Shown piece by piece: positions 1 through 64,000 of a stretch of 64,000 bases of DNA; positions within the stretch are counted from its first letter, which is position 1; the number at the start of each line of letters is the position of its first letter. Both the position numbers and the translations under genes were made by a program. Where the stretch lies: NCBI GenBank assembly GCA_965227875.1, contig OZ245783.1, positions 4,769,929 through 4,833,928 on the forward strand, written 5' to 3'. The notes below the pieces were generated by a model that saw only the letters and a list, made by a program, of their open reading frames with translations, had not been told where the DNA came from and searched no databases. The stretch is from Hyphomicrobiales bacterium. Its GTDB lineage: Bacteria > Pseudomonadota > Alphaproteobacteria > Rhizobiales > JAJFHC01.

Positions 1-1
1 C

Positions 2-1531
2 GATGCGGACGCCCATTACGGCCTGGGGTTATGCCTGTCGGCGACAAAACGGCACGACGAGGCCATAGAGGAACTCCGGAAGGCCCACCAGCTTTCCCCT
101 CGCGACGCGGAAATTCTCAACGAACTGGGCAACACGATGGTGTCCGCCCGGATGTGCAAGGAAGCCGTCGAGGTCTTTCATACGGCCCTCGGGATCGACC
201 CTGCCTATCACGAAGCGTGGTTCAATCTCGGCGTGGCGCTCGCCGAACTCGACAGCTACGCCCCGGCCGATCGTGCGTTCGCGAAGGCTGAGTCCATCCG
301 ACCCGTGGACGCCAGGCTCCGCTGGAAATGGGCGCAGACCCAGGTGCGCATCGCCGAATACGAAAAGGCCATGGCCAACACCGAGGCCTCGATTGCCGAA
401 CATCCCGAAATACCTCACCCCTATTTCGTGCGCGGCATCATCCACGAACATTTCGGACGTTTCGGCGAAGCCGAGAAGGACTTCCTGAAGGCGCTGGCCA
501 TTCGCGAGGATATCCCGGAAGTCCACGAAAAGCTCACGCAAATGAGAAAGTTCGACGCAATGAACGAAACATTGCTCGAACGGATCCTCGACGACGCCGA
601 TGGCTATGCCCAGTCTTCGCGTGCTTCGGCGGGCTTTGCCCTTTATCATCACTTTCGGAAAGTCGCGGAACATGATCGCGCCTTCGACGCCCTCCGCAAG
701 GCGAACTCGATCAAGCACAGCCAGGACACGTTCGACATCGAGGAGCACACGCGTCTCATCGACGATGTCATCGGGTTCTTTTCGGCCGAATTCTTCGACG
801 AGCATCGAGGCTATGGCCACGAGACCGACAGCCCCATCTTCGTCTTCGGAATGCCACGTTCCGGAACCACACTTACCGAACAGATCCTGTCGGCCGTCCC
901 CGGCGTTTACGCCGGCGGAGAGCAGCTTGTGGTCGGCGACTTCATCAAGACCCTGGAGAAGTACCCGGACAGTCTTGCCGGACAGTCACGCGAATGGATC
1001 CGCGACAAGGCCCAGCAGGTTCTCGACGGATTGAGGCAACATGCAGGTGACGCCCCCTACGTGACCGACAAGACCCCGGGGAACTATCTGTGTCTCGGCC
1101 TGCTCGCCCTGTTGTTCCCGAAGGCGAAATTCGTGCACTGCGTCAGAGACCTGAGAGACGTCGGGTTCTCCTGTTACGAGCAGCACTTCAACGACGGTCT
1201 TACTTTCGTCTACAGTTTCGACGGCATCGCGCATACGGCACATTGCTACCGCAGAATCATGGAACACTGGAAAAGTGTCGTTCCCATAGAGATTTACGAT
1301 TCGGTCTACGAAAATCTTGTCGCAAATCCGGTCGAAGAAGGCAAAAAACTGGTGGAATTTTGCGGCTTTGAGTGGAATGATGCCTATCTGGACACGGCCC
1401 GAGTGGAACGTCCCGTCCAAACTGCGAGCGTGTGGCAGGTCCGGCAACCGATCAATACCTCGGCCGTCGCGAAATGGCGGCTCTACGAAAAGCAACTGGA
1501 ACCCCTTTTGAGCCAATTGGAAGACCTGTGA
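2..1531 (+). CDS. TPR-repeat + sulfotransferase-family protein (5' end outside window)
   Basis: The frame stays open to the window edge. Residues upstream of the first ATG at 137 (DADAHYGLGLCLSATKRHDEAIEELRKAH...) look like TPR helices. The C-terminal half has the sulfotransferase PAPS-binding loop 'FGMPRSGTTL'. Stop is TGA at 1529-1531. Confidence 0.8.
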   Translation, partial: DADAHYGLGLCLSATKRHDEAIEELRKAHQLSPRDAEILNELGNTMVSARMCKEAVEVFHTALGIDPAYHEAWFNLGVALAELDSYAPADRAFAKAESIRPVDARLRWKWAQTQVRIAEYEKAMANTEASIAEHPEIPHPYFVRGIIHEHFGRFGEAEKDFLKALAIREDIPEVHEKLTQMRKFDAMNETLLERILDDADGYAQSSRASAGFALYHHFRKVAEHDRAFDALRKANSIKHSQDTFDIEEHTRLIDDVIGFFSAEFFDEHRGYGHETDSPIFVFGMPRSGTTLTEQILSAVPGVYAGGEQLVVGDFIKTLEKYPDSLAGQSREWIRDKAQQVLDGLRQHAGDAPYVTDKTPGNYLCLGLLALLFPKAKFVHCVRDLRDVGFSCYEQHFNDGLTFVYSFDGIAHTAHCYRRIMEHWKSVVPIEIYDSVYENLVANPVEEGKKLVEFCGFEWNDAYLDTARVERPVQTASVWQVRQPINTSAVAKWRLYEKQLEPLLSQLEDL

Positions 1532-2376
1532 AACGACCGCTCCTGCTTCTTTCGATCTCGCTTGTCCTGTCCGGATGCCTCCAGTCGGAATCGGGACCCC
1601 GAAGTTTCGATATCAGCACCGTCACGGCGACGCCCGCCAGCGCCGCGCCCGAGGTAACTAAGAAACTGCTCACGGATACGAGCAATTCCTACGTCACCAT
1701 GGTCGTGTACGAAGCGTCGCTGCGTGAACTCCAGGCGTCCGACGACAAGGACCCCGAAGCGGTCACATCCGGCAGCGGTTTTGTCATCGACAACCAGGGT
1801 CACATACTCACCGCCGGCCACGTCGGCGTTTCCAAGGGCTGGTACGTGAACGTGACGGGGCCGAACGGGCGTGTCTTCAGAGGCAATGTCATGGCCATAC
1901 GTCCCGAAGCGGACATGGCGCTGATCAAGATCGCGGATCCGTCGGCCAATCTCAAACCGGTCGAGCCTGTGTCTTCCGCCTGCCTTCCGGTCGGCGAAGA
2001 CATTTTCTCGCTCGGCAAGCCGCGCCAGAAGACACACACAGCCCGTTTCGGAACCGTCGCATCGATGAGTTTCGGTCGCCCCGTAAAGTATCGCAGCTTC
2101 GGTTATCCCGACGCGATGGTCCTGCGCCTGCAGACGCGCAAGGGAGAATCCGGCGGCCCCGTCTTCGACAAGACGGGACATCTCGCCGGCATGGTCGTCA
2201 GCACGCTGTCCGACGGCACCGGACGTCATCTGGACCTCGCCCATGCAGTCACGGCGCCGATGCTCGCGGACTTCATCTGCACGACCGTCAACTGTTCACG
2301 TCAATGGCGTGCGCTCCGCGGCAAGTCGACATCGAGTTGTCCCCGCCGAACCGCGTCGGCAAGCACCCAGGGTTGA
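1528..2376 (+). CDS. Trypsin-fold (S1C/DegP-like) serine protease, lipoprotein
   Basis: GTG at 1528 overlaps the upstream stop (GTGA). Lipoprotein signal VKRPLLLLSISLVLSGC with lipobox LSGC. Triad motifs 'LTAGHV', 'DMALIKI' and 'GESGGPVF'. The ATG-1432 alternative would overlap the upstream gene by 100 nt. Confidence 0.8.
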   Translation: MKRPLLLLSISLVLSGCLQSESGPRSFDISTVTATPASAAPEVTKKLLTDTSNSYVTMVVYEASLRELQASDDKDPEAVTSGSGFVIDNQGHILTAGHVGVSKGWYVNVTGPNGRVFRGNVMAIRPEADMALIKIADPSANLKPVEPVSSACLPVGEDIFSLGKPRQKTHTARFGTVASMSFGRPVKYRSFGYPDAMVLRLQTRKGESGGPVFDKTGHLAGMVVSTLSDGTGRHLDLAHAVTAPMLADFICTTVNCSRQWRALRGKSTSSCPRRTASASTQG

Positions 2377-2445
2377 ACAGGCGGGGAAACCCGCGACGCC
2401 CTGCGGCATCTGCAGGTTTCCGATACGCTTTGTCAGTTGGGCCGA

Positions 2446-3423
2446 TCAGGCATCGGGCAGGATGACGCTTGCACCTGTCGTCTTGCGTCCTTCCAGTTCC
2501 TCGTGTGCCCGCCGCACCTCACTGAGCCCGTACTCCTGGTTGATCTCGATCTTCACCTTGCCGCTCGACACCATGTCGAACAGGTCACTGGTCGTGGCCT
2601 GCAGATCCTCGTCCGACGCCACATAGGTCATCAGGGTCGGACGGGTGACGTAGAGCGAGCCCTTCTGGTTGAGAATGCCGAGGTTGAAATTGGTCACGGC
2701 ACCGGACGCATTGCCGAAATTGACCAGCAGACCGCGCGGGCGAAGACTGTCGAGCGAAGCGTCGAGCATGGCCTGCCCCACCCCGTCATAAACGACGGGC
2801 ACGCCCACGCCGTCCGTCAGTTCCCGGACGCGGGCGGCGACATCCTCCTCGCGGTAGAGAATCGTATGGTGACAGCCGTGCGCTTTCGCAAGTTCCGCCT
2901 TTTCCGGACTTCCGACCGTACCGATAACGGTCGCGCCCAGGGCATTCGCCCACTGACACGCGATCAGGCCAACACCACCCGCCGCCGCGTGCAGCAGGAT
3001 CGTGTCGCCCGGCTGGACCTCGTAAGTCGCCCGCAGCAGGTAGCGCACGGTCATGCCCTTGAGCATCATGGCCGCCGCTGTCTTGTCGGAAATGGAGTCC
3101 GGCAGTTTCGAGACCCGGTTCGCCGGCACGTTGCACACCTGGGCATAGGCCCCGAGCGGTCCGGCCCCGTAGGCGATGCGGTCGCCCTCCGACAGACCGG
3201 TAACCCCTTCACCCGTGGCCTCGACGACGCCGGCGGCCTCCAGGCCGATCCCCGAGGGCAGCGGCAGCGGATACAGGCCTGACCTGTGATAGGTATCGAT
3301 GAAATTCAGCCCGATCGCCGTTTGCCGGACCCTTATCTGTCCGGGCCCCGGCTCTCCGGGGTCGGTATCGACCAGCGTGAGCACCTCGGGACCGCCCGGT
3401 TCGTTGAACTGCACTGCTTTCAT
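2446..3423 (-). CDS. qor: NADPH:quinone oxidoreductase (MDR / zeta-crystallin family)
   Basis: 325 aa. N-terminus 'MKAVQFNEPGGPEVL...IGLNFIDTYHRSGLYP' and nucleotide-binding 'HAAAGGVG' are typical of Qor-type medium-chain reductases. Confidence 0.85.
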   Translation of the reverse strand: MKAVQFNEPGGPEVLTLVDTDPGEPGPGQIRVRQTAIGLNFIDTYHRSGLYPLPLPSGIGLEAAGVVEATGEGVTGLSEGDRIAYGAGPLGAYAQVCNVPANRVSKLPDSISDKTAAAMMLKGMTVRYLLRATYEVQPGDTILLHAAAGGVGLIACQWANALGATVIGTVGSPEKAELAKAHGCHHTILYREEDVAARVRELTDGVGVPVVYDGVGQAMLDASLDSLRPRGLLVNFGNASGAVTNFNLGILNQKGSLYVTRPTLMTYVASDEDLQATTSDLFDMVSSGKVKIEINQEYGLSEVRRAHEELEGRKTTGASVILPDA

Positions 3424-3486
3424 GACTGTGCCTGTCTCCTTGGATCGAAAGTTGTCGTCGGATGGAGAATAGGCACAGGGCGCCGA

Positions 3487-3672
3487 TCAGACCAGCCCAA
3501 AGAGATCCGCTTCCGGCAGCCCTTCGAACGGGTGGTGCGGCGGAAGAACAGCGCTCCTGCCCTCGAAACGCGACTCCAGAGTGGAGATGAGTGAAACGGC
3601 CTCGACAATCTCGAAGCTCACGCGTGTCTCCTTCTGTCCCTGTGCGAGGGTCTCGGCTTGATGGCGGGGCAT
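3487..3672 (-). CDS. Hypothetical small protein (61 aa)
   Basis: Strong SD (GAGGAGG, 5-nt spacer) directly upstream of the ATG on the minus strand. Codons are GC3-rich. It lies 63 nt upstream of qor on the same strand. No family recognised. Confidence 0.45.
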   Translation of the reverse strand: MPRHQAETLAQGQKETRVSFEIVEAVSLISTLESRFEGRSAVLPPHHPFEGLPEADLFGLV

Positions 3673-3874
3673 GGCAACCTCCTCTTCTGCGTGGGTCGGC
3701 GTCTCATGCCTGTCGGACGCGGAGAAGACGGCCGCGGTTCAAAAAAACTGCGCCGAAGCGGCAAAAAAAATCTCGTCTGGTGATCTGGATCACATACATT
3801 CGCGGCTAGAATAGCCAGATTAGGCTTGGGCCATGGGATCTGCCCGACCGTGAGGGCTGACCGATGGTGACTGC

Positions 3875-3904
3875 TTGACACCGCAAATCGCGGAAAACGA
3901 TAAT
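3875..3904 (+). promoter_or_regulatory. Sigma70-like promoter candidate for the exported-protein operon
   Basis: TTGACA (3875-3880), 18 nt, GATAAT (3899-3904), about 60 nt upstream of the ATG at 3967. Prediction from sequence only. Confidence 0.4.
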
Positions 3905-3966
3905 TGTTGCGGGACAGCTCGTCCAAGGTAACCGTGCCGGTCATCCGGTGTTTGCGAGGCCATATT

Positions 3967-4503
3967 ATGATAACGAAAACAAAACGATCCGCGCTCACCC
4001 GCGGCATTGCCAACCGGCTCGGCGTCATCGCCGGGGTCGTGGCCATGGCGACCACCATGACTGTCGGATGCGCGTCGATGCCCGCCGATCACACGGTCAA
4101 GGCAACGGTCAGCAAGCCGGCCGCGGCGAAGTCTCGCAAGTCGTCCCGCCGGACCGCGAAAGCCGTTACGAGCAGATCCGCGAGGAGCATCTACGTGCAA
4201 CCGAAGGCACTCACCCTGAATCTGACCTACAAGGCCCGTGTGGCGGTCCCCAAGGGCAGCCGGATCAAGATCGACGTCGCGGACAAGAGCGGCCGGGTCC
4301 TCCGTACCGTGACGTCGCGGACCCTGACCGACGGGCCGCCCTATGCGGTCCGGGTCCCGATCGAAGACGTGTCGTCCTACCCGATCCGGATCAGCACCCG
4401 CCTGTCGTCCCCGGTCGGGCACGAGTTTGCCGGAAGCCTCTCGCTCACGCGTTCCCAGCTGGAAGCCAGCCAGCGGATTGACGTCAACATGGCAATCCAG
4501 TAG
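3967..4503 (+). CDS. Hypothetical lipoprotein (YbaY-like pattern, weak)
   Basis: ATG at 3967. Signal with Cys ('VVAMATTMTVGCASM'). The rest is beta-rich with a loose resemblance to YbaY-type lipoproteins. Confidence 0.6.
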   Translation: MITKTKRSALTRGIANRLGVIAGVVAMATTMTVGCASMPADHTVKATVSKPAAAKSRKSSRRTAKAVTSRSARSIYVQPKALTLNLTYKARVAVPKGSRIKIDVADKSGRVLRTVTSRTLTDGPPYAVRVPIEDVSSYPIRISTRLSSPVGHEFAGSLSLTRSQLEASQRIDVNMAIQ

Positions 4504-4532
4504 CGATGCCGGCACAGGGAGTTTGGAAAGAT

Positions 4533-5090
4533 ATGACAAGAATTACAAAGTTTTCGCTGGCGCTGGCCGTCGCAACCAGTTCGTTCCTGCTCGCTGCCGC
4601 TCCTGCGTCCGCCGGTTGCCTGGACCTCTGGACCATGGGGTACGACGACTGGCAGAAGGACAAGAAGACGAGGACCAAGTTCAGGTTCAACGAGCTTCTC
4701 GTCATATGCGTCAAGGTCAAGCAGGACTATCACATCACCATTTGGGACGCTCCTCCCAAGGGAGACTACGAACGCCTGTTTCCCAACCAGATCACCCATC
4801 CGAACAACCCCCAGGTCAAGGCCGGACAGATCAAGGCCGGAGAGACCAAGTGTTTCGGAACCAAGGACACGTTCCCGCTCTATTTCCCGAAGGAAGAAGG
4901 CAAGGGAGCAGGCAAGCTGTCGGTCGTCGCCACCAAGTCGATGGACGGCCAGGTTCCCGAAAACGACTACGCGATCCCCGGCCAGAGGGTTTCTCAGGAG
5001 AGCATGCGGCAATGGACCCGCAACTTCAGCCTCGGCGACCAGTGCAAGGCCGAAATGACGACCTATCTCGAATATTCCGTGTCGGACTAG
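4533..5090 (+). CDS. Secreted DUF4384-like protein
   Basis: ATG at 4533 follows AGGGAG. Signal peptide 'MTRITKFSLALAVATSSFLLAAAPASA'. The core 'YHITIWDAPPKGDYERLFPNQ' matches the 'LFPN' hallmark of DUF4384 as I remember it. Confidence 0.6.
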   Translation: MTRITKFSLALAVATSSFLLAAAPASAGCLDLWTMGYDDWQKDKKTRTKFRFNELLVICVKVKQDYHITIWDAPPKGDYERLFPNQITHPNNPQVKAGQIKAGETKCFGTKDTFPLYFPKEEGKGAGKLSVVATKSMDGQVPENDYAIPGQRVSQESMRQWTRNFSLGDQCKAEMTTYLEYSVSD

Positions 5091-5097
5091 GAAACAC

Positions 5098-6030
5098 ATG
5101 AACACGAACAGACACCTGGACGATCGCCGCGGAAAACAGAACTGGAGTCACACTGTGTCGGGACCGGAAATCAGAAACAGATTCAAACGCACGATCCGCA
5201 GCGCGGTTCTGGCCGTGATCGGGACGGGCATTCTCGCTCCCGCCCTCGCCGCAGAGGAATTCAGCTGCATCGAACCCAAGCAGCGCCAGGTGACCTACCG
5301 CATCGTCGGCGGACACGGCGCCAAACCCGCCGACTGGCCGTTCATCGTCGGTCTCAAGATCCGCAACAAGGCCAACTCGTTCTGCGGCGGAAGCCTGATC
5401 AACAACCAGTGGGTGTTGACCGCGGCCCACTGCACCAAACCGATCCTCGGCAAGGAATCGGCGATCGTCATTCACCGGGTCGGCCCGAGCGGCAAGTCCG
5501 ATGGACCCTCGGCGCGCATCGCGAAGATCTTCATTCATCCGAACTTCCGCAGCGACGCGAGAGGAAATCTCTTCAACGACATATCGCTCATAAAGCTCAG
5601 CCGGCCGATCCCCTTGCCCAACAGCAAACTCGCCCTGCTGCCCAAGGCATCGGTGGAACAGAAAGTCGCCAGGGACGGCGTTTGCGCCGCGGTCGCGGGC
5701 TGGGGAACCACGTCCGAGAAAGGCAGCCAGCCGACTTTCCTGCAGGAGGTGTTCGTGCCCACGCTGACGCTCGCGCAGTGCCGGTCGGGCTACGGTTCGG
5801 TGATTTCGTCCGCACCGCACCTTTGTGCGGGATACATGCCGGGCGGCAAGGACAGCTGCCAGGGCGACAGCGGCGGCCCGCTGATCGTGCGTGCCGGTCC
5901 GACGGGCTTCCTTCAGATCGGTGTCGTGAGTTATGGTCAGGGATGCGCCAGGGCGAACAAGCCCGGCGTCTACGCACGCGTGTCGACCTATCGGGACTGG
6001 ATTTTCCAGACGGTCGGACAGAACAAATGA
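5098..6030 (+). CDS. Secreted trypsin/chymotrypsin-family (S1A) serine protease
   Basis: Contains 'RIVGGHGAKPADWPF', 'WVLTAAHC', 'NDISLIKL', 'DSCQGDSGGPL' and 'PGVYARVSTYRDWI'. This is the complete canonical S1A motif set. Confidence 0.9.
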   Translation: MNTNRHLDDRRGKQNWSHTVSGPEIRNRFKRTIRSAVLAVIGTGILAPALAAEEFSCIEPKQRQVTYRIVGGHGAKPADWPFIVGLKIRNKANSFCGGSLINNQWVLTAAHCTKPILGKESAIVIHRVGPSGKSDGPSARIAKIFIHPNFRSDARGNLFNDISLIKLSRPIPLPNSKLALLPKASVEQKVARDGVCAAVAGWGTTSEKGSQPTFLQEVFVPTLTLAQCRSGYGSVISSAPHLCAGYMPGGKDSCQGDSGGPLIVRAGPTGFLQIGVVSYGQGCARANKPGVYARVSTYRDWIFQTVGQNK

Positions 6031-6059
6031 AGGCCTGAAACCGCGGAAACCCGGAGAAG

Positions 6060-6857
6060 ATGATCACGAGCAAGATACACGGCCCCGCTTCCGATGACAC
6101 AGGCGTCGCGCCCGTCCGGCGTCGCCTGCTCACCGGAATGTGCGCTGCGGTCTGCTCGTGCACGGCGGCCCGGGTGCCCGGCCTGTCCTCCGGGTTGGCT
6201 CTTGCCGCCCAGCGCCGCTACTGCCTCGACGCATCGTCCGCGCCATCGGCCAGTTCACTCAAGCCGCTGTCGGCGTTCAGCAATCCGGGGCTGGCGTTCT
6301 TCATCAACAAGGAAATCCACGACCTTCTGGGATCGTTCTTCAACCTGAAGTTCGATGTGGCGCTCGACCTCGCCGACCCGGGCGCCTACATGGCCGCGTA
6401 CGAAAAACCACGCGAAGGGCGTTACGGCGCCATCATCCTCGGTGACAGGTTCTTGCGCGAAAAGGGCAACGAGCCCTTCGGATTGCTGAAGACCGCGGGC
6501 ATCCTGTCGCATGAATGCGCCCACGTCTTCCAGGTCCGGTATGGCACGGACCGCCAGTTGCTCGGCAGCAAGGGCCAGGTGCGCATGGTCGAACTCCACG
6601 CGGACTACATGTCCGGCGGGTATATCGCCTGGCGGTCGGAGTTCCTGCGTTCCAAACCCGTGGAAGTCGCCGCGATGTTCTACAGTCTCGGCGACACGTT
6701 CGTGCACAGCAACCAGCACCACGGAACCCATTCCGAGCGTTTCAGGGCGTTCCGGGCTGGATATGAGGCATACTTCGAAATGAGAAAAACAAACCAGGGC
6801 GTAACAGTGGAGATGTTGGCAGAGAAAGGGCTGGATGATGTACTCGCTGCGTTTTAG
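6060..6857 (+). CDS. Hypothetical exported protein with HExxH metalloprotease-type motif
   Basis: Arg-rich, Tat-like N-terminus 'VRRRLLTGMCAAV'. Single 'SHECAHVFQ' (HExxH). No family recognised. Confidence 0.55.
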   Translation: MITSKIHGPASDDTGVAPVRRRLLTGMCAAVCSCTAARVPGLSSGLALAAQRRYCLDASSAPSASSLKPLSAFSNPGLAFFINKEIHDLLGSFFNLKFDVALDLADPGAYMAAYEKPREGRYGAIILGDRFLREKGNEPFGLLKTAGILSHECAHVFQVRYGTDRQLLGSKGQVRMVELHADYMSGGYIAWRSEFLRSKPVEVAAMFYSLGDTFVHSNQHHGTHSERFRAFRAGYEAYFEMRKTNQGVTVEMLAEKGLDDVLAAF

Positions 6858-7515
6858 GCAATTGCAAGGGCTGCGCAACCTGATGGCGGCGGCGGCCCTG
6901 TGCCTGGTCGGTATGGCCGTTTCCGGCGACGCCATGGCCCAGTACCGCATCAACACCGGGTGCCCGTCCATCGACCAGCTCCCCCCGAATGCCACCGCGG
7001 CCGATCTGAAGGGATGTTTTCCGACGTCCGGTCCCGCGACGCTGCATTGCGGCCAGCTCCGCGCCATCGCGCGCATATCCGTCGGCACGCCGGAAGGACA
7101 GGTGGCGCTGAACAACTACCAGCAGCAGTGTCCCAGCACGCCGCAGGGCTCCGGCTCCACGAGCACGGTCAGCACACCGACGCCACCGGTCGTGCCGCAA
7201 GGCATTTCCGTTCCCGACGGCGTCTATCAGGGATGGCGCGGCTACACCCGCCGGAACCATGGTGTGAGCCGACGGATCTGCAAGGACAACTACCAGTTCT
7301 ACGCCAACGTGATCCAGGGCTCGATCACGTTCGAGAGCGGCGGCCATACCTGGCGCGGCGTCGTGGCGGACAACGGGTGGATCCATATCGGGCGCGAGGG
7401 TGTCTGGCCGCGGCCGAAGAACCCGACCGCCATCCAGGGGCCGGCGAACCAGGCCCAGCTGTACAATGGCTACTGCGGCTGGGGTGAGTTCAGGCTTGGT
7501 CAGAAGCTACAATAG
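6835..7515 (+). CDS. Hypothetical secreted Cys-containing protein
   Basis: Signal peptide 'MMYSLRFRQLQGLRNLMAAAALCLVGMAVSGDAMAQ'. Overlaps the upstream gene by about 20 nt. Has a Ser/Thr/Pro linker. No family recognised. Confidence 0.55.
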   Translation: MMYSLRFRQLQGLRNLMAAAALCLVGMAVSGDAMAQYRINTGCPSIDQLPPNATAADLKGCFPTSGPATLHCGQLRAIARISVGTPEGQVALNNYQQQCPSTPQGSGSTSTVSTPTPPVVPQGISVPDGVYQGWRGYTRRNHGVSRRICKDNYQFYANVIQGSITFESGGHTWRGVVADNGWIHIGREGVWPRPKNPTAIQGPANQAQLYNGYCGWGEFRLGQKLQ

Positions 7516-7541
7516 GCCGACGGCGCCCGCGTTGGCCTGCC

Positions 7542-8510
7542 CTATCGCGGACAACGAGGCGCGGACGTGACCCATTTTTCTCTCGTGACCGGCCGGAAGC
7601 CCTGGGATTCGAGCAACAGATTGACCATGGTCATCTGCGTCGACGTCGCGCAGTGCTGGACCTCGATATTGTAGTAGTTGCCGGTCTGCGCGCCCCGTTC
7701 CGCAACGAGATAGTTCGAGAGCGAACAGTCGTTCCGCGCCCGTTTCACCTGTTCGTAGATCACGTTGATGCCCGCATTCGTGAAGTGGTTGACGAGCGCG
7801 GCCGCATTGCCTTCGTTCGCGGCTTCCGTTCCCGCGAGCAGGATCGCATTGTCGCCATCCGCCAGCGATCGCGTGCGAGGATTGGGCGACATGAAGCCGT
7901 GCAGCGCGCCCGCCTTCTTGCGTTCGGCGGAGATATGCCCGCGGCCGTTTCCGTGCCCGTCGTCGTTCGTGTGAAGCGACAGGAAGAGGTTGCCGGTCCC
8001 TGCGAACTCCATGACGGCCTTGGTGTAGGACGGAGACGCCACCCCGCGGCCCGTGCATTTCACTTTCGCCGACCCGAAAGCGCGGTTGGGGTCGACGCCA
8101 TTGGGCAGAATACGTTTTTCGGCATTCTCGACGGCGACAAACCCGCCGCCATAGGCGATCGCGGAATAGACGGCGGTGTCGAAGGCGGAGTCCTCGTTGT
8201 CATGGGGCACGACCCAGACCGGACCGCGCCGCCGCGCGGGGTTGGTGACGAACTGCAGCAGGACATCGGAGCCCTTGATGGTCACCGTCTCCTCGCGGTA
8301 GCACAGCCCGCCGCACCTGAACTTCTCCAGATTGACCCGTACGTCCGGATCAGACACGCGCGCGGGATTTATGCACCCGTCCGGGACGGCAAGCGGTTTG
8401 CAGGATTGTGCGGAAGCGGTGTGCGAACCGGCCAGAGCGGTCAGGACCAGTGCGGCGCACCGGAGCAGAAAACGCGATGTCACGGGCAATCTCCGTTGGG
8501 ATTCGGCCAA
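7542..8510 (-). CDS. Secreted protein, possible M14/AstE-AspA-like zinc hydrolase
   Basis: Signal 'LTALAGSHTASAQ'. Motifs 'VVPHDNEDSA', 'DPNRAFG' and 'LSLHTND' resemble the HxxE / NR / H ligand layout of zinc carboxypeptidase-like deacylases. The assignment is weak. Confidence 0.5.
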   Translation of the reverse strand: MAESQRRLPVTSRFLLRCAALVLTALAGSHTASAQSCKPLAVPDGCINPARVSDPDVRVNLEKFRCGGLCYREETVTIKGSDVLLQFVTNPARRRGPVWVVPHDNEDSAFDTAVYSAIAYGGGFVAVENAEKRILPNGVDPNRAFGSAKVKCTGRGVASPSYTKAVMEFAGTGNLFLSLHTNDDGHGNGRGHISAERKKAGALHGFMSPNPRTRSLADGDNAILLAGTEAANEGNAAALVNHFTNAGINVIYEQVKRARNDCSLSNYLVAERGAQTGNYYNIEVQHCATSTQMTMVNLLLESQGFRPVTREKWVTSAPRCPR

Positions 8511-8669
8511 TCCGCAAAGACTACATCACGAAACGGACCGCTGACAGCACCCTAACGCCGCAGGCCCGACGCTGCCCGCTCCCGCACCGCAGCCTTTTCG
8601 GTGCGGCAATAAAGAAAAATCGCGCAAATGTCCTTGAATCCCGCGCCGCACTCCCTTAGACACGGCGGT

Positions 8670-8760
8670 GGAGAGGTGGCCGAGTGGTCGAAGGCGCTCC
8701 CCTGCTAAGGGAGTAGGCGTCAAAAGCGTCTCGAGGGTTCGAATCCCTTCCTCTCCGCCA
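8670..8760 (+). tRNA. tRNA-Ser (anticodon GCU), CCA encoded
   Basis: GGAGAGG acceptor stem pairs with CCTCTCC. Anticodon stem-loop is CTCCC-CTGCTAA-GGGAG. Long variable arm (TAGGCGTCAAAAGCGTCTC), T-loop TTCGAAT, terminal GCCA. Confidence 0.92.
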
Positions 8761-8763
8761 TTT
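8744..8763 (+). repeat. attL-like direct repeat TCCCTTCCTCTCCGCCATTT
   Basis: Covers the last 17 nt of the tRNA plus 3 nt. Identical to 14425-14444. Confidence 0.85.
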
Positions 8764-8911
8764 CCCCGAAGACGTATTAGTATGAGTGATTTCAGGGTGT
8801 TAAGGATTGTGCCCTGAATGTCGGTGCCCCAAGTTGGTGCCCCAAGATTGCCACTCCCGGTCTGAAAGCCCGAGCCAACGCAGATCGGAAGTTGCCTGAA
8901 AGGCAGACGCA

Positions 8912-9757
8912 ATGGCCGCTGATGATGCAGAACTGGCAAGGCGCAAGAGTTTAACCTTCAAGGAGGCCGAGGGCTTGGTGCCTCTCCCCTCGCAACTAAA
9001 CCTGCGAAAAACGAGCCCAACCCTCAGAGCGCGGCTGTACGGCGTTGTCCATGATCGCCTGTTGAAAGATCGGGACAACTACTCGGCGAACTTGCGCGAA
9101 AAAAGCCTCGCCGTTATGCGCCACTACTGCATCAACAAGCTCGGCATGATGGCGGACGAACTCCCCCGTCATCGAAGCAAATGGCTGGAGTACGCGAAAG
9201 CGAACTATCAGGCAGATGACTACGGGAAGGTGTTTGACTTCACTCAGATCTTCTTGAGGTTAATGCAGGAAGAAGACCTGTCGCGGCAGGTATCCCATAT
9301 ATTGCAGGATGAGCGAGCAGCGTACCGACTGGTCGATGGCGACACCATAATGCCGATGTCCTCGGAGGAAGAGGGAGCGGCTTTGAATTCTGCATTAGGC
9401 GCCCTTGAGGCGGGCGAATTGGTGGGGCCGCGCAAGCACCTCGTTACCGCTGGGGCAAGATTGACTGAGGGAGACTATGCGGACAGCGTTCGGGAAAGTC
9501 TCCATGCCGTCGAGTCGCTGGCACGGTCCAAGACTGGCAAGAGCAAGTTTTCGGACGCACTGCGAGAACTGCACAACCAAATCCCCATGCACGGCTCGTT
9601 CAGAGCAGCCCTAGAGAAGCTCTATGGTTATGCAAGCGATGAGCCCGGGGTAAGGCACTCGAACTCGGAACAAGGAGAAGCCAAGGTAACAGAACGTGAT
9701 GCTCTGTTCGTCCTTGGGGTCTGCGCCTCCTTCATAACGTACCTACTTTCAGCCTAA
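8912..9757 (+). CDS. AbiJ-like protein (AbiJ-NTD4-type N-terminus, HEPN-type C-terminus)
   Basis: N-terminal 'LTFKEAEGLVPLPSQLNLRKTSPTLRARLYGVV' fits the remembered AbiJ_NTD4 pattern (F-x-x-R/A-x-G...Q...LRN-x-LW). C-terminal 'GDYADSVRESLHAVESLAR...LYGYASDEPGVRHS...ERDALFVLGVCASFITYL' fits the AbiJ HEPN-like tail. Confidence 0.55.
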   Translation: MAADDAELARRKSLTFKEAEGLVPLPSQLNLRKTSPTLRARLYGVVHDRLLKDRDNYSANLREKSLAVMRHYCINKLGMMADELPRHRSKWLEYAKANYQADDYGKVFDFTQIFLRLMQEEDLSRQVSHILQDERAAYRLVDGDTIMPMSSEEEGAALNSALGALEAGELVGPRKHLVTAGARLTEGDYADSVRESLHAVESLARSKTGKSKFSDALRELHNQIPMHGSFRAALEKLYGYASDEPGVRHSNSEQGEAKVTERDALFVLGVCASFITYLLSA

Positions 9758-9793
9758 TGGCGTGCTGCCAGAATGGCAGAAAGGCAGATAGAA

Positions 9794-9880
9794 GGTCGCT
9801 GCGCTCGACTGTGTCTAGCTGGTCGGGCTGGTCACCCTCCATTGGCTCGTATGGTTCGCCGTGACTTATAGTGGGTCGCC
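9794..9880 (+). repeat. Repeat module A, copy 1
   Basis: About 80% identical, in the same orientation, to 11027-11113. Shared core is GGTCGGGCTG.TC.CCCTCCATTGGCTCG. Confidence 0.8.
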
Positions 9881-10050
9881 GAGAGGCGCTGTCCGTCGGA
9901 GCGGGCGGGTTATGCTGCCCATCATCACCCCGCCACTGTGCTGGTTTCCCTGAGGCGTCTGGAGGCCATCTGTGTGACGATACTCGGGGCCGTTTTCCGG
10001 TGGCCCGCATAGCGGGTCACAATCGGGCGGACCTGTGTGGCTGCCACCGG
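9881..10050 (+). repeat. Repeat module B, copy 1
   Basis: About 70% identical, in the same orientation, to 10846-11010. Shared blocks are GCCCATCATCACCCCGCC and ATACTCGGGGCCGT..TCCGGTGG.CCGCAT. It ends 4 nt before the PLD-like gene stop. Confidence 0.75.
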
Positions 10051-10054
10051 ACCG

Positions 10055-10774
10055 CTATTGCTTAAAGTCAACGGTGCTGGATGCCCAAAGCCCCTCATAG
10101 GTCTGCTGAACCGCTGCAAATGTATCAGTGATCTCTGTCAGCGTCGTCGGCGCTTTCTTCGCGCCATCCTTGAATGAGGCGCCGGACTGGAAGCAACGGG
10201 CTTTGTCGATGAGGACGAAGCGATCATGGAAGTTCGCGGCCGAACGCACCTCCAATGAATGGCCGTACTGCTGAGCATAGGCTGTCGCTGCCGGGACTAA
10301 TGTGGCCTTCCTTTCTCTACACAGAAGTCGGACTGGAACGCTCTTGTCGATGTGAGGAATGTAGCGCGTCACGAACTCCGCATCCAAATAGGGATCGACG
10401 AACAGGACATCGGCTCGGGCACTCTCAATGACATTCCTAACGCCATCGAAGTAGTCGAACACCATCCCCCCATCGACGGCCAAGCCAGTTGGTCCACCAA
10501 TGTTCCGTTGGAGTCTCCAACGAGCCGCTCGGAGAAGTCGGCGGATTTCTACCTCGCTCGTGTAGCTCGTCAACCGGTCATAAAGGCCCCCTATCGCGGG
10601 ACCGATTGGCTTCGACAGAGGGGTCGGCAAATCCATGAAAGTGGCTTGCACACGGCCCAGCCAATCCAAGGTTGCATCATCATCATTGTCCATCTGGCCC
10701 AAAGCCGGTGATGTACGGATGATGTCTTCAATCTCTACTAACAGCTGCCTTTCGTCCAAGAACGCCTCCTCCAT
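10055..10774 (-). CDS. PLD-like (HKD-variant 'HDR') domain protein
   Basis: C-terminal 'VLFVDPYLD...VRLLCRE...FHDRFVLIDKARCFQSGASFKDGAKK' is a single phospholipase-D/nuclease-like repeat in which HDR replaces HxK. The N-terminal ~110 aa are unknown. Confidence 0.6.
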   Translation of the reverse strand: MEEAFLDERQLLVEIEDIIRTSPALGQMDNDDDATLDWLGRVQATFMDLPTPLSKPIGPAIGGLYDRLTSYTSEVEIRRLLRAARWRLQRNIGGPTGLAVDGGMVFDYFDGVRNVIESARADVLFVDPYLDAEFVTRYIPHIDKSVPVRLLCRERKATLVPAATAYAQQYGHSLEVRSAANFHDRFVLIDKARCFQSGASFKDGAKKAPTTLTEITDTFAAVQQTYEGLWASSTVDFKQ

Positions 10775-10845
10775 CTTCCATACGCTTTGTACCGGTCCAA
10801 CAAAGCTTATAAAGCGACCGCAACGCCTTGGCCAAGTGTCCCGCT

Positions 10846-11010
10846 AAGAGGCGTCGTCCGACAGCGCGGAGTGGCTCGCCCATCATCACCCCGCCTCTGC
10901 GCGGACTTTGCAGAGTCGGCTGAACGCCATCGGTGCGGCAATACTCGGGGCCGTCGTCCGGTGGTCCGCATGGAGGGGCACATTGGGACTGGTCCGATGG
11001 TGCTGCCCGG
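10846..11010 (+). repeat. Repeat module B, copy 2
   Basis: See copy 1. It lies 71 nt upstream of the PLD-like gene start. Confidence 0.75.
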
Positions 11011-11026
11011 CTCGGGTAGCTAGGCC

Positions 11027-11113
11027 GGTCGCTCCGCTCCCGCTGCTCTGATCGGTCGGGCTGATCGCCCTCCATTGGCTCGCTTGGCTCGCCCTGAGTC
11101 ACAGTGAGTCGCT
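11027..11113 (+). repeat. Repeat module A, copy 2
   Basis: See copy 1. Here A follows B, the opposite order to copy 1. Confidence 0.8.
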
Positions 11114-11210
11114 GACGGCAATGTTACAGTTTCAGGTGGGGAGACAATGCGGGCAAGCCTAACGGGCCTGCACAGGCTTCTATGAGGCTCCTGGGGGCCT
11201 TTCCTTGGGG

Positions 11211-11259
11211 CGGGAGATTGGCCCTCGGCTCCTCTTCTCCCCATCCCCTCGGTGGTTAC
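11211..11259 (+). repeat. Direct repeat C, copy 1 (flanks serine recombinase)
   Basis: CGGGAGATTGGCCCTCGGCTCCTCTTCTCCCCATCCCCTCGGTGGTTAC. Matches 12351-12399 at 47 of 49 positions in the same orientation. Weaker similarity extends about 15 nt upstream. Confidence 0.85.
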
Positions 11260-11457
11260 CTAGGACGGCCACACTATGCCGACTTGGCGTTGCCGCCCCG
11301 TGCCCGGCCTGTGCAGATAGACCCTGTTTCCCCGACGCGATGGATCGGCCTTGCGGTCTAGGCTTGGTGGCACGGGCCTGCGGTCAGGGCTTGAAGTCCG
11401 TGCCGTACCTAACCGCCTTCGGCCACTGATTCTATCTCAAGAGCGAGGGGTGCAGCC

Positions 11458-12012
11458 CTAAGTCGCCAATGCGCGATAGACGCTGCGCTCGCTGATGCCA
11501 AGCTGAGTGGCGATGGCTGTGCGGGTCACGCCTTGGTCTGCCAGCGACTTGATGGCGTCCCGTTGGGCCATGGCCTTAGGCTTCCTCCCTGTGTACTTCC
11601 CTTGCGCCTTGGCCTTCTCAATCCCGGCCCTCTGCCTCTCCAGCATCATGGTCCGTTCAAACTCAGCGAAGGCCGCGAACATGGCAAGCTGTAGCTTCCC
11701 TGTGGCCGACTTGGTGTTGATCGTCTCGCCAGCGAAGTCGAGTATGCGTAGCCCAATCCCCCGCTTCTCTAGGTCGTCCACAAGGGCGAGGAGGCTGCGA
11801 AGGTCTCTGGCGAGCCTGTCCATCTTCGTCACCACAAGCGTATCGCCCTCGCGGAGATATCTCAGGGCTTCGTCAAGCTGGTCCCTCTGTGAGGCCCCTG
11901 AGGCGTGTTCCTCAAAGATGCGCTCGCAGCCTGCCGCCATGAGTGCTTCACGTTGGGCGTCCAGTCCCGCTACTTGGTCAACCGTCGAGGTCCGTGCGTA
12001 GCCTGTGAGCAT
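11458..12012 (-). CDS. Small serine recombinase (resolvase/invertase family)
   Basis: 'MLTGYARTSTVDQ' holds the catalytic Ser motif. Also 'LVVTKMDRLARDL' and a C-terminal HTH 'GVTRTAIATQLGISERSVYRAL'. ATG at 12012 has AAGGAAGG 8 nt upstream. The ORF is open to 12039. Confidence 0.9.
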   Translation of the reverse strand: MLTGYARTSTVDQVAGLDAQREALMAAGCERIFEEHASGASQRDQLDEALRYLREGDTLVVTKMDRLARDLRSLLALVDDLEKRGIGLRILDFAGETINTKSATGKLQLAMFAAFAEFERTMMLERQRAGIEKAKAQGKYTGRKPKAMAQRDAIKSLADQGVTRTAIATQLGISERSVYRALAT

Positions 12013-12350
12013 AAGGCAATCCTTCCTTTGGTCTGCCATTAGGTTCTAGACCTTGGTTTGATGACATGACAAAAGGTGGAAGTCAACCCTAATGGCAGAC
12101 TTAATGGCTGCGGACCCTGACAGCATCAAGACCCTGCCAGAACCTTGCCCTATTGGCAGTACGGGGCGGCTTCGAGCGATGACACTGGACGGCACCCCCC
12201 GGTGTTGGAAAACGTTGGGGCGCTGGACAGTGCGAATGGCGCTGCGAAAACGTGCTGGCGGGGCCTATGGGGAAACTCGCCCATTGCTACGTAAAAGACG
12301 ACCACTCGAATGAGCGACCCGTCAGCAGCTACTCGGGGTTTCCTTAGTGT

Positions 12351-12399
12351 CGGGAGATTGGCCCTCGGCTCCTCTTCTCCCCTTCCCCTCGGTGGCTAC
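12351..12399 (+). repeat. Direct repeat C, copy 2
   Basis: See copy 1. The spacing of 1140 bp encloses the recombinase gene. Confidence 0.85.
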
Positions 12400-12508
12400 T
12401 TCGGGCCGATCTGTACGGTGACTTCATGGTCACTTTGATCATTGCGACAAGGCGCGGCATGAAGACGACCGCAACGCTAGGAGGGAGAGGAGAGATGGGT
12501 CTTCCCCT

Positions 12509-12523
12509 CCCACACAGTGTGGG
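12509..12523. promoter_or_regulatory. 15-bp perfect palindrome CCCACACAGTGTGGG
   Basis: Read directly. The arms are too close for a hairpin loop, so it is more likely a dimeric protein-binding site. Confidence 0.35.
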
Positions 12524-12526
12524 GAC

Positions 12527-12612
12527 CTCTATGGCTACTTAGTGTCGCGACTCTATGTATGCTACCAATAGACCGCTCATAGCCCCTTGAAAACACTCAA
12601 AGTCTCAACTCA
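12527..12612 (+). repeat. Repeat D, copy 1
   Basis: About 75% identical to 12669-12752. Each copy contains the sub-motif CTC(T/C)ATG(G/TAT)GCTAC twice, and the block CCCTTGAAA.C.CTCAAAGT. Confidence 0.75.
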
Positions 12613-12668
12613 GTGTTTTCTGCGGCCCTTCCAGCGGTCTTCACCGTGTCGCAGCCTTGAGGGATGGT

Positions 12669-12752
12669 CTCCATGGCTACCTGGGGGACCCTCTATGTAT
12701 GCTACTTATTAACGCCGCGTAGGCCCTTGAAATCGCTCAAAGTGCTAACTCA
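12669..12752 (+). repeat. Repeat D, copy 2
   Basis: See copy 1. It ends on the stop codon of the small ORF at 12750. Confidence 0.75.
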
Positions 12753-12971
12753 AGCCAATCTAGCGGCGGCGTTCCGCTGGTCCTCAATGAGCGCTTCGAG
12801 CCACGGTTTTAAGTCGGCTCCGCGTCGCCAGTCCCTCAGGAAGTCCGCCGTCTCGTAGTCGGGCAGGAAGTCTGGCGCAAAGGCGACGGCTGCGGTCAGT
12901 TCCTTCAGGTCGGCGGGGCCGATCTTGCTCAGGTCAGTGGCCATAAGGTCGCGGTCCTGATCGGTCATCAT
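12750..12971 (-). CDS. Hypothetical 73-aa protein translationally coupled to the integrase
   Basis: Its ATG (12969-12971) overlaps the integrase TGA (12968-12970) as ATGA. Acidic, no family recognised. Confidence 0.45.
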   Translation of the reverse strand: MMTDQDRDLMATDLSKIGPADLKELTAAVAFAPDFLPDYETADFLRDWRRGADLKPWLEALIEDQRNAAARLA

Positions 12972-14389
12972 TGGTCGGTGTCCTTGTGTTGGGCGAGGGA
13001 TTCGGGTGGAAGCTGGACGGCTTCGACGCAAGGACGCATGGCTTCAGGTGGCGTCTTGCCGGGGTAGTGACTCATGGTGAGGTGGAGCATTTGCTTGATG
13101 CCGCCGTCACTATGGCCAACCACATCGGCAATAACCCAAGGTGTGTATCCCGCTTCGGGGTTCGCCATTTCGTCTCGGGCCTTGAGGATGAACCACCTGC
13201 GGAACGAATGGAAATCGACGTTGGACTTCGCCTTGTCGTTTGGCCTTTCATCGACTCCAATGTTGCATCGGTATCTGCTGAAGCGCTTCGAGGCAGGATC
13301 GGAACGGCTGTCCCTTGACAGCGGCACGGGAGGCAGTTCTTCAATAAGGTAGTCCGTGGGCCGCTTACCTTCGATGCGACGATCTACGATGGCCACAAGG
13401 GCGCTGTGTACGGGAATGCGCCGCTTGGCGTTCTCAGTCTTGCCAGCGGGGATGCTGAATATGCCACCCTCGCAATCGGACACCCTAAGTTGGCATATCT
13501 CCTCAATCCTCATGCCGCTCAGCGCTGCAATGCGCATCAGGTCAGCCAGAATGGGCGGTGCGGGGCCATAGATCAGGGTCGCTAGCTCAGCGTCCGTGTA
13601 AGGTCGTTTGCCACCGTCTGGCTCCCCTTCATGGGCGACACGTCGCGGCGGCGATGGGAGGGCCAATCCGCGCCACGGGCTTTCGTGTTCAATGTGCCCC
13701 TGCTCCTCCATCCACTTCCAGTACTCACGGAGGAAGCCCAGGTAGGTGCCCGCCCTGTTCCGCGATAGCTTTCCTGCAAGCTCCTCCCGAATAAACCTTT
13801 TGGCGGCACTGCGGTCCAAGGCCTCAACGGTCGTGTGTAGGCTGTTCCGCTCTAGCCATTTGGCCAGCATGTCTAGGACGCGGGAGAAGTCCTTTGCGCC
13901 CTTGATGGTGTAGCTCTTGTGCGCCTTGAAGGCGTCTGCAAGGTAGTCGATTGGTGTCGCCCGTCCGCTGATCACCTGCCAGATTTCCTTTGCCCTCTCC
14001 TCCCCGTAGTCCTCCTCCACTTCGCGGACCAGATCGGGGATGGCGGCATTGGACACTTGCATGGGCATTGAGTAGTTGAGCCGGATGCGCAGAGCCTCGG
14101 CGTTGATTGGATCGCCCGCGTCAAGGGACTTCTGTGCGGCGCTGAGGATGCCCTTCAGCGTCGCCACCACGGGCCACTTCCGCTCGTTCGCTGCCCGAAG
14201 GTCTGCCGTGCCAAGTGATTGCTTCAGGAAAGTCTTACCAATGATCGGGACAAGCCGCTTGGGCACCCTGACCCGCACTCTCCATTGCTGGCCGTGCCAC
14301 TCTAGGTATTGCCGATTGCTGGTCACGCTTGCCCCGTTTGTGCCCCACCACAGTGCCCCAGCTTGGAGCGTAAACTGCAATAAAGTCAA
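12968..14389 (-). CDS. Tyrosine recombinase / phage-type integrase (DUF6538-like N-terminus)
   Basis: N-terminal 'YLEWHGQQWRVRVRVPKRLVPIIGKTFLKQSLGTAD'. Catalytic region 'LSGMRIEEICQL', 'HSFRRWF', 'VGHSDGG...MSHY'. There is no ATG at the 5' end, so the start is TTG 14389 or GTG 14326 (uncertain). Confidence 0.88.
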   Translation of the reverse strand: MTLLQFTLQAGALWWGTNGASVTSNRQYLEWHGQQWRVRVRVPKRLVPIIGKTFLKQSLGTADLRAANERKWPVVATLKGILSAAQKSLDAGDPINAEALRIRLNYSMPMQVSNAAIPDLVREVEEDYGEERAKEIWQVISGRATPIDYLADAFKAHKSYTIKGAKDFSRVLDMLAKWLERNSLHTTVEALDRSAAKRFIREELAGKLSRNRAGTYLGFLREYWKWMEEQGHIEHESPWRGLALPSPPRRVAHEGEPDGGKRPYTDAELATLIYGPAPPILADLMRIAALSGMRIEEICQLRVSDCEGGIFSIPAGKTENAKRRIPVHSALVAIVDRRIEGKRPTDYLIEELPPVPLSRDSRSDPASKRFSRYRCNIGVDERPNDKAKSNVDFHSFRRWFILKARDEMANPEAGYTPWVIADVVGHSDGGIKQMLHLTMSHYPGKTPPEAMRPCVEAVQLPPESLAQHKDTDQ

Positions 14390-14424
14390 CAGGTTCTAAC
14401 AATGAAGATGCGGGGGAGAGTGCC

Positions 14425-14444
14425 TCCCTTCCTCTCCGCCATTT
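14425..14444 (+). repeat. attR-like direct repeat TCCCTTCCTCTCCGCCATTT
   Basis: Exact copy of 8744-8763. It lies 36 nt from the integrase 5' end. Confidence 0.85.
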
Positions 14445-14640
14445 TCTTTCTATGCATCCAGGCTTCAGCCCTTCTGGCTTAATCGCCGCCGTGATAGTTC
14501 AGATCCGGCGTTCCACGAGCCTTCACGCCTTCAAAAGCGACTGCGCCAGAAGTGAACGCCCGCCGGAGATGGTCTCCGACGGGCGCCCGCCCCCGGCCCG
14601 CATGCACTTGGATCATCCGCTCAACCGGAACGGTACTCGC

Positions 14641-16002
14641 TCAGTAGGGCCGACGGATCGAGAGACGCTCGTAGTGCGTGGACCCCAGCATCCCGTTTTC
14701 CGGATACTCGCTGATGCGCACAGAGTCCGACTGGTTCCCGCCCAGCAACCTGATCTTTCCGTCGCTGGCGCCCGTCCAGAAACCCACATGGCCGCCGATG
14801 ACCGCGCCGCCGCTCGATCCCGAACGCCGCCGGAACACCGCGATGTCGCCTTCGCGGGGGTCCCCGGTGACATCCGTGCCCCAGCCGCTGTCGTGCCAGG
14901 ACATCGCCCACTTGTTGTCCGTCCCGTTGAGGCCGGCCTGCTCGACGCAGTAGTTGACGAATGACGAGCACCACGCGGTTTCGTCGGGATACGCGCCACC
15001 GTTCGTCGTCGCGTGGTACATGACGATTCGCGGGTTGTGCGCGCTGCCCGCGATTTCCCTGACGCCAAGCTTCATTTCCGCGTAGGCCACGTCTATGGGC
15101 CTGTCGTGGGTCGCCTCGATCGGGAAGCCGCCCGCCGACGGACGCAGGAACGCCCCATGCATGAAACCGTCGGCGACGCCGTCGCCCTCGAGGTCGACTT
15201 TCACCCAGTCCCCCGAACGCCCGATGGCCGAAACGATGGCCCCTTCCGGCAGACTCCCGCTGTCGGCATATTCGGTTCCTGGGCCCTTTCGGACCTTGAG
15301 GCCCGACCGCGCGGTGACCTCCATGAGGACGACCGTGGACGACAAGGTCTCCGGCGCCTCCCCGTCGAGGCGGAACTGCCCGAATTCGGCGAAGGCCGGG
15401 CTCACGATATTGCCGTCATAGGTGAACGCCCCGCCCGGCCAGGTCTTGTGAAGGTACTTCTGGAACACCGCCCAGCGGTCGGTCTTCAGCATGTCCCGCG
15501 TGCCCGACCATCCGGTCGCACCGGCGAGCCACGCAAGGTCGACGAGTTCCTTCTTCATCATGACTGTCGCGACCGTGCCCGAACCGTAGATCCCGACCCG
15601 GTAGTCGTTTCCAAGTGCGGCACGGACCTCCTCGAAATAAGGCACGATCCTGTCCAGCTCGCTCTGGCGGAAGTAGTCGTGGTCGACCGCGAAGTAGATG
15701 GCCGAGCCTTCCGGCTGCTCCAGTCCGCGCGCCAGTTGAAGCGCCCTCTTCGCGTCCGCCCTGCCGCTCTGCGCGTCGAGGTCGTCGATGTGTCCACCCG
15801 CCCCGCCGCGCTGCTGGAACACCACCGCGATGGCGAGGTTCGCCGCGGTGAGGGCCGCCGCCTCCTCCGGCTCGAGACGCTTGGTCGGCAAGTTGTTGCT
15901 GTTGCGGTGATTGTAGTAGCGGATGACCGTCTTGACCCCGCGTGCAGCAATGTCGTCCGCGTTGTCGGCTATGTTCATGGGAACGTCGATTGCGTCATAC
16001 AT
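14641..16002 (-). CDS. Multidomain peptidoglycan hydrolase: DUF1906 (GH25-like) + SH3 + TIGR02594/CHAP-like
   Basis: 'GVKTVIRYY...AIYFAVDHDY...YRVGIYGSG' (DUF1906/Rv2525c-like). 'GLKVRKGPGTEYADSGSLPEGAIVSAIGRSGDWVKV' (SH3b). 'DETAWCSSFVNYCV...GDIAVFRR...GHVGFW...LLGGNQSDSV' (TIGR02594 NlpC/P60-CHAP-like). No signal peptide. Confidence 0.85.
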   Translation of the reverse strand: MYDAIDVPMNIADNADDIAARGVKTVIRYYNHRNSNNLPTKRLEPEEAAALTAANLAIAVVFQQRGGAGGHIDDLDAQSGRADAKRALQLARGLEQPEGSAIYFAVDHDYFRQSELDRIVPYFEEVRAALGNDYRVGIYGSGTVATVMMKKELVDLAWLAGATGWSGTRDMLKTDRWAVFQKYLHKTWPGGAFTYDGNIVSPAFAEFGQFRLDGEAPETLSSTVVLMEVTARSGLKVRKGPGTEYADSGSLPEGAIVSAIGRSGDWVKVDLEGDGVADGFMHGAFLRPSAGGFPIEATHDRPIDVAYAEMKLGVREIAGSAHNPRIVMYHATTNGGAYPDETAWCSSFVNYCVEQAGLNGTDNKWAMSWHDSGWGTDVTGDPREGDIAVFRRRSGSSGGAVIGGHVGFWTGASDGKIRLLGGNQSDSVRISEYPENGMLGSTHYERLSIRRPY

Positions 16003-16037
16003 GCTTTAGTCCTCCTGAGTGAGGGACGTCCTCGGGT

Positions 16038-17174
16038 CTACTGGGCGCCGAGATTCCATTTCAGCGACACGTTTCCGAACGTGTCATCCTTTCCGAGCTT
16101 GCCTGTTGTCCGGCCGACCTCTGTTTCCAGCCAGAAGCCCTCCGTCAGGCGGAATTCGGCGCCTCCGGTAAACTGCGGGTAGGAGTCGTCGCGCCCGTCT
16201 TCGCGTTCGGAGTGGAAATAGGCCGCCTCCGCCGAGACGTTCCACAGGGGCGACCCGGCACGGAAGCGCGCCGCAGCGACGCCCGTGTCCTGCTCGATGA
16301 AGGCGCCCGACCGCGTCGTGTCCGCGACGACTTCATCGAGCCGGAAACGCCCGTGCAGGACGAACTGGCTGTCGAAACCGAGGGGCTGGGTGTGCAGGCG
16401 AATGCCGAGCGTGCTCCAGAAAGCGATGCCCGCCCAGTCGAGGTCGTCAAGCGAACCGGACTTGCTGATCGCAGCGGGCGTCACGCCAAGCGTCCACGCC
16501 GACGGGTTGTTGAACGCGGGGGCGAAATCCTCCTTGCAGCGCTTCTTTTTCAGCGCCTGCAGGAGCAGTTTCTCCTCCGCGTCCCGACGCCGGAAAGCCG
16601 GACCATCCCCGAGCGGGTTGAGCACATCTCCGGTGACATGCGGCGGTGGCAACTCGGCGAACGCCTCGGCGAGGCAGCCGAGATAATCCCCGTTGCGGCG
16701 CGGATCGTGTTCTTCGGCGATCCAGGGCGTGACATGCAGACCGAGCGCGATCTGCGTGGACTTGTTCGAGCCCTCCGTCGATTTTGCCGTCGCCAGCGAC
16801 ACCTGCGTGTTGGTCAGCAGCCTCGTCATGTAGCTGCCCTGATAGTCCCCGAGCGAAACGGCATCGCCGTAGAAGACCAGGTAGGGATTGGTATCCAGCG
16901 CGACACCGGTCTGCAGGTCCCCGTTCCTGTCGATGGCGTTGAGAAGCGAAGCGCCGAGTTCGGTCGCCGTCGACGGGTTCGACGCGTTCTGCGGCGAAAG
17001 CCCGAGGATCGTGAACGCCGGAGATTTCGGCACGGAGACATCGACCTCCGGCACGTCGCCCATGTAGTGGTTTCCCAGGTGCACGCTTCCCGACTGCGCC
17101 GCCGCCATCTGCGGGACCGGAGCCAGGCACGCAACCGCGGCGAGGCAGGCCCATGTCCTGTAAATGTCTTTCAT
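16038..17174 (-). CDS. Hypothetical exported protein, possibly outer-membrane beta-barrel
   Basis: Signal peptide 'MKDIYRTWACLAAVACLAPVPQMAAAQ'. The C-terminal third has alternating hydrophobic beta-strand-like segments and ends 'VSLKWNLGAQ'. No family recognised. Confidence 0.6.
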   Translation of the reverse strand: MKDIYRTWACLAAVACLAPVPQMAAAQSGSVHLGNHYMGDVPEVDVSVPKSPAFTILGLSPQNASNPSTATELGASLLNAIDRNGDLQTGVALDTNPYLVFYGDAVSLGDYQGSYMTRLLTNTQVSLATAKSTEGSNKSTQIALGLHVTPWIAEEHDPRRNGDYLGCLAEAFAELPPPHVTGDVLNPLGDGPAFRRRDAEEKLLLQALKKKRCKEDFAPAFNNPSAWTLGVTPAAISKSGSLDDLDWAGIAFWSTLGIRLHTQPLGFDSQFVLHGRFRLDEVVADTTRSGAFIEQDTGVAAARFRAGSPLWNVSAEAAYFHSEREDGRDDSYPQFTGGAEFRLTEGFWLETEVGRTTGKLGKDDTFGNVSLKWNLGAQ

Positions 17175-17185
17175 GGCCGCCTCCC

Positions 17186-17581
17186 TCAGGATGCCGACAG
17201 AACGAAGCCGACATCGAAGGCGGCCACACCGTTCTTCAGCATCATGCGCTTCGTTCTCGGGCTGCCGCCCGCGTCGTCACCGCCCTGCAGGAACGACACG
17301 GTGACGCTTGCGAAGTTCTCCGGTCCCTGCGGGTTGATCAGCGGGGAGATGAAGCGCGCGGAAAGCGTAATGCCGACACCGTCGAGAACGGCGGCCGACC
17401 CACCAAGAACATGTTCCGGATTGTCTCCGCCAATGACGGTTCCCGAGTGCAGCAGGACGGGATCGGGTTCGCCCGGCAGGAACTTGTACAACCAGTAATT
17501 GGCCGCGTTGGCCTGTCCGAACTTCAGGCGGCACACGGGCGCGTCTGCGTTGGTATCGAGTTTGATGCTGTAACCGGCCAT
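17186..17581 (-). CDS. Hypothetical 131-aa protein (first gene of the hydrolase operon)
   Basis: ATG at 17581 follows GGAGGGAG. It ends 11 nt before the next gene. No signal peptide and no family recognised. Confidence 0.55.
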   Translation of the reverse strand: MAGYSIKLDTNADAPVCRLKFGQANAANYWLYKFLPGEPDPVLLHSGTVIGGDNPEHVLGGSAAVLDGVGITLSARFISPLINPQGPENFASVTVSFLQGGDDAGGSPRTKRMMLKNGVAAFDVGFVLSAS

Positions 17582-17805
17582 GTCGGTCTCCCTCCTCTGC
17601 AAAAGCCATAGGGCACGCTTCCGCCAATCTTCACCGGCGCTGGCCATACGTTTTCGCGCAGCGTGCCGTGGTGAAGATCAAGACTAGGAGGGGGGAAATC
17701 CGGCCTGCTGTGAGTAATGTGTGAATTGTGACGTTCGACGACTGTTCCGCGCCAAAACAACGACGAAAGAACACAGCCGGCGAGGACTGCGCATCACGCG
17801 CGATA

Positions 17806-17826
17806 CGCCCTTTTCCCGAAAGGGCG
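17806..17826 (-). terminator. Hairpin downstream of the 66-aa gene
   Basis: CGCCCTTT-tcccg-AAAGGGCG (8-bp stem) lies 18 nt after the stop at 17844. There is no U-tract, so the terminator call is tentative. Confidence 0.3.
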
Positions 17827-17843
17827 AGCGATCCTTCGATCGA

Positions 17844-18044
17844 TTACTGTGACGGAGGCCGCGGCGCGAGGTCCGCCTGGCTGATCCGGTCGGCGAGAAT
17901 GATCAACCAGTGGACAACGGCCTTCTGGTGATCCTCGAGTTCGCTCAGTTGCGAAACCTCGACAGCGGACTCCCTGAATTCCGACCATCTGAGGAAGAAA
18001 TCCATCAGGTCTTTCACGCAGACCTCCCGGTCGACTTGCGCCAT
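17844..18044 (-). CDS. Hypothetical 66-aa protein
   Basis: ATG at 18044 follows GAGGTGG. Sequence 'MAQVDREVCVKDLMDFFLRWSEFRESAVEVSQLSELEDHQKAVVHWLIILADRI'. Divergent from the regulator gene. Confidence 0.45.
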   Translation of the reverse strand: MAQVDREVCVKDLMDFFLRWSEFRESAVEVSQLSELEDHQKAVVHWLIILADRISQADLAPRPPSQ

Positions 18045-18225
18045 TTCCGTACCACCTCGAGCATCATGTACTGACGCCAACCTAAGAGACAGCGGCACCG
18101 TCTACGGCGTGAATAAAGTGTGAGGCAGGTTGGCAGCTCCCGGGGCCGGTGGTATCGATTGAATTGATCATCATTAAATACCTATCGAAAAGTAGTGTAT
18201 TCTATAGTGATTTCGGGGGTGCGCC

Positions 18226-19875
18226 ATGGCAGACAAACAAAACAGGATTTTGTCGGTCAATCTGTTTGGGGCATGCTTCGTTCAATCTGCAACCGGTGAC
18301 AGCTTCAGCATCACGGGAGACAAGCATCGCGCCCTGGTGGCCCTGCTCGTCACCGCTCCGTTCGGCCGCCGGTCCAGAACCTTCCTGCAGGAAACGCTGT
18401 GGGGGTCCGCGAACTACGATACCGGACGCCAGAACCTCCGCCGGGCCCTCTCCGACATCAAGCGCAGGATCGGGCCGGCGTTCGAAGGGCTTTTCCGGTC
18501 GACCAATTCCGACATCACCATAGACCTGACGAAGATCGAGTTTCTCGGACGTCCCGGGTCCGGTATTTTCCTCGACGGCCTCGACATTCCGATGGTCCAG
18601 TTCCAGCGCTGGCGCAACGCGATCAGGGACAACCCCAGCCAGCTCTACGCGTTGTACAGCCTCGAGGCGAAACTGCCCGAAACACAGATCGTGCCGTCGA
18701 TCGCCATCCTTCCCTTCCGCGCCTTGGGCGGATCCGACATGGAAAGCGTGATGGGCGACTGGCTGGCGGAAGAAATCTGCAGGTCGCTGTCACGGTCGAA
18801 CCTGTTGCACGTCATCTCGCATCTTTCCAGCCGCGTGCTCGCGAAGCGCGTCGTCGACATCGGCATGGTGCGCGCTGCATTCAACGTCGACTATTGCGTC
18901 ACGGGCACCCTGCGTCATGTGGACGGCCACTGGGTCCTCGACACCGACTTCGTGGATGTCCGGTCCGGAAAACTGCTCTGGACCCGCCAGTTCAAGCGTG
19001 ACCAGGCGACGTTCTTCAGCACGTCGGCCCAGGGCATCGGCGAACTGATTTCGGCCATCGGACGCTCGATCGCGGACGAAGCCATACGTCATGCGACGCA
19101 GAACCGGATGGACAGTCTCCGCGATCACCAGATGCTGATGGCGAGCGTCAGCCTCATGCACAAGATGACCCTCGCGGAGTTTGCGCGCTCGCGCGAGTTG
19201 CTCGAGGAGCTTCTGCGCCGGGCCCCGCATGCCGCCGAGGCCCACGCCTGGCTGGCCGAATGGTACGTGATGTCCATCTTCAACGGCTGGAGCACGGACC
19301 GGGAGCGCGACCAGTTGCTGGCCTGCGACAGCATTGCAAGAGCCCTCGACATCGAACCTGAAAACGCCTTCTGCATCACGATCGACGGCGTGGTGAACAA
19401 CAACCTGCTGCACCGGCTGGACCTGGCCGAAGACCGGTTCGACCACGCCCTGGAACTAAATCCGAACCAGGCGATGTCGTGGCTGTTCAAGGGCGTCGCG
19501 CACGCCTATCGGGACGATGCGGAAGAGGCGGTGAGCTGCGCGGAGAAGGCGCGGCGCCTGTCGCCGTTGGACCCGCTCGAGTATTTCTTCGACTCGCTCA
19601 GTGCGACCGCTCATCTCGCGGCAGAGAATTACGACAGGGCGCTGGAACTCGCCGACAACGCAATCCGCCTGAACAGCCGCGAGATATCCTCTCTCAGGGT
19701 CAAGATTTCATCGCTCTACCATCTCGGCCGCAAGGCGGAGGCGGTGGCCATCGCAAATCATCTGCTCGAACGCCAGCCGGGATTCCGCCTCGACCGTTAC
19801 GTGGCGGAACACCCGGCCGCGAATTTCAAGGTCGGTCGCAACATGGCCGAGGCACTGAAAGCCTGCGGTCTCTAG
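18226..19875 (+). CDS. SARP/BTAD-type winged-helix transcriptional regulator with TolB-N-like and TPR domains
   Basis: N-terminal 'ILSVNLFGACFV...GDKHRALVALLV...FLQETLWG...RQNLRRALSDIKRRIG' is a SARP-type wHTH. 'IAILPFRALGG...WLAEEI' follows. The C-terminal ~200 aa are TPR-like. Confidence 0.75.
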   Translation: MADKQNRILSVNLFGACFVQSATGDSFSITGDKHRALVALLVTAPFGRRSRTFLQETLWGSANYDTGRQNLRRALSDIKRRIGPAFEGLFRSTNSDITIDLTKIEFLGRPGSGIFLDGLDIPMVQFQRWRNAIRDNPSQLYALYSLEAKLPETQIVPSIAILPFRALGGSDMESVMGDWLAEEICRSLSRSNLLHVISHLSSRVLAKRVVDIGMVRAAFNVDYCVTGTLRHVDGHWVLDTDFVDVRSGKLLWTRQFKRDQATFFSTSAQGIGELISAIGRSIADEAIRHATQNRMDSLRDHQMLMASVSLMHKMTLAEFARSRELLEELLRRAPHAAEAHAWLAEWYVMSIFNGWSTDRERDQLLACDSIARALDIEPENAFCITIDGVVNNNLLHRLDLAEDRFDHALELNPNQAMSWLFKGVAHAYRDDAEEAVSCAEKARRLSPLDPLEYFFDSLSATAHLAAENYDRALELADNAIRLNSREISSLRVKISSLYHLGRKAEAVAIANHLLERQPGFRLDRYVAEHPAANFKVGRNMAEALKACGL

Positions 19876-19893
19876 AATTGGGGAGGAATTTCT

Positions 19894-21003
19894 ATGTCCT
19901 ATTTTGGCGCAATGCACGGGATGCACGGCATGCATGGGATGCACGGCATGCATGGAATGCACGGCATGCACGGGATGCATGGCATGCACGGAATGCAGTC
20001 TTCAGGCGGCGGCTCCGGGTCGCTCCTCGGCCTGCAGTCGAGTGCCCAGGCCATCGTCCAGGTTGCCAAGGACGAATACCTCGCAGACAGCTTTCTCGGG
20101 ATCCACGACTCCGGCGCGGCACCGGTCAGCCGCTGGGAACCGTATGTCCGGCAGATGCTATATCAGGTCGAGTTCCTGAACCGCTACCGGTGCGAAGCCG
20201 GAACCGACGGCGAAAATGGGGTCTCCGGCGTCTCGGTTTCCTGGGCCGGCGAACAATTGCTTTCCCTCGGCAATCCGCCCGAGGCCACATTCATCGCCCA
20301 GCTCGGCAAGACGGCCGCGGAGGCCAGCCAGCGGGTTCAGCGCTACGACGAGATCATCTCGCAGGCAGGCGCGTTTCCCGATTATTTCGGCATGCTTCTT
20401 TCCCTGACCATGCCGCAGTTCACCCACACGTTCGAACTCATCCAGACTGTACACGTCCTGGCCGGCTACGCGTCCATGCCGCCCAAGCACCTGCTCGCGT
20501 GCCGGCGGCCGAGCGAGATCGACGGCCGCCTGATGACCCTGCTGCCCAATCCCGGCCACGGCAGCTTTCCGAGCGGACATGCGACGCAGGCGACGGCGGT
20601 CGCCACCGTACTCGATCACCTGCTCGACGTTGTCGCAGAGCACTACCCCGACACGGAAAACAGAAAGCGGCTGATGAGGAAGCAGGCGCGGAGGATCGCC
20701 ACCAACAGGACGGTCGCCGGAATCCATTTCCCGATCGACCACACGGCCGGCGAACTTCTCGGCAAGCGGGTCGGTATCATGCTGCTGAGGGCATGCGGGG
20801 TGGCTGCGGCGGACACGCCTGTGAAACGAGCGACCTATACCGCGTACAGTGGCGACGCCTACGCCCAGTCGGTGAATGAGCCCATCGAGAAGGCCACCGG
20901 TGTCTCCGAAGACGACGAAGAAATCGCATCCACGGACCGGATCGAGGTGTTCGAGTGGCTGTGGTCGAAGTCGGTCGATGAATTCATCCGCAGAGCGGCA
21001 TGA
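19894..21003 (+). CDS. PAP2 / vanadium-haloperoxidase-like protein with N-terminal (Met-His-Gly)x9 repeat
   Basis: GGGAGGA lies 6 nt upstream. N-terminus is 'MSYFGA(MHG)9MQSSGGGSGS'. PAP2 tripartite motif is 'CRRPSE' ... 'FPSGHAT' ... 'NRTVAGIHFPID'. No TM segments or signal peptide. Confidence 0.75.
   Translation: MSYFGAMHGMHGMHGMHGMHGMHGMHGMHGMHGMQSSGGGSGSLLGLQSSAQAIVQVAKDEYLADSFLGIHDSGAAPVSRWEPYVRQMLYQVEFLNRYRCEAGTDGENGVSGVSVSWAGEQLLSLGNPPEATFIAQLGKTAAEASQRVQRYDEIISQAGAFPDYFGMLLSLTMPQFTHTFELIQTVHVLAGYASMPPKHLLACRRPSEIDGRLMTLLPNPGHGSFPSGHATQATAVATVLDHLLDVVAEHYPDTENRKRLMRKQARRIATNRTVAGIHFPIDHTAGELLGKRVGIMLLRACGVAAADTPVKRATYTAYSGDAYAQSVNEPIEKATGVSEDDEEIASTDRIEVFEWLWSKSVDEFIRRAA
19912..19992 (+). 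repeat. 9-bp in-frame tandem repeat ATGCA(C/T)GG(N) x9
   Basis: Read directly. Units start at 19912, 19921, ... 19984. Variation is only at synonymous third positions. Confidence 0.95.
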
Positions 21004-23348
21004 CGATGGACGACATCGCGCCGATCACCGGGACATCGATCCCTCAGAAGAAACTCGGGCCCTATGAACGCTGGATGGCGGAATTCGGCAAGGACTACGA
21101 CCTGCCGCCCATGTCGCTGCAGCACCCGTCCTACCTCTCCGGGATTGCCCGTTTCTCCCGGGCCCAGCCCACACTCCCCGCTCCAAATGACATGGCGGAC
21201 ACCGCTGTCACCGTGGGAAGCATGGGATCGTGGCGCCCGACACTCTCGCCGGTGATGTGGCGGGGGCCGCAGGGTCGCGAGTTCCATTATTCGTTTCTTC
21301 CCATGCTCATGGAGGCAAGGACAGGGACAGAAGATCCGGCCGGGGTTTTCAATGCGCAGGTTTTCGAGTCGCTTGTCGCCAGTCTCCATGAGGACTACGA
21401 CGCGCACATCATGAGGCAGAAAGAAATTGCGGATTCGTCCGATCCTTTCCCGGAGTTACCGCCGGGCTACGAGGGGTTTCTGGAGGATTTTCTTAACGAG
21501 CCCCCGCCCGATTTCAGTTTCGGCTTCCCTCTCCAGGCCCGGTCGGTGAACGTGTCGCAGTCGCCAGACGCCCCTCGGACCGTCTCGCGGGCCACGAGAT
21601 CCCAGGCGGTCTTCAAAGACGACGCCTACAATCCGGAAAAGCCGCTCGTGATCGTCGCCGTGATCGACGATGCAATTCCGTTCGCGCACAAGGCCTTCAG
21701 ATGCAAGGGCAGCGGAAAGACGCGGATCGACTATTTCTGGAGCCAGTCGGCGGAGGCCGACGGCACGATGCTTTTCGGGCGAGAGTTGTCCGGCCGCGCC
21801 ATCGACGACCTCATCATGCAACAAGACGGCGACGAGGACGTCCTGTATCGGCGGGCCGGCGTCCTCGGCGGAAACGGCGGGCCGGTTTCCGCGCTTGCAG
21901 GCAACTTCTCCCACGGCGCCCATGTCGCCGGGCTTGCGGCCGGGGACTGGCCGGCCGACAGCGATGCCAATGTCCGGATCATCGCGGTCGACCTGCCCGT
22001 ATCGAGCAGTTGGGATACATCGGGCTTCGGCAAGGACATGTTCGTCCTCAGCGCCATGCACTATATTTTCGACCGTGCGGACAGGATCGCGGAAGCCTAC
22101 GGATCCGACACCCCTCCCCTGATCGTCAATCTCAGCTATGGCTATTCCGGCGGGCCGAAAGACGGGACCGGTCTCATCGAACTCGCGATGGGCGAGATGG
22201 TCCATCATCGCCGCAGCGTTGTCCGCGCCCCGACGGCCCTCGTCATGCCGAGCGGCAACATGTTTCTCGACCGGTTGCACGCCGTGGTCACCGAAAAGCA
22301 TATCGCGAAAGGCAAAACGGCGACGTTGCCCTGGCGGATCCTCCCCGATGACCGGACATCCAGCTTTCTCGAAATCTGGCTTCCGGCAGGTGTCGGGGCC
22401 GATGATTTCCGTCTTGTCGTCAATAGCCCGGACGGCACCAGGGTCATCGAGGAGACAGGAACTGTCGAGTTGCCACGGACCGTCGACATGGACGTCGACG
22501 GAAAGCGGGTCGGCCAGTTTTCCATCGACCAGCGCGACACCACGAACGCGGCCGCGCGCGACAGTGGCGTACAGCCACAGACACGCATCATGCTCGCCCT
22601 TGCCCCGACGGAAACCATGTGCCATCTGCCGGCCGCGCCTGCGGGCCTGTGGACGGTGGAAATCTCCTACGCGGATGGAGCCGAGGAAGGGAAACTGCAG
22701 GGCTACACCACGAACATCGTGGGTGAACGCGTCCCTGCGGATATCCGTTGCTGGATCCAGAGAGACGTCTCGTTCGGAACCAACGACATCGGCGCGAAGC
22801 AGAGCATTTTCGACGATCCGCTCAACACGCTCTACGACAGTCATGGACGCCCGCACGACACCGACTCGGTATGGCGGGACGACTTCCTGGTACGGCGCTT
22901 CGGCAGCATCAACGGAATGTCGACCCACCCCACGGTTCTGGTCGTCGGTGGCTACGTCCGCAACGAGTACCGTCCGGCACCCTACAGTTCCGCGGGCTTC
23001 CTGCGAAAGAACGAGGCCTCGGAGTGGGCCTGGCTGGCCGGCGACCAGGTCGACTGCGTGGCCCCGAGCGAGGAGTCATGGATCGACTTCGGGATTCCGT
23101 CCATCGGAACAAGGTCGGGAATGCATGCGCGCATGAATGGCACGAGCGTCGCAGCACCCCAGGTCAGCCGGCGTCTGGCCCTGTATTTTTCCGGGCAGGA
23201 CCAGGCCCGGATGTCGGACGGAGACTGGATCCGGGAGACCGGCAATTATGTCCGCAAGCTCGAGCCCGACCGGAAGAAGTACCAATCCGTTCATGGAACG
23301 ATAAAACAGAAGGACGAGGCCCTGATCGGCCAGGGCCTGATCGACTAG
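21000..23348 (+). CDS. Large intracellular subtilisin-family (S8) serine peptidase
   Basis: ATGA overlap with the upstream stop. Asp 'VAVIDDAIPFAH', His 'NFSHGAHVAGLAAG', Asn 'MPSGN', Ser 'MNGTSVAAPQVS'. No signal peptide. The ~220-aa N-terminal region is unknown. Confidence 0.85.
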   Translation: MTMDDIAPITGTSIPQKKLGPYERWMAEFGKDYDLPPMSLQHPSYLSGIARFSRAQPTLPAPNDMADTAVTVGSMGSWRPTLSPVMWRGPQGREFHYSFLPMLMEARTGTEDPAGVFNAQVFESLVASLHEDYDAHIMRQKEIADSSDPFPELPPGYEGFLEDFLNEPPPDFSFGFPLQARSVNVSQSPDAPRTVSRATRSQAVFKDDAYNPEKPLVIVAVIDDAIPFAHKAFRCKGSGKTRIDYFWSQSAEADGTMLFGRELSGRAIDDLIMQQDGDEDVLYRRAGVLGGNGGPVSALAGNFSHGAHVAGLAAGDWPADSDANVRIIAVDLPVSSSWDTSGFGKDMFVLSAMHYIFDRADRIAEAYGSDTPPLIVNLSYGYSGGPKDGTGLIELAMGEMVHHRRSVVRAPTALVMPSGNMFLDRLHAVVTEKHIAKGKTATLPWRILPDDRTSSFLEIWLPAGVGADDFRLVVNSPDGTRVIEETGTVELPRTVDMDVDGKRVGQFSIDQRDTTNAAARDSGVQPQTRIMLALAPTETMCHLPAAPAGLWTVEISYADGAEEGKLQGYTTNIVGERVPADIRCWIQRDVSFGTNDIGAKQSIFDDPLNTLYDSHGRPHDTDSVWRDDFLVRRFGSINGMSTHPTVLVVGGYVRNEYRPAPYSSAGFLRKNEASEWAWLAGDQVDCVAPSEESWIDFGIPSIGTRSGMHARMNGTSVAAPQVSRRLALYFSGQDQARMSDGDWIRETGNYVRKLEPDRKKYQSVHGTIKQKDEALIGQGLID

Positions 23349-23494
23349 CGGCCGGCCGTGCCGGTCCGGACCGTCTGACGTTTCACCGAACGCGGACCTG
23401 ATTTTCGGCTCTTTCTTGTCGCCTCGCGTCCGGCGAGATCCACGATCCCCATTGCGGCCATCCACGGAGCGTAGACCGTGCCGCTCGGCGAGCG

Positions 23495-23860
23495 TCAGAT
23501 CATCCACAACACGGCGCCGGACACCACCGAGCCAAGGCACATCAGAACGGTTATCACGCTCAGGTGCCTGCGCGAAACCGGTTCCGCCGTGTGCGCATCG
23601 AGCCGCTTGTACATGTTGACCGAGGCCCTGTAGGCCGACACGAACATGATGAGCGAAATGACGACAAAGACGGACGCGGCCGACTTGGCGACCCAGGTCG
23701 GGTCCATCGCACCGAACACGGCCTGCAGACCGATGGCGATCCCGAGCGCGCCCATTCCCGTTCTCATCCAGCCGGCGAACGTCCTCTCGTTCGCGAGGAC
23801 CGTGCGATCCTCTGCCCACTCGGTGCGTTCTCGGGCGAGTTCCTGCCTGTCCGCCGTCAT
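23495..23860 (-). CDS. DUF202 (YidH-like) membrane protein
   Basis: 'ERTEWAEDRTVLANERTFAGWMRTGMG' followed by three hydrophobic helices. ATG at 23860. Confidence 0.75.
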   Translation of the reverse strand: MTADRQELARERTEWAEDRTVLANERTFAGWMRTGMGALGIAIGLQAVFGAMDPTWVAKSAASVFVVISLIMFVSAYRASVNMYKRLDAHTAEPVSRRHLSVITVLMCLGSVVSGAVLWMI

Positions 23861-23898
23861 GCCGTGCCACGCCCCTTTATCTCGCCCCAAGTCGTCAT

Positions 23899-25290
23899 TC
23901 AGTGCGGCATCCGGTTGTAGGCGTCGAGCGCCGCGATCTTGTAGGCTTCGGCGAGCGTCGGGTAGTTGAACGTGTTCTCCACGAAATACTCCAGCGTTCC
24001 CTTCAGGTTGAGCACGGCCTGTCCGATATGGATAAGTTCCGTCGCCCCTTCGCCGACGATGTGACATCCGAGCAATCTCCGGGTCTTCAGTGAAAAGATC
24101 ATCTTCATCATGCCGGTATCGAGCCCCATGATATGGCCCCGGCTCGTCTCACGGAACCGCGCGACCCCGCATTCGTAGGGGATGCCCCGCTCGGCGACCT
24201 CCTGTTCGTTCATGCCGACCGTCGAGATTTCCGGCACGGAATAGATCCCATAGGGGAAGTACTCCGGCGGTGCGTGGCATTCCGCGCCCAGCGCATGACA
24301 GGCGGCGATCCTGCCCTGCTCCATCGAGGTCGACGCCAGGCTGGGAAACCCGATCACGTCGCCGGCGGCATAGATGTGGCTCACGTCCGTCTGGAAGGTC
24401 GCGGGATCGACGCTGATGCGCCCCCGGTGATCGGCCTCGAGTCCGCAGGCCTCGAGGCCCAGACTTTCGACAGCCCCCATCCGGCCCGCCGCGAACAGGA
24501 CGACGTCGGCGCGGACCATGCGGCCATCCTCGAGGTAGACCGTGCTCGGCCCCGCCACGCCACGTTCGATCCGCTGCACCTGGCAGCCCATGCGCAGGAT
24601 CACGCCGCGGTCGCGCAACTGGTGCATGAAGTCTTCGATCAGTTCCCGGTCGATGAAGTCGAGCATGGTCTTGCGCGGCTCCACGACCGTCACCTGGACG
24701 TCGAGCGCACTGAAGATGGTGGCATATTCGATGCCGATCACACCGGCCCCGATTACCGCGACGGACTTGGGAAGATCGCCGAGTTCGAGCACCTCGTCGC
24801 TGTCGATCACCGATCGTCCGTCGAAGGGAACGGAGTCCGGACGGAACGGCCTCGTCCCGACGCTGAGCACGAAACGGTCGCCACGGCAGACCACGTGCTC
24901 GCCATTCTCGCACTCCACCTCCACCGTGTTCGGGTCGCTGAAACGCGCCGAGCCCTTGAGCGTGGCCACGCGGTTCCGCGCAAACTGGTGCTCCAGGACC
25001 TCGACCTCGTGGTCGAGCGTGATATGCAGCCGTTTCCTGAGGTCCTCGGCCGAAATCTCCTGCTTCACGCGATAGGCCCGGCCGTAGAAGCCGCGTTCGC
25101 GCCACCCCGAAAGGTTGAGCACGGTCTCGCGCAACGTCTTGCTGGGAATGGTCCCGGTATGGACCGAAACGCCGCCGACCCGGCGCCCCTTTTCGATCAC
25201 CAGCACGTCACGGTCGAGTTTCGCGGCCTGGATGGCCGCACGCCGCCCGGCCGGCCCGCTGCCGATGACGATCAGATCATATGACTGCAT
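23899..25290 (-). CDS. sthA: Soluble pyridine nucleotide transhydrogenase
   Basis: 463 aa. 'YDLIVIGSGPAGRRAAIQAAK', 'TGTIPSKTLRE' and a C-terminal dimerisation domain 'FNYPTLAEAYK'. Lacks the redox-active CxxxxC, as is typical of SthA/UdhA. Confidence 0.85.
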   Translation of the reverse strand: MQSYDLIVIGSGPAGRRAAIQAAKLDRDVLVIEKGRRVGGVSVHTGTIPSKTLRETVLNLSGWRERGFYGRAYRVKQEISAEDLRKRLHITLDHEVEVLEHQFARNRVATLKGSARFSDPNTVEVECENGEHVVCRGDRFVLSVGTRPFRPDSVPFDGRSVIDSDEVLELGDLPKSVAVIGAGVIGIEYATIFSALDVQVTVVEPRKTMLDFIDRELIEDFMHQLRDRGVILRMGCQVQRIERGVAGPSTVYLEDGRMVRADVVLFAAGRMGAVESLGLEACGLEADHRGRISVDPATFQTDVSHIYAAGDVIGFPSLASTSMEQGRIAACHALGAECHAPPEYFPYGIYSVPEISTVGMNEQEVAERGIPYECGVARFRETSRGHIMGLDTGMMKMIFSLKTRRLLGCHIVGEGATELIHIGQAVLNLKGTLEYFVENTFNYPTLAEAYKIAALDAYNRMPH

Positions 25291-25410
25291 TCCCCAAGCG
25301 CCCCCGGCCGCTATCCCTCCAGGCGATTCTGCCCCACTTTGCGCCGTGTTCTTCGGGCGGATACGGCCGGTGCGGTCAAAAACCGACGCCGGCCATGTTC
25401 CACGTCCCGA

Positions 25411-25857
25411 TCAACGGCATACCCAGCGGAAATTCACGAAGAAGCACCTTGGGCGCCGCAGCGGCCTGACTGGCCTCACGAACAGCGGGCGAATCGACGT
25501 CCCATTTGATGCCGTTCTGCCGTTGCAGTAAACCCGGCGCCCATTTCTGTACCAGCGCGCGTTTCCCGTCGCGTAGCGGCAGACCGCACCGGGGTCCGCC
25601 CGGTGTACCGCGCGGCGCGATCCGAAATTCGTCACGAAGTGGCATCGCAACAGGGGACTGCCCCAGTTGTCCACGCCGATCTGGATGCGATTGAGACTGG
25701 CCCGGGCAAGGCCGAGCCTCGGCTTGATCGCATTGCAGTAACCACGCAGGGACCCTTGCGTGATCTGCGAGGCCGCTTCGGCCCCGGTCGAGCCGGACAC
25801 CGTCAGGACCGACGCCGCGGCAAGTGCCGCGGAGGCGGCAAGTAGCGTTTTCAACAT
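25411..25857 (-). CDS. Hypothetical small secreted Cys-containing protein
   Basis: AAAGGAGAA SD. Signal 'MLKTLLAASAALAAASVLTVSGSTGAEA'. The C-terminal ~35 aa are oddly Arg/Pro-rich, and an alternative frame looks equally plausible there. Confidence 0.5.
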   Translation of the reverse strand: MLKTLLAASAALAAASVLTVSGSTGAEAASQITQGSLRGYCNAIKPRLGLARASLNRIQIGVDNWGSPLLRCHFVTNFGSRRAVHRADPGAVCRYATGNARWYRNGRRVYCNGRTASNGTSIRPLFVRPVRPLRRPRCFFVNFRWVCR

Positions 25858-25993
25858 GGGGTTCTCCTTTCTCTGTCCTTCGTCCCCCGCGAACACCCTC
25901 ATCGGTCTGTCGGGCCGGACCGCAAAAGGGTTCAATCGGCACTGGTCGTGCTAATGTGCGGCCTGTCGGAAGGATCGATGGAGCGTCACGGAC

Positions 25994-26581
25994 ATGAACA
26001 GGTTTTCAGCGGTTTTGGCGGCCGTCGCAGCCAGCCTCTTTCTTGCGGGATGCATGGTCGAGACCGGCACGTTTCTGTCCGATCCCTCCGCCGGGTCCGC
26101 CGACGAACGGCTGATCGGCAACTGGCGGCCGGCCGACCCGGAGAAGGAAGACAACGGCTCCCTCGTCGTTTCGCGCCGGGACGGCGGACCCCGGGGCACG
26201 CTCGACGTCACGCTGGTCTCGCCGGATCCGAATGAAAAACCAGGTCGCATGACGGTCTGGACGACGAAGATCGGGAAACTCAGCTTTCTCAACGTCAAGG
26301 GTGAGGACCCTGACGGCGACGACGACCTGGCCACCGTGGTGGCCTACCGGTTCGCCGGGGCGGACATGCTCGAAATCGGCCTTCTCGACACCAAGGCATT
26401 CGCGGAACTGGTTGAAGCCGGCCGTCTGCAAGGCAAGGTCACGCGGAGTTTCGGTATCACGGGCGTCAAACTGACGGGCTCTCGCGAAGCGCTGATCCGG
26501 ACGCTCCGGAGACCGATCACCGACGGGCTCGTGTCATTTAAAAACACGTCAAACGTGCTCAGGATGCGAAAATCCAACTAG
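25994..26581 (+). CDS. Hypothetical lipoprotein
   Basis: Signal plus lipobox 'MNRFSAVLAAVAASLFLAGC'. No family recognised. Confidence 0.65.
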   Translation: MNRFSAVLAAVAASLFLAGCMVETGTFLSDPSAGSADERLIGNWRPADPEKEDNGSLVVSRRDGGPRGTLDVTLVSPDPNEKPGRMTVWTTKIGKLSFLNVKGEDPDGDDDLATVVAYRFAGADMLEIGLLDTKAFAELVEAGRLQGKVTRSFGITGVKLTGSREALIRTLRRPITDGLVSFKNTSNVLRMRKSN

Positions 26582-26800
26582 ACCGGTTGCAAATTCCGGT
26601 AACCGCACAACCCACGTACATAGAAGCGTGCCAAAAATGTCACGGCACGCTCAAAATCCTTAGTCTCCTGAAAACTTCATGCCTTCAAACTGTTGCAGAT
26701 ATTCGGACAACTTTGCAGACTTCTGGCAGGGGGGTGCCGAGACTTCTTTGAAGTCGGCAACATCGGCTCGAGAATTGGGGGAACATTCGTGCTCGTCGTC

Positions 26801-28744
26801 ATGTCGTGGAAACGTGCCGCGTTTCTGCTCACAGCCGGATTGGGGCTTGGCATCACACCTGCTCTTTCCCAAGAGGTGCTGCTGAACGGTGTTTCCCTGG
26901 GAGGTCCGATTGTCGCCGGTCAGGTCGCGATTCCGGACAATGGGCTTCTCAAGATCGAGAATGGAGCCAGCATCACCAACAACGGCGTCACCGTAATCGA
27001 CGCTGTGGACGGCTCCACGATCAACATCGACAACCTGGGCACGATCAACTCAACGGCCGGTGACGGCGTCAATGTCCTCGGCTCGACCCTCGTCCAGAGC
27101 AACTCCGGTACCGTCACCGCGAGTTCTTCCGGGATTGCCGCGCACTACATTACCAATCTTGTCAACTCGGGCACCATTCTCGGCACGAATTTCAACGGGG
27201 TATACCTACAGCCCGGCGTTGGCGTCATAACAAGCATGACGAACACGGGAACGGTCGCAAGCACATTCGGATGGGGCATCAATGCGCCAACCATTACGAA
27301 CCTGGTAAACGCCGGCGTCGTATCCGGAAGCAGCCGCGGGATCAGTGCAGACCTCATCACCAATCTCGTCAACTCCGGCACGATCACGGGAACAAACGGC
27401 GAGGCTATCAACACCGCTAGCCTCGTGAGCCTCACCAACACAGGAAGGATTACCGGGCAGAACGGCAATGCGGTTTCCGCGACAACAATCACGAGTTTCA
27501 CAAATGCCGGTACCATCATCGGCAGCAGCGGCACGGCTATTCGTGAGTTTGGCGCTGCAGACACGGTCCTGACTCTTCTTCCCGGCTCGAACATACAGGG
27601 TCTGGTCGACCTCGGCGGAGGCGTAAACACAGTTGTCGTTGGAAATGGCCTGAGCACGGCCACGACCTTTGCCGCGGCTCCCGACATTATAAATTCGTCG
27701 GGCCAGCCTTTCGCGCTTGCCGGCACGACGTTACATGTCGTGGACCCGACAGGGTTTTCAATGACCGGCAGTCAGCTTGCCGACACGACTGGAGCAATTT
27801 CGGACGTTCTTGCAGGTCAATTCGGCGGCGGATCCAGTGGTTCGGTTCAGGTTGCGATGGGGGACGGCACTGGGTTTTTGGTGACGCCGGTTTCCGACAA
27901 CGGTTTGACCGCTCGCGCATGGGCCGAGGTTTTCGGCGGTTGGAAAGACAGGGCCGGCGATGGTGCGGACGTCGGCTCCACGAACATTTTCGGCGGCATT
28001 GTCGGCGGTATTGAAATGGCGCGCGCCGACGCAGGCCGCATAGGCGTTTTTGTCGGCGGATCTGCCGGTGAAGTCGAGGTGGACAACAACGCACAAGATA
28101 TCGATACGGAAACTGTGTTCGGTGGCCTTTACGCGAGTCATGACAACGGGGTGATACGCCTTGATGCTGCAGTGACCGTCGGGCTCGCCGATTACGACTC
28201 CGACCGTTTCGTGGCAAACAACACGGCCGGCGGCGGAATACAGGTAGCCCGTGCGGAGTATGACGGTGTTTTCGTGTCTCCGGAGCTTACTGTATCGACA
28301 TCAATGACGATGGGACCTGCCACACTAAGGCCGTCGCTCAGAGTCCGCTATGCGGGCCTCTGGCTGGACAGTTATTCCGAATCCGGCTCCTCGTCCAACC
28401 TCTCTGTCGACGACCGCGAGGTGCATATCCTTGAAGCCCGCGCTCAGGTTTCCCTGCCGATGACAGTTGCGAGCGGCGAAAACGGAACGCTGACAACCGA
28501 AATCAGGACAGGCATTGATGTTCGCACGAAAATCGGTTCCGATCGCGTCGATGCCGTTCTTGTCGGACAACAGCTGTCGTTCGACTCTGGTGGTGACGAC
28601 GAGGTGCTGACGGCGTTCATCTCCGCGGCGTTCGCTATGGCTTTTGCCGACGCACTGACCGTATCGGGAGCGCTCGAAGGTGGCTACGGCACCGACGAAA
28701 CCGCGCACGCAATCGCTCGCTTGAGAGCGACTGTCGATTTCTGA
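26801..28744 (+). CDS. Autotransporter (type Va) with beta-helical passenger and C-terminal beta-barrel
   Basis: Signal 'MSWKRAAFLLTAGLGLGITPALSQE'. Repeated '(I/L)TNLVNSGT(I)xG(T/S)' passenger motifs. The C-terminal ~280 aa have an alternating beta-strand pattern and end 'ARLRATVDF'. Confidence 0.85.
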   Translation: MSWKRAAFLLTAGLGLGITPALSQEVLLNGVSLGGPIVAGQVAIPDNGLLKIENGASITNNGVTVIDAVDGSTINIDNLGTINSTAGDGVNVLGSTLVQSNSGTVTASSSGIAAHYITNLVNSGTILGTNFNGVYLQPGVGVITSMTNTGTVASTFGWGINAPTITNLVNAGVVSGSSRGISADLITNLVNSGTITGTNGEAINTASLVSLTNTGRITGQNGNAVSATTITSFTNAGTIIGSSGTAIREFGAADTVLTLLPGSNIQGLVDLGGGVNTVVVGNGLSTATTFAAAPDIINSSGQPFALAGTTLHVVDPTGFSMTGSQLADTTGAISDVLAGQFGGGSSGSVQVAMGDGTGFLVTPVSDNGLTARAWAEVFGGWKDRAGDGADVGSTNIFGGIVGGIEMARADAGRIGVFVGGSAGEVEVDNNAQDIDTETVFGGLYASHDNGVIRLDAAVTVGLADYDSDRFVANNTAGGGIQVARAEYDGVFVSPELTVSTSMTMGPATLRPSLRVRYAGLWLDSYSESGSSSNLSVDDREVHILEARAQVSLPMTVASGENGTLTTEIRTGIDVRTKIGSDRVDAVLVGQQLSFDSGGDDEVLTAFISAAFAMAFADALTVSGALEGGYGTDETAHAIARLRATVDF

Positions 28745-28784
28745 TCAAAGCCTATCCTCCAGATTATGAGATCGTTTGGGCCTT

Positions 28785-28801
28785 GACCGCATGGTGCGGT
28801 C
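28785..28801 (+). terminator. Weak hairpin after the autotransporter gene
   Basis: GACCGCA-tgg-TGCGGTC followed by TT only. Confidence 0.3.
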
Positions 28802-28853
28802 TTGCCGCCTATCGCATGCTTTGGCGATCAGCATTCCTGTCAGTTGTCGAATC

Positions 28854-28865
28854 TTGTATATACAA
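28854..28865. promoter_or_regulatory. HutC-type operator TTGTATATACAA
   Basis: Perfect 12-bp palindrome about 65 nt upstream of hutC. Identical to 43741-43752. Matches the TGTA-N-TACA core of GntR/HutC operators. Confidence 0.7.
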
Positions 28866-28931
28866 CCTAGCTGCAATGGTTTATAGCTTCTCTCCAGTGG
28901 AGCACGGTCAACCTGCGTGAGGCGTCACGAG

Positions 28932-29699
28932 ATGGACAATTCGCTGCCGAGATACCAGCAGGTTCAGCAGCATATCCGCGACCGCATCGCCGGCGGTGAG
29001 TGGGCCGTCGATCAACGCATTCCGTCCGAACACGAACTCGTCGCCGAACTCGGCGTGAGCCGCATGACCGTCAATCGCGCCGTGCGCGAACTCACCGACC
29101 AGGGAATCCTGCGCCGGGTTCAGGGTCTGGGGACCTTCGTCGCCGATCCCCGCCCCCAGGCCACCCTGCTCGAGATCCGCAACATCGCCGACGAGATCCG
29201 CGCACGCGGCGGCGATTATTCCTGTGAACTCGTTCGCCTCGGCGAGACGCCGGCCAACGACGACCAGGCGGCCCACATGAACCTCGCGCCCGGCGATGTC
29301 ATCTTCCACAGCCTGCTGGTGCATTGCGAGAACGGCGTCCCGATCCAGCTCGAGGACCGCCTCGTCAACCCGGCCGTGGGCCCGGACTATCTCGACGTCG
29401 ATTTTGCCGCCACCACACCCAACGAATACCTGATGAAGGTGGCCCCGCTCGCCAACGTGGAGCACATCGTGGACGCCGTCATGCCGGAAGCCGACACCCG
29501 CGAACTCCTGCGGATGCCCGAAGGCGAGCCCTGCCTGCTTCTGCATCGCCGCACCTGGGCTCTCGGCGCCGTCGCGTCGCTCGCCTGGCTGACGCACCCG
29601 TCCAGCCGGTATCGCCTGCGGGCCAGTTTTTCAGCCGAGGACGCCCGGCCCTACCAGCCCTTCCAGTCTCTCCCCAAAGGAGCTTTTTCCGCATCATGA
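28932..29699 (+). CDS. hutC: Histidine utilisation repressor (GntR/HutC family)
   Basis: '[67 protein letters not shown]' followed by a UTRA-like C-terminus. An alternative ATG is at 28917. Confidence 0.88.
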
Positions 29700-31372
29700 C
29701 GACAGGAACACGCATCGACAACACGCGCCACATCAGTGCGCCGCATGGCCCCGGCCTCACCTGCAAGTCATGGACGACGGAAGCCGCCATGCGCATGCTG
29801 ATGAACAATCTCGACGCCGATGTCGCGGAAAACCCGCAGGAACTTGTCGTCTACGGCGGCATCGGGCGGGCCGCGCGGAACTGGGAAAGCTTCGACCGCA
29901 TCGTGGCGTCGCTGAAGACCCTGGGCGAGGACGAAACCCTTCTCGTCCAGTCCGGCAAGCCGGTCGGCGTGTTCCGCACCCACCCGGACGCCCCGCGCGT
30001 GCTGATCGCCAATTCAAACCTCGTGCCAAACTGGGCGACGTGGGATCACTTCAACAAGCTCGACCGGGTCGGCCTGATGATGTACGGGCAGATGACGGCG
30101 GGCTCGTGGATCTACATCGGCAGCCAGGGCATCGTACAGGGCACCTACGAGACCTTCGTCGAGGTCGGCCGCCGGCACTATGACGGAGACCTCAAGGGAC
30201 GCTGGATCCTGACCGCGGGACTTGGCGGCATGGGCGGCGCCCAGCCTCTGGCCGCGACCATGGCAGGCGCCTCCATGCTCGCCGTGGAATGCCAGCCCAG
30301 CCGCATCGAGATGCGGCTGCGCACCGGTTATCTCGACCGCAAGGCGGACAGCCTCGACGACGCGCTCGCTCTCATGGACGACGCCAGGAAAACGGGCAAG
30401 CCGGTCTCGGTCGGCCTGCTCGGAAATGCCGCGGACATCTTTCCCGAGCTCGTGCGCCGGGGCGTCCATCCCGATGCCGTGACCGACCAGACCAGCGCGC
30501 ACGATCCGCTCAACGGTTACCTGCCCGCCGGCTGGAGCCTCGCGGAATGGGCGGACAGGCGCGAAAGGGACCCTGAAGGAACGACGAAGGCGGCGAAGGA
30601 ATCCATGGCGGTCCACGTCCGCGCCATGCTCGACTTCCATGCCGCCGGCGTCCCCACGCTCGACTACGGCAACAACATCCGGCAGATGGCGCTGGAAATG
30701 GGCGTCGAGAACGCGTTCGATTTCCCCGGTTTCGTCCCGGCCTACATCCGCCCCCTGTTCTGTCGCGGCATCGGACCGTTCCGCTGGGCAGCGCTTTCCG
30801 GGGACCCGGAGGACATCTACAGGACCGACGCGAAGGTCAAGGAACTGATCCCCGACGACCCCCATCTCCACAACTGGCTCGACATGGCCCGCGAGCGCAT
30901 CCATTTCCAGGGACTGCCGTCGCGGATCTGCTGGGTCGGCCTCGGCCAGCGCCATCGTCTGGGCCTCGCCTTCAACGAGATGGTCCGCACCGGCGAGCTT
31001 TCCGCGCCCGTCGTCATCGGACGCGATCATCTCGATTCCGGCTCGGTCGCCAGTCCCAACCGGGAAACCGAAGGCATGAAGGACGGCTCCGACGCGGTAT
31101 CCGACTGGCCCTTGCTCAACGCCCTTCTTAACACCGCGTCCGGCGCCACCTGGGTCTCGCTCCATCACGGCGGCGGCGTCGGCATGGGTTTTTCCCAGCA
31201 TGCCGGCATGGTGATCGTGTGCGACGGGTCGGAAGCCGCCGACCGCCGCCTCGAACGCGTGCTCTGGAACGACCCGGCGACCGGCGTCATGCGGCACGCG
31301 GATGCAGGCTACGAGGATGCGATCGCCTGCGCGCGCGAACACGATCTCAACCTGCCCTCCTGCTCACTCTGA
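29696..31372 (+). CDS. hutU: Urocanate hydratase
   Basis: ATGA overlap with the hutC stop. '[30 protein letters not shown]...[18 protein letters not shown]...' is canonical HutU. Confidence 0.95.
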
Positions 31373-31390
31373 TCGGGGAGACATCGACCC

Positions 31391-32185
31391 ATGCCCGTAA
31401 GCCAGCAGCAGATCGACGACTTCAACCGCGACGGCGCCGTCCTTCTCGAAGGTGTCTTCGCCGACTGGGTCGACGTGCTCGTCGACGGCATTGACTGGAA
31501 CATGGAAAACCCGTCCTGGCGCGAACGCACCTACCGTCCCGACGATGGCAGATCGCCTTTCTTCCAGGACTATTGCACCTGGGACAACAACCCGTTCTAT
31601 CGCCGTTTCGTCCGTGAGTCCCGTGCCGGCGAGATCGCGGCACGGCTCATGGGCTCGAAGACAGCGCGGATCTTCCACGACCATATTCTCGTGAAGGAAC
31701 CCGGCAACAGCGTGGTCACCCCCTGGCACCAGGACCAGCCTTATTATCTCGTGGAGGGTGACCAGAGCGTCAGCTTCTGGCTGCCGCTCGACCCGGTCCC
31801 CCGCGAGCGCACGATCGAATATGTCGCCGGCTCGCACAACTGGAACAAGTCGTTCCGCCCGATGCGTTTCGACGGCACGCCGCTTTTCCCCGACGACGAC
31901 AGCGAAGCGATGCCCGATGTCGACGCCCGACGAGACGACCTGGACATTGTCGGCTGGCCGGTCGAGCCCGGCGACGCCGTCGCCTTCAGTTTCCGCACGA
32001 TCCACGGCGCGCCGGCCAACCATTCCGACACCCGCCGCCGCGTGATCTCGACGCGCTGGGTCGGCGACGACGCCCGGTTCGTGAAGCGGCCGGGCACGAC
32101 GTCACCGGCATTCCCGGACCTCGAATACGAAGACGGCGCACCGTTCGGCGGCGCCGAGTTCCCCGTCATTTACCCCGCTGCCTGA
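31391..32185 (+). CDS. Phytanoyl-CoA dioxygenase (PhyH) family Fe(II)/2OG oxygenase
   Basis: 'QIDDFNRDGAVLLEGVF', 'TPWHQDQPYY', 'AVAFSFRTIHGAPAN' give an HxD...H facial-triad layout. Confidence 0.75.
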   Translation: MPVSQQQIDDFNRDGAVLLEGVFADWVDVLVDGIDWNMENPSWRERTYRPDDGRSPFFQDYCTWDNNPFYRRFVRESRAGEIAARLMGSKTARIFHDHILVKEPGNSVVTPWHQDQPYYLVEGDQSVSFWLPLDPVPRERTIEYVAGSHNWNKSFRPMRFDGTPLFPDDDSEAMPDVDARRDDLDIVGWPVEPGDAVAFSFRTIHGAPANHSDTRRRVISTRWVGDDARFVKRPGTTSPAFPDLEYEDGAPFGGAEFPVIYPAA

Positions 32186-32219
32186 TGCAGCGATCCATTC
32201 AGCAAACAGGGAGATCGAT

Positions 32220-33377
32220 ATGCATAGACGTATATTGCTGAAGACCACACTGGCCGCGCTTGCAGGTGCGGCACTGCTCGGAACCCCCGCACTGGCCGCC
32301 GACACGGTCAAGATCGGCTTCAACGCCCCGTTGACCGGCTTTGCCGCCGCCGATGGCAAGTCGGCCCTCACAGGTGCCGAACTTGCCGTCGAACAGGCCA
32401 ATGCGGCCGGCGGCATCGACGGCAAGATGATCGAACTCGTCGTCTATGACGACCAGGCGAGCCCTAAGGAATCCGTGCCCATCGCCACCAAGCTGATCGA
32501 ACAGGACAACGTCGTCGTCGGCATCTCGGGCAGCTATTCGGGCGCGACCCGTGCGGCGGCCGGCGTCTACCAGGATGCCAAGGTGCCCTATATTTCCGCC
32601 TTCGCCATCCACCCCGACATCACGCGTGCCGGCGACTACGTCTTCCGCACGTCCTTCATGGGCGAGGTTCAGGGCCGCGCCGGCGCCAAGCTGATCGGCG
32701 AGACCCTCGGTAAGAAGAAGGTCGCGGTGATCACTCTGAAGAACGATTTCGGGCAGTCTCTGGCGGCAGGCTTCAAGGAAGCCGCCTCCAAGTACGGCGT
32801 GGAGATCATTTCCGAATACGAATACGGCATCAAGGACCGCCAGTTCGGCCCGATCGTCACCAAGGTGAAATCCGAAAACCCCGACGCCATCTATGCGTCC
32901 GGTTACTTCTTCACCGCCGGCCCGCTCGTCAAGCAGCTGCGTGGCGCGGGCGTCGACGTGCCGGTGATCGGCCAGGAGGGGTATGACAGCCAGAAGTTCA
33001 TCGAGATCGCCGGTGCCGACTCCGAGGGCGTCATCATCACGACGTCCCTCGATCGCGACTCGAGTGATCCGGAAGCCAAGGCCTTCATCGCGGAATTCGA
33101 GAAGAAGGCCGGCTACAAGGCCGATATGGTCGGCGCCTCGGGCCATACGGCCGTCAAGGTCGTCGTTGCCGCTCTGAAGGCCGCCGGTACAACCGATCGT
33201 GCCGCGATCCGCGACGCGATCGCCAAGACCGACCTTGCCGTCTCGACCGGCCACATTTCCTTCAACGCTCTCGGGGAAGTGCGCAAGGACGTCCAGGTCC
33301 AGGTCGTCAAGGACGGCAACTGGCGCCATCATTCGGTGATCAGCGATCCGGAGCTGCTGGCTCCGCCCGCCGAGTAA
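32220..33377 (+). CDS. ABC transporter substrate-binding protein (Liv/branched-chain amino-acid type)
   Basis: Signal peptide 'AALLGTPALAADTVKIGFNAPLTG'. Type I periplasmic-binding fold pattern. Confidence 0.85.
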   Translation: MHRRILLKTTLAALAGAALLGTPALAADTVKIGFNAPLTGFAAADGKSALTGAELAVEQANAAGGIDGKMIELVVYDDQASPKESVPIATKLIEQDNVVVGISGSYSGATRAAAGVYQDAKVPYISAFAIHPDITRAGDYVFRTSFMGEVQGRAGAKLIGETLGKKKVAVITLKNDFGQSLAAGFKEAASKYGVEIISEYEYGIKDRQFGPIVTKVKSENPDAIYASGYFFTAGPLVKQLRGAGVDVPVIGQEGYDSQKFIEIAGADSEGVIITTSLDRDSSDPEAKAFIAEFEKKAGYKADMVGASGHTAVKVVVAALKAAGTTDRAAIRDAIAKTDLAVSTGHISFNALGEVRKDVQVQVVKDGNWRHHSVISDPELLAPPAE

Positions 33378-33446
33378 ACCCGCAACACCGGAGCCGGCCA
33401 CCCGCCGGCTCCGGTTGTCCGGCTCCCTTTCCGGCCCGCAGGAAAC

Positions 33447-34313
33447 ATGCTCTATCTCGAACTCGCCATACAGGGAGTCGTCCAGGGCGCCATATACGCC
33501 CTCGTCGCTCTCGGCCTGACGCTGGTCTACGGCCTGCTCCGCATCCTCCATGTCGCGCACGCCGCGCTGTTCACGCTCGGCGGGTACATCGGCGTGCTGG
33601 TGACAAACGCCACCGGATCTCTGGCTCTGGCCATGCTGGTGGCCGCCCTCGTCGTCGGGCTGGCCGGAATGGCCGTCTACCGCATCGCCTACGAACCGCT
33701 GCTCGACAAACCGCCCTTCATCGCGCTCATCGCCTCGATCGCCCTGTTCATCGCCGCGGAAGAAATCTACCGCATCGTCTTCGGCGCCTACGGCATGTCC
33801 TACGCGAACCCGCCGCTGCAGGGCGCCTGGGCGGTCCCGGGAACCACCATTTTGCTCAAGCACGGCGAAATGCTGGTCATGGCCCTGGCCATCGTGCTGC
33901 TGCTCGCGCTCGCCAGTTTCTCCCAGCGCACGCGCACCGGCATCGCCTGGCGCGCCACCGTCACCGATCCGGTCATGGCGGAATCCTTCGGTGTCGACAT
34001 CCGCAAGATCCGCTATCTGAACTTCTTCGTCGGATCCGCGCTCGCCGCCGTCGCCGGCGTCATGGTCGCCCTGCTCAACAACCTCGTCGAGCCCACCATG
34101 GGCAGCGTGCCGTCCTACAAAGCGCTCGCCATCATCGTGCTTGGCGGTCTCGGCAGCATCCGGGGCACGCTGATCGCGGCGCTCATGCTGGGCGTCATCG
34201 AGGCCTTCGGAACCATCTACGCCGGCAACCTGCTCGACCGCGACGCGATCGCTTTTGCCTTTCTCATCCTTGTTCTCATGATCAGGCCCCAGGGCCTGCT
34301 GGCGAGGAGCTGA
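33447..34313 (+). CDS. ABC transporter permease (LivH-like)
   Basis: 'MLYLELAIQGVVQGAIYALVALGLTLVYG', multi-TM. Confidence 0.85.
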   Translation: MLYLELAIQGVVQGAIYALVALGLTLVYGLLRILHVAHAALFTLGGYIGVLVTNATGSLALAMLVAALVVGLAGMAVYRIAYEPLLDKPPFIALIASIALFIAAEEIYRIVFGAYGMSYANPPLQGAWAVPGTTILLKHGEMLVMALAIVLLLALASFSQRTRTGIAWRATVTDPVMAESFGVDIRKIRYLNFFVGSALAAVAGVMVALLNNLVEPTMGSVPSYKALAIIVLGGLGSIRGTLIAALMLGVIEAFGTIYAGNLLDRDAIAFAFLILVLMIRPQGLLARS

Positions 34314-34317
34314 CCCG

Positions 34318-35163
34318 ATGGCCTACGAGATAAGCCTTGCCACCGCCATGGGCATTTCCGTCCTGTTTGCGCTCAGCCTCAACTTCGTCACCGGGTTCTG
34401 CGGCCAGATCTCGCTGGGCCATGCCGCCTTCTTCGGCATCGGCGCCTACACTTCCGCCCTTCTGATGAAGGCCGGATGGCCGATGATCCTCACCCTGCCC
34501 GTCGCCGCCCTGCCCGCGGCCGCTGTCGGCATCGTCGTCGGGCTGGCGAGCCTGCGGGTCCGTCACGACTTCCTCGCCATAACGACCATGGGGGTCGGCT
34601 TCCTCTTTGTCGGCATCGTCCGCCAGCGCGACGCGCTCGGCGGCGAGCTCGGCATCTCGGGCATTCCGTCCTTCGCTTTCGGCAAACCCGGTTTCCTGGT
34701 CCTCGTTCTCGTCTGCGTCGCTCTTTTCGCCGCGTTCAGCCTGTTCGTTCGCCGGTCGTGGATGGGGCGGGCCTTCGACGCGATCTCCGAGGACGAGGAC
34801 ACGGCACGTACGCTCGGCATCGACGTGCCGAACTACAAGCTGGCCGCCTTCGCCATCGGCACAGGCGTCGCCGGCATGGCCGGCGCGCTCTATGCCCAGA
34901 ATGTCCGTTTCATCGGCCCGGACAGTTTCGGCTTCGTGGAATCCGTCACGGTGCTGGCCATGGTCATCGTCGGCGGTGTCGGGTCGGTGGCCGGCGTCAT
35001 GATCGCCGCCGCGCTGCTGAGCGCCCTGCCGCTCTGGTTCCAGTTCCTCGACGACTACAAGCTCCTGTTCTACAGCGCCCTGCTCTTCGCCATGATGCGC
35101 TATTCGCCCGACGGTCTCGCCGGACTCTACCGTCGCCTGACGGGCAAGGGAGCGCGCGCATGA
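34318..35163 (+). CDS. ABC transporter permease (LivM-like)
   Basis: 'GQISLGHAAFFGIGAYTSALL', multi-TM. Confidence 0.85.
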   Translation: MAYEISLATAMGISVLFALSLNFVTGFCGQISLGHAAFFGIGAYTSALLMKAGWPMILTLPVAALPAAAVGIVVGLASLRVRHDFLAITTMGVGFLFVGIVRQRDALGGELGISGIPSFAFGKPGFLVLVLVCVALFAAFSLFVRRSWMGRAFDAISEDEDTARTLGIDVPNYKLAAFAIGTGVAGMAGALYAQNVRFIGPDSFGFVESVTVLAMVIVGGVGSVAGVMIAAALLSALPLWFQFLDDYKLLFYSALLFAMMRYSPDGLAGLYRRLTGKGARA

Positions 35164-35921
35164 CCGATCTGCTCAGACTGGACGGGATCACCGTCCGCTT
35201 CGGCGGTGTGGTTGCCGTCGACGATGTTTCCCTCGTGGTCGGCGAAGGCGAACTCCTGGGATTCATCGGCCCCAATGGCGCTGGCAAGACGACGCTGCTG
35301 CGCGCCATCACCGGCATTGTCCGGCCCCAGTCGGGCACGGTGACGCTCGCCGGTCGCCGCATCGACCAGCTTTCCGTCTCCCAGCGCGTGCATGCGGGGC
35401 TGGGATTGGCCCAGCAGATCGTCGCCCCCTTCCGCACCATGTCGCTGACCGACAATGTGGCGCTCGCCGCGGCGTCGGCCAAGATCCGCGCACCGCTGAC
35501 CGCCATGTTCCGGCACGACCGGACCGCGGAGCGGGCCACGGCGCGGGAACTCCTGGCGCGTGTGGGGCTTGGCGACGTCGCCGACCAGAGCCCCTCCTCC
35601 ATGCCACTCGGGTTTCTCAAGCGGCTCGAACTCGCCCGCGCGCTGGCGCTCAAGCCACGCCTGCTCCTGCTCGACGAACCCCTCGCCGGTCTCAACCAGG
35701 CGGAGGCCGAAGCCATGGCGGACACCATCCGCGAAATCCATGCCGGCGGGCAATCGACGATCCTGATAGAGCACAACCTTCGCGAGGTCACGCGCATCTG
35801 TCCGCGTCTCTACGTGCAGGACAATGGCCGCAAACTCGCCGACGGGCCAACGGGAGACGTCATGCGCGACCAGGACGTGCTGCGCGCCTATCTCGGGAGC
35901 GAACACCATGCTGTCGCTTGA
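35160..35921 (+). CDS. ABC transporter ATP-binding protein (LivG-like)
   Basis: ATGA overlap with the upstream stop. Walker A 'GPNGAGKTT', 'LLLLDEPLAGL'. Confidence 0.9.
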   Translation: MTDLLRLDGITVRFGGVVAVDDVSLVVGEGELLGFIGPNGAGKTTLLRAITGIVRPQSGTVTLAGRRIDQLSVSQRVHAGLGLAQQIVAPFRTMSLTDNVALAAASAKIRAPLTAMFRHDRTAERATARELLARVGLGDVADQSPSSMPLGFLKRLELARALALKPRLLLLDEPLAGLNQAEAEAMADTIREIHAGGQSTILIEHNLREVTRICPRLYVQDNGRKLADGPTGDVMRDQDVLRAYLGSEHHAVA

Positions 35922-36618
35922 TCACGTCAGCGCCGGCTACGGCGACATCCTCGCGGTGGACGACATCTCCTTCGAGGTGCCCAGAGGCAAGACGTTCGCC
36001 CTGCTCGGCGCCAACGGCGCGGGCAAGACCACGACGATCCGCACGATCGCGGGCCAGGTCATGCCGAAATCGGGCACCGTGACGTTCAAGGGCGAAGATC
36101 TCGCCGGAACGGGCGCATCGAAACGCGCCGCGCTCGGCATTGCCTTGTCGCCGGAAGGCCGGCGCCTGTTTCCCGACCTCACCGTTGCGGAGAATCTCGT
36201 CGTCGGCGGCTATTGCCGTGACAGATCGAGACAGGCCGCCAACGCGGAACGGGTGACCGGCTATTTCCCCCGTCTTGCGGAGCGCTACCGACAGCGGGCC
36301 GGATCGCTTTCGGGCGGCGAACAGCAGATGCTTGCCATAGGACGCGCGTTGATGGCGGAGCCGGAACTGCTTCTCGTCGACGAACTGTCCCTCGGCCTGA
36401 TGCCCAAGGTGATCGACGACTGCTACCGGGTCATCGATGCCCTGAAACGCGACGGACTGACGATCCTGCTCGTGGAACAGAACACGGAACGTGCCCTGTC
36501 CGTCGCCGACCATGTGGCCGTGCTGGAATCGGGCCGCCTCGCGTGGTCGGGCACCGCGGAAGACGCCGTACAAAACCAGGATCTCGTCGCAACACTGCTT
36601 GGCCTGTCCGCGGCCTGA
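35908..36618 (+). CDS. ABC transporter ATP-binding protein (LivF-like)
   Basis: Walker A 'GANGAGKTT', signature 'LSGGEQQML', 'LLLVDELSLGL'. Confidence 0.9.
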   Translation: MLSLDHVSAGYGDILAVDDISFEVPRGKTFALLGANGAGKTTTIRTIAGQVMPKSGTVTFKGEDLAGTGASKRAALGIALSPEGRRLFPDLTVAENLVVGGYCRDRSRQAANAERVTGYFPRLAERYRQRAGSLSGGEQQMLAIGRALMAEPELLLVDELSLGLMPKVIDDCYRVIDALKRDGLTILLVEQNTERALSVADHVAVLESGRLAWSGTAEDAVQNQDLVATLLGLSAA

Positions 36619-36648
36619 ACCGCGGGACAAATCGGGAGGAGCGCACCA

Positions 36649-38187
36649 ATGACCGGACCCCTGAAATTCGAACCGGGACACCTCTCACTCCGCGACGCGA
36701 GACGAATTCTGGAGGGCACGGCCTTCGACCTTGCCGACGGCTGGTCCGCGAATGTCGAACGCGGCCTGAGAACCGTTTCGGACGTGGTGAAATCCGGCAG
36801 GACGGTTTACGGCATAAACACGGGATTCGGCCTTCTGGCCCGCAAATCCATTCCGCTCGACCAGCTTCGCGACCTCCAGGTCCGGCTTGTGCGCAGCCAC
36901 CAGGCCGGCACCGGCGAACCGCTCGATGACGACACCGTCCGGCTCATCCTCGCCCTCAAGGCCAACTCGCTGGCGCGCGGACATTCCGGCGTGCGGCCGC
37001 TCATCGTGGAGCGACTGGTCGAGATGGCGCGCGTCGGTCTTCATCCCGTGATCCCGTCCAAGGGATCCGTCGGAGCGTCCGGCGACCTCGCCCCGCTGGC
37101 GCATCTCTCGGCGACGTTGATCGGGGAAGGACAGATCCGGTGCCGCGGAGAGCTCTTGCCCGCCGCCGACGCCCTCTCCCGCGCCGGTCTCGAACCGGTG
37201 CAGCTCGAAGCCAAGGAAGGGCTCGCACTCCTGAATGGAACGCAGGTGTCGACGGCGCTCGCACTGCGGGGCCTGTTCGGCGCGGAGGACGCCTTCTGCG
37301 GTGCGCTCGTGGCTGGAGCCATGTCGGTCGAAGCGATGAAGGGAAGCGACACGCCGTTCGATCCCCGCATTCACGACATCAGGGGCCACCGGGGCCAGAT
37401 CGACGTCGCCCGGGCGCTGCGCAGTCTCATGGCCGGCAGCAAGATCCGGGAGAGCCATGTTGACTGCGACCGCGTGCAGGACCCCTATTCGTTGCGCTGC
37501 CAGCCCCAGGTGATGGGCGCCTGTCTCGATCAGTTGCGCCAGGCAGCCTCGACGCTTCGCATCGAAGCCAACGCCGTGTCGGACAATCCGCTCGTCTTCC
37601 CCGACGAGGGCGAAATCCTTTCGGGCGGAAACTTCCATGCCGAACCGGTGGCCATGGCGGCGGACCAGATCGCCATCGCCCTGTGCGAGATCGGCGCCCT
37701 GTCTGAGCGGCGCATGGCGCTGCTCGTCGATCCGAACATGAGCGGACTGCCCGCGTTTCTCGTCCCCGAACCCGGCCTGAATTCCGGTTTCATGATCGCC
37801 CAGGTGACGGCGGCAGCCCTCGCCAGCGAGAACAAGACGATGGCCTTTCCCGCAAGCGTCGACAGCCTTCCGACGTCGGCCAACCAGGAAGACCACGTAT
37901 CCATGGCGACCCACGGCGCGCGAAGACTGAAGGTCATGGCCGTGAACACGGTCGGGATCGTCGCGATCGAGATGCTCGGCGCCGCCCAGGGCCTCGATTT
38001 CCACCGCCCGCTTGAAACGTCGGCCCAGCTCATGCCGGCCTGTCGCGCGATCCGTGATGCCGTCCCCGCGGTGGCGGACGACCGTGCGCTGTCGGACGAT
38101 ATCGAAAAGGCGCGCGTAATCATCGCCGGCCGCTCCGGCTTCCACCCCGTGGTCGAGGACCTGTTGCCCTCCGCGACGGAAGGGTGA
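36649..38187 (+). CDS. hutH: Histidine ammonia-lyase
   Basis: MIO-forming '[15 protein letters not shown]', 'YGINTGFG', 'NQEDHVSMA'. Confidence 0.95.
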
Positions 38188-38191
38188 AGCC

Positions 38192-40864
38192 CTAACGATA
38201 CCCGAGCGTCAGCCGATAGGGCGCGACGCTGCGCCCGCCCTTCCCGTCCGTCACGCGCAGGACATAGCGGCCGGGTTCGGCGATATCGACCGCGAGGGTC
38301 CCGTCCCCGCCGGGCGACTTGTCCGGAAGCCAGTTTCCGCCGCTCGCCCGATGCACACCCAGGTTGACGGCCATGCCCTGCGGCTGGCCCGCAATCGCGA
38401 TGGTCCAGCGTCCGGCTCTCGTCAGATTGGCGACGTAGAAGTCGGCATCCCCCTTGGGGAGGATCGTTCCGCTGATCTCGCCGTCAGGCGAAACGGGACT
38501 CGCGGACGCGGCCGAATTGTTCGGTTCGCGACGATCCGGGCTCGGCGTGTAGCGTGCGGCGAAACTGTAGGCGTCCGCGTTCCGGCCCGCCTTCGCGTCG
38601 GTCGCCCGAAGCACATACCGTCCGGGGCCCGGCAGATCGACGACCAGCCGCCCGTCTCCTTTCGGCGAACGGTCCGTGAACCAGTTGCCGCCCGATGCCG
38701 CATGAACGCCGTAGGCCATCTGAATGCCCGCCGGGGCTCTGATCGTTTCGATCGACCACTCGCCGTGGGTCGGCACGTCGATCGCGTAATAGTCCGCGTC
38801 GCCGGACGGCAGGATCGTCGCCGTCACCCTTGCATCCGGCCCGATCGACCGGGCCTGGGCGGCAGAACCATTGGGCTCGAAACCGTCGTCACTCGGCTTC
38901 CACGACAGGCCGACACGGTATTGTCCGGCGGACCGTCCGCCCTTGGTATCCGTGATGCGCAGGACGTATTCACCGGGCTCCGGAATGTCCACGACAAGTT
39001 TGCCGTCGTCCTTCGGAGACCGGTCCGACAGCCAATTGCCCCCCGCGGCGGGATGCACGCCGAAGGCCAGCGACATGCCGGCCGGCTGTGCCTGTCTCTC
39101 GATGGTCCACTCGCCGTGCCGGGGGAAGCGGACCTTGAAGAAGTCGGCGTCACCCGCCGGCAGGATGGCCCCGGTCAAGGTCTCGTCCGGCCCGACACTC
39201 GCGGCAGTGGCGGCCGACTGGTTCGGCTCGTGCATATCGCCGGTTTCGGCATAGGCCAGATCGAGCAGGTAGGGGTCGACGCTCCGCCCTCCGGCCCCGT
39301 CGATCACGCGAAGCACGTACCGGCCGGGTTCGGGCAGATCGACCACGAGCTTTCCATCCCCCTTCGGCGAGCGGTCCGCCAGCCAGTTCCCGCCACCGGA
39401 ATGGTGCACCCCGAACTGCAGCTTCATGCCGTCGGGACGGGCCCTGTCGGCGATCGTCCATTCGCCCTGGCGGGCAACGTCCACCTGATAGAAGTCCGCA
39501 TCCCCGCGAGGCAGGATCGTCCCAACGAGCGACCCGCTTGCCGGAGTCGCGGCGGCAGTCGCCGCAGCGGGGTTGGGTTCGCCGCGATCCGGACTTGGAC
39601 GGAAGACGGTTTCCAGCGAATAGGGCATCGCCGCCGCGGACTTGTCCGTTCGGGTCGCCCGCACGACAAAACGGCCCGGTGCCGGCAGATCGAACACCCA
39701 TTTGCCGTCGCTCCTGGCGGACTCGTCCTTGATCCAGTTCCCGCCCTGCGCCGGGTGCACCCCGACCTGCAGCGACGCACGACCGGGGTTCAGCACCTGC
39801 AGTTCACCATGCCTGCCGACTTCGATGCTGAAGAAATCGACGTCGCCTGTCTTGTCGAACACCGCATCGATCGTGCCCGATGGCGGCACCGGCGTTGCCA
39901 CGGCGGCGCTGTCGTTGGGTTCCTGTTCACCCGTCGAGCCGGCGGAGGGAAGCGCGCCCGTGGTACCTGCCGTGCTGCCCGACGGAAGCAGGGGCGTGGG
40001 GCTGCCCGGCAGTCCGGGTGCAAGAACGGCAGGCCCCGGAAGAACTGGCGCACCCTGGGATCCGGAACCGGCGGTACCCTGCCCGCTCGGAAGTTGACTG
40101 CCGCTGCCGTCGGCGGTTACGGCGGAACGCAGGGGGCATTCGAACTCGAAGCTCCAGCGCGTACCGGAGGTATTGCCGTCACAATTCGGAAACACGGTCA
40201 CCGAAGCGGTTCCGGCGCCCGCGGGGATGTCCAGTTCGAACGTTCCCGTGCCGCTCACACAGCCGGTGGACTTCGTGACCGTACCGACCGTGACGTCCAT
40301 CCGGTCCTTGATCCTGAGCATTCCCCATGAAAACCCGGCCTTGCCGACAAACCCGCCGAGGTCGACCGTCACACCGCCTCCCGCATCTCCTCCCTGCTCC
40401 ACCGCGGAATTGCATTCGGCGGTCCCGGCCTCGTCCTCTTCCGTCTTCACAAACCCGATTTCAAGGTCGAAACGACCGACCTTGATGCTTCTGGGTTCGG
40501 TAACGAACAGAGAGACAATCTCACTTTCGCCGTCGGGCGCCTCATCACGGATGGAGAATTCGAACACGATCTCTTGCGTCGCACCCGGTTCGAGCGAAAA
40601 CCGTCGCGGCTCCAGTGTCGTCATCTCGACATAGTGAAGCGGCAGTACGGGTACGATGTCATAATCCGGTATCGTCAGATTGGTGTCATTCCGTATTGTA
40701 ATCACAATTACGTTTTTACTGGACCCGATCTTGAACTGGTCGGAGTGCTGGCCACTCAGGCCCGGTTCGAAGGACTGCTGACTGAAAGCCGAAAAACAGA
40801 AAAAGAGCAGGAGCAGGATCGCGAACATGATCGTGCGAACCGTGAGGGCAGATGAAGTGTTCAT
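38192..40864 (-). CDS. Large exported protein: N-terminal CARDB/NEW3-like and Cys-rich domains, P/G/S linker, five PPC-type (pre-peptidase C-terminal-like) repeats
   Basis: ATG at 40864 overlaps the upstream stop (ATGA). Signal/TM 'TIMFAILLLLFFCFSAFSQQ'. Five repeats each carry 'EPNxSAAxA...GD(A/V)D(F/Y)(F/Y)...GxW...GGNW...PGRYVLR...Y'. Confidence 0.75.
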   Translation of the reverse strand: MNTSSALTVRTIMFAILLLLFFCFSAFSQQSFEPGLSGQHSDQFKIGSSKNVIVITIRNDTNLTIPDYDIVPVLPLHYVEMTTLEPRRFSLEPGATQEIVFEFSIRDEAPDGESEIVSLFVTEPRSIKVGRFDLEIGFVKTEEDEAGTAECNSAVEQGGDAGGGVTVDLGGFVGKAGFSWGMLRIKDRMDVTVGTVTKSTGCVSGTGTFELDIPAGAGTASVTVFPNCDGNTSGTRWSFEFECPLRSAVTADGSGSQLPSGQGTAGSGSQGAPVLPGPAVLAPGLPGSPTPLLPSGSTAGTTGALPSAGSTGEQEPNDSAAVATPVPPSGTIDAVFDKTGDVDFFSIEVGRHGELQVLNPGRASLQVGVHPAQGGNWIKDESARSDGKWVFDLPAPGRFVVRATRTDKSAAAMPYSLETVFRPSPDRGEPNPAAATAAATPASGSLVGTILPRGDADFYQVDVARQGEWTIADRARPDGMKLQFGVHHSGGGNWLADRSPKGDGKLVVDLPEPGRYVLRVIDGAGGRSVDPYLLDLAYAETGDMHEPNQSAATAASVGPDETLTGAILPAGDADFFKVRFPRHGEWTIERQAQPAGMSLAFGVHPAAGGNWLSDRSPKDDGKLVVDIPEPGEYVLRITDTKGGRSAGQYRVGLSWKPSDDGFEPNGSAAQARSIGPDARVTATILPSGDADYYAIDVPTHGEWSIETIRAPAGIQMAYGVHAASGGNWFTDRSPKGDGRLVVDLPGPGRYVLRATDAKAGRNADAYSFAARYTPSPDRREPNNSAASASPVSPDGEISGTILPKGDADFYVANLTRAGRWTIAIAGQPQGMAVNLGVHRASGGNWLPDKSPGGDGTLAVDIAEPGRYVLRVTDGKGGRSVAPYRLTLGYR
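38195..39922 (-). repeat. Five tandem ~342-351-bp coding repeats (111-117 aa each)
   Basis: Repeat starts are at protein residues 315, 429, 546, 663 and 780, counted from the translated ORF. The repeats have diverged and are not identical at DNA level. Confidence 0.85.
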
Positions 40865-42195
40865 TGTCCCTTGGCCTTCGTGCCGACGGCCGAACTCGTT
40901 TTCGGATCGCACAAGGATGCGCGGCGCCACTCGAAGAAGTTGTCGACGTAGGTCCCCAAGCCGGTTCCGTCGTTCGTCGGCTTGAGTTGGTCGAGCGCGA
41001 AGAATCCGTGCCGCATGAACGTGTTGTCGCGGCCCGTCGCTTTCGCGATGTACCAGACCACATGCTTCTGCAGCACACGTTTGAGAAACACCCTCCAGTT
41101 AAGCTGAACCCCTTTGCATGTTGAGACCTCCGCGAGCCTGTCGCGGTCGAGAATGAGTTCGGCAGGGTCGAGAACATCCCCCTCTCCCTTGTCCGCGGAG
41201 ATAACGATCTGGATGGTCTGGCCGGGTGTGAGATAAGTCGTGCCCCGCAGGGAGGAACTGAAACTGTGCCCGTTCATCGGCTCTACCAGAGGGTCGACAG
41301 GCGGTGCCAGCGCCCCTGACCAGCGCCAGTGCATGTGCACGCAATCAAAGGCATATTCGCGGCAGCCGGGGATGACCATCGTCCGCTGGCCATCATTGTC
41401 GAGCGCGGTATGGAGATTGTCGAAGTCGCCTGTCCGGCCGTCGATCTGGGCGAAAAACGATCTCTCTGATGCAAAGACCGGAGCGAGCCCCGCAGTCAGG
41501 AATGAGTTGACAGTATAGTCATAGTCGGAAGTTCCACCGATACCCACACTGCCATAATCGATCCGATAATAAGCGGTTACCGAGACATCATCGTCGGTGA
41601 CCGTCGGATCATCGGCTTCCCACCAGTAATGAACCAGTGGAATGAAACGATAACAGGTCCGAGCGAAAAACATGCTCGCAGCCATGCGCTGACCACCAGC
41701 GCAACGACTCTCCCCGTCACCGAACCGGTAAAGATAGGTGGCAATAAAAGTGCCACGTACGGAACCCTTCGTGAGCTTCTTTACAAAGCGCCACTCGATG
41801 GTCCGTCCGCCGTCTTTGATGACAGAGTCATGGTTTTGCGCCAGGTCGCTTGCGCAAAACTGGACGACCTCGGAGTCCCATTCGCCACCCGTGCGCTGGG
41901 CGACTACGAAATGCGGTACCCGCACCGCAGGCAGAAACAGCTTTCCTCCTGCCCGGATTTCGGTGAAGACGAGCCCCTTGGTGTTTTGCACTTCGTATCG
42001 TGCACTCCACGGCGCAGCGTTGACCGTACCGCTGCCCAAAACATACGGATCCTCGTCGGCACACGTCCTGGGCACATCGAACTTCGCCCTGATCGTACTG
42101 GCATCAGCCCCCGCGACATCGAGCATCGTCGCGACAATGACCAGGATGCCGCCAAAAGCTGACAAGAGCAAACAACACCTGACCAATGCATTCAT
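40861..42195 (-). CDS. Hypothetical 444-aa exported/membrane-anchored protein (unknown family)
   Basis: GGAGGA lies 7 nt upstream of the ATG at 42195. N-terminal hydrophobic segment 'MNALVRCCLLLSAFGGILVIVATML'. Motifs 'KGLVFTEI', 'GTSDYDYTV' and 'CVHMHWRW'. G+C is visibly lower than in the flanking hut genes. Confidence 0.65.
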   Translation of the reverse strand: MNALVRCCLLLSAFGGILVIVATMLDVAGADASTIRAKFDVPRTCADEDPYVLGSGTVNAAPWSARYEVQNTKGLVFTEIRAGGKLFLPAVRVPHFVVAQRTGGEWDSEVVQFCASDLAQNHDSVIKDGGRTIEWRFVKKLTKGSVRGTFIATYLYRFGDGESRCAGGQRMAASMFFARTCYRFIPLVHYWWEADDPTVTDDDVSVTAYYRIDYGSVGIGGTSDYDYTVNSFLTAGLAPVFASERSFFAQIDGRTGDFDNLHTALDNDGQRTMVIPGCREYAFDCVHMHWRWSGALAPPVDPLVEPMNGHSFSSSLRGTTYLTPGQTIQIVISADKGEGDVLDPAELILDRDRLAEVSTCKGVQLNWRVFLKRVLQKHVVWYIAKATGRDNTFMRHGFFALDQLKPTNDGTGLGTYVDNFFEWRRASLCDPKTSSAVGTKAKGQ

Positions 42196-42336
42196 GCGAC
42201 CGTCCTCCGTCGCCTCCTCAGGCGCCAGCCGCAATCCGGAATGGACAATGGTGTTTGACGATGGCCGGCGCCGACCATGATTGCCACCGTTAAGTATGAC
42301 TCCGTAGAAAAAGCGATTGCAAGCAGGAGAGCGGAA

Positions 42337-43716
42337 TCAGGATTGCAACAGTTTTTCCATCGTTCTCCGGAAACGATCGGCGATGCGGTCCTCATCCGCG
42401 TGCCGGCCGTCCGCGATCACCTGCCGTCCGCCGCAGACCACGTCGCGCACGGGGCTCGCCTGGCTGGCGAAAATCCAGGCATCCGCGAGTTGATCGCCGG
42501 TCCGCGCGGCGAAGGCCGGAAGGTCCGTGTCCACCGCAACGAGGTCGCAGGGCGAACCGATGGCGAGCGCCCCGCCTCCACGCCCCAGGGCCCTTGAACC
42601 GCCTTCGAGCGCGGAACGATAGAGGCTCGCACCTGTGGATTTCCCCTCACCGCCGCCCAGCACGTTGCGCTTGCGGTAAAGCAGCCGCTGACCGTACTCG
42701 TAGGTCCGCAATTCATCCGCGACGCTGACCGCGATATGGCTGTCCGAACCCACGCCCCACGCGCCATTCCGCTCCCGGTAGCGTACGGCCTGGAAGAAGC
42801 CGTCTCCGAGGTTCGCCTCGGTTGTCGGGCAAAGCCCGGCCACCGCGCCGCTGGCCGCGAGCCGGTCGGTTTCCGCGTCGTCCATGTGCGTGGCATGGAT
42901 CAGGCACCATGCATCGTCGACCGCGAAGTGATCGAACAGATAGTCCACGGGCCTGCGGCCGCACCAGGCCATGCAGTCGTCCACTTCCTTCGTCTGTTCC
43001 GCGATATGGATATGCACCCTGCCCTGCGGGTCCATCCCCCGGAACCCGACAAGCACCTCGTCGAGAAGATCTTTTGTCACCGCGCGTAGCGAATGCGGTG
43101 CGATGCCCACCCGCACTTGGGGATCGTCCGCGTGGCGGCTGCGCAAAGTGTCGACGATCGTGAGAAACTGGTCTGCATCATTGAGGAAGCGCCGCTGGCC
43201 TTCGACCGGAGCCTGGCCGCCGAAACCGCCGAACGCGTAGAGGACCGGAAGATGGGTGATCGCGATACCGGTCTGCCTGGCCGCTTCAATGACGCGGTCC
43301 GAGAGTTCCGTGAGGTTTTCGTACGGTTCCCCGTTGGGTCCGTGATGGACATAGTGGAACTCCCCGACGGCCGTGAAACCTGCCTTCAGCATGTCGATAT
43401 AGAGCTGGGCGGCGATTGCCTCCACATGTTCCGGCGTCAACTGTCCCAGAAAGCCGTACATGACCTTGCGCCAGGTCCAGAAACTGTCGTCGCTCGGACC
43501 GGACACTTCCGCCAGCCCCGCCATGGCCCGCTGAAACGCGTGGCTGTGCAGGTTCGGCATGCCGGGAAATACCGCACCGTGAAGACGGACGGCATCCGCG
43601 GGCGGGGTCTCGCCGGTCAGGATCTGCTCTATGCGGCCATCCGCACCGGCGGAGATCAGGACATCGTTCGCCCAGCCGGTTTCAAGCAGAGCCTGCGTGC
43701 AATAAAACGTAGCCAT
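42337..43716 (-). CDS. hutF: Formimidoylglutamate deiminase
   Basis: Amidohydrolase-superfamily 'PGMPNLHSHAFQRAMAG', 'HIHIAEQ', 'LIHATHM', 'GSDSH'. ATG at 43716. Confidence 0.88.
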   Translation of the reverse strand: MATFYCTQALLETGWANDVLISAGADGRIEQILTGETPPADAVRLHGAVFPGMPNLHSHAFQRAMAGLAEVSGPSDDSFWTWRKVMYGFLGQLTPEHVEAIAAQLYIDMLKAGFTAVGEFHYVHHGPNGEPYENLTELSDRVIEAARQTGIAITHLPVLYAFGGFGGQAPVEGQRRFLNDADQFLTIVDTLRSRHADDPQVRVGIAPHSLRAVTKDLLDEVLVGFRGMDPQGRVHIHIAEQTKEVDDCMAWCGRRPVDYLFDHFAVDDAWCLIHATHMDDAETDRLAASGAVAGLCPTTEANLGDGFFQAVRYRERNGAWGVGSDSHIAVSVADELRTYEYGQRLLYRKRNVLGGGEGKSTGASLYRSALEGGSRALGRGGGALAIGSPCDLVAVDTDLPAFAARTGDQLADAWIFASQASPVRDVVCGGRQVIADGRHADEDRIADRFRRTMEKLLQS

Positions 43717-43740
43717 GGAGCACTCCCCGCGATAATCTAA

Positions 43741-43752
43741 TTGTATATACAA
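43741..43752. promoter_or_regulatory. HutC-type operator TTGTATATACAA in the hutF/hutI divergent region
   Basis: Same perfect palindrome as 28854-28865. It is centred in the 58-bp gap between the divergent hutF and hutI starts. Confidence 0.75.
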
Positions 43753-43774
43753 GACGGAATACGGAGCGGTTGCA

Positions 43775-45004
43775 ATGGAATTCGGCGATTGGGACGGATT
43801 GTGGATACATGCGGGCCTCGCCACCATGCAGCCGGGCGAGAAAGCTTATGGCGCCGTCGAAAACGCAGCGATCGCGGTCAAGGACGGCCGCATCGCATGG
43901 CTGGGTGGGATGGACGAATTGCCCGCACCGTCCGGCGAACTCGCCGAGGAGGTCCATGATGTCGGAGGACGCTGGATCACGCCAGGTCTCATAGACTGCC
44001 ACACCCACGTCGTGTTCGGCGGCAACCGTGCGGCCGAGTTCGAAATGCGTCTCGAAGGCGCGACCTACGAGGAGATCTCGCGCGCCGGCGGGGGGATCCG
44101 CTCGACCGTGACGGCAACCCGTTCGGCCAGCGAGTTCGAACTGGTCGCTTCCGCCCTGCCCCGCGTCGACCACCTTCTCGCGGAAGGCGTCACCACGCTC
44201 GAGATCAAGTCCGGCTATGGCCTGGATGTCGAAACCGAATGCCGGATGCTTTCCGCCGCGCGGCAGATCGGTCAGGAACGGAATGTATCCGTCGTTACAA
44301 GTTTTCTCGGCGCCCACGCCCTGCCGCCGGAATACGAAGGCCGCGATGACGACTACATCGACTTCGTATGTGCCGAGGCCCTGCCCGAAGTGGCGAGGCT
44401 CGGCCTCGCGGACGCCGTGGACGGTTTCAGCGAGGGCATCGCCTTCACCCCCGAACAGATGTCACGGGTCTTCGACAAGGCCAGGGAACTCGGCCTGCCC
44501 GTCAAGCTTCACGCCGAGCAGCTCAGCGATCTCAAGGGTGCCGTCATGGCCGCTTCCTATAGTGCTCTCTCCGCCGATCATCTGGAGTATCTTGCCGAAG
44601 ACGGCGTCAGGGCGATGGCCGATGCCGGCACTGTGGCCGTTCTCCTGCCGGGCGCGTTCTATTTCCTTCGCGAAACGCAGTTGCCGCCTCTGGACCTGCT
44701 GCGCGAGCATGGTGTTCCCATCGCACTGGCGACGGACTGCAACCCGGGCAGTTCGCCTGTCACGTCGCTTCTGCTGACGCTCAACATGGCCTGCACCCTC
44801 TTCAGGATGACGCCCGAGGAGACCCTGACCGCCGTGACGCGCAATGCAGCCCGCGCGCTTGGCCTGGACGACAGGGGCGTACTGGCGCCGGGACTTCGTG
44901 CCGACTTCGCGGTCTGGAGCATCGAGCGCCCGGGGGAACTCTCCTACCGTGTCGGCTTCAATCCGCTCTACCAGACCGTCTTCGGCGGAAAGGTGCGGAA
45001 CTGA
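43775..45004 (+). CDS. hutI: Imidazolonepropionase
   Basis: '[19 protein letters not shown]', 'KLHAEQLS', '[10 protein letters not shown]'. Confidence 0.93.
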
Positions 45005-45807
45005 TGGGCGACATCTACGATTTCAAGCAGGGCAGCATTCCCCTGCTCGTCAGTTCGCCCCACTCGGGCACGAAGGTTCCCGACGCGATCATGGACCGTT
45101 TCACCGAGAAGGCGGCAGTGCTTCACGACACCGACTGGCATATTCCGGAACTCTACGATTTCACCGGGGAACTCGGCGCCAGCCGGATCGAGGCCCGTTA
45201 CAGCAGGTACGTGGTCGATCTCAACCGCCCGCCCGACGGGGCGAGCCTCTATCCCGGCCAGGCAACGACGGGCCTGTGCCCGGAAACGCTGTTCGACGGC
45301 GACCCCATTTACCGCGACGGCCAGGCGCCGGACGGTGAGGAGATCGCTTCGCGGGTCGAAACCTACTGGCGGCCCTATCACGACTGCATAGCGCGCGAAC
45401 TGGCCCGCCTGCGCGACAGGTTCGGTTATGCCCTGCTCTATGACTGCCACTCCATTCGCTCGGTCATCCCCCGCCTTTTCGACGGCCGTCTCCCGACACT
45501 CAACCTCGGCACCAACGCCGGGCAGAGCTGCGATGAGCGTATCGAAACGCATATCGCGCGTGTGATGTCGGAATCGCCCTACAGCCAGGTGGTCAACGGA
45601 CGCTTCCGCGGGGGATACATCACCCGGCAGTACGGTCGACCGGACAAGGGCGTACATGCGATCCAGATGGAACTGACCCAGGCCGACTACATGCTCGAGG
45701 AGCCTCCCTACACCTACCTGCCGGACCGTGCGGACGGTCTGAAAACGACTTTGAAACAGGTCGTTACGGAGTTTACCAAGATCGCGAAAACTTTGATCGC
45801 AAAGTAA
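45004..45807 (+). CDS. hutG: N-formylglutamate amidohydrolase
   Basis: 'PLLVSSPHSGTKVPD', 'DTDWHIPELY', 'YALLYDCHSI'. Overlaps the hutI stop by 1 nt. Confidence 0.88.
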   Translation: MGDIYDFKQGSIPLLVSSPHSGTKVPDAIMDRFTEKAAVLHDTDWHIPELYDFTGELGASRIEARYSRYVVDLNRPPDGASLYPGQATTGLCPETLFDGDPIYRDGQAPDGEEIASRVETYWRPYHDCIARELARLRDRFGYALLYDCHSIRSVIPRLFDGRLPTLNLGTNAGQSCDERIETHIARVMSESPYSQVVNGRFRGGYITRQYGRPDKGVHAIQMELTQADYMLEEPPYTYLPDRADGLKTTLKQVVTEFTKIAKTLIAK

Positions 45808-45880
45808 AAACTCCCCCAATTGGCCGGGATAGATGCTATCCCCTACCTGTTGCGTAATCAGAAGTACGGAGCGAGTAGGC

Positions 45881-46915
45881 ATGAAACCGCTTTTGCCCGG
45901 CACCAGGTACGAATGGTCCGTGAGTCCGACAGCGGGAGATACAGCTTCGGCCATCGGCAATGACGGCGTCGATGTCGTCTCGACCCCCGCGACGATCGGC
46001 TTTCTCGAAATGACCTGCCACAACATGCTGTCGGATGCCTTCGACCCCGGCGAGGCAAGCGTCGGCATCGCGGTCGACATCCGGCATCGCGCAGCGGCCT
46101 TTCCCGGCACGGACCTGAACTGCACCGCGGAACTGCTTTCCGTCGATGGCGTCCGATACGCTTTCGCGGTCGAGGCCCGCCAGGACGGTCGGCTCATCAT
46201 GGACGGCCGGCACGAACGTGCCATCGTCCACCTTGAGGATTTCCTGCAGACGAAACCCGGAGACCGGCCGGCCGGCGGGGAACCATCCGCCGGTGGCGAA
46301 CAGGAACCGATCCGGTTCTGGTTCGACATCCAGAGCCCGTGGTCCTATCTCGCCGCCACGCGCATCGATGCGATTGCAAGACGTGCCCGCAGGAAGGTCG
46401 ACTGGATGCCGTTTTCCCTGCCACGGGTCGTCGCCGCCATCAACGGCCGCCGACCGCTGGAGGAAAGCCCGGCCTTTGTCGACTGGTACAACCGGGATCT
46501 GCAGGACTGGGCGGACATGGAAGGCCTCGAAATCGCCTTCCATCCCGAATACCCGTTACGCAATTCCCGCGCGCTGCGCGTCTGCCTCATGGCCAAGGAT
46601 CATGGCTGCGTGCAGGACTTCGCGCTGAAACTGTTCAACGCCTATTGGGGCGAAGCATGCGACATTACCGATCCCGCCCTGCTCGGCAGGCTGGCCGAGG
46701 AATGCGGTCTGGACCCTGAAGCGGCGCAGGCCGCGGCGGTCTGCCCGGAGCACAAGAGCCGCATCGAACGGAACAACGCGTTGGCGATCGAGCGCGGCGT
46801 GTTCGGCGCTCCCACCATGGAGTGCGATGGCCGGCTGTTCTTCGGCAATGACCGCCTCGCCATGCTCGAACGCCATCTCAGCCGGCGCACCCGCACGGCT
46901 GCCACCGACGTCTGA
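45881..46915 (+). CDS. Fusion: hotdog-fold thioesterase-like domain + 2-hydroxychromene-2-carboxylate isomerase/DsbA-like domain
   Basis: N-terminal 'TPATIGFLEMTCHNML...VGIAVDIRHRAAAFPG...' is fluoroacetyl-CoA-thioesterase-like. C-terminal 'IRFWFDIQSPWSYLA...VFGAPTMECDGRLFFGNDRL' is the HCCA-isomerase/DsbA family. Confidence 0.65.
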   Translation: MKPLLPGTRYEWSVSPTAGDTASAIGNDGVDVVSTPATIGFLEMTCHNMLSDAFDPGEASVGIAVDIRHRAAAFPGTDLNCTAELLSVDGVRYAFAVEARQDGRLIMDGRHERAIVHLEDFLQTKPGDRPAGGEPSAGGEQEPIRFWFDIQSPWSYLAATRIDAIARRARRKVDWMPFSLPRVVAAINGRRPLEESPAFVDWYNRDLQDWADMEGLEIAFHPEYPLRNSRALRVCLMAKDHGCVQDFALKLFNAYWGEACDITDPALLGRLAEECGLDPEAAQAAAVCPEHKSRIERNNALAIERGVFGAPTMECDGRLFFGNDRLAMLERHLSRRTRTAATDV

Positions 46916-46936
46916 GCGAGGCTTGCCGTAGGGTCG

Positions 46937-47782
46937 TCAGCCCGCCGTGGCCTTCTCGACATAGAGTTCGCGAAGTCGCCGTGCGATCGGCCCAGGCTGC
47001 CCGCCCCCGATACGCCGGCCGTCGATCTCCACGACGGGCGCCACCAGCGTCGACGCCGATGTCACGAAAGCCTCCTGCGCGGCATAGGCCTCCTCCGGCG
47101 TGAACGCGCGCTCCTCGAGTTCGAGATCCAGCTCCGCGAGCAGGTCCATGATCGCCAGGCGCGTCACACCCGGCAGCACGCTCGTACTGAGTTCTCGCGT
47201 GACCAGCGTGCCGTCTTCGTTGACGATGAACGCCGTCGATGACGTGCCTTCGGTGATCTTGCCGTCCTCGACCATCCAGCCTTCGAACGCGCCCTGCTCT
47301 TTGGCGGCCTGCTTGCCCAGAACCTGCGCCAGCAAGGCGACGCTCTTGATGTCCCGGCGCGCCCAGCGGATTTCGGGAACGGTCACCACCTTGACGCCGG
47401 TCCGCGCCATGTCGGGGTTCCGGAGTTCCTTCTTCTGCGTGAACGCAACTACGGTTGCGTCCACCCCTTCGGGGAACGTGAAATCCCGGTCCGCGGCGCC
47501 ACGCGTGACCTGAAGATAGACCATTCCGTCCTGCAGGGAATTGCGTTCCACAAGCTCCTCGTGGAGCTTTTTCAGCGCCGCACGGTCCATGCCGGACGTG
47601 ATCTGCAGTTCGCCAAGGCATCTCTCCAGCCGGTCGCAATGCCTCTCGAAGTCGACGAGCCTGCCGTCGAGCACCGCGGTCACTTCGTAGATGCCGTCAG
47701 CAAACAGGAAGCCCCGGTCGAATATCGAAATACTGGCCTCGTTTTCCGGTACATACCGGCCATTGACATAAACCGTCCTCAT
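46937..47782 (-). CDS. Class IV aminotransferase (D-amino-acid/branched-chain type)
   Basis: 'MRTVYVNGRYVPENEASISIFDRGFLFADGIYEV', 'RRDIKSVALL', 'LPGVTR'. Confidence 0.85.
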   Translation of the reverse strand: MRTVYVNGRYVPENEASISIFDRGFLFADGIYEVTAVLDGRLVDFERHCDRLERCLGELQITSGMDRAALKKLHEELVERNSLQDGMVYLQVTRGAADRDFTFPEGVDATVVAFTQKKELRNPDMARTGVKVVTVPEIRWARRDIKSVALLAQVLGKQAAKEQGAFEGWMVEDGKITEGTSSTAFIVNEDGTLVTRELSTSVLPGVTRLAIMDLLAELDLELEERAFTPEEAYAAQEAFVTSASTLVAPVVEIDGRRIGGGQPGPIARRLRELYVEKATAG

Positions 47783-47972
47783 GACGACACACCCCTGGAA
47801 AGTCGTAAAATCCGCTAAGTCGCTGCTTGAGCGCCGCAAGCCGGCGTCTTATCCGCCGGCGGCGTGAATTGCAACAATACCGTTCCGCGCCAAATACGCC
47901 GCATTGAAGTCTTGCCGGCTTTACGAAATAGTCCCGAAACGCTTTTCGACCGCCAGGCGACAACAAAGAACA

Positions 47973-48938
47973 ATGAAACTGCCCCGTTCCTTCGATCTGC
48001 GGTCCCTGTCGGTCTTCACCGCCGTCAAGGAAGCCGGCAGCATGACGGCAGCCGCCGACCGGCTGGGCATGACGCAATCCGCGGTATCGCAGGCGATCCA
48101 CGCCATGGAAGACGGCCTCGGCGTGACCCTCGTCGACCGGACGGTCCGGCCGCTGGCCCTGACGCCCTCCGGCCGCATCCTCTATGACCGCGCGTCCAAC
48201 ATTCTCGCGGAAGCCGACAGTGCGGTGGATCTTGTGCGCAATGCCGCCGATACGCTGCCCCCGTTTCTCAGCATCGCCATGATCGACTCGTTCGTGTCCG
48301 TCGTCGGCCCGCATATCTTTCCCGCTTTCGGCCGCATCGCACAGCATTGCCGGGTCTGGTCGGGCCTTTCACCGATGCTGATTGACCATTTCGCATCGCG
48401 CCGCGTCGATATCATCATCACGACCGGCGAAACGCTTCCCGACAGCCTCGCGGCGACCAGCTACGATCTGCTGATCGAACCCTACCTGCTCGCGCTGCCC
48501 AGGCGATATGACGGACCGCTCGACGATCTGGCCGCCCTCGCAAGGGATTTCGACATCATCCGGTTCTCGGAACGGTCCAATATCGGCCGGGACATCGAAC
48601 AGCACCTGAGGCGCCTGCGACTGCAACCTCCGCACCGGATGGAATTCGACTTTTCCGATTCCGTTCTGTCGATGGTCGGCAACGGCGCGGGATGGGCGAT
48701 CGCCACGCCGCTTTGCTGCCTCCAGAGCGCGCCTTACCTTCAGGACGTCCGCCTCGCACCGCTTCCCGGCCCCGGTCTGAACCGACGCGTGACCCTGCAG
48801 GTCCGGGACCCCCAGTTTGCAGAAGCTGCACGCATGATTGCGGAAGAATGCCGCCATGTACTGAATGAAGTGCTGGTCCCCAGATTCCTAGCGGAAGCGC
48901 CGTGGTGCGGCGACATGATCACGGTGGGACCGACCTGA
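47973..48938 (+). CDS. LysR-family transcriptional regulator
   Basis: 'LRSLSVFTAVKEAGSMTAAADRLGMTQSAVSQAIHAMEDGLGVTLVDR' is the wHTH. ATG at 47973; the ORF is open from 47904. Confidence 0.88.
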   Translation: MKLPRSFDLRSLSVFTAVKEAGSMTAAADRLGMTQSAVSQAIHAMEDGLGVTLVDRTVRPLALTPSGRILYDRASNILAEADSAVDLVRNAADTLPPFLSIAMIDSFVSVVGPHIFPAFGRIAQHCRVWSGLSPMLIDHFASRRVDIIITTGETLPDSLAATSYDLLIEPYLLALPRRYDGPLDDLAALARDFDIIRFSERSNIGRDIEQHLRRLRLQPPHRMEFDFSDSVLSMVGNGAGWAIATPLCCLQSAPYLQDVRLAPLPGPGLNRRVTLQVRDPQFAEAARMIAEECRHVLNEVLVPRFLAEAPWCGDMITVGPT

Positions 48939-49074
48939 TCGCGCAAGCCCGCCGCTTGCATCGAATTAGCCGTCCTAATACACATCCGAAAATTGTCTTA
49001 TAGCTCCAAATTCCGCTACATGTCGGCAAGGGGCCACACTATTGTCTGCCGCCAGCAATTCACGGAGGCTTTCC

Positions 49075-50337
49075 ATGCCGATCAGCGGCTATTCCGGTTT
49101 TCAGCTTCTGCGCCATGCCCTGACCGGGCACAGGAACTGGCCGCGCGCGTGGCGTGACCCCGAGCCCCGCGAGCAGTACAAGGTGATCATCGTCGGCGCC
49201 GGCGGACACGGGCTCGCCACCGCGTACTACCTCGCCAAGGAACACGGCATCTCGGACATCGCCGTGCTCGAGAAAGGCTGGCTCGGCGGCGGCAACACCG
49301 GCCGCAACACCACCATCGTGCGATCCAATTACATGATGCCCGGTAACACGCTTTTCTACGAAAAGGCCATGAAGCTGTGGGAGGAACTCAGCCGCGACCT
49401 CAACTACAACGTCATGTTCTCCCAGCGCGGCATCATCAACCTCGCCCACTCCGACGCGCAGATGGACTCCTACGCCCTGCGCGGCAACACGATGCGCCAG
49501 AACGGCATCGACGCCGAACTGCTCACGCGTGAGGACGTCCGGCAACAAATTCCCGAACTCGACTTTTCCGACAATGCCCGCTTTCCGATTCATGGCGGCC
49601 TGTGCCAGCCGCGCGCGGGGACGGCACGCCACGACGCGGTGGCCTGGGGATACGCCCGCGCCGCCGACCGGCTCGGGGTGGACATCATTCAGCAGTGCGA
49701 GGTGACCGGCTTCCTGAGAGACAAGGACCGCATCGTCGGTGTCGAGACGACCAGAGGGCCGATCAAGGCGGGAAAGGTCGGGCTCGCCGTTGCCGGAAGC
49801 ACCGGCCTCCTCGCGGAAAAGGCGGGCCTGCGCCTGCCTATCGAGAGCCATGTTCTCCAGGCGTTCGTGTCCGAACCGCTCAAGCCGCTCGTCGACACGG
49901 TGATCACCTTCGGAGCCGGCCATTTCTACATCAGCCAGTCCGACAAGGGCGGTCTTGTCTTCGGTGGCGACATCGACGGCTATAACTCCTATGCCCAGCG
50001 CGGCAACCTGCCCGTGTTCGAGGATGTCATTAGCAGCGGTATGGCGCTCATGCCGTGTCTCTCCCGGCTGCGCCTGCTGCGGAACTGGGGCGGGATCATG
50101 GACATGTCGATGGACGGGAGCCCCATAATCTGCAAGTCGCCGATCGAAGGCCTCTATCTCAACACCGGCTGGTGCTACGGCGGGTTCAAGGCGACACCCG
50201 GTTCCGGCTGGTGTTTCGCCCACACGATCGCAAACGACCGGCCGCACGACCTCAACGCCCGTTTCACCCTCGACCGGTTCGAGCGCGGCTACCAGATTGA
50301 CGAAAAAGGCGCGGGCCCCGTGCCGAACGCTCACTGA
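49075..50337 (+). CDS. soxB: Sarcosine oxidase subunit beta
   Basis: 'FQLLRHALTGHRNWPRAWRDPEP...YKVIIVGAGGHGLATAYYLAKEHG'. An alternative ATG is at 49042. Confidence 0.92.
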   Translation: MPISGYSGFQLLRHALTGHRNWPRAWRDPEPREQYKVIIVGAGGHGLATAYYLAKEHGISDIAVLEKGWLGGGNTGRNTTIVRSNYMMPGNTLFYEKAMKLWEELSRDLNYNVMFSQRGIINLAHSDAQMDSYALRGNTMRQNGIDAELLTREDVRQQIPELDFSDNARFPIHGGLCQPRAGTARHDAVAWGYARAADRLGVDIIQQCEVTGFLRDKDRIVGVETTRGPIKAGKVGLAVAGSTGLLAEKAGLRLPIESHVLQAFVSEPLKPLVDTVITFGAGHFYISQSDKGGLVFGGDIDGYNSYAQRGNLPVFEDVISSGMALMPCLSRLRLLRNWGGIMDMSMDGSPIICKSPIEGLYLNTGWCYGGFKATPGSGWCFAHTIANDRPHDLNARFTLDRFERGYQIDEKGAGPVPNAH

Positions 50338-50349
50338 GGGATCGCTGCA

Positions 50350-50643
50350 ATGATACTGATCGACTGCCCTCACTGCGGTCTCCGCGACCAGACGGAATTC
50401 ACCTACGGCGGGGACGCGACGCGCTCCTTCCCGGGCCTCGACTGCACCGACATGGACACCTGGAACGAGTATGTGTTCCTGCGCGACAATCCGCGCGGGC
50501 GCCACAGCGAATACTGGCAGCACACGCAGGGTTGCCGCAGGTTCCTCAGGGTGGAAAGGGATACGGCGACGCACGAAATTCATTCGGTGACGGATGCCGC
50601 CGGCGCGCCCTCCGCCCGTGGAAAGGAGCAGCCGGATGACTGA
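50350..50643 (+). CDS. soxD: Sarcosine oxidase subunit delta
   Basis: 'MILIDCPHCGLRDQTEFTYGGDA...' is a Zn-ribbon Cys/His pattern. 97 aa. Confidence 0.9.
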   Translation: MILIDCPHCGLRDQTEFTYGGDATRSFPGLDCTDMDTWNEYVFLRDNPRGRHSEYWQHTQGCRRFLRVERDTATHEIHSVTDAAGAPSARGKEQPDD

Positions 50644-53629
50644 CCAGTCCCATCGTCTCGAACAGGGCGGCCTGATCGATCGCGACCAGCCGCTCCGGTT
50701 CACGTTCGACGGAAAGTCCTATGTCGGCTACCAGGGCGACACCCTCGCCTCGGCCCTTCTCGCCAATGGCGTGAAACTCGTCGGCCGCAGCTTCAAGTAT
50801 CACCGCCCCAGGGGGATCTACACGGCCGGGTCCGAGGAACCCAATGCCCTCGTGACCTTGCGGAGCGGCGCCAGATCCGAGCCCAATACGCGTGCGACAG
50901 TCGTCGAGCTGTATGACGGGCTCGTCGCGAGCAGCCAGAACCGCTGGCCCAGCCTCAACTTCGACCTGCTGTCGATCAACTCGCGGTTTTCCTCCCTACT
51001 GCCCGCGGGATTCTACTACAAGACCTTCATCTGGCCCGGCCAGAAAGGCTGGATGTTCTACGAGAAATTCATACGCCGCGCGGCAGGGCTCGGCGTGGCG
51101 TCGCGCGAACCTGATCCAGACCGTTACGAGAAATGCCACGCTTTCTGCGATGTCCTGGTGGTCGGCGCCGGGCCGGCCGGACTGGCCGCCGCACTGGCCG
51201 CGGGCCGCAGCGGCGCGCGGGTGCTCCTCGTCGACGAGAACCCGATCGTCGGCGGCTCGATGCTGCACGATACCCAGGATATCGACGGCCGCAGTCCGGT
51301 CGAGCTCTCCATAGATATCGGCCAGCAGCTCGCGGAACTGGACAATGTCCGCATCATGACCCGGACGACGGCCTACGGACTATTCGACAGCAACGTCGTG
51401 GGCATGATCGAACACCTGGAGGACGACAAACCCGTCCCCGATGCCCACATGCCCCGCCAGCGGAGCTGGATCGTGCGGGCCAGGCGCATCGTCTTCGCGA
51501 CAGGCGCCATCGAGCGTCCGCTGGTCTTCGGCAACAACGACCTCCCCGGCATCATGCTGGCCCAGGCTGCGCGGCGCTATGTCAACCAGTACGGCGTCCG
51601 GGTAGCGAAACGCGTGGTGTTCTTCACCAACAACGACAGCGTCTACGAGACCGCGATCGACTTTGTCGAGGCCGGCATCGAAGTGGCCGCCATCATCGAC
51701 GCACGCGCCTCATTGCCCTCGCACCTGTCCGATTTCAAGGACCGTTTCGGCGTCAATGTCGTGCGCGGCCACGTCGTGACGAAGGCCCGAGGCGGCAAGG
51801 AACTCCGCTCGGTCGAAATCGCCGCCCTGTCGGCCGACGGCACGGTCTCCTCCCCCAAGAAGGTCAGCTGCGACCTGTTGTGCGTCTCCGGCGGATGGGC
51901 GCCCAACGTTCACCTTCACAGCCATCTCGGCGGCCGCCCGGTGTTCGACGACGCCCTGTTGACCTTCGTCGCGCCCGAGGACGCCAATGGCCGGTTCAGT
52001 GCAGGCGCGGTAGCCGGCCGCTGGGAACTAGGCGAATGCCTGAACATGGGTCTGGACGCGGGCCAAGCGGCGGCGGCGTCTTGCGGTCTCCCGGCCGAGG
52101 AACTGGCGCGCTACGAATCCGACGGCCCCGACACCGGCAATACGCTGGCGCTGTGGGAGGTTCCCGCACGCGGCCGCACCAAGAAGTTCGTGGACATTCA
52201 GGACGATGTCGCGGCAAGCGACGTGGCGCTCGCCAGCAGCGAGGGATACAGGTCCGTCGAGCATCTCAAGCGCTATACGACGCTCGGCATGGGGACCGAC
52301 CAGGGCAAGACGTCGAACATCAACGGCCTCGCGATACTGGCCCAGAAACGCGGCGAGACGATCCCCGCGGTGGGCACGACCACTTTCCGCCCCCCTTACG
52401 TCCCGGTCGCGCTGGGCGCCATCGCCGGCGAGGAAACCGGACGCCACTTCCGTCCGACGAGGCTCTCGCCCATCCACGGGTGGCACGAACGCCATGGCGC
52501 CGTGTGGATCACGGCCGGCGCATGGCTTCGCCCGCGATATTACCCGCGCGGCAGCGAAAGCCTGACCGACGGGTACATCCGCGAAATGAAACACGTTCGC
52601 GAGAAGGTCGGCATGGTGGACGTTTCGACGCTGGGCAAGATCGATATCCAGGGACCGGATGCCGGAGAATTCCTCAACAGGATTTACGTCAACGGATTCG
52701 GGAAACTGCCGGTCGGCAAGGCCCGATACGGGATCATGCTGCGTGAAGACGGCATCGTCAATGACGACGGAACCACCTCGCGGCTGTCCGAAAACCACTA
52801 TTTCATGACCACCACGACGGCCAATGCCGCCGGCGTCATGGCGAAACTCGAATACTACCTCCAGGTCATCTGGCCGGACCTGAAGGTGGACGTCACGTCC
52901 GTGACGGAACAGTGGGCGGGGATGGCGATCTCCGGTCCGAGATCGCGTGACGTGTTGTCCGGCGTTCTCGACGGCAACGCGCTCGATAACGAGAGCCTGC
53001 CCTTCATGGGCGTGGCCCGCGGAAGGCTCGACGGCGCACCGGTCATGATCCTGCGCATCAGTTTCTCGGGCGAACTGGCCTACGAGCTCTATACCCCTTC
53101 CGGTTTCGGGGAAGCCGTATGGGCCCGGATCATGGAAGCGGGCGCCACCCACGAGATCATTCCCTACGGCACGGAGGCGCTTGGCGCCATGCGCATCGAA
53201 AAGGGCCACGTGGCAGGGCCCGAACTCGACGGCCGCACCACGCTCGAGGATCTCGGCCTCGAAAAGATGGCAAGCCGCAGGAAACCGTTCATCGGCAACG
53301 TCCTGCGGATGCGCGAAGGCCTGCAGGCGGCCAACCGGGAACGTCTCGTCGGGCTTCGTCCCCTTTCGAAAAACGAAAAACTCCGTCAGGGCGCGCTCGT
53401 CGTGGAGCAGGACGCCGCGCACATGGACAGCTACAGCATCGGCAAGGTCACATCGACCACCTTCAGCCCCGCCGCCGGTCAGGACGTCGCGCTCGGCCTC
53501 GTCCGCGGAGGCAAGTCGAGGATCGGCGATGTCGTCGACGTGATCTATCCCTTGCGCGACGAACGCGTGGCGGCGGAGATCGTCGATCCGGTGTTTTACG
53601 ACAAAGACGGAGACAGGCTCCATGCTTGA
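50636..53629 (+). CDS. soxA: Sarcosine oxidase subunit alpha
   Basis: AAAGGAG SD. 'FTFDGKSYVGYQGDTLASALLANGV', 'DVLVVGAGPAGLAAAL', and a C-terminal GcvT-like folate-binding domain. Confidence 0.92.
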   Translation: MTDQSHRLEQGGLIDRDQPLRFTFDGKSYVGYQGDTLASALLANGVKLVGRSFKYHRPRGIYTAGSEEPNALVTLRSGARSEPNTRATVVELYDGLVASSQNRWPSLNFDLLSINSRFSSLLPAGFYYKTFIWPGQKGWMFYEKFIRRAAGLGVASREPDPDRYEKCHAFCDVLVVGAGPAGLAAALAAGRSGARVLLVDENPIVGGSMLHDTQDIDGRSPVELSIDIGQQLAELDNVRIMTRTTAYGLFDSNVVGMIEHLEDDKPVPDAHMPRQRSWIVRARRIVFATGAIERPLVFGNNDLPGIMLAQAARRYVNQYGVRVAKRVVFFTNNDSVYETAIDFVEAGIEVAAIIDARASLPSHLSDFKDRFGVNVVRGHVVTKARGGKELRSVEIAALSADGTVSSPKKVSCDLLCVSGGWAPNVHLHSHLGGRPVFDDALLTFVAPEDANGRFSAGAVAGRWELGECLNMGLDAGQAAAASCGLPAEELARYESDGPDTGNTLALWEVPARGRTKKFVDIQDDVAASDVALASSEGYRSVEHLKRYTTLGMGTDQGKTSNINGLAILAQKRGETIPAVGTTTFRPPYVPVALGAIAGEETGRHFRPTRLSPIHGWHERHGAVWITAGAWLRPRYYPRGSESLTDGYIREMKHVREKVGMVDVSTLGKIDIQGPDAGEFLNRIYVNGFGKLPVGKARYGIMLREDGIVNDDGTTSRLSENHYFMTTTTANAAGVMAKLEYYLQVIWPDLKVDVTSVTEQWAGMAISGPRSRDVLSGVLDGNALDNESLPFMGVARGRLDGAPVMILRISFSGELAYELYTPSGFGEAVWARIMEAGATHEIIPYGTEALGAMRIEKGHVAGPELDGRTTLEDLGLEKMASRRKPFIGNVLRMREGLQAANRERLVGLRPLSKNEKLRQGALVVEQDAAHMDSYSIGKVTSTTFSPAAGQDVALGLVRGGKSRIGDVVDVIYPLRDERVAAEIVDPVFYDKDGDRLHA

Positions 53630-54215
53630 GCGCGCCTCTGCCCTCACCAACATCATCAAGCCCGGTCGATACGGGAACCCGGCGCCCGAGGCGACGCCGA
53701 TCCTCATCGCGGAAATGTACGGCCGGCGCATCACGCAGGTCACGGCATGGCCCGACACGCTGCAGGCTGTGCAGGGTGCCATCTCGGACGCTTGCGGCGT
53801 ACCGTGCCCCGCGGAATGCGGCAGGGCGGAGACGCTCGACCGTAAATCGGTCGTTCGGCTGGGCCCTTATCGCTACTGGATCATCGCCGATCGCGAAAGC
53901 CAGCCGGAACTGTCCGGATTGGGCGCGGAAACCGCAGCTGTCGTCGACCTGACGGACAGCAGGACCGTCCTCCGCATACAGGGCAACTGGCCCAGGAAGA
54001 TCCTTGCGAAGGGATTTCCCGTCGATACCCACCCCAGCGTATTCCCGGTCGGATCGATGGCCCAGGGCGCAATCGGCCATGTCGGCGTGCTCGTCCACTA
54101 CGTCTCGGCCGGATCCGGCGACATGTTCGATATCTACGTCGCGTCCGGTTTCGCCCGCTCCTTCTGGGACTGGCTGACGACGGCAAGCCTCGAGTTCGGC
54201 TACGAAATCGCCTGA
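53622..54215 (+). CDS. soxG: Sarcosine oxidase subunit gamma
   Basis: Overlaps the soxA stop. Its size and position complete the soxBDAG order. Confidence 0.85.
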   Translation: MLERASALTNIIKPGRYGNPAPEATPILIAEMYGRRITQVTAWPDTLQAVQGAISDACGVPCPAECGRAETLDRKSVVRLGPYRYWIIADRESQPELSGLGAETAAVVDLTDSRTVLRIQGNWPRKILAKGFPVDTHPSVFPVGSMAQGAIGHVGVLVHYVSAGSGDMFDIYVASGFARSFWDWLTTASLEFGYEIA

Positions 54216-54410
54216 GCGGCACTCCAGGGTTTTCGTTCGTTGCGGACCTGTCCGCCTGCGTGTGCCTGTGGCGACAATGTCCCACAGCCGAACTAATTTG
54301 CCGGAACCGGCCAGTTTTGTATTAACCAACGGCGTTTTTCTGCTAACAATCACACACTAAAGGCATTTTTGGGCGAATCAGTCGCCGGACAGAACAACGG
54401 ATACCGGATT

Positions 54411-54707
54411 ATGAAACTTATCGCGTCAACGGCATTTCTCGCGCTGGGGTTGTCCATGTTCAGCGTTGGCGCATCGGCTCCGGTGTCTGCGGAAGAGTAT
54501 TTCATTCCGATGGGCAAGGCGTATTCGCCAAGCCAGAACCGGTTGCCGAAGTCCTATTCGAGGCAGTCGCGGGTCTACAAGCAGACCGACATTCTCGAAA
54601 CCGAGATCTACCGCCGCAAGCAGGCCGACAAGGCGTTTTTCGAACACTTCCGGACCTTCATCGACCGGGACCTGTTCTATCCCGGCCGGTCCTATTCGGA
54701 CTACTGA
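54411..54707 (+). CDS. Hypothetical small secreted protein
   Basis: Signal 'MKLIASTAFLALGLSMFSVGASAPVSA'. Lower G+C. No family recognised. Confidence 0.5.
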   Translation: MKLIASTAFLALGLSMFSVGASAPVSAEEYFIPMGKAYSPSQNRLPKSYSRQSRVYKQTDILETEIYRRKQADKAFFEHFRTFIDRDLFYPGRSYSDY

Positions 54708-55048
54708 CCCGCGGGCACCGCGCGCACATCGCTTCATCCCGCTCCAAGTAACCGGAAGGACAATCGCTGCGGTGGCGGTTTCTCTTGAAAAATGCATGTA
54801 CGATAACCGGTTGCGGCGTGTTCTGCATGCATTACATGAGCAAGACTGAAACCTGACTTTGGTTTTCAGCTCCATTCCGGATATATTCACTACAGAGCGC
54901 AAGTTGCCCTAATGCATCACCGTGGCGGTGAATTGGGTTCATCGGGCATTCATGCTTGCATGCCTATCCTCGTGACAGGCACCATGTTCGCTAAGTCATA
55001 GGAATTTCGTCCGGATTCGTATGTGGCCGGACCGGAAGGGGCGTTGCG

Positions 55049-56968
55049 TTGAGTAAGTCCGTCGATAGGGCAATTGCGGTCCTCATGACCGTGGTGTCCG
55101 CAGTCTCGCTCTGCGGAATCGGCGGCCTGTCCCGTGCTCATGCCTTCGAGATCTTCGGCATCACGCTTTTCGGCGAGTCGGCTGAGGAAAAGGCTGCGAA
55201 GGCGGCGAAACTCTACTACAAGGTCGAGTTCGACATCCGCCCGGCCAACGACGACATCCGCGAAAAACTCGAGGCCGTTTCCACGTTGCATAACCTGCGC
55301 AACCGGCCGCCCGCCGACGTTCCCGCATTGCGGGCCCGCGCGGAGGCCGACGTCCCGCGCCTGGTTGCCGGCCTCTACACGGAAGGCCGTTACGGTGGAA
55401 CGGTGGACATTTCGATCGCAGGACGGCCGCTTGCCTCGATCCGCCCCTCCACACCGCTTAGCCGCGGCAAGGAACCCCTGCCGATACGGATCGTCGTCGA
55501 AACCGGGCCCGAGTTCGTTTTCGGGTCCGTCCGGATCCGCCAACCGTCGGAGCGCGACGGCGCGCCGTCCGCAGATCCGAGGCTCTATGGCATCGAACCC
55601 GGACAAACGGCCCGATCCGACGCCGTGCTCGATGCGGAAAACAAGATCGTCAGGGCCTGGCGCGAAGCCGGATATCCCCTGGCGGAAGTGACCGACCGCG
55701 ATGTCGTGGCCGACCACAAGACGGCACGTCTCGACGTCGTCCTGAACGTTCGCTCGGATCGCCGAGCGGATTTCGGCGAGGTGACCGTCGACGGCACCGA
55801 ACACATGGATACAGCCTTCACGGCCCGGCATACCGGCATCGTCGCCGGCACCCGCTACTCGCCTGTCGACGTCGAGGAAGCCCGCGAAAGACTGCGTCGC
55901 CTCGATGTCTTCGAGAGCGTGCGCATCACGGAATCGAACGCATTGACGAAGGGCGACCGTCTCCCCTTGGCCGTGACCGTGACCGAACGCAAGCGGCGCA
56001 TCATCGGGGCCAACGTCGGATGGTCGAGCATCGACGGTGGCGAGGTCGAGGCCTACTGGGGGCACCGGAACCTCTTCGGCCGTGCAGAGCGCGTTCGGAT
56101 CGAGGGCACCGTGGCGCAGTTCGGCGCCCGCCCCTTCGATGAGCTCAAGTACCGTATCGCCGTCGCGTTTCTCAAGCCGGGCGTTCTCGACGTCGACACC
56201 GACCTCTTCGCGAATGCCGTCTTGCTGCGCGAACATCCCGAAGCCTACGAGAGCCGGTCGGCGACCGCCGAACTGGGTCTGCGCCACCGCTTCACGAGGC
56301 ACCTCACCGGGAGCATCGCCGGCGAGGTCGAGGTGTCCGAGACCGACGATGCGTTCGGAACGGAGACTTTCACGCTCGTCGGCCTGCCCGCCGCCCTCAC
56401 CTATGACAGCCGCGACAATCTCCTCGACCCGACCAGAGGGTTTCTTGGCACCGCCCGGTTCGAGCCATTCTACGACCTGCTGAACGACAATGTCTTCTTC
56501 GTCTCGCGCGCGGACCTGGCCGCCTATCGTGGCCTGGACGAGGACAACAAGTTCATCGCGGCCGGTCGTATCGGCGTCGGGACGATCGCCGGCGCACATC
56601 TTGACGAGATCCCCGCTGAACGCCGGTTCTTCGCAGGCGGCGGCGGTTCCATCAGAGGTTATGCCTACCGCAATGTCGGACCAAGGAGGAATGGTGAGGT
56701 CGTGGGTGGCCGGAGCGTCGTGGAAGCCAGTGCGGAACTGCGCGCGCGGATAACCGAGACGGTCGGCATTGTGCCGTTCATCGATGCCGGTCTTGTCGCG
56801 AAGGACCCCGTTCCCGGCTCTGACGTGAAGTTCCAGGTAGGTGCGGGTATCGGCCTGAGATATTATACCGCGATCGGCCCGGTAAGGTTCGATCTCGCGG
56901 TCCCGTTCGATCCCGAAGACGACGATCCGGACTTCGCCTTCTATGCCGGGCTCGGACAGGCGTTCTGA
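55049..56968 (+). CDS. tamA: Translocation and assembly module outer-membrane protein (Omp85/BamA family)
   Basis: TTG start. POTRA-like N-terminus. C-terminal barrel 'FFAGGGGSIRGYAY...RFDLAVPF...YAGLGQAF'. Paired with tamB. Confidence 0.85.
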   Translation: MSKSVDRAIAVLMTVVSAVSLCGIGGLSRAHAFEIFGITLFGESAEEKAAKAAKLYYKVEFDIRPANDDIREKLEAVSTLHNLRNRPPADVPALRARAEADVPRLVAGLYTEGRYGGTVDISIAGRPLASIRPSTPLSRGKEPLPIRIVVETGPEFVFGSVRIRQPSERDGAPSADPRLYGIEPGQTARSDAVLDAENKIVRAWREAGYPLAEVTDRDVVADHKTARLDVVLNVRSDRRADFGEVTVDGTEHMDTAFTARHTGIVAGTRYSPVDVEEARERLRRLDVFESVRITESNALTKGDRLPLAVTVTERKRRIIGANVGWSSIDGGEVEAYWGHRNLFGRAERVRIEGTVAQFGARPFDELKYRIAVAFLKPGVLDVDTDLFANAVLLREHPEAYESRSATAELGLRHRFTRHLTGSIAGEVEVSETDDAFGTETFTLVGLPAALTYDSRDNLLDPTRGFLGTARFEPFYDLLNDNVFFVSRADLAAYRGLDEDNKFIAAGRIGVGTIAGAHLDEIPAERRFFAGGGGSIRGYAYRNVGPRRNGEVVGGRSVVEASAELRARITETVGIVPFIDAGLVAKDPVPGSDVKFQVGAGIGLRYYTAIGPVRFDLAVPFDPEDDDPDFAFYAGLGQAF

Positions 56969-59900
56969 TGATTTCGAAACCCAGGAAAAGAAAGTGGCTC
57001 CGCTGGTTGTTGATCGCCGGAGTCCCGCTCCTCGCTGTCATCCTCCTGATTGCCGGACTGCTGTTCACGCTGCCCGGACGAAATCTTCTCGCGGGCGTGG
57101 CGGAAAAACTCGTGAGCAGTCCAGGCCAGGTGGTCGACATCGGCCGGATCGGCGGGGAGTCGCTCTCCTCGCTGGATGTGAATCACGTCACCGTTTCGGA
57201 CAGTGACGGTCCTTGGTTCCAGTTGCGCGACGTGACCCTCGACTGGTCGCCCTGGGACCTGCTCTCGGGCAGGCTGACGGTTGAAAGTTTCAGGGCGAAA
57301 AACGCGGTCATCGCCCACCTGCCCCCCGACCAGGCGCAGGAAGACGACTCCGGGAGCGCAAGCCTCCCCGTCTCCATCGATGTCCGCGAACTTGCCCTTG
57401 AACGCATCGACCTTGGCCAGTCGGTCCTTGGCACGTCCGCCGCGGTCGCGCTCACCGGTTCTGCCCGGATCGACGACCTCGCGAGCGGGATTGACGGGAA
57501 ACTGGCGCTCCGCAGGCTGGACGCGCCAGGCAATGTCGAAGGAGAATTCCTCTACCGGCCTTCCGACGCCCGGCTGACCACCCGCCTGACGGCAAGCGAA
57601 CCGGAAGGCGGCCTGATCGTCCGTAGCCTGGCGATCGAAGGCCTCCCCTCCCTGACGGCATCGATCGACGGTGACGGAACGCTCGACGACTGGCGCACGG
57701 ATCTGAAGGTCGACATCGGCGGCGACCGGCTGCTGGAAGGCGAGGCAGGCATTCGCAAACAGGATCAGGGACACCGCCTGTCCTATTCGCTCAAGGCGCG
57801 CCCGTCGCCACTGCTCGCATCGAACATCCGCAGTCTCTTCGACGGGGAGCTCGTTGTCGACGGCGCCGCGAACCGGTCCGGCGAGGGTCAAATAGAGCTC
57901 GAAACGACACGGATATCGAACCGGCGCCTGACGGCCGACCTTGCCGCACGGATGTCGCCGGACGGCGCCCTGCGCGACGCGAAGATCGTCGCCGATCTTC
58001 ACGCCGAAACGGCACCGCATGAGGTGCCACTGGGCGACGGGGAACGCATCGCGGTCGGGTCAGGACGCCTCGAAGTCACCGCGAGGACCTCGGACGGCAT
58101 CCTGGGGATAATCGGCTCGCTGGGTGCGGCCAACCTCGAGGCGCCCGACGTCGCGTCGGGACGGCTGAACGCCACGTTCGAAGCCGCCGCTGATCCTCGC
58201 ATTCTCTCGGGAACGACTGCCCTCGACCGGTTCGAAATCACCGCGGAAGCACAGGACATAAGCCGACTGCCGGCGGAACTCGCAGAAGTGGTGGGTCGCA
58301 ACGTGACCGTTGAGGCCCGCGGTGCATTCCGCGATGGCACGGTGCAGGTCGCAACGGCCAATATTACGTCCGAACTCGGCGACGTTGCCCTGGAAAACAG
58401 CGTCATCGACCGCGAACGCTTCTCCGGCCGATTCTCGGCACTGTTGCCGGACCTGTCCCGGCTGACGCCACTCGTCAGCCAGGCGATAGCGGGTCGTCTC
58501 GAGATCGGCGGAGACGCGGAGGTTGCGTTTGCCGATGCAGGCGCGCGGCTCGACATTGAAGGCAACACAAAAGGTCTTGTCACCGGCATCGCCCAGGCGG
58601 ACGCCCTTCTGGGAGACGTCGTAAATCTTCGTGGCGGCGTGGCGACTTCCGGCAACGTGGTCTCCTTCGAAAGCCTCCGCATCACGGGCAGGCACCTGAG
58701 CGCCTCCGTCGACGGAACGATTGGCGGCGCGACCGCCAGACTGTCCGCCCAGGGCCAGATCGGCGACCTGTCGGTCGTCTCCCCGGAACTGGCCGGATCG
58801 ATCGGCTTCGATGCGTCCGTGGTCGGCAGCCGCGACAACGCGAAAATGTCCGCCGTCCTCTCCGGGACGGCAATCACGGTGAACGGCAGATCCTTCAGCA
58901 ATCCGTCCATCCGCTTCGACGGCTCCGGCCCCATCGATGCGCCGACAGGAAAACTGGCCATTGCCGGGGAATTCGCCGACCGCAAGCTGGCCGGGAACGG
59001 CGACGTCACGGTAACGCAGGCCGGTGCGGGAAAGGTCGAGAACCTCGTGCTGACATATGGCGAGGCCAAGGCAAGCGGCTCGGTCGCCTATGTCCCGTCG
59101 GAAGGACCGTCGGGTGCGCTCTTGCTGAGTTTGCCGGACCTGAGCGCATTCAACGACTTGACCGGTGTCGCCGTCGCCGGATCCCTGACGGCGGATGCGG
59201 CACTGGCCCGTGAAGACGGCAAGGTGTCGCTCCGGGCCGAGGGCTTCGCGGAGAACCTGGTTTACGAGAACGTGCAAATCCGCCGCATCGACCTGAACGG
59301 ACGGGTTGGCGACATCTTCTCGCGTCCGGTTGCCGAGGGTCGTGCAGACATCCTCGACCTCGTTTCGGATGGCACCCGCTTGCCCAACACCCGGATCACC
59401 GCCATTGCGGGCGAAGACACCACACGACTCACGGTGGCGACACGGGTGATGGATACAGACCTCACGGCCGGCGGCGGTGTGCTGGTCGACGGTCAGCGAA
59501 TTACGGTGTCCCTGCGCGATGCCAGCGCGACCAGGGGTGGACAGACCGTCACCCTTGCCCAACCCACGGATATTCTCGTCGAAGACGGACGTGCGATTTT
59601 GAGGAATGTCCGTCTATTGGCCGGCAACGGCACGGCGACGATCAATGGTACGGCGAGCCAGACACTCGACATCACGACGAGCCTCGTCAGGTTTCCCGTC
59701 GGCCTGGCAAATGCCTTCGTGCCCGATCTGGGCGCGGAAGGTGAGATCTCCGGAACGATTCAGGTGACGGGCCCGGCCTCGGCGCCTGCCGGCCGGTATG
59801 ACCTGACCGCCACCGGGATATCGCTGGCAGCCATGCGTCAGAACGGACTTGCGCCCCTGTCCGGTCGTGCGGACGGTCGGTTGACGGACGGTCGGCTGAC

Positions 59901-61251
59901 CGTCGACGGGCGGATTACCGGCCGGGACGGCATGGCGCTCGACCTTTCCGGAAGCCTGCCGGCAGGGTCCGACACACCACTCGATCTCAAGGCGGCTGGC
60001 AGCGTACCGCTCGCCCTCGCCGACCCGGCGCTGGCCACCCGCGGCGGGTCGATCAGCGGTCTCCTGCGCGCCGATATCACTGTGACCGGCCCACCCGCAG
60101 CGCCGGTCGTCGAAGGTGTCTTCACCACCACGGACGCCCGTCTCCGCGACCCGGAATCCGGAATCGACATTTCCGGCATCTCGGCGCGCGTCCGGATGGA
60201 CACCGAGACCGTCACGATCGAGCAGTTCACCGGCAGCACGGCCCGCGACGGACGCATTTCGGCCGGCGGTCGCATCGGACTCGCCGCCGGCAATCCTGCC
60301 GACGTGAAGATCACTGCCCGGAACTTCAACATCGAGAACGAGCAACTGGTCAAGGGGACGCTCGATGCGGACCTCGCGCTGACCGGCCCGCTCACGGCGG
60401 GACCGTCGCTTGGCGGCAAGATCGACATCTCACGGCTCGACATCACCATTCCCGACGCGCTGCCGCCGTCGGTGCGCAAGCTCGACGTGCGTCACAAGAA
60501 CGCGCGGCCGGCCGTACGCCGGCAGGCGGAAGCCTTGCGCAAGAAGGAAAAGGACGGGCCGTCCCTCCCCGTATCCCTGGACCTGCGCATAAACGCGGCA
60601 AACAGGATCTTCGTTCGCGGACGCGGCATCGATGCGGTGCTCGGAGGCAGTGTCGGTCTTTCCGGCACGACCAACGATCCGGTGATCGACGGCGCCTTCA
60701 GACTGGCGCGCGGGCGACTCGACATTCTCGATCGCCGGCTCGATTTCTCCCGCGGCAATGTGGAATTCACGGGCACCGCGGATCCCCAGCTCGACTTCGC
60801 GGCCGGGACGATCACTTCGGCGGCACAGGTATCCATTCTGGTGAGCGGCCCGGCCAGCGAACCGAAGTTCACGTTCGAATCCGCGCCCGAACTGCCCCAG
60901 GACGAGGTTCTGGCCCAGCTGATCTTTAACCGCTCCGTCTCGGAACTCTCACCGCTTCAGATCGCGCGCCTGAGCAGTGAAATCGCCCGTCTCGGCGGGC
61001 TTGCCGGCGGCACCAGCCTGCTCGGCGAACTGCAGAACGCCCTCGGTATCGACGAACTCGACCTGTCCGGCGGCGGGGCGAGCGCCGGACGTTACGTCAA
61101 CGAGAACGTTTATCTCGGCGTGCAGCAGTCCGGCACGGACTCCGGCAGCGCGGTCATCGACCTCGATATCACCAAAAACCTGAAAGCTCGCGGCGAGTTC
61201 GGCTCGGATGGCAATTCCAAGGTCGGTGTCGGCGTCGAATTCGAGTACTGA
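56968..61251 (+). CDS. tamB: Translocation and assembly module inner-membrane protein (DUF490)
   Basis: 1427 aa. N-terminal TM 'WLRWLLIAGVPLLAVILLIAGLLF'. C-terminal DUF490-like 'VSILVSGPASEPKFTFESAPELPQDEVLAQLIF'. ATGA-type overlap with tamA. Confidence 0.88.
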   Translation: MISKPRKRKWLRWLLIAGVPLLAVILLIAGLLFTLPGRNLLAGVAEKLVSSPGQVVDIGRIGGESLSSLDVNHVTVSDSDGPWFQLRDVTLDWSPWDLLSGRLTVESFRAKNAVIAHLPPDQAQEDDSGSASLPVSIDVRELALERIDLGQSVLGTSAAVALTGSARIDDLASGIDGKLALRRLDAPGNVEGEFLYRPSDARLTTRLTASEPEGGLIVRSLAIEGLPSLTASIDGDGTLDDWRTDLKVDIGGDRLLEGEAGIRKQDQGHRLSYSLKARPSPLLASNIRSLFDGELVVDGAANRSGEGQIELETTRISNRRLTADLAARMSPDGALRDAKIVADLHAETAPHEVPLGDGERIAVGSGRLEVTARTSDGILGIIGSLGAANLEAPDVASGRLNATFEAAADPRILSGTTALDRFEITAEAQDISRLPAELAEVVGRNVTVEARGAFRDGTVQVATANITSELGDVALENSVIDRERFSGRFSALLPDLSRLTPLVSQAIAGRLEIGGDAEVAFADAGARLDIEGNTKGLVTGIAQADALLGDVVNLRGGVATSGNVVSFESLRITGRHLSASVDGTIGGATARLSAQGQIGDLSVVSPELAGSIGFDASVVGSRDNAKMSAVLSGTAITVNGRSFSNPSIRFDGSGPIDAPTGKLAIAGEFADRKLAGNGDVTVTQAGAGKVENLVLTYGEAKASGSVAYVPSEGPSGALLLSLPDLSAFNDLTGVAVAGSLTADAALAREDGKVSLRAEGFAENLVYENVQIRRIDLNGRVGDIFSRPVAEGRADILDLVSDGTRLPNTRITAIAGEDTTRLTVATRVMDTDLTAGGGVLVDGQRITVSLRDASATRGGQTVTLAQPTDILVEDGRAILRNVRLLAGNGTATINGTASQTLDITTSLVRFPVGLANAFVPDLGAEGEISGTIQVTGPASAPAGRYDLTATGISLAAMRQNGLAPLSGRADGRLTDGRLTVDGRITGRDGMALDLSGSLPAGSDTPLDLKAAGSVPLALADPALATRGGSISGLLRADITVTGPPAAPVVEGVFTTTDARLRDPESGIDISGISARVRMDTETVTIEQFTGSTARDGRISAGGRIGLAAGNPADVKITARNFNIENEQLVKGTLDADLALTGPLTAGPSLGGKIDISRLDITIPDALPPSVRKLDVRHKNARPAVRRQAEALRKKEKDGPSLPVSLDLRINAANRIFVRGRGIDAVLGGSVGLSGTTNDPVIDGAFRLARGRLDILDRRLDFSRGNVEFTGTADPQLDFAAGTITSAAQVSILVSGPASEPKFTFESAPELPQDEVLAQLIFNRSVSELSPLQIARLSSEIARLGGLAGGTSLLGELQNALGIDELDLSGGGASAGRYVNENVYLGVQQSGTDSGSAVIDLDITKNLKARGEFGSDGNSKVGVGVEFEY

Positions 61252-61260
61252 AACCGTCGT

Positions 61261-61530
61261 TCAGTGCGTCTGCAGCCATTCCCGGGCGCGGCGCTGCGCT
61301 TCGGCGATCTCGTCCGAGCTCATTTCACTGGCGATCTCCGCGCGGTAATCACGTGCAGCATCATTCCCCTTGAGTGCTGCGAGATTGAACCACTTGTGCG
61401 CGGACACCAGATCCTGCTCCACGTCCATGCCTGCCGAATACAGCAGCCCCAGACCGAACAGCGAGTCGGCGGTCGCCGCCGGCACCGAAATTTCGTCTTT
61501 GTCGATTTCCGAAAATGCAATACGAGCCAT
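61261..61530 (-). CDS. Sel1-repeat (TPR-like) small protein
   Basis: 'LGLLYSAGMDVEQDLVSAHKWFNLAALKGNDAAR' is the Sel1 consensus. Confidence 0.75.
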   Translation of the reverse strand: MARIAFSEIDKDEISVPAATADSLFGLGLLYSAGMDVEQDLVSAHKWFNLAALKGNDAARDYRAEIASEMSSDEIAEAQRRAREWLQTH

Positions 61531-61838
61531 GAGTCTTCTCCCTCGTTCCCTTCATCCCAGTTGCAACCTGTGGCTGCAGATCAAGATTTAAGCTCCTGTA
61601 GGCTTCCTGCCTGTTTACGAGCATGATCGTGGGATGACCGCGTACAAAATCGGGTTAAACAGCACGCTTAACGAGTATTGAATCTCGCCGTAGGCAATTC
61701 TTAGGTTTATCTTTCGTTGACCCTGTTATCCGCAATTTTCAGCCACTTTTAGGACAATTTGCCGGATTTGGACGCAATGGCCGGTAACCTTTCGCTAAGC
61801 ACGTCAGTGTTTTCGCCGTTCATCGGCTGAAATTTTCC

Positions 61839-61896
61839 GACCGCCGAAGCCCCTGTCCGGGACCTCCCGAAACCCGGTATCTCGGGGTCGGCGGTC
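61839..61896 (+). other. Nested GC-rich hairpin 28 nt upstream of the DMT transporter start
   Basis: Outer stem GACCGCCGA(AG)CCCC / GGGGTCGGCGGTC. Inner stem CCGGG / CCCGG. Read directly. Confidence 0.5.
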
Positions 61897-61924
61897 TGCA
61901 CGTCAAACGCCGTGGGAAACGAAG

Positions 61925-62845
61925 ATGACAAACGACCGCCACTCCCTGCTGCCTTCGGTGATCGTGCTCGGCACGGGCGTATTCTGGGGCTTTTACTGGA
62001 TCCCGGTCCGGTCCCTGATCGAACACGGGCTGACGGGAGCCTGGGGCACGGTCGCCATCACTGTTTCCGCTGTATTCCTTCTGCTTCCCGCCGCGCTGCT
62101 TCGCCTGCCCCTGATCCTCCGCGCCGGCCCCGTGGCGCTGTCGTCCGTTGCCCTCGGCGGAGCCGCCTTTGCACTCTACTCCATCGGCTTCGGATACGGT
62201 CGCGTCGCGATCATCATCCTGCTCTATTTCCTGACGCCGGTGTGGAGCACGCTGATCGCCCGCTATGTCATGGGCTGGCATACACCGCGCATGCGGATCG
62301 TCGCCATCGCGATCGGGCTGGCCGGGCTGGCCGTCATGCTCAGCGCGAACGGCGAGTTGCCCCTGCCCCGCAGCATCGGAGAGTGGCTGTCGCTTTTTGC
62401 CGGGATATCCTGGTCCGTGGCCACCACCGGCATCCGGGCCAGACCGAACATCGGCCCGTTCGAAGCCACGTTCGTCTTCGCCTGTGGCGCGGCCGCCATC
62501 TCGCTTCTGCTGGCACCCGTGCTCGGCCTGCCCGCGAGCGGGCACCCCGGGACCGACGTCGACTACGGGTACATCGCCATGGTGTCGATCGGAACCGGCG
62601 GTGTCTGGTGGGCACTCTCCATCGGCGGCCTCATGTGGGCCACGCCCAGGCTGGAACCCGCGCGGGTCGGCATATTGCTCATGATCGAGGTCCTCGTCGG
62701 CGCGGTGTCCGCGGCAGTGCTCGCGGACGAATACCTGACGATCCTCGAAATCACGGGCGGCGCGCTGGTGCTCCTGGCCGGAATCCTCGAGCTCTGGCCT
62801 GTCCGGAAGGAAACCCGGCGACCGAAGAGCGGAGCGGACGATTGA
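61925..62845 (+). CDS. DMT-superfamily (EamA-like) transporter
   Basis: About 10 TM helices and two EamA-like halves. Confidence 0.8.
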   Translation: MTNDRHSLLPSVIVLGTGVFWGFYWIPVRSLIEHGLTGAWGTVAITVSAVFLLLPAALLRLPLILRAGPVALSSVALGGAAFALYSIGFGYGRVAIIILLYFLTPVWSTLIARYVMGWHTPRMRIVAIAIGLAGLAVMLSANGELPLPRSIGEWLSLFAGISWSVATTGIRARPNIGPFEATFVFACGAAAISLLLAPVLGLPASGHPGTDVDYGYIAMVSIGTGGVWWALSIGGLMWATPRLEPARVGILLMIEVLVGAVSAAVLADEYLTILEITGGALVLLAGILELWPVRKETRRPKSGADD

Positions 62846-62871
62846 TCGTCGCGTTGCCCCGGCAATGCAGC

Positions 62872-63136
62872 AGAGCGTATCTCGCTTACATGGAAGCGCT
62901 TTGACCGCGTTTTTGCGTCTGCCGGCAAGGCGTGCGACCCGCCGTGGTCTGGTTGACCATAAGGGGAGCACAACGCAGTCCGGCGGGCGCAAAAACACGG
63001 CCTTCGGTGGGCCAAATCCGTCCGTCGGCCACGTTGCGGCGCTTGCGAGATATCCCGCATCGCGCTGCGCACCGCGCCTTGCCGAACGAACGGATTTGGA
63101 ACCATCAAACGATTCCATGTAAGCGAGATACGCTCT
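62872..63136. repeat. 265-bp element with 24-bp perfect terminal inverted repeats (MITE-like or long structured intergenic element)
   Basis: AGAGCGTATCTCGCTTACATGGAA (62872-62895) is the exact reverse complement of 63113-63136. There is an internal imperfect inverted pair, CCAAATCCGTCCGTCGGC / GCCGAACGAACGGATTTGG. Confidence 0.7.
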
Positions 63137-63183
63137 AGGATCGCGTTGTCTCTGGAACGCACGCCTTTGAGGAGATCCCCGAA

Positions 63184-64000
63184 ATGCTGAGCGCATCGCA
63201 GATTTCGTCCTACAGGGAAAACGGTTACCTTCTGGTCGAAGACGCCGTTTCAGCAGACCAACTCGATCGCCTGAGGGAGATCACCTACGACCTGATCGAG
63301 CGCTCCCGCAATGTCACGGAAAGCGACGGTGTCTACGATCTCGACGAAGGACATTGCCCGGAACAGCCGCGACTCACCCGCATAAAGCTTCCGCATCGAC
63401 AGCACCCGTATTACTGGGACGTGCTCCGGAACTCCGCGATGACGGAGGTCCTGACCTCGCTTCTCGGTCCCGACACGATGATCCAGACCAGCAAGCTCAA
63501 CACCAAGGCGCCCGGAGGCGGCGCTGCGGTCGAGTGGCACCAGGACTGGGCCTTCTACCCGCACACCAATGACGACATGCTGGCCTTCGGCCTGATGCTC
63601 GAAGATGTGGACGAGGCCAACGGTCCGCTCCAGGTCATCCCCGGTTCCCACCAGGGTCCGGTTCTGTCGCACATGAATGCGGACGGGGTCTTCTGCGGCG
63701 CGGTCGATCCGGCCGATCCGGATTTCCACGCCGACCGGGCCGTCACCCTCACCGGCAAGGCCGGGTGCATGACGGTACATCACGTCCGCATGCTGCATGG
63801 TTCCGCTCCGAACATGTCGGATCGCAACCGCCTCGTCCTGTTCTACGAATGCCGTGCAGCCGACGCCTGGCCTCTGCTCGGTTCGGGTTCCTATGTCGGG
63901 TCGGCAGCGACACAGCAGGCGCTGTGGGACACCATGCAGGAAAGCGTGATCACCGGCCATTTCGCCGGTGTGCCCCGCATCGAGAAGGTACCGGTCCGTC
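63184..64000 (+). CDS. Phytanoyl-CoA dioxygenase (PhyH) family protein (3' end outside window)
   Basis: 'MLSASQISSYRENGYLLVEDAVS', 'VEWHQDWAFYPHTN', 'MTVHHVRMLHGSAPN'. The frame is open to the window edge. Confidence 0.8.
   Translation, partial: MLSASQISSYRENGYLLVEDAVSADQLDRLREITYDLIERSRNVTESDGVYDLDEGHCPEQPRLTRIKLPHRQHPYYWDVLRNSAMTEVLTSLLGPDTMIQTSKLNTKAPGGGAAVEWHQDWAFYPHTNDDMLAFGLMLEDVDEANGPLQVIPGSHQGPVLSHMNADGVFCGAVDPADPDFHADRAVTLTGKAGCMTVHHVRMLHGSAPNMSDRNRLVLFYECRAADAWPLLGSGSYVGSAATQQALWDTMQESVITGHFAGVPRIEKVPVR

What the first reader, a model, noticed from the sequence alone, without database searches (positions are those of the whole stretch)
11211..12399. Serine recombinase gene enclosed by 49-bp direct repeats, a possible self-excising mini-cassette nested in the island
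CGGGAGATTGGCCCTCGGCTCCTCTTCTCCCC(A/T)TCCCCTCGGTGG(T/C)TAC occurs at 11211-11259 and 12351-12399, matching at 47 of 49 positions in the same orientation. The two copies flank only the 184-aa resolvase/invertase-type gene. Invertases of this size normally act on inverted sites. Direct sites would instead give deletion or circularisation of a 1.14-kb unit carrying the recombinase itself. Alternatively, the repeats mark a target duplication or junctions between island modules.
Basis: partly seen in the sequence, partly recalled or inferred. Interest (0 to 1): 0.6.

Follow-up and report, generated by a model that had tools for sequence, protein, structure and literature searches.

The report
Junction repeats bracketing an island's resolvase gene
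The two 49-base repeats are real, but they look like copies of a short sequence that marks boundaries between gene modules in a small mobile defence island, not the sites the enclosed recombinase cuts, so a self-excising mini-cassette is unlikely.

Summary
Observation confirmed. The 49-mers at 11211-11259 and 12351-12399 match 47/49 (about 66 nt at 89% with flanks). There are only two copies in the 64 kb. A 23-25-nt core has no exact match in the genome, metagenome or viral collections.

They lie in a 5.7-kb island in tRNA-Ser(GCT), bounded by a 20-bp att repeat (8744-8763 = 14425-14444). The island carries a tyrosine integrase, a 184-aa serine recombinase and two candidate defence genes.

Evidence against a self-excising cassette:
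- The recombinase has its own res-like array of CTGCCA(A/T)TAGGG/TGGCAG motifs at about 12030-12165. It lies inside the unit as one full copy. It accompanies the gene in all nine related lineages compared; the 49-mer does not.
- The 49-mers are divergent members of a small island-specific repeat family ("E elements"). The island holds four copies, all on one strand, and the family is absent from the control DNA searched.
- E-containing repeats also bracket non-recombinase genes: orf239 here, and an ORF in metagenome island L094.
- Only the Mesorhizobium kowhaii relative, of 11 checked, shows the same E-recombinase-E layout.

Best reading: these are module-junction repeats, and the recombinase is a resolvase-type accessory of the element. 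What E elements do is unresolved. Interest is low to moderate.

The parts
11200..11264 (-). RB_down: downstream copy of the direct repeat (49-nt core 11211-11259). It contains a 30-bp dyad, GGGAGA-N18-TCTCCC, at 11241-11212, about 208 nt after the recombinase stop.
12339..12404 (-). RB_up: upstream copy of the direct repeat (49-nt core 12351-12399), with the dyad at 12381-12352, about 340 nt before the recombinase start.
11458..12012 (-). Small serine recombinase, 184 aa (an ORF from an upstream ATG at 12039 would give 193 aa). It has a Resolvase N-terminal domain plus HTH_7.
   Evidence: PF00239 E 3.4e-40; Gin invertase 1e-32; gamma-delta resolvase 8e-26
12030..12165 (-). Res-like or operator array: CTGCCA(A/T)TAGGG / TGGCAG motifs in both orientations. 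One apparent pair spans 26 bp and another 32-34 bp. A TTGACT -35-like hexamer lies within it. Conserved with the gene in all relatives compared.
   Evidence: blastn alignments all end at 12159-12166
12300..12319 (-). Terminator-like hairpin plus T-run about 30 nt after RB_up in recombinase sense. A possible end of the int-orf93 transcript.
10868..10892 (-). E element inside repeat RA2 (GGGGTGATGATGGGCGAGCCACTCC), same family and strand as RB.
9898..9931 (-). E element inside repeat RA1, same family and strand.
9794..10045 (-). RA1: direct-repeat block (sub-blocks b 9794-9882 and a 9870-10045) on the tRNA-proximal side of orf239.
10835..11115 (-). RA2: direct-repeat block (a 10835-11007, b 11027-11115) on the other side of orf239. 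Relatives have the b-a block in the interval between the recombinase and the tRNA (complete in L001, only a in L003, only b in L088).
10055..10774 (-). orf239, a PLD-like candidate defence gene (PADLOC PDC-S05). It is not a recombinase, yet it is bracketed by E-containing direct repeats.
8912..9757 (+). AbiJ_NTD4-like candidate defence gene (PADLOC PDC-S32, E 1.6e-52).
12483..12511 (-). hp1: G-rich/C-rich hairpin-like element about 120 nt upstream of RB_up. The spacing is similar in M. kowhaii and L094.
12527..12752 (-). RC: two near-tandem ~85-nt repeats (12527-12612, 12669-12752) carrying GTAGC(C/A)...GAG motifs that also begin RB.
12968..14389 (-). Tyrosine integrase (DUF6538 + Phage_integrase). 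The true start is probably downstream of the TTG at 14389. The overlapping small orf93 (12750-13031) is conserved with int in some relatives.
8670..8763 (+). tRNA-Ser(GCT) and attL. The 20-bp identity block TCCCTTCCTCTCCGCCATTT lies at 8744-8763.
14425..14444 (+). attR: second copy of the 20-bp tRNA 3'-end block. It marks the other end of the 5.7-kb island.
8823..8844 (-). Two TGGGGCACC arm-type-like repeats next to attL. The partner pair is at 14339-14360 next to attR. None occurs near RB.
   Evidence: equivalent repeats in relatives

Best explanation
The 49-bp repeats are two copies of a lineage-specific intergenic repeat, here called an E element. Its shape is a G-rich arm, a GATGATGG-like box and a C-rich arm; in this island it reads GGGAGA-N18-TCTCCC with conserved flanks. 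E elements punctuate the boundaries between gene modules of a small island integrated into tRNA-Ser by a tyrosine integrase. The two copies bracket the resolvase module, just as other E-containing repeats bracket cargo genes.

Shown: the repeat itself; the island and its att sites; the E family, its restriction to these islands and its single orientation; the syntenic E-recombinase-E layout in M. kowhaii; brackets around non-recombinase genes; and a different, conserved site array that accompanies the recombinase gene.

Inferred:
(a) The serine recombinase binds and acts at its own res-like array. The island has only one full copy, so the enzyme would work on two copies of the element, resolving dimers or tandem copies of the excised or replicating circle, and would probably repress its own promoter.
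(b) The 49-mers are not its crossover sites.
(c) Their near-identity (47/49, against about 75% for the M. kowhaii pair) reflects a recent copying or gene-conversion event between the two junctions.
(d) Their main consequence is passive. They give 47/49-bp homology for host homologous recombination to delete or exchange the 1.14-kb module. This would fit the patchy presence of this module among related islands.

What E elements do biochemically is not resolved.
For: - Repeat verified, with only two copies in the window.
- Island defined by tRNA-Ser, a 20-bp att duplication, the integrase and arm-type repeats at both ends only.
- The conserved recombinase module in the eight islands compared by blastn spans only window 11458-12166, that is the gene plus about 150 bp upstream. 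RB lies outside it and gives no blastn match in any relative.
- The upstream array of CTGCCAATAGGG/TGGCAG motifs is conserved across six lineages and can be seen in three more. GCCAWTAGG occurs four times in 64 kb, three of them in this array, and RB has none.
- An E-family pattern hits four times in 64 kb, all in the island and all on the minus strand. It gave 0 hits in 1.02 Mb of control loci. All 11 island hits are in recombinase sense.
- A sequence-only model found no copy beyond the 15 known in 635 kb.
- M. kowhaii has E copies at syntenic positions on both sides of the recombinase (score 23.5 against a null maximum of 12.5). Ten other relatives have none.
- Non-recombinase genes are bracketed by E-containing repeats: orf239 here, and an ORF in L094 inside an interrupted duplication of several 43-81-nt blocks spanning about 240-330 bp.
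- In M. kowhaii a 23-bp repeat read by eye flanks a sieB-like gene.
- This recombinase clade sits in integrative elements with three different integrase types, two of which also carry primase- or helicase-like genes.
- A published precedent describes small resolvase-like serine recombinases alongside an integrase, proposed to handle circular replication intermediates (PMC11551731).
Against: - The two copies are far more alike (96%) than either is to the M. kowhaii counterparts (roughly 65-80% by eye on alignment A1). Co-evolving ends of a mobile unit would also give this.
- The 30-bp dyad with 6-bp outer arms has about the size of a small-serine-recombinase dimer site.
- The window RB copies are the weaker members of the E model (15-16 bits). 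Their membership therefore rests partly on synteny with M. kowhaii.
- No function for E elements was demonstrated.
- No closely related island lacking the recombinase (an empty site) was found.
- The resolvase role is inferred from site architecture and context, not tested.
- The closest solved homologue is an invertase (Gin), not a resolvase.
Confidence: 0.55

Rival explanations
1. The 49-mers are the crossover sites of the enclosed serine recombinase, which deletes or circularises the 1.14-kb unit carrying its own gene, making it a nested self-mobile cassette.
For: - Direct repeats at 96% identity flank only the recombinase.
- The core is a 30-bp dyad of plausible dimer-site size.
- M. kowhaii has the same layout.
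- The within-island pair is more alike than the cross-island counterparts, as expected for sites that recombine.
Against: - A different, conserved res-like motif array accompanies the gene in all relatives compared and lies inside the unit. The 49-mer shares none of its motifs.
- Ten of 11 relatives lack flanking repeats.
- The same repeat family brackets non-recombinase genes.
- The enzyme is a 184-aa resolvase/invertase type. Known self-excising serine-recombinase elements use large serine recombinases (established knowledge).
- The recombinase-only contig L131 is linear and lacks E elements.
- The 49-mer occurs nowhere else in three collections, so there is no sign of spread.
Confidence: 0.08
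2. E elements, including the 49-mers, are att-like secondary sites of the island's tyrosine integrase, or scars of such sites. Modules were captured or accreted one at a time at these sites, as in tandem island accretion or an integron-like platform. Int could still excise the unit between two of them.
For: - E elements sit at module boundaries in one orientation.
- The best local alignment of each window E element to attR falls on the core/island junction, GGCGGAGAGGAAGGGAGGCACTCTCCC.
- In L094 the repeat finder grouped an E element with attR and attL at 65%, and the L094 E elements score p = 0.003 and 0.03 against their own attR.
- The attP junction is itself a GGAGAG...CTCTCC dyad.
Against: - The similarity is weak and inconsistent under dinucleotide shuffles (window p 0.06-0.14; M. 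kowhaii 0.05-0.58).
- The E dyad does not co-vary with the att dyad in L094 (GGGGAT/ATCCCC against GGTGAG/CTCACC).
- No arm-type TGGGGCACC repeats occur near any internal E element.
- Duplications around cargo extend well beyond the E element (about 170-250 nt in RA here, and a larger interrupted block in L094), which is unlike a precise site-specific junction.
- Integrase relatives at 50-59% identity have no E elements.
Confidence: 0.15
3. E elements are cis-acting expression or structure signals that end or insulate each co-directional transcription unit: an RNA 3'-end hairpin, or an operator for an island or host protein. On this view the recombinase is flanked by direct repeats simply because each unit carries one.
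For: - All copies are in the sense of the int, recombinase and orf239 genes and lie between units.
- Dyad arms are present in all copies and differ between copies in a roughly complementary way.
- A terminator-like hairpin follows RB_up by about 30 nt.
Against: - Fold energies are no better than shuffles (z from -1.3 to +1.3).
- RNAalifold finds no consensus structure in 15 copies.
- There is no U-tract after the dyad, and the loops are 17-18 nt.
- There is no Rfam match.
- No cognate protein was identified.
Confidence: 0.2

Closest known systems
tRNA-gene-integrated genomic islands with a tyrosine integrase (Islander/TIGER-type islands; small defence islands)
   Same: - Integration at the 3' end of a tRNA gene with a 20-bp duplicated att block.
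- The integrase sits at one end, with arm-type repeats beside both att sites.
- The cargo is single-gene candidate defence systems (PDC-S32, PDC-S05).
   Different: - Very small (5.7 kb).
- Also carries a small serine recombinase with its own site array.
- Its intergenic DNA is built from a family-specific repeat (E elements) that brackets modules.
res/resolvase modules of Tn3-family transposons and plasmid multimer-resolution systems (gamma-delta/Tn3 resolvase, Sin, ParA of RK2)
   Same: - A 184-aa PF00239 + HTH_7 enzyme, about as similar to gamma-delta and Tn3 resolvases as to Gin.
- A cluster of inverted motif pairs with different spacings lies immediately upstream of the gene and overlaps a promoter-like hexamer, as res does.
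   Different: - No transposase or plasmid backbone.
- Only one full array in the island.
- The motif (CTGCCA) is not the TGTCYR of Tn3-type res.
- Resolution activity is untested.
Small resolvase-like serine recombinases that accompany an integrase in pipolins and other integrative elements (PMC11551731)
   Same: An integrative element encodes both an integrase for integration and excision and a short serine recombinase. The recombinase is proposed to maintain or resolve the circular form. The cargo is defence genes.
   Different: - No piPolB.
- A different integrase family (DUF6538).
- That paper, in the passages I read, does not describe repeats bracketing the recombinase.
DNA invertases (Gin, Hin, Pin, Cin)
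   Same: Best solved-structure match (Gin, E 1e-32), and similar size and domain order.
   Different: - Invertases act on inverted sites around an invertible segment.
- Here the repeats are direct, and no inverted second copy of the upstream site was found in 64 kb.
Integron cassette arrays (attC-bounded cassettes)
   Same: Single genes are separated by short repeats of variable sequence, partly dyad-symmetric and all in one orientation, within an integrase-bearing platform.
   Different: - No IntI-type integrase.
- No R'/R'' GTTRRRY motifs.
- No supported hairpin structure.
- The duplications extend beyond the element.
- Cassette mobility is not shown.

Membership tests
Small serine recombinase (resolvase/invertase family) | N-terminal catalytic domain PF00239 with the conserved serine nucleophile motif near the N terminus | tested here: met
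   PF00239 E 3.4e-40, residues 13-149 of the 193-aa form. The alignment to Gin conserves the GY.R.ST.DQ motif.
Small serine recombinase (resolvase/invertase family) | C-terminal helix-turn-helix DNA-binding domain, total length about 180-200 aa | tested here: met
   HTH_7 E 2.4e-6 at residues 151-192. Length is 184 aa, as in database protein P0001.
res/resolvase resolution system | Multi-subsite res (inverted motif pairs at different spacings) adjacent to the resolvase gene | tested here: inconclusive
   A conserved array of CTGCCA/TGGCAG motifs, with pairs spanning about 26 and 32-34 bp, lies upstream of the gene in all relatives. Subsite assignment and binding were not tested.
res/resolvase resolution system | Two res copies in direct repeat on one molecule as the substrate | tested here: not met
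   The 64 kb has only one full array. There is only a partial motif cluster at 9753-9782. Two copies would exist only in dimers or tandem copies of the element.
DNA invertase switch (Hin/Gin type) | Two crossover sites in inverted orientation flanking an invertible segment | tested here: not met
   The 49-mers are direct. No inverted second copy of the upstream site was found.
Self-excising serine-recombinase elements (Tn4451 TnpX, SCCmec CcrAB, XisF-type) | Large serine recombinase (over 400 aa) with a C-terminal recombinase and zinc-ribbon region | tested here: not met
   The protein is 184 aa. NCBIfam XisF and Ccr models match only the catalytic domain, far below their cut-offs (88 against 375 bits; 49 against 900 bits).
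Self-excising serine-recombinase elements | Circular intermediate and empty-site junction | not testable with these tools
   No reads are available. The source genome could not be fetched. The 23-25-mer core is absent from the three collections. The related short contig L131 is linear.
tRNA-integrated genomic island (tyrosine integrase) | Duplicated tRNA 3'-end block bounding the element | tested here: met
   8744-8763 = 14425-14444, 20 of 20, at tRNA-Ser(GCT) 8670-8760.
tRNA-integrated genomic island (tyrosine integrase) | Integrase gene at one end and arm-type repeats flanking the core | tested here: met
   DUF6538 + Phage_integrase ORF 12968-14389. TGGGGCACC-type repeats occur twice next to each att site. 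Analogous repeats are present in relatives.
Integron / attC cassette array | IntI-type integrase and attC sites with conserved R'/R'' motifs and a folded bottom strand | tested here: not met
   The integrase matches Xer and integron-integrase models only far below their cut-offs. E elements lack the attC motifs. No consensus structure was found.
Intrinsic terminator | GC-rich hairpin with a 3-8-nt loop followed by a T-run | tested here: not met
   The scan lists only 12319-12300 near RB_up, not the 49-mer itself. The RB dyad has an 18-nt loop and no T-run.
tRNA-derived repeat / displaced tRNA fragment | Sequence similarity to the target tRNA above chance | tested here: not met
   Local alignment of RB to tRNA-Ser, either strand: p = 0.23-0.58. 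No tRNA model hit at E <= 10.

The most novel reading that the evidence does not exclude
E elements are functional recombination sites of a cassette platform. On this reading, a family of tRNA-Ser islands in Mesorhizobium-like bacteria captures, shuffles and sheds single-gene modules at these about 30-50-bp dyad sites, using the DUF6538 tyrosine integrase or the serine recombinase. The modules are defence genes and the resolvase module itself. This would be an integron-like system with unrelated enzymes and sites, and the 1.14-kb RB-recombinase-RB unit would be one such cassette.
Probability: 0.08. Interest if true: 0.75.

Novelty: new member of a known kind. Interest (0 to 1): 0.3.

Why it matters
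If the best reading holds, this is an ordinary small tRNA-borne defence island with an accessory resolvase. The finding mainly warns against inferring a recombinase's substrate from the nearest repeats. The E-repeat family is a modest but real observation. These short, strand-specific repeats lie at module boundaries in five related islands, each with different cargo. They could help explain how tiny defence islands swap single-gene modules. If E elements proved to be recombination sites, that would define a new cassette-exchange system, but present evidence does not favour this.

Tried and rejected
- **Dispersed genome-wide repeat:** rejected. There are two copies in 64 kb. A 25-mer core has 0 exact hits in genome contigs, and a 23-mer has 0 in metagenome and viral contigs.
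- **tRNA-derived fragment or displaced att:** similarity to tRNA-Ser is at chance level. There is no tRNA or other Rfam hit.
- **Structured RNA or ssDNA hairpin:** fold z-scores run from -1.3 to +1.3. RNAalifold predicts no pairs for 15 E copies.
- **Vestigial full attP from tandem accretion at RB:** there are no arm-type repeats near RB. Similarity of E elements to the attR junction is weak and inconsistent.
- **Plasmid or transposon origin of the unit:** the plasmid search gave only short matches within recombinase coding sequence.
- **Tracing the orf239 cassette to other islands, to test E-bounded mobility:** the closest full-length homologue is 59% identical. The one partial, closer hit could not be fetched. 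None of the window's cargo genes occurs in any fetched locus.
- **Looking for a circular 1.1-1.3-kb contig:** L131 (1286 bp) is a linear fragment beside an unrelated upstream ORF.
- **Fetching the source genome for strain comparison:** the look-up failed.
- **More distant integrase relatives from metagenomes:** at 50-59% identity they carry neither the recombinase nor E elements, so they are uninformative about empty sites.
- **A conserved small protein encoded by the RA b-a block:** reading frames are not conserved between islands.
Full report
**1. Observation**

The sequence CGGGAGATTGGCCCTCGGCTCCTCTTCTCCCC(A/T)TCCCCTCGGTGG(T/C)TAC occurs at 11211-11259 and 12351-12399 in the same orientation, with 2 differences in 49. 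With up to 3 mismatches allowed there are only these two matches in 64 kb, and none in 100 shuffles. Gapped comparison extends the similarity to about 66 nt at 89% (11200-11264 vs 12339-12404).

The interval holds one credible gene, a serine recombinase on the minus strand (11458-12012). It is 184 aa from the second ATG, the length of the identical database protein P0001. It has a Resolvase domain (E 3.4e-40) and HTH_7.

**2. Context**

The repeats lie in a 5.7-kb island inserted at the 3' end of tRNA-Ser(GCT), which sits at 8670-8760.

- A 20-bp block, TCCCTTCCTCTCCGCCATTT, is present at 8744-8763 and again at 14425-14444.
- A tyrosine integrase (DUF6538 + Phage_integrase, 12968-14389, minus strand) sits at the attR end.
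- Pairs of TGGGGCACC-type repeats lie next to each att site and nowhere else in the island. Related islands have equivalent repeats next to their att sites.
- The cargo is an AbiJ_NTD4-like gene (8912-9757; PADLOC PDC-S32, E 1.6e-52) and a PLD-like orf239 (10055-10774; PDC-S05, E 4.8e-17).

So this is a miniature defence island.

The 49-mer pair is not the only internal repeat. RA (9794-10045 vs 10835-11115, 72-74%) brackets orf239. RC (12527-12612 vs 12669-12752, 73%) is a near-tandem pair downstream of the int-orf93 unit.

**3. The recombinase has a different, conserved site array**

Relatives at 76-86% protein identity occur in Mesorhizobium genomes and soil metagenomes.

- In all eight islands compared by blastn, DNA similarity to the window covers only 11458-12166. 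That is the gene plus about 150 bp upstream.
- That upstream stretch aligns across six lineages. It carries invariant CTGCCA(A/T)TAGGG and TGGCAG motifs in both orientations. One pair spans 26 bp and another 32-34 bp, and the array overlaps a TTGACT -35-like hexamer. The same motifs can be read upstream of the gene in L088, L083 and L131.
- This is the layout expected of a res-like binding array or operator of a small serine recombinase (established knowledge of Tn3/gamma-delta res). Binding was not tested.
- The 9-mer GCCAWTAGG occurs four times in 64 kb. Three are in this array, and the 49-mer has none.
- The 49-mer lies outside the conserved module and gives no blastn match in any relative.
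- The enzyme is about equally close to Gin invertase (1e-32) and gamma-delta resolvase (8e-26), so sequence alone does not say resolvase or invertase.
- There is no inverted second site that would suit an invertase.
- The clade occurs in integrative elements with three different integrase types. Two of these elements also carry primase- or helicase-like genes.
- A published survey of pipolins describes the same pairing of an integrase with a short resolvase-like serine recombinase. It proposes that the latter resolves circular replication intermediates (PMC11551731).

I therefore infer a resolution and autoregulation role at the 12030-12165 array.

**4. What the 49-mers are**

Read in recombinase sense, each copy is GTA(G/A)CCACCGAGGGGA(A/T)-GGGAGA-N18-TCTCCC-G....

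- The M. kowhaii island (L002/L003; recombinase DNA 75% identical) has a related element, (GGTAGC)AAGGGGAGATGAGGGAGCAAGGCCACTCCCC. It lies at syntenic positions on both sides of its recombinase, about 420 nt upstream and 257 nt downstream. The window distances are about 340 and 208 nt.
- A test for flanking direct repeats was significant only for the window (score 48) and M. kowhaii (23.5, against a null maximum of 12.5). It was not significant for ten other relatives.
- A pattern written from these elements matches four times in the 64-kb window, all in the island and all on the minus strand. The four are the two 49-mers plus one copy inside each RA block (10892-10868 and 9931-9898).
- It matches two copies each in L001, L003 and L094 and one in L088, always in recombinase sense. 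It matches 0 times in 1.02 Mb of control loci and once in 0.22 Mb of distant-integrase loci.
- A sequence-only covariance model built from 15 copies found no further copy in 635 kb. In that model the window 49-mers are among the weakest members (15-16 bits). Their family membership therefore rests partly on synteny.

These "E elements" lie at module boundaries.

- In the window the order, in recombinase sense, is int-orf93 | E | recombinase | E | (b-a with E) | orf239 | (a-b with E) | abiJ-like | attL.
- In L094 an interrupted duplication that includes an E element brackets an ORF that is not a recombinase. It consists of several 43-81-nt blocks at 74-82%, within 6361-6693 and 7406-7646.
- In M. 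kowhaii a 23-bp repeat read by eye (GACTCAGGGAAGCCCGTACAGCG), adjacent to E elements, flanks a sieB-like gene.
- Cargo differs in every island.

So the observation that repeats flank only the recombinase is one instance of a general pattern, and the repeats are not tied to recombinase function.

**5. What could not be settled**

I could not assign a biochemical role to E elements.

- They are not tRNA-derived (p = 0.23-0.58).
- They match no Rfam family.
- They are not thermodynamically unusual and have no RNAalifold consensus structure.
- They do not look like intrinsic terminators, although a terminator-like hairpin follows RB_up at 12319-12300.
- They resemble the attP/attR junction dyad (GGAGAG...CTCTCC) only weakly and inconsistently: window p = 0.06-0.14, L094 p = 0.003 and 0.03, M. 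kowhaii p = 0.05-0.58.

One point favours a recombination-site reading. The window pair is 96% identical, whereas the M. kowhaii pair is about 75% and the cross-island counterparts roughly 65-80% (by eye). This implies recent copying or conversion in this lineage. The other repeat pairs differ in length and position (about 170-250 nt for RA, several blocks in L094). That fits duplication or homologous exchange of backbone segments better than a precise site-specific junction.

**6. Verdict**

The repeat is real. The self-excising-cassette reading is not supported, and the module-junction alternative is. Excision was not directly testable. The source genome could not be fetched and no reads are available. 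The core of the 49-mer is absent from three collections, so there are no empty sites, circles or second locations to compare.

I rate the finding as a new member of a known kind: a tRNA-borne defence island with an accessory resolvase module and internal junction repeats. Interest is low to moderate. The residual novel possibility is that E elements are sites of a cassette-exchange system, at about 8%.

Noticed in passing
window 9794-10045 and 10835-11115: A second pair of direct repeats (RA) brackets the PLD-like orf239. Its two sub-blocks are in permuted order: b-a on one side and a-b on the other, all direct. Relatives have the b-a block in the interval between the recombinase and the tRNA. 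The permutation is unexplained.
   Followed up: partly
window 9753-9782 (minus strand): A second small cluster of the recombinase-associated motifs lies 2.3 kb from the main array, in the same orientation. It consists of the palindrome CTGCCATTCTGGCAG followed by GCCATTAGG. It could be a partner site for the recombinase, or it could be chance.
   Followed up: partly
window 9821-9880 vs L088 1577-1636: Sub-block b of RA is 88% identical to a metagenome island whose recombinase DNA is only 71% identical. This non-coding-looking 60 nt is therefore better conserved than the neighbouring gene. One frame reads (M/V)EGDQPD in all copies, but no consistent ORF exists.
   Followed up: partly
window 12527-12752 (minus strand): The near-tandem RC repeats carry reiterated GTAGC(C/A)...GAG motifs, which also begin each 49-mer. 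Related islands have analogous reiterated (A/G)GTAG motifs downstream of int. They look like iterons or protein-binding repeats.
   Followed up: no
window 19894-20010: About 10-13 tandem 9-bp units (ATGCAYGGN) lie at the start of a 369-aa ORF (19894-21003, plus strand) and encode (MHG)9. The rest of the protein contains a PSGH motif.
   Followed up: partly
window 14641-16002 (minus strand): The gene immediately outside attR encodes a putative cell-wall hydrolase with Rv2525c-like glycoside-hydrolase, SH3_3 and CHAP domains.
   Followed up: no
window 62872-62901 and 63107-63136: A 30-nt inverted repeat, 93% complementary, with 205 nt between the arms. It could be a small mobile-element remnant or a regulatory structure.
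   Followed up: no
window 38749-39521: Three 71-nt segments 69-72% alike, spaced exactly 351 nt apart. This suggests a gene with three tandem 117-aa repeats.
   Followed up: no
L088 1-140 and 2067-3371: In this metagenome relative the recombinase module has a transposase-like ORF fragment upstream (judged from the sequence read by eye). Downstream is a second island with a different integrase (Arm-DNA-bind_3 type), AlpA and a primase-like gene. The two elements appear to abut.
   Followed up: no

Follow-up and report, generated by a model that had tools for sequence, protein, structure and literature searches.

A conserved gene pair for a small protein and a predicted outer-membrane barrel, and the signal-less peptidoglycan hydrolases encoded next to it

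The exit of signal-less wall-degrading enzymes from Gram-negative cells, beyond phage lysis and large secretion machines, is poorly understood. Within the window (the whole stretch of 64,000 nucleotides that was analysed), genes for proteins of 131, 378 and 453 aa follow one another on the minus strand with intergenic gaps of 11 and 35 nt in the ORF list, and the terminal gene encodes a peptidoglycan hydrolase that would have to reach the cell wall without a signal peptide of its own. A preliminary description of this DNA had offered three readings: a secreted effector with a periplasmic immunity protein, a release route dedicated to the hydrolase, or the remnant of a lysis module adjacent to the attR side of an island. 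We examined the three genes, their relatives and their surroundings with these readings in mind.

The three genes and their products

All three ORFs of the tight arrangement were found as previously claimed. A Shine-Dalgarno-like GGAGG or AGGAGG lies 6-8 nt upstream of each of the three starts, including the ATG at 17581; a longer alternative start of the first gene at 17647 (153 aa) is unused in its orthologue. A search for terminator-like hairpins within the trio gave none, while one is located 5' of the trio after a 66-aa ORF and another, weak one 3' of it. The features of the region are listed in Table 1.

Table 1. Features of the trio and its surroundings (positions in the window)
Feature	Position	Strand	Basis or remark
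Direct repeat of tRNA-Ser island, first copy	8744-8763		3' end of tRNA-Ser(GCU)
attR-like direct repeat of tRNA-Ser island	14425..14444	+	trio lies outside
Gene for 453-aa signal-less three-domain peptidoglycan hydrolase	14641..16002	-	ORF, profiles, RBS
TIGR02594/CHAP (NlpC/P60-like) peptidase domain, aa 305-436	14695..15090	-	NCBIfam TIGR02594, Pfam CHAP
SH3b (SH3_3) cell-wall-binding domain, aa 233-286	15145..15306	-	Pfam PF08239, E 3e-9
Rv2525c/DUF1906-like (GH25-like) glycoside-hydrolase-like domain, aa 17-180	15463..15954	-	Pfam PF08924, E 2e-30
Gene for 378-aa exported predicted outer-membrane beta-barrel; second of conserved pair	16038..17174	-	ORF, AF2
Most conserved barrel-family motif, about aa 47-95: VPxSPAFTxLG...P...LLN...	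16891..17036	-	26-sequence alignment
Signal-peptide coding part of barrel gene, aa 1-26, A-A-A/Q	17097..17174	-	read from sequence
Gene for 131-aa small all-beta protein, no signal peptide; first of conserved pair	17186..17581	-	ORF, RBS, orthologue
Terminator-like hairpin after 66-aa ORF	17771-17792
66-aa conserved small ORF upstream of trio	17844..18044	-	gene on same-species contigs, conserved in related MAG
Divergent 549-aa TPR protein	18226..19875	+	TPR matches; syntenic with pair in related MAG
PAP2-like 369-aa and S8-like 782-aa genes	19894..23348	+	complete block syntenic with related alphaproteobacterial MAG

The hydrolase gene is co-oriented with the barrel gene that ends 35 nt before it, and carries its own AGGAGG 8 nt 5' of the ATG. 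The DUF1906-SH3-CHAP architecture ascribed to its product was recovered with all domains above the curated cut-offs: 106.7 bits against 27.2 for the Rv2525c_GlyHyd-like domain (PF08924, formerly DUF1906), 37.2 bits against a gathering score of 27 for SH3_3, 106.6 bits against 70.55 for TIGR02594 (aa 305-436) and 38.6 bits against 26 for Pfam CHAP (aa 338-423, E 1.6e-9). By these scores, every domain of the 453-aa protein falls clearly within its own family. The DUF1906-like domain matched the PDB structures of Rv2525c weakly (E 2e-4) and a PHROG endolysin family with an E-value of 1.5e-18, and the TIGR02594/CHAP region matched the PHROG family 'baseplate hub subunit and tail lysozyme' (E 1e-27). 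Both putative catalytic residues could be located, Cys345 in AWCSSF and His405 in GGHVGF. Residues 17 to 436 are filled by catalytic and binding domains, with no trafficking domain among them. That the enzyme has no export signal was borne out as well, since its ORF begins at the first possible start codon and the N-terminus is not hydrophobic. The full three-domain architecture is absent from 72,556 plasmid and 50,697 phage records (no match covering 80% of the query).

The 378-aa partner had been described as exported and barrel-like, and both properties were recovered. It begins with a typical Sec signal (MKDIYRTWACLAAVACLAPVPQMAAA, followed by Q) with K and R in the n-region, a hydrophobic core and an AAA/Q site; its homologues likewise begin with signal peptides, and a canonical lipobox is absent. 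In the AF2 model (pLDDT 84, pTM 0.77), 10-11 long strands are accompanied by helices at the N-terminus and one helix of 30 residues, with the signal segment helical at low confidence. On the basis of this model the protein is confidently predicted to be an outer-membrane beta-barrel of 10-12 strands, with strand number and closure as modelled. Its last strand is alternating (VSLKWNLGAQ), and where a C-terminal beta-signal would close with an aromatic residue (F, W or Y) the protein ends in Q. The protein matched no family at E<=0.1 in Pfam, NCBIfam or PHROGs, no PDB entry when searched by sequence with a single sequence or a profile, and nothing in PADLOC; the preliminary description had considered membership in a known, unrelated porin family, and no curated OMP or porin family was matched. 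The N-terminal motif of the family is conserved and helical, and its invariant columns across 26 barrel sequences are P49, P52, A53, F54, L57 and P67.

For the 131-aa protein, a 68%-identical orthologue is encoded at the same position in an Alphaproteobacteria MAG. Searches of Pfam, NCBIfam, PHROG, PADLOC and PDB gave no match, and neither a TM segment nor a lipobox was detected. Eight strands appear in its AF2 model, which at a pLDDT of 49 is poor and unreliable. The 131-aa and 378-aa proteins are two uncharacterised protein families.

Distribution of the pair and occupants of the adjacent slot

The barrel family forms 27 clusters among 5.8 billion proteins, from which 30 genome and 80 metagenome loci were retrieved; no relative was found in the 2.9 million viral contigs of IMG/VR. 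The pair of small-protein and barrel genes occurs in about 120 loci, 85 of them non-redundant, mostly in Acidobacteriota and also in other diderm phyla. Its range among soil diderms covers Acidobacteriota, Gemmatimonadota, Ignavibacteria, Calditrichia, Bacteroidota-like lineages, Binatia and, rarely, Alphaproteobacteria. With crude gene calls (longest ORF, greedy), a small signal-less ORF lies directly 5' of the barrel gene in every examined context that includes upstream sequence, and the encoded proteins, roughly 125 aa in length, are homologous in 66 of the 85 non-redundant loci. The two genes are usually a few bases apart or overlap by 4 nt. No universally conserved third gene accompanies them. 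The 90%-identity cluster of the hydrolase has three members, all on contigs with identical or nearly identical copies of the trio. Conservation of the neighbourhood was only partly found: the exact trio is confined to contigs of the same species and, formally, this three-gene set does not co-occur elsewhere, while the arrangement recurs with functional analogues of the hydrolase. Judged by gene order in these loci, what is conserved as a unit is the leading pair of genes and not the trio, and the hydrolase is not conserved with the pair.

A peptidoglycan hydrolase is encoded beside the pair, usually just downstream, in 13-14 of 71-85 non-redundant loci, an enrichment that ignores phylogeny and includes many loci from related Acidobacteriota. 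These loci are scattered over the barrel tree. Pfam searches covered 48 non-redundant proteins encoded next to the pair, namely the products of 47 first genes downstream and the hydrolase of locus L001; they gave GH19 four times, Amidase_3 and CHAP twice each, and Amidase_2, the PF11860 muramidase and an Rv2525c-like domain once each. Second genes after the pair add M74-like with PG_binding_1, SLT_2 and one SH3 protein, and in one lineage a VanY-like hydrolase is inserted between the barrel gene and the usual DHDPS neighbour. At least eight unrelated catalytic families are thus represented, nearly all on the strand of the pair; in L020 and the L026 group the hydrolase genes lie just upstream instead. 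With phmmer, 27 hydrolase matches were obtained, 19 of them no more than 1.1 kb downstream of the barrel gene. As a control, 88 ORFs from two positions 5' of the pair were searched, and none of the 25 families listed was a lytic hydrolase family. The slot hydrolases have no signal peptide even at their longest possible N-terminus, apart from an ambiguous SLT_2 protein. By these family assignments, the slot is filled independently by lineages with unrelated endolysin-type, signal-less hydrolases.

About 80% of the pair loci have no hydrolase nearby. The pair must therefore serve some function for which no co-encoded hydrolase is needed. Other occupants of the slot are DHDPS, membrane proteins and regulators, and patatin lipases and a trypsin/EEP protein are also found among the neighbourhood genes. 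Holin-like candidates were seen in only two of 13 hydrolase-bearing loci, L019 and L015; in the latter, holin- or spanin-like small membrane and coiled-coil genes follow the amidase gene. In L017 the pair is flanked by genes for NamZ exo-muramidases on one side and for a SusC-like TonB-dependent receptor on the other, and this locus looks like a polysaccharide-utilisation locus for wall glycan.

The trio itself is located at the attR side of an island, as had been stated. Between the two copies of a 20-nt direct repeat (TCCCTTCCTCTCCGCCATTT) lies a 5.7-kb tRNA-Ser island that carries an integrase gene and a resolvase-like one; the trio is found immediately beyond the second copy. In the closest relative, an Alphaproteobacteria MAG, genes for 131 and 376 aa and all upstream synteny are kept, and synteny ends exactly at the stop codon of the barrel gene. 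The cargo that follows there consists of an 85-aa two-TM protein, then GDSL-lipase/Amidase_3/M15_3, then trypsin-like/EEP.

Possible roles of the pair

Among the earlier readings, a dedicated release route best fits the comparative data, with a conserved pair and a slot that has repeatedly gained unrelated signal-less hydrolases. We tentatively propose that the pair is a phage-independent envelope module to which endolysin-type enzymes have been recruited repeatedly, in the service of release or of controlled lysis. We infer that the three proteins are linked in one function, in which they would cooperate as a phage-independent 'lysin cassette'. The hydrolase would be made in the cytoplasm and would depend on the pair, as helper or as controller, to get to the sacculus. 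The role of the 131-aa protein would be that of a chaperone or other partner in the cytoplasm, and that of the barrel the step at the outer membrane. Either the lytic enzyme would be released to the outside or a fraction of the cells would lyse in a regulated way, an effect akin to type 10 secretion or lysis cassettes minus holin and spanin. It is possible, if doubtful, that the pair allows cytoplasmic lytic enzymes (muralytic and sometimes lipolytic) to reach or leave the envelope without holin, spanin or a known secretion system. Under that reading the pair might represent a previously unrecognised, phage-independent device widespread in soil diderms, be it a new release route or a means of controlled lysis, a suggestion about which we are equally hesitant. 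Nothing in the trio plausibly moves a folded 49-kDa enzyme across the inner membrane, and the genes present do not explain this crossing; nor is there an obvious means by which a small cytoplasmic protein could come into contact with an outer-membrane barrel.

The trio can be compared with several known systems. Phage lysis cassettes and the type 10 secretion system (T10SS), which consists of holin, endolysin and spanin in Yersinia entomophaga and releases proteins by means of muralytic enzymes (PMC10847048), are similar in combining a signal-less endolysin-type enzyme with envelope proteins in a compact cassette, in that this enzyme has to break open or pass through the envelope from within, and in that lipolytic enzymes are co-encoded at times. 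In contrast, the window and most related loci are without holin or spanin, the pair is absent from viral contigs and its two proteins have no PHROG match, and the accessory proteins are a signal-less small protein and an outer-membrane beta-barrel. To our knowledge, such accessories are used by no described lysis cassette. In mycobacteriophage Ms6, the small chaperone-like protein Gp1 assists the holin-independent export of the signal-less endolysin LysA, and the cassette also holds a lipolytic enzyme for the outer layer (PMC6116114). The likeness lies in a small signal-less protein encoded just 5' of a signal-less endolysin. However, the small protein described here has no sequence relationship to Gp1, is coupled to the barrel gene and persists without the hydrolase, and the Ms6 host is a mycobacterium whereas the host here is a diderm. 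Foldseek searches with the 378-aa model returned generic outer-membrane barrels throughout, the best being plugged secretion barrels (the autotransporter translocators AIDA-I and EspP, and FapF), which are 12-stranded with a helix in or near the lumen, at TM-scores of only 0.2-0.33 and with no sequence similarity to the 378-aa protein. Substrates of these barrels carry Sec signals, whereas the 131-aa and 453-aa proteins do not.

The genes could also be neighbours without a functional link, the slot being variable and permissive, the hydrolase an independent arrival (an orphan endolysin or a cytoplasmic enzyme) and the outer-membrane role of the pair unrelated to it. This would agree with a slot that adjoins a tRNA integration hot spot, with differing cargo beyond the barrel stop codon in the closest relative, with the RBS of the hydrolase gene, and with the many loci in which the slot holds no hydrolase or is taken by DHDPS, membrane proteins or regulators. 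Chance, however, poorly explains so many non-redundant loci with unrelated muralytic families, nearly all on the same strand and mostly just downstream, when no such family was listed for the two genes 5' of the pair, and the gap of 35 nt is terminator-free; we therefore regard this explanation as unlikely. AmpD-type Amidase_2 enzymes and cytoplasmic NlpC/P60 recycling peptidases process muropeptides in the cytoplasm. Accordingly, wall fragments, or a different substrate derived from the envelope, could enter through the barrel as an outer-membrane channel, with the enzymes processing imported muropeptides inside the cell. The signal-less Amidase_2, Amidase_3 and CHAP enzymes would fit such a role in peptidoglycan turnover or scavenging, as would the arrangement in L017. 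We nevertheless consider it quite unlikely: SH3b, PG_binding_1, GH19, GH25-like and PF11860 domains target the polymeric wall and not small imported fragments, no inner-membrane permease is conserved with the pair, and lipases of the patatin type and the trypsin/EEP protein in the neighbourhood do not suit it.

Another explanation would make the hydrolase an effector of a contact-dependent secretion system encoded elsewhere, for example a T6SS, with the pair unrelated or accessory. Its signal-less muralytic architecture is compatible with this, and in Stenotrophomonas maltophilia proteins with a TIGR02594 domain have been predicted to be T6SS effectors linked to VgrG (PMC13055248). This seems distinctly improbable, as no vgrG, hcp, PAAR-like, adaptor or small periplasmic immunity gene was found beside the trio and no T6SS-type gene was noticed by eye among the large ORFs of the window, the hydrolase is free of trafficking domains, and the slot logic recurs in phyla and loci without secretion genes nearby. 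The effector and immunity reading, in which the exported 378-aa protein neutralises the hydrolase in the periplasm of the producer, draws on the signal peptide of that protein and its position next to a muralytic enzyme, as in the T6SS effector/immunity pairs Tae/Tai and Tge/Tgi, where a signal-less NlpC/P60-type or glycoside-hydrolase enzyme is likewise found beside a signal-peptide-bearing protein. In contrast to those pairs, no vgrG, hcp or PAAR gene was seen next to the trio. A single barrel family is found with at least eight hydrolase families that are unrelated to one another, and in most loci with no hydrolase at all, and is therefore not a specific immunity protein; moreover, its strict coupling is to the small gene upstream and not to the hydrolase, and it is predicted to be an integral outer-membrane barrel and not a soluble inhibitor. 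This reading has consequently become extremely improbable. Finally, the hydrolase could be the leftover endolysin of a degenerate prophage lysis module and its neighbours leftover morons. Its domains do resemble phage endolysins and tail lysozymes, with matches to PHROG families and to phage baseplate-hub proteins, and L015 has its holin- or spanin-like genes. But the trio lies outside the island repeats, its barrel family has no viral relatives and the full architecture occurs in no phage record. In the window, no phage structural, holin or spanin genes, no small TM-containing ORF on the operon strand and no spanin-like pair of a lipoprotein and a type-II membrane protein were found, which makes a lysis-module remnant of the island very unlikely.

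If our proposal of an envelope module is true, these two genes would offer a compact and tractable candidate for a new route of release or controlled lysis, in soil phyla that are abundant but have received little study. It would have a bearing on interbacterial antagonism, the turnover of soil necromass (peptidoglycan), the formation of vesicles and efforts to export engineered lysins. Should the release reading fail, two uncharacterised families are still defined, together with a confident fold for the barrel and a testable genomic association.

The region upstream of the trio

PADLOC gave no defence-system match for the proteins of the trio, the 66-aa ORF product or the TPR, PAP2-like and S8-like proteins. 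The divergently encoded 549-aa TPR protein is a candidate regulator, and in the proposed lysin cassette it would be the likely one. It has no Trans_reg_C match in Pfam; by eye, its N-terminus resembles what we take to be a winged helix of the SARP/OmpR type.

Gene layout of the trio and its hydrolase

The preliminary description had placed three closely spaced genes in one row, ending with a signal-less hydrolase that combines several domains and is preceded by an exported 378-aa protein, and this arrangement agrees with the open reading frames (ORFs) in the window. The trio encodes proteins of 131, 378 and 453 aa, separated by intergenic gaps of 11 and 35 nt. A GGAGG-type ribosome-binding site is located 6-8 nt 5' of each start codon. 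Inside the trio, no terminator-like hairpin was found; there is one after the upstream 66-aa ORF and a weak one downstream of the hydrolase gene. The recruited hydrolase gene is operon-like with the other two genes, hereafter called the pair. The proposed position on the attR side of an island is likewise correct: the trio lies just outside a 5.7-kb integrative element, next to one of the two 20-nt direct repeats of the tRNA-Ser(GCU) 3' end. Two antisense shadow ORFs of high GC content lie opposite the hydrolase and barrel genes. They were discarded as conserved genes, since their "conservation" in BLAST clustering is only a reflection of the true genes on the opposite strand.

Judged by its sequence, the 453-aa hydrolase clearly belongs to three known domain families and contains the putative catalytic residues Cys345 and His405. 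The ORF starts at the earliest start codon available, and the N-terminus is not hydrophobic. Therefore, the absence of an export signal is real. No plasmid or phage record searched has the same combination of three domains, and the plasmid loci with the nearest TIGR02594 and Rv2525c-like genes do not carry the pair. Of the plasmid-borne SH3+TIGR02594 genes, the nearest belongs to a same-strand gene row on S. meliloti pSymA (56121-66831; comparison locus L129), with a SUMF1/EgtB-family enzyme upstream, followed by a C1-family peptidase and a caspase-family protein. This row may represent another neighbourhood, of conflict type, in which the hydrolase domain occurs.

Features of the window and of the loci fetched for comparison (L numbers)
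Feature	Position	Strand	Remark
131-aa protein gene	17186-17581	-	ORF, window sequence
378-aa protein gene	16038-17174	-	ORF, window sequence
453-aa hydrolase gene	14641-16002	-	ORF, window sequence
Rv2525c_GlyHyd-like (formerly DUF1906)	aa 17-180 of 453-aa protein		above curated threshold
SH3_3	aa 233-286 of 453-aa protein		above curated threshold
CHAP/TIGR02594	aa 305-436 of 453-aa protein		above curated threshold
Antisense shadow ORF, 389 aa	15013-16182	+	
Antisense shadow ORF, 428 aa	16212-17498	+	
Integrative island at tRNA-Ser(GCU)	8670-14444		5.7 kb, between 20-nt repeats
20-nt direct repeats	8744-8763; 14425-14444 (attR)		
Tyrosine-integrase-like gene	12968-14389	-	within island
Resolvase/invertase-like gene	11458-12039	-	within island
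ORF without assigned function	8912-9757	+	within island
ORF without assigned function	10055-10774	-	within island
Syntenic block	14641-23348; L001 4251-11540		~9 kb
Cargo end of MAG	L001 11605-18474		
Patatin-like phospholipases	L020 1928-6019; L028 12877-16983; L044 9774-11768; L090 2184-3395; L015 11186-12445		
DUF4257 proteins	L035 3992-4474; L037 9113-9559; L072 6612-7118; L113 1554-1943		

The conserved pair

The preliminary description had named a failure of the three genes to co-occur elsewhere as speaking against a unit, and the exact trio is indeed confined to contigs of the same species. It is the pair that is conserved as a unit, and not the trio. A word-indexed homologue search badly under-reported both families of the pair (2 and 9 matches), an exhaustive HMMER scan with the small protein gave only three credible relatives plus repetitive false positives, and the spread of the families was revealed only by genome and metagenome locus scans. 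By profile searches and locus scans, the barrel family was recovered in 30 genomes and 80 metagenome contigs. The hosts are mostly Acidobacteriota, Pyrinomonadaceae above all, with further members in Gemmatimonadota, Ignavibacteria, Calditrichia, a Hymenobacter-like Bacteroidota, Binatia and Fibrobacteraceae. Including those fetched earlier, 120 loci fall into 85 groups at 90% barrel identity. Wherever sequence was available, a small signal-less ORF is located directly upstream of the barrel gene, often with a 4-nt overlap, and homology among the small proteins is detectable in 66 of the 85 groups. The pair is a conserved module of a small protein without export signal and a predicted outer-membrane barrel. 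Clustering of all neighbours yielded no third universally conserved gene, and a larger conserved operon was rejected on this basis.

Neither protein of the pair matches Pfam, NCBIfam, PHROG or PADLOC, the last of which argues against a known defence system. Searches of PDB sequences with single sequences or profiles gave nothing meaningful, and a Pfam scan of all 27 small-protein homologues returned scattered chance matches only. The 378-aa protein carries a standard Sec signal peptide, and its AlphaFold2 model, based on a 26-sequence alignment, is confident (pLDDT 84, pTM 0.77). It comprises the signal peptide, a helical N-terminal region that holds the most conserved motif of the family (VPxSPAFTxLG...P...LLN), ten or eleven long beta-strands and a 30-residue helix. 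Foldseek searches of the PDB and of viral models matched this model to outer-membrane barrels only, including autotransporter translocators, FapF, porins and OMPLA (at low TM-scores, 0.2-0.33). Since the model is confident, matches only such barrels and belongs to no known family, we predict an outer-membrane beta-barrel of no described family. The model of the 131-aa protein (all-beta, eight strands) is unreliable, with a pLDDT of 49 and only two sequences as input. This protein and its 26 aligned homologues all lack a signal peptide, a transmembrane (TM) segment and a lipobox.

Within their first ~200 aa, the Pyrinomonadaceae barrels (L020-L033, L066, L078, L125) have an additional beta-rich domain of ~100 aa, which comes after the signal peptide and leads into a Pro/Ser/Thr-rich linker. 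A resemblance to AMIN-type wall-binding domains was considered, but searching PDB sequences with a profile did not support it, and this identity is not claimed here.

Genes beside the pair and possible function

We scanned 48 non-redundant next-gene proteins against Pfam, i.e. 47 genes lying first downstream on the same strand, plus the L001 hydrolase. The most frequent family, DHDPS (14 loci), reflects vertical synteny in one clade. Muralytic families were GH19 with or without PG_binding_1 (4 loci), Amidase_3 and CHAP (2 each), and Amidase_2+SH3, PF11860 muramidase and the window's own Rv2525c-like protein (1 each); DUF4257 small membrane proteins (4) and Patatin phospholipases (2) were also found. 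Among the second genes after the barrel are M74-like+PG_binding_1 in two cases, SLT_2+PG_binding_1 and an SH3 protein. Two loci have a VanY-like hydrolase inserted between the barrel gene and the DHDPS gene usual in the clade. When all 3116 ORFs of the loci were searched with these enzymes by phmmer, 27 matches came up, 19 of which lie at most 1.1 kb downstream from the barrel gene; two upstream hydrolase cases, L020 and the L026 group, were also picked up. As a control, 88 ORFs from the two positions upstream of the pair matched 69 families, and none of the 25 listed is a lytic hydrolase family.

Overall, a muralytic gene is found beside the pair in 13-14 non-redundant loci scattered across the barrel tree, representing at least eight unrelated catalytic families. 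All these hydrolases lack a signal peptide even at the longest possible N-terminus, except for one ambiguous SLT_2 protein. Endolysin-type signal-less hydrolases have been recruited independently and repeatedly beside the pair, usually just downstream. This pattern is hard to ascribe to chance, with counts that come from crude ORF calling and ignore phylogeny. Holin-like genes accompany the hydrolases in only two loci, and four-fifths of the pair loci have no hydrolase.

Other genes recur as well. Patatin-like phospholipases occur both upstream and downstream of the pair, some of them very large (1363-1368 aa) with PG_binding-like segments, and metallophosphoesterases are likewise recurrent. 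In a Bacteroidota-like metagenome contig (L017 3978-13170), the pair is flanked by three NamZ exo-beta-N-acetylmuramidase genes on one side and a SusC-like TonB-dependent receptor on the other, which looks like a peptidoglycan-glycan utilisation locus. In 4-6 non-redundant loci, a small DUF4257 protein with two to three TM segments replaces the hydrolase after the barrel gene and could be an inner-membrane partner.

We tentatively suggest that the three proteins form a phage-independent lysin cassette, a reading that is plausible rather than probable. The pair would assist or control the hydrolase, which could not otherwise get to the wall or out of the cell, and as a result enzyme would be released or some of the cells would lyse in a regulated way. 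Nothing encoded at the trio accounts for passage across the inner membrane, and a cytoplasmic small protein has no obvious contact with an outer-membrane barrel. Parts of the idea have two precedents: in type 10 secretion, phage-type muralytic enzymes serve protein release (PMC10847048), and in mycobacteriophage Ms6, whose cassette also holds a lipolytic enzyme, the small chaperone-like Gp1 enables holin-independent export of a signal-less endolysin (PMC6116114). Unlike a lysis cassette or type 10 system, the trio has no holin, no spanin and no phage origin. We regard it as a variation on a known kind, muralytic-enzyme cassettes with envelope accessory proteins. No description of the pair or trio arrangement was found in the searchable literature. 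There is a real, though less than even, chance that the pair represents an entirely new category of release or lysis device.

The genes could also be independent neighbours in a permissive slot, which we consider unlikely. Scavenging or recycling of wall fragments, with the barrel as a channel, is less likely still. Much the same, or slightly less, holds for a T6SS-type system, encoded elsewhere in the genome, that would deliver the hydrolase as its effector: in S. maltophilia, proteins with TIGR02594 have been predicted to act as T6SS effectors (PMC13055248). No such secretion genes were seen by eye among the large ORFs of the window. Two functions suggested in the preliminary description did not hold up. 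A prophage lysis remnant is very improbable, because the trio lies outside the island and the barrel family has no relatives in 2.9 million viral contigs. An effector with the 378-aa protein as its immunity protein is hardly credible, given that the same barrel family occurs with many hydrolase families and often with none; in contrast to T6SS effector-immunity pairs, the trio has no specific immunity protein, and no T6SS linkage was seen next to it or, by eye, among the window's large ORFs.

Closest relative and syntenic block

The closest relative is an Alphaproteobacteria metagenome-assembled genome (MAG; contig L001), in which the 131-aa and barrel genes are both 68% identical to those of the window. 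Also kept are the 66-aa ORF and a divergent operon for TPR, PAP2-like and S8-like proteins. Nucleotide identity is 69-72% over this block, in which the S8-like, PAP2-like and TPR genes diverge from the pair and its upstream 66-aa ORF. Nucleotide synteny ends exactly at the barrel stop codon, with different genes downstream. Since its flanks differ between the two genomes, the block may be an accessory unit whose "cargo" end varies; the MAG contig context is unrelated. Lytic enzymes are arrayed at the MAG cargo end: an 85-aa two-TM (holin-like) protein, an 828-aa GDSL-lipase/Amidase_3/Peptidase_M15_3 protein and an 886-aa trypsin-like/EEP (endonuclease-exonuclease-phosphatase) protein, all without signal peptide, and a DUF3616-like protein bearing one.

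Within the window's copy of the block, a 9-nt tandem repeat (ATGCACGGC, 9.6 copies, 19912-19997) encodes a (Met-His-Gly)n tract at the N-terminus of the 369-aa PAP2-like protein. This repeat may be strain-specific, because the MAG orthologue aligns only from residue 46/48 onward, and one might speculate that the Met/His-rich tract binds metal.

Follow-up and report, generated by a model that had tools for sequence, protein, structure and literature searches.

A conserved four-gene accessory cassette of Alphaproteobacteria encoding a repeat-tailed PAP2 protein and a Csp-like subtilase

The Csp proteases retain their prodomain and activate a zymogen site-specifically, and CspB acts on a peptidoglycan hydrolase zymogen, pro-SleC. 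SARP target sites are direct repeats one helical turn apart, and adjoin a promoter without a sigma-70 consensus match.

Subtilases prefer hydrophobic residues at S1/S4. TPPII is a giant cytosolic S8 exopeptidase, with an insert between Asp and His. Elsewhere S8 proteases process multi-copy precursors, i.e., yeast alpha-factor (Kex2), fungal KEX2-processed repeat precursors and cyanobactin PatE (PatA/PatG). TPR domains commonly bind short peptides.

Here we describe a locus within a 64,000-nt stretch of DNA (the window) from a Hyphomicrobiales bacterium (GCA_965227875.1, contig OZ245783.1, positions 4,769,929–4,833,928, forward strand), in which consecutive ORFs encode a regulator, a soluble PAP2 protein and an S8 subtilase (Table 1). 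Re-examination finds all the elements of the initial annotation, namely the three ORFs (GC3 of 0.79–0.82, gene-like), the 18-nt gap between the regulator and PAP2, and the ATGA overlap that places the S8 start on the PAP2 stop.

Table 1. Features of the locus, in window coordinates; residue numbers refer to the encoded protein
Feature	Nucleotides	Strand	Residues	Description
Putative cargo operon	14641–17647	−		Left of cassette; shared strand, gaps of 11 and 35 nt
Cargo protein, peptidoglycan-hydrolase-like	14641–16002	−		Rv2525c-GH, SH3 and CHAP domains (Pfam)
Cargo protein	16038–17174	−	378 aa	Signal peptide
Cargo protein, unknown	17186–17647	−	153 aa
Secondary operator-like copy	17710–17725	+		GTGAGTAATGTGTGAA
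Fourth conserved gene	17844–18044	−	66 aa	Orphan protein; divergent from regulator
Main operator-like direct repeat	18109–18124	+		GTGAATAAAGTGTGAG; divergent promoter region
Regulator	18226–19875	+	549 aa	Winged helix, central alpha/beta domain, TPRs
Regulator winged helix	18247–18525	+	about 8–100	Divergent OmpR/ToxR type (profile searches)
Regulator central alpha/beta domain			about 155–295	HilA-like/FlgO-like
Regulator C-terminal TPRs			about 305–545
PAP2 protein	19894–21003	+	369 aa	Soluble, class-A-acid-phosphatase-like
PAP2 repeat tract	19912–19992	+	7–33	(MHG)x9
PAP2 conserved helix			41–58	LQSSAQAIVQVA
PAP2 beta-sheet			98–126	Family-specific
PAP2 catalytic helical core			about 140–300
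S8 subtilase	21000–23348	+	782 aa	Csp-like
S8 prodomain-like region	21057–21539	+	about 20–180	Alpha/beta
S8 D223	21666–21668	+	223
S8 H305	21912–21914	+	305
S8 N420	22257–22259	+	420
S8 insert	22278–22757	+	about 427–586	Beta-rich, jelly-roll-like
S8 S716	23145–23147	+	716

Composition of the cassette

Across 80 alphaproteobacterial species loci, the regulator, PAP2 and S8 genes are adjacent wherever the contig reaches, among flanking genes that are unrelated and differ between loci. PAP2 lies immediately upstream of S8 in 77/77 species loci having upstream DNA, the regulator precedes PAP2 in 71/71, and the S8 start follows the PAP2 stop by at most 30 nt in 64/75, with 13 overlaps. The synteny survey proposed for the PAP2–S8 pair therefore finds the two conserved as neighbours, and the adjacency of all three genes, far beyond chance and amid differing flanks, supports the joint function suggested in the initial annotation. 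The three-gene module described there is indeed conserved and unrecognised, but it is really a self-contained accessory cassette of four genes (regulator, 66-aa orphan protein, PAP2 and subtilase) plus a conserved operator-like repeat. Many Alphaproteobacteria carry the cassette, and variants of it occur in some Betaproteobacteria and on plasmids of roseobacters and rhizobia; the distribution of the cassette is patchy and its contexts are varied, conjugative plasmids included. As had been stated, it could be assigned to no described system, here by PADLOC, Pfam, NCBIfam and literature searches. An integrase islet beside the cassette is a separate att-bounded element.

The regulator is a cytoplasmic transcription factor of HilA-like architecture. 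As in HilA, an OmpR/ToxR-type winged helix at the N-terminus is combined with a large C-terminal TPR region, in which Pfam TPR families are matched, and the overall length is equal. The N-terminal profile matches ToxR (8b4c, E = 0.007), Trans_reg_C is detected at the N-terminus of 5/17 family members, and the NCBIfam HilA/EilA model aligns with residues 158–447 (1.1e-10), scoring 40.5 bits against a cut-off of 589. Unlike HilA, ToxR and SARP-type activators, the regulator has a FlgO/TolB-like central domain, and in distant variants of other lineages its winged helix is exchanged for a class III nucleotide cyclase domain; the central domain and TPRs stay with PAP2–S8 while the output domain is swapped. 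The earlier designation as a SARP/TPR regulator does not hold: because no BTA domain was detected with Pfam, a SARP identity is ruled out, and the remainder of the protein resembles HilA. With 46–57% identity, the regulator is the most conserved component.

The PAP2 protein is a cytoplasmic enzyme of class A acid phosphatase fold with a fully intact catalytic motif, and comprises, in order, the repeat tract, a Gly-rich linker, the conserved helix, the beta-sheet and the catalytic core. Pfam PF01569 is matched with 30.5 bits (cut-off 27.2). The tripartite motif aligns in the profile search and is invariant in 53 homologues (K198-x6-R205-P206, P226-S227-G-H229 and R272-x5-H278-x3-D282), and the reported lack of membrane segments is borne out, with neither a transmembrane segment nor a signal peptide found in the protein (maximum KD(19) 1.35). 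From the label PAP2/haloperoxidase-like, the PAP2 motif stands but the fold is shifted: with the AF2 model (pLDDT 83), the best Foldseek matches are the acid phosphatases 7f17, PhoC, PhoN and 1d2t (E 2e-6 to 1e-3; TM about 0.6 over about 185 residues), whereas haloperoxidases are matched at E ≥ 0.01, and the modelled fold resembles class A acid phosphatases more than it does vanadium haloperoxidases. PF22778 (VCPO_2nd) matches in most PAP2 homologues. The fold and the complete KX6RP-PSGH-SRX5HX3D motif are shared with PhoN, PhoC and EB-NSAP. However, class A acid phosphatases have about 230 aa and are secreted to the periplasm, whereas the PAP2 protein, without signal peptide, has three additions, namely a beta-sheet element, a conserved helix ahead of the domain, and the repeat tail, and is always paired with the subtilase.

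The subtilase models as a Csp-type protease with a prodomain and a jelly-roll insert (AF2, pLDDT 84, pTM 0.90). Its top Foldseek matches are CspA, CspB and CspC (E about 1e-23, TM(target) 0.62–0.74), and the NCBIfam CspBA/CspC matches are weak (23.5 vs a cut-off of 1250); Pfam PF00082 is matched with 32 bits (cut-off 21.8). The catalytic D/H/N/S set, described as intact, is invariant in 51 homologues. The reported Asn–Ser spacing of about 300 is 296 residues and appears to be caused by the jelly-roll insert, as in Csp, and the N-terminal region that had been called unknown corresponds in the structure search to the prodomain of clostridial Csp proteases. No signal peptide was found in S8, in keeping with the intracellular location first proposed, and the relatives of S8 do not belong to the ordinary secreted subtilisins. 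In sum, S8 shares with Csp a prodomain, a protease domain split by a jelly-roll-type insert rich in beta structure, and the lack of a signal peptide; like CspB with pro-SleC, it is encoded beside a putative substrate with an N-terminal extension, with peptidoglycan hydrolases in the putative regulon. In contrast to Csp, its hosts are non-sporulating Proteobacteria, its partner is a PAP2 phosphatase-like enzyme rather than SleC, and its N-terminal region and insert are larger. TPPII is likewise large and intracellular, and a candidate substrate of tripeptide period, starting at the N-terminus in fixed phase, would suit such an enzyme. However, D223 and H305 are only 82 residues apart, the S8 insert lies between Asn and Ser, repeat units of lengths other than three also exist, and TPPII was found neither by Pfam in S8 nor among the top 50 structural matches.

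The 66-aa protein has homologues in 66/68 loci with enough DNA, its gene being relocated downstream of S8 in 4 of the 66. It carries the motif RDLxDFxLRW...WLIxLADRVGxxDL, with D12, W20, D52, R53 and D58 invariant, and has no relatives in Pfam, NCBIfam or the PDB. A terminator-like hairpin lies by this gene at 17792–17771.

An operator-like repeat and its cargo genes

The operator-like repeat, GTGAR-N6-GTGAR with half-sites 11 bp apart (family consensus CGCGTGAAAAAAGYGTGAA-N6-TTGG), is located on the same strand 70–141 bp upstream of the regulator start in 64/69 loci, against a background of at most 71 matches in 2.73 Mb, and its spacing from the gene on either side is tightly constrained. The cyclase-type and Phaeobacter variants lack the repeat, which is missing where the winged helix is replaced. 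Like SARP targets, this putative site consists of two direct repeats one helical turn apart beside a promoter, at which no sigma-70 consensus match was found.

The main repeat and its secondary copy are the only exact matches in the window (0.42 expected), the latter lying 63 bp ahead of the start codon (ATG) of the leftward 153-aa gene. The operon beginning there probably belongs to the cassette regulon; its first two genes are common only to the closest relative (L005). Second copies are present just outside the cassette on the left in 15 loci and on the right in 23. The genes behind these copies in other loci encode GH108+CHAP, PG_binding+CHAP, VanY-like, VCPO-like and PatG-type S8 proteins, and in some loci a LuxR gene is cargo. 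Peptidoglycan hydrolases are often among these neighbours, though they vary from locus to locus and are not conserved.

The repeat tail and candidate functions

The Met-His-Gly x9 tract reported at the PAP2 N-terminus is confirmed, and residues 1–40 are disordered in the model (pLDDT <50). Every complete PAP2 homologue begins with 4–18 identical short units. No complete locus and none of the three variants lacks the tail, and the tract begins in fixed phase 3–6 residues from Met1. The unit varies by taxon (MHG, GGI, NGL, AHA, NSF and others) and is structured by clade, differing between lineages; in some relatives it has 4, 5, 6 or 9 residues instead of 3. A specific metal-binding role of (MHG)9 was rejected, this tract being one case of a hypervariable, internally uniform, family-wide tail. 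All nine units of (MHG)x9 are the same at the amino-acid level, whereas their codons differ (CAC/CAT; GGC/GGG/GGA). Of the codon pairs compared within 70 tracts (720 units), 60.3% show a synonymous difference and 2.8% a non-synonymous one. Selection acting on the protein maintains the identity of the units.

We tentatively favour, as one possible reading, that the repeat tail of the phosphatase is a substrate for processing by the subtilase, and that the TPR regulator couples this processing to transcription. The regulator would bind the direct repeat, providing auto-control of the cassette, and would also control neighbouring cargo, often peptidoglycan hydrolases. S8 would act as a processing protease dedicated to the tail of the co-expressed phosphatase, much as CspB acts on pro-SleC; a hydrophobic residue at every third position could fill the S1 and S4 pockets at each unit. 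Cleavage may switch the phosphatase (its activity, partner binding or stability) and/or free short peptides, and the TolB/FlgO-like and TPR part of the regulator would read the phosphatase state into transcription, or, in the cyclase-headed variant, into cNMP synthesis. Counted for tail processing are the four genes conserved amid unrelated flanks, the universal tail with its codon pattern, the tight PAP2–S8 linkage, the invariant catalytic residues, the acid phosphatase fold of PAP2, the Csp likeness and the absence of export signals, and for the regulatory link the repeat in 64/69 loci, its loss without the winged helix, the second copies by cargo, and the swapping of the output domain on a sensor part that stays with PAP2–S8. 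We note that some units have no hydrophobic residue (GGT, GGA, AHA, HAS and HGG) and others have 4–9 residues, and therefore the strict period-3 S1/S4 rationale is not general; among S8 columns, no outlier co-varies with the hydrophobic residue of the tract. Moreover, simple removal of a pro-region does not account for why the units must be identical.

Alternatively, the tail might be a self-association or spacer element, forming a polyglycine-II or collagen-like helix or a sticker-spacer low-complexity region, that oligomerises or localises the phosphatase, with the subtilase having another target, for example the cargo hydrolases, the 66-aa protein or the regulator. Units rich in Gly that contain a single hydrophobic residue (GGI, GGF, GGY, NGL, SAGF and QGGFS) resemble GGX and FG-type cohesive repeats, a weak Pfam Collagen match is present, a uniform tract could pair in any register, the monomer is disordered in the model, and the hydrolase zymogen targeted by CspB has counterparts in the recurring cargo. 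We nevertheless consider this unlikely: structural repeats normally allow conservative substitutions, whereas the units here are identical; several units (AHA, HAS and NSF) have no Gly, and therefore collagen or polyglycine-II geometry is not general; and the cargo hydrolases are not conserved, whereas the PAP2–S8 linkage is universal.

Strict unit identity despite scrambled codons is also what selection on a released product would predict, i.e., that the tail is a multi-copy precursor. In this view the subtilase would free short peptides of one sequence, for the most part tripeptides, and each lineage would have its own signal or metabolite, which the TPR domain would sense (RNPP-like logic) or which would be exported. 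The clade-structured unit, the fixed phase near Met1, the peptide binding common among TPR domains, the S8-processed precursors known elsewhere, and the PatG-type S8 and LuxR cargo point the same way. As in alpha-factor and PatE, tandem identical units with differing codons occur beside, or depend on, a subtilase. However, the PAP2 units have only 3–6 residues, or 9 in some relatives, without spacers or recognition sequences, an enzyme and not a leader peptide carries the array, and the cassette has no secretion or tailoring genes, with no conserved transporter among the flanking genes surveyed. Such a precursor is quite improbable, as the TPR protein, at about 50% identity, is conserved above all other components and the unit is hypervariable, which is unexpected for a specific receptor–ligand pair.

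The patchy distribution on varied backgrounds, together with VCPO-like enzymes and hydrolases without signal peptides (CHAP, GH108, VanY-like and amidase/M15) beside operator-like copies, could suggest a conflict, lysis or defence module, in which the TPR protein senses an insult such as phage or envelope stress and the protease and phosphatase act as effectors or activators, with the regulated peptidoglycan hydrolases bringing about lysis or antagonism. The defence scan suggested earlier gave no PADLOC match for the regulator, PAP2 or S8, a comparison with 50,697 phage records found no match to the cassette, typical effectors such as an NTPase or a nuclease are absent, the integrase islet is a distinct element, and the cargo changes from locus to locus, all of which make this a doubtful reading. 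Very improbable is a RiPP-like pathway, in which the tail would be a core peptide array modified by the PAP2/haloperoxidase-like domain and then cut by S8: precursor-like repeats are fused to an enzyme whose superfamily includes vanadium haloperoxidases, PF22778 is widespread, and VCPO-like and PatG-like cargo occurs in a few loci, but GGI, MHG, MRG and NSF differ widely in chemistry without a common modifiable residue, the fold is nearer to phosphatases, and the surveyed flanks hold no further conserved tailoring or export genes.

Overall, the cassette is probably the signature of an as yet undescribed pathway of proteolytic signalling or activation.

Gene order and conservation of the cassette

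The regulator, PAP2 and S8 subtilase genes lie on the forward strand exactly where the initial annotation had placed them, with an 18-nt gap between regulator and PAP2 and an ATGA overlap between PAP2 and S8, and their third-position GC content is 0.79–0.82. Likewise, the PAP2 protein starts MSYFGA(MHG)9, and neither a membrane segment nor a signal peptide is present in any of the cassette proteins. The proposed three-gene module stands insofar as the three genes are conserved neighbours; it is incomplete, in that a divergent small ORF and an operator also belong to it.

Features of the window in and around the cassette
Feature	Position	Strand	Remark
tRNA-Ser(GCT)	8670-8760
20-nt direct repeat, TCCCTTCCTCTCCGCCATTT	8744-8763 and 14425-14444		perfect repeat
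Resolvase gene	11458-12039	-	within the islet
DUF6538/phage-integrase gene	12968-14389	-	within the islet
Cargo operon	14641-17647	-	153-aa protein, 378-aa protein, Rv2525c-GH/SH3/CHAP hydrolase; preceded by the second operator copy
Second operator copy	17710-17725
Small ORF	17844-18044	-	66 aa, divergent from the regulator
Candidate operator for the winged helix, CGCGTGAAAAAAGCGTGAA	18109-18124		main copy
Regulator ORF	18226-19875	+	549 aa, third-position GC gene-like
PAP2 ORF	19894-21003	+	369 aa, third-position GC gene-like
S8 ORF	21000-23348	+	782 aa, third-position GC gene-like
Pyridine nucleotide-disulphide oxidoreductase	23899-25290	-	downstream of the cassette
Autotransporter	26693-28744	+	downstream of the cassette
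Urocanase	29324-31372	+	downstream of the cassette; start of a hut-like operon

A collection of 5.8 billion proteins contains 313 homologues of the S8 protein, almost all unnamed and from Alphaproteobacteria. The first three relatives looked up (S8 57%, 41% and 45% identical) keep the order regulator-PAP2-S8 within unrelated flanks and also carry the small ORF divergent from the regulator, homologous between loci. Screening one genome for each species gave 151 S8 relatives (the subtilase is present in at least 150 species), and 80 loci, all from Rhodobacterales or Hyphomicrobiales, were retrieved and searched by tblastn with the window proteins. The adjacency of PAP2 and S8 first remarked in the window recurs throughout, PAP2 being directly 5' of S8 in all 77 loci for which DNA on that side was available; the distance from PAP2 stop to S8 start is at most 30 nt in 64 of 75 loci, 13 of which overlap. 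The regulator, the best-conserved protein (46–57% identity, against 33–45% for PAP2 and 31–46% for S8), precedes PAP2 in 71/71 loci. Of the 68 loci having enough DNA, 66 carry the small ORF, relocated in four of these to a position downstream of S8. Clustering of 1,246 flanking ORFs yielded no additional conserved partner gene, only generic ABC ATPases.

The S8 family occurs on 31 plasmids or chromids, 20 of them from Phaeobacter and the rest from Rhizobium, Bosea, Roseibium, Paracoccus, Caballeronia and Paraburkholderia; it matched no record in a phage collection, which speaks against a phage origin. All four cassette proteins are annotated just generically or as hypothetical, the RefSeq labels of the Phaeobacter and Terrarubrum copies being generic only, and Pfam, NCBIfam and the PDB yielded nothing related to the 66-aa protein.

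In the window, the cassette is neighboured by a 5.7-kb islet bounded by tRNA-Ser(GCT) and the 20-nt repeats, and encoding a resolvase and an integrase. The islet is a small integrated element beside the cassette yet separate from it: its att-like repeat encloses positions 8744–14444, outside the cassette, which rules out the cassette as part of the integrase element. Within the islet (9821–12404), segments of 62–133 nt recur about 1.0–1.2 kb apart with 74–84% identity (9821/11054, 9894/10855, 11195/12335), which suggests internal tandem duplication. The oxidoreductase, autotransporter and urocanase genes downstream are not conserved beside the cassette elsewhere.

Regulator, operator and cargo genes

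Pfam assigns to the window regulator tetratricopeptide repeats (TPRs) alone, with no Trans_reg_C match at E ≤ 0.1 or at E ≤ 10. A divergent winged helix is suggested by the family: a profile of 17 regulator N-termini (150 residues) matches the ToxR DNA-binding domain (PDB 8b4c, E = 0.007) and OmpR-family domains (E 0.4–1.4), and Trans_reg_C is found in 5 of the 17 members (best E 0.011). The initial annotation had called the regulator SARP-type. SARPs are defined by a BTA (BTAD) domain straight after the winged helix; since Pfam finds no BTAD match in the window protein at E ≤ 0.1, the regulator is not a SARP. Instead, residues 158–447 match the NCBIfam model of HilA/EilA (NF009037; E = 1.1e-10; 40.5 bits, with the cut-off at 589), and in relatives the corresponding region matches FlgO weakly. 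The architecture is that of HilA, of which the regulator is a distant relative and, with a score under the cut-off, not a family member. By these profile matches the regulator is a predicted OmpR/ToxR-type activator with a TPR sensor, HilA-like in architecture.

Like SARP target promoters, which contain direct repeats with 11-bp spacing, the divergent promoters of the cassette contain a direct repeat, GTGAR-N6-GTGAR, of 11-bp period (family consensus CGCGTGAAAAAAGYGTGAA-N6-TTGG), to which the regulator would putatively bind. This operator is present in 64/69 loci, where it precedes the regulator by 70–141 bp; the background amounts to no more than 71 matches in 2.73 Mb. The spacing between it and conserved codons is tightly constrained, equally so for the two divergent genes. 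The window's divergent region has no sigma-70 consensus promoter. The whole 64-kb window has just two exact operator matches (18109 and 17710), compared with 0.42 expected.

Most of the background matches are second operator copies just outside the cassette, 15 beyond the small ORF and 23 just after S8, each pointing into the cassette and lying upstream of an outward-transcribed neighbour. These neighbours, or cargo, vary: they include GH108+PG_binding_3+CHAP and PG_binding_1+CHAP proteins, a VanY-like peptidase, a VCPO_N+PAP2 protein, a PatG-type subtilase, DUF4403 and ferritin-like proteins, a LuxR-type regulator and small secreted Cys peptides. In the window cargo operon, the 378-aa protein has a signal peptide and a weak match to an outer-membrane beta-barrel, and the hydrolase encoded last has no signal peptide. 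Small secreted-looking peptides ending ...LAQ[VT]GCSSRxxCxR, which may be peptide cargo, adjoin operator copies in Bradyrhizobium/Xanthobacteraceae (locus L039, 4257–4442, reverse strand; L050, 10444–10713, forward strand). The PatG-type subtilase (Peptidase_S8+PatG_D+PatG_C) is found in Roseicyclus (L076, 10038–12263) and the VCPO_N+PAP2 proteins, of 600–664 aa, in Bradyrhizobium (L023 and L031, about 2700–4600, reverse strand); both adjoin operator copies, and each adds to the putative regulon a second, distinct member of its superfamily, S8 or PAP2. In two Hoeflea loci (L006 and L008, 10505–18313), an operator copy is followed by a 370–396-aa membrane protein and then by a 2,420-aa protein without Pfam matches, and a cluster of Ser/Thr kinase, FHA and PP2C genes lies upstream of the cassette.

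The output domain is exchangeable. In loci from Alsobacter, a Burkholderiaceae MAG and a JGI metagenome contig, a Guanylate_cyc domain precedes the FlgO-like and TPR region, and the repeat-bearing PAP2 and S8 then follow; in these three (L085, L086 and L087), a class III nucleotide cyclase domain takes the place of the winged helix. Their PAP2 tails are kept, as (VGG)17, (SAGF)n and (IGG)10; the loci have neither the small-ORF motif nor the operator. It is the sensor part, not the output domain, that belongs with PAP2 and S8. A third variant, on a 78-kb conjugative plasmid of Phaeobacter inhibens (L088, 2974–8635), encodes a 687-aa winged-helix protein, an (NSF)6 PAP2 and a 685-aa S8, and likewise lacks the operator; the 20 Phaeobacter plasmids with the S8 family place it in a genetically tractable host.

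Phosphatase-like and Csp-like enzymes

The active-site motifs read from the PAP2 and S8 sequences bear up in profile searches. PAP2 scores above the gathering threshold of PF01569 (30.5 against 27.2 bits), its full KX6RP, PSGH and SRX5HX3D motif aligns, and K198, R205, P206, P226, S227, H229, R272, H278 and D282 are invariant across 53 sequences; S8 scores 32 bits against 21.8 for PF00082, and D223, H305, N420 and S716 are invariant across 51 sequences. Both are predicted to be catalytically active and to reside in the cytoplasm.

With the AF2 model of PAP2 (pLDDT 83) as the Foldseek query, the class A acid phosphatases 7f17, 9qcj, 2a96 and 1d2t were matched at E 2e-6 to 7e-4 (TM normalized to the target about 0.6), vanadium haloperoxidases at E ≥ 0.01 (about 0.3). 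The modelled fold is therefore most similar to that of soluble class A non-specific acid phosphatases (E 2e-6 to 1e-3 over the group). Unlike these enzymes, which carry a signal peptide for a secreted or periplasmic location, the window PAP2 has the repeat tract at its N-terminus, and it contains no hydrophobic segment (maximum KD19 1.35). Membership in the vanadium-dependent haloperoxidases was rejected: Pfam finds no VCPO_N domain in the window PAP2, the two-bundle VCPO architecture is absent, and these enzymes are not the best structural match. The enzyme may still have a haloperoxidase-like activity, since homologues carry precomputed PF22778 (VCPO_2nd) matches. From 1.84 billion representatives, the family profile recovers 995 PAP2-family clusters at E ≤ 1e-30.

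In the AF2 model of S8 (pLDDT 84, pTM 0.90), the N-terminal region has an alpha/beta fold, and the subtilase core is accompanied by a beta-rich insert that spans about residues 427–586, between N420 and S716. Clostridial CspA, CspB or CspC account for all 11 of its best PDB matches (E 8e-24 to 3e-21, TM 0.62–0.74). Csp proteases are defined by keeping their prodomain and by having a jelly-roll domain interrupt the protease domain; the predicted structure of S8 likewise shows a prodomain-like region and an interrupting insert. The N-terminal region and the 296-residue Asn–Ser spacing that had appeared anomalous are real; the region is not of unknown type, as had been supposed, since a Csp-like prodomain and insert would explain both features. 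In the model, S8 structurally resembles a Csp protease. NCBIfam matches to CspBA (23.5 bits against 1250) and CspC (20 against 675) agree with this but are weak and far under the cut-offs, and membership by sequence fails. CspB activates the zymogen pro-SleC, a cortex hydrolase of spore-formers, whereas the cassette hosts are non-sporulating Alphaproteobacteria with no SleC. Tripeptidyl-peptidase II was rejected: D223 and H305 are just 82 residues apart, the insert follows N420, there is no TPPII Pfam match, and TPPII is not among the top 50 structural matches.

The repeat tail and possible mechanisms

Every complete PAP2 homologue, read as its longest ORF, has a run of identical tripeptides starting 3–6 residues after Met1. 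The units are MHG, LHG, IHG, VHG, AHA, GHA, GHG and SHA in the clade nearest the window; MNG, LNG, ING, VNG, LQG, VQG, LSG, TSG and QSG in a second clade; and IGG, VGG, LGG, FGG, YGG, TGG, AGG, MGG, MRG and MGS in the remaining homologues. Distant cassette variants carry (VGG)17, (IGG)10, (SAGF)n, (NSF)6, (QGGFS)5 or 9-residue units. The tail unit has been rewritten many times between lineages. Seemingly tract-less homologues are contig-truncated or frameshifted assemblies, not real exceptions; the frameshifted ones still hold (MRG)8 and (VRG)10 in another frame. In two loci (L070 and L081, about 6850–7100), the tract is out of frame with the PAP2 domain, which may reflect a long-read assembly frameshift or a real pseudogene.

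Within a tract the peptide is uniform and the DNA is not. The window units are just 81% identical in DNA, and across 70 tracts (720 units, 4–18 copies per tract, median 10), codon pairs show 60.3% synonymous and 2.8% amino-acid difference, with Leu and Ser drawn from both codon families (AGC/TCN for Ser, five codons for Leu). Scrambled codons behind an unchanged peptide rule out recent DNA slippage as the source of the uniform units; tract uniformity is therefore kept by selection at the peptide level. Metal binding by (MHG)9 is ruled out as a family trait, most homologues having GGI-, GGF- or NGL-like units without His or Met. A collagen-like triple helix (Pfam Collagen, 17.3 bits against a cut-off of 27.2) is weakened by Gly-free units (AHA, HAS, NSF) and by units of 4, 5, 6 and 9 residues, as is a strict tripeptidyl-peptidase reading. 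We know of no bacterial family with a repeat tail so uniform and yet so often rewritten, and a literature search found no description of one.

In the mechanism we propose, the regulator would bind the direct repeat and control both cassette and cargo, the Csp-like protease would be specialised in processing the tail of the phosphatase expressed with it, and the sensor module would report tail processing. The tail is predicted to be disordered (pLDDT < 50 for residues 1–40 of the AF2 model). Subtilase S1 and S4 pockets prefer hydrophobic residues, which the periodic hydrophobic residue of the tail would suit; the fit does not extend to all tails, as some units have no hydrophobic residue and others differ in length. 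It also leaves unit identity unexplained, and on both counts we place the protease-to-tail step below even odds. A test for co-variation of S8 columns with the tract residue was without signal; columns of PAP2 and the TPRs likewise contained no outlier, and the end of the S8 prodomain bears no obvious similarity to the tract.

There are four rival readings. The tail may be the precursor in a form of peptide signalling; a specific version, in which the tail is an encoded array of identical tri- to hexapeptides cut unit by unit by S8, the released peptide or the shortening tail (a counter or timer) being read by the TPR sensor and passed on to transcription or cNMP, seems to us distinctly improbable. 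Alternatively, the tail may be structural or self-associating, with another target for the protease, or the cassette may be a RiPP-like pathway. A lysis or defence module is disfavoured as regards defence, the regulator, PAP2 and S8 matching no PADLOC-DB 2.0 family at E ≤ 0.1, so that these three proteins belong to no defence system known to that database.

The components come from known superfamilies (PAP2, S8, OmpR/ToxR winged helix and TPR); structurally, S8 would work in the manner of a Csp protease and the regulator in that of HilA or a SARP, and each specific-family membership fails at least one tested defining feature. A full-text literature search found no description of the cassette, in keeping with the initial annotation, which could assign the genes to no described system. 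On the strength of these failed memberships, the PADLOC and literature results, the orphan 66-aa protein and the generic annotation, we rate the cassette with its uniform but hypervariable tail a new kind of system, set against PADLOC-DB 2.0 and the literature.

The cassette combines three previously unlinked things: a Csp-type protease outside spore-formers, a cytoplasmic class-A-type phosphatase, and a sensor with interchangeable output. Its hallmark is the repeat tail, a rare case in which units, though rewritten between lineages, are held identical by selection while their codons drift. With its conserved operator and small size, the cassette lends itself to direct testing, and the species with the subtilase include the tractable models Phaeobacter inhibens, Roseibium and Bradyrhizobium. 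Solving the cassette could bring to light a new way of signalling by proteolysis or of producing peptides in Gram-negative bacteria, and could also show how adjacent peptidoglycan hydrolases are controlled. If the tail-peptide reading were true, it would mean ribosomal short-peptide signalling in Gram-negatives with lineage-specific 'words', and a mobile cassette that controls cell-wall hydrolases.
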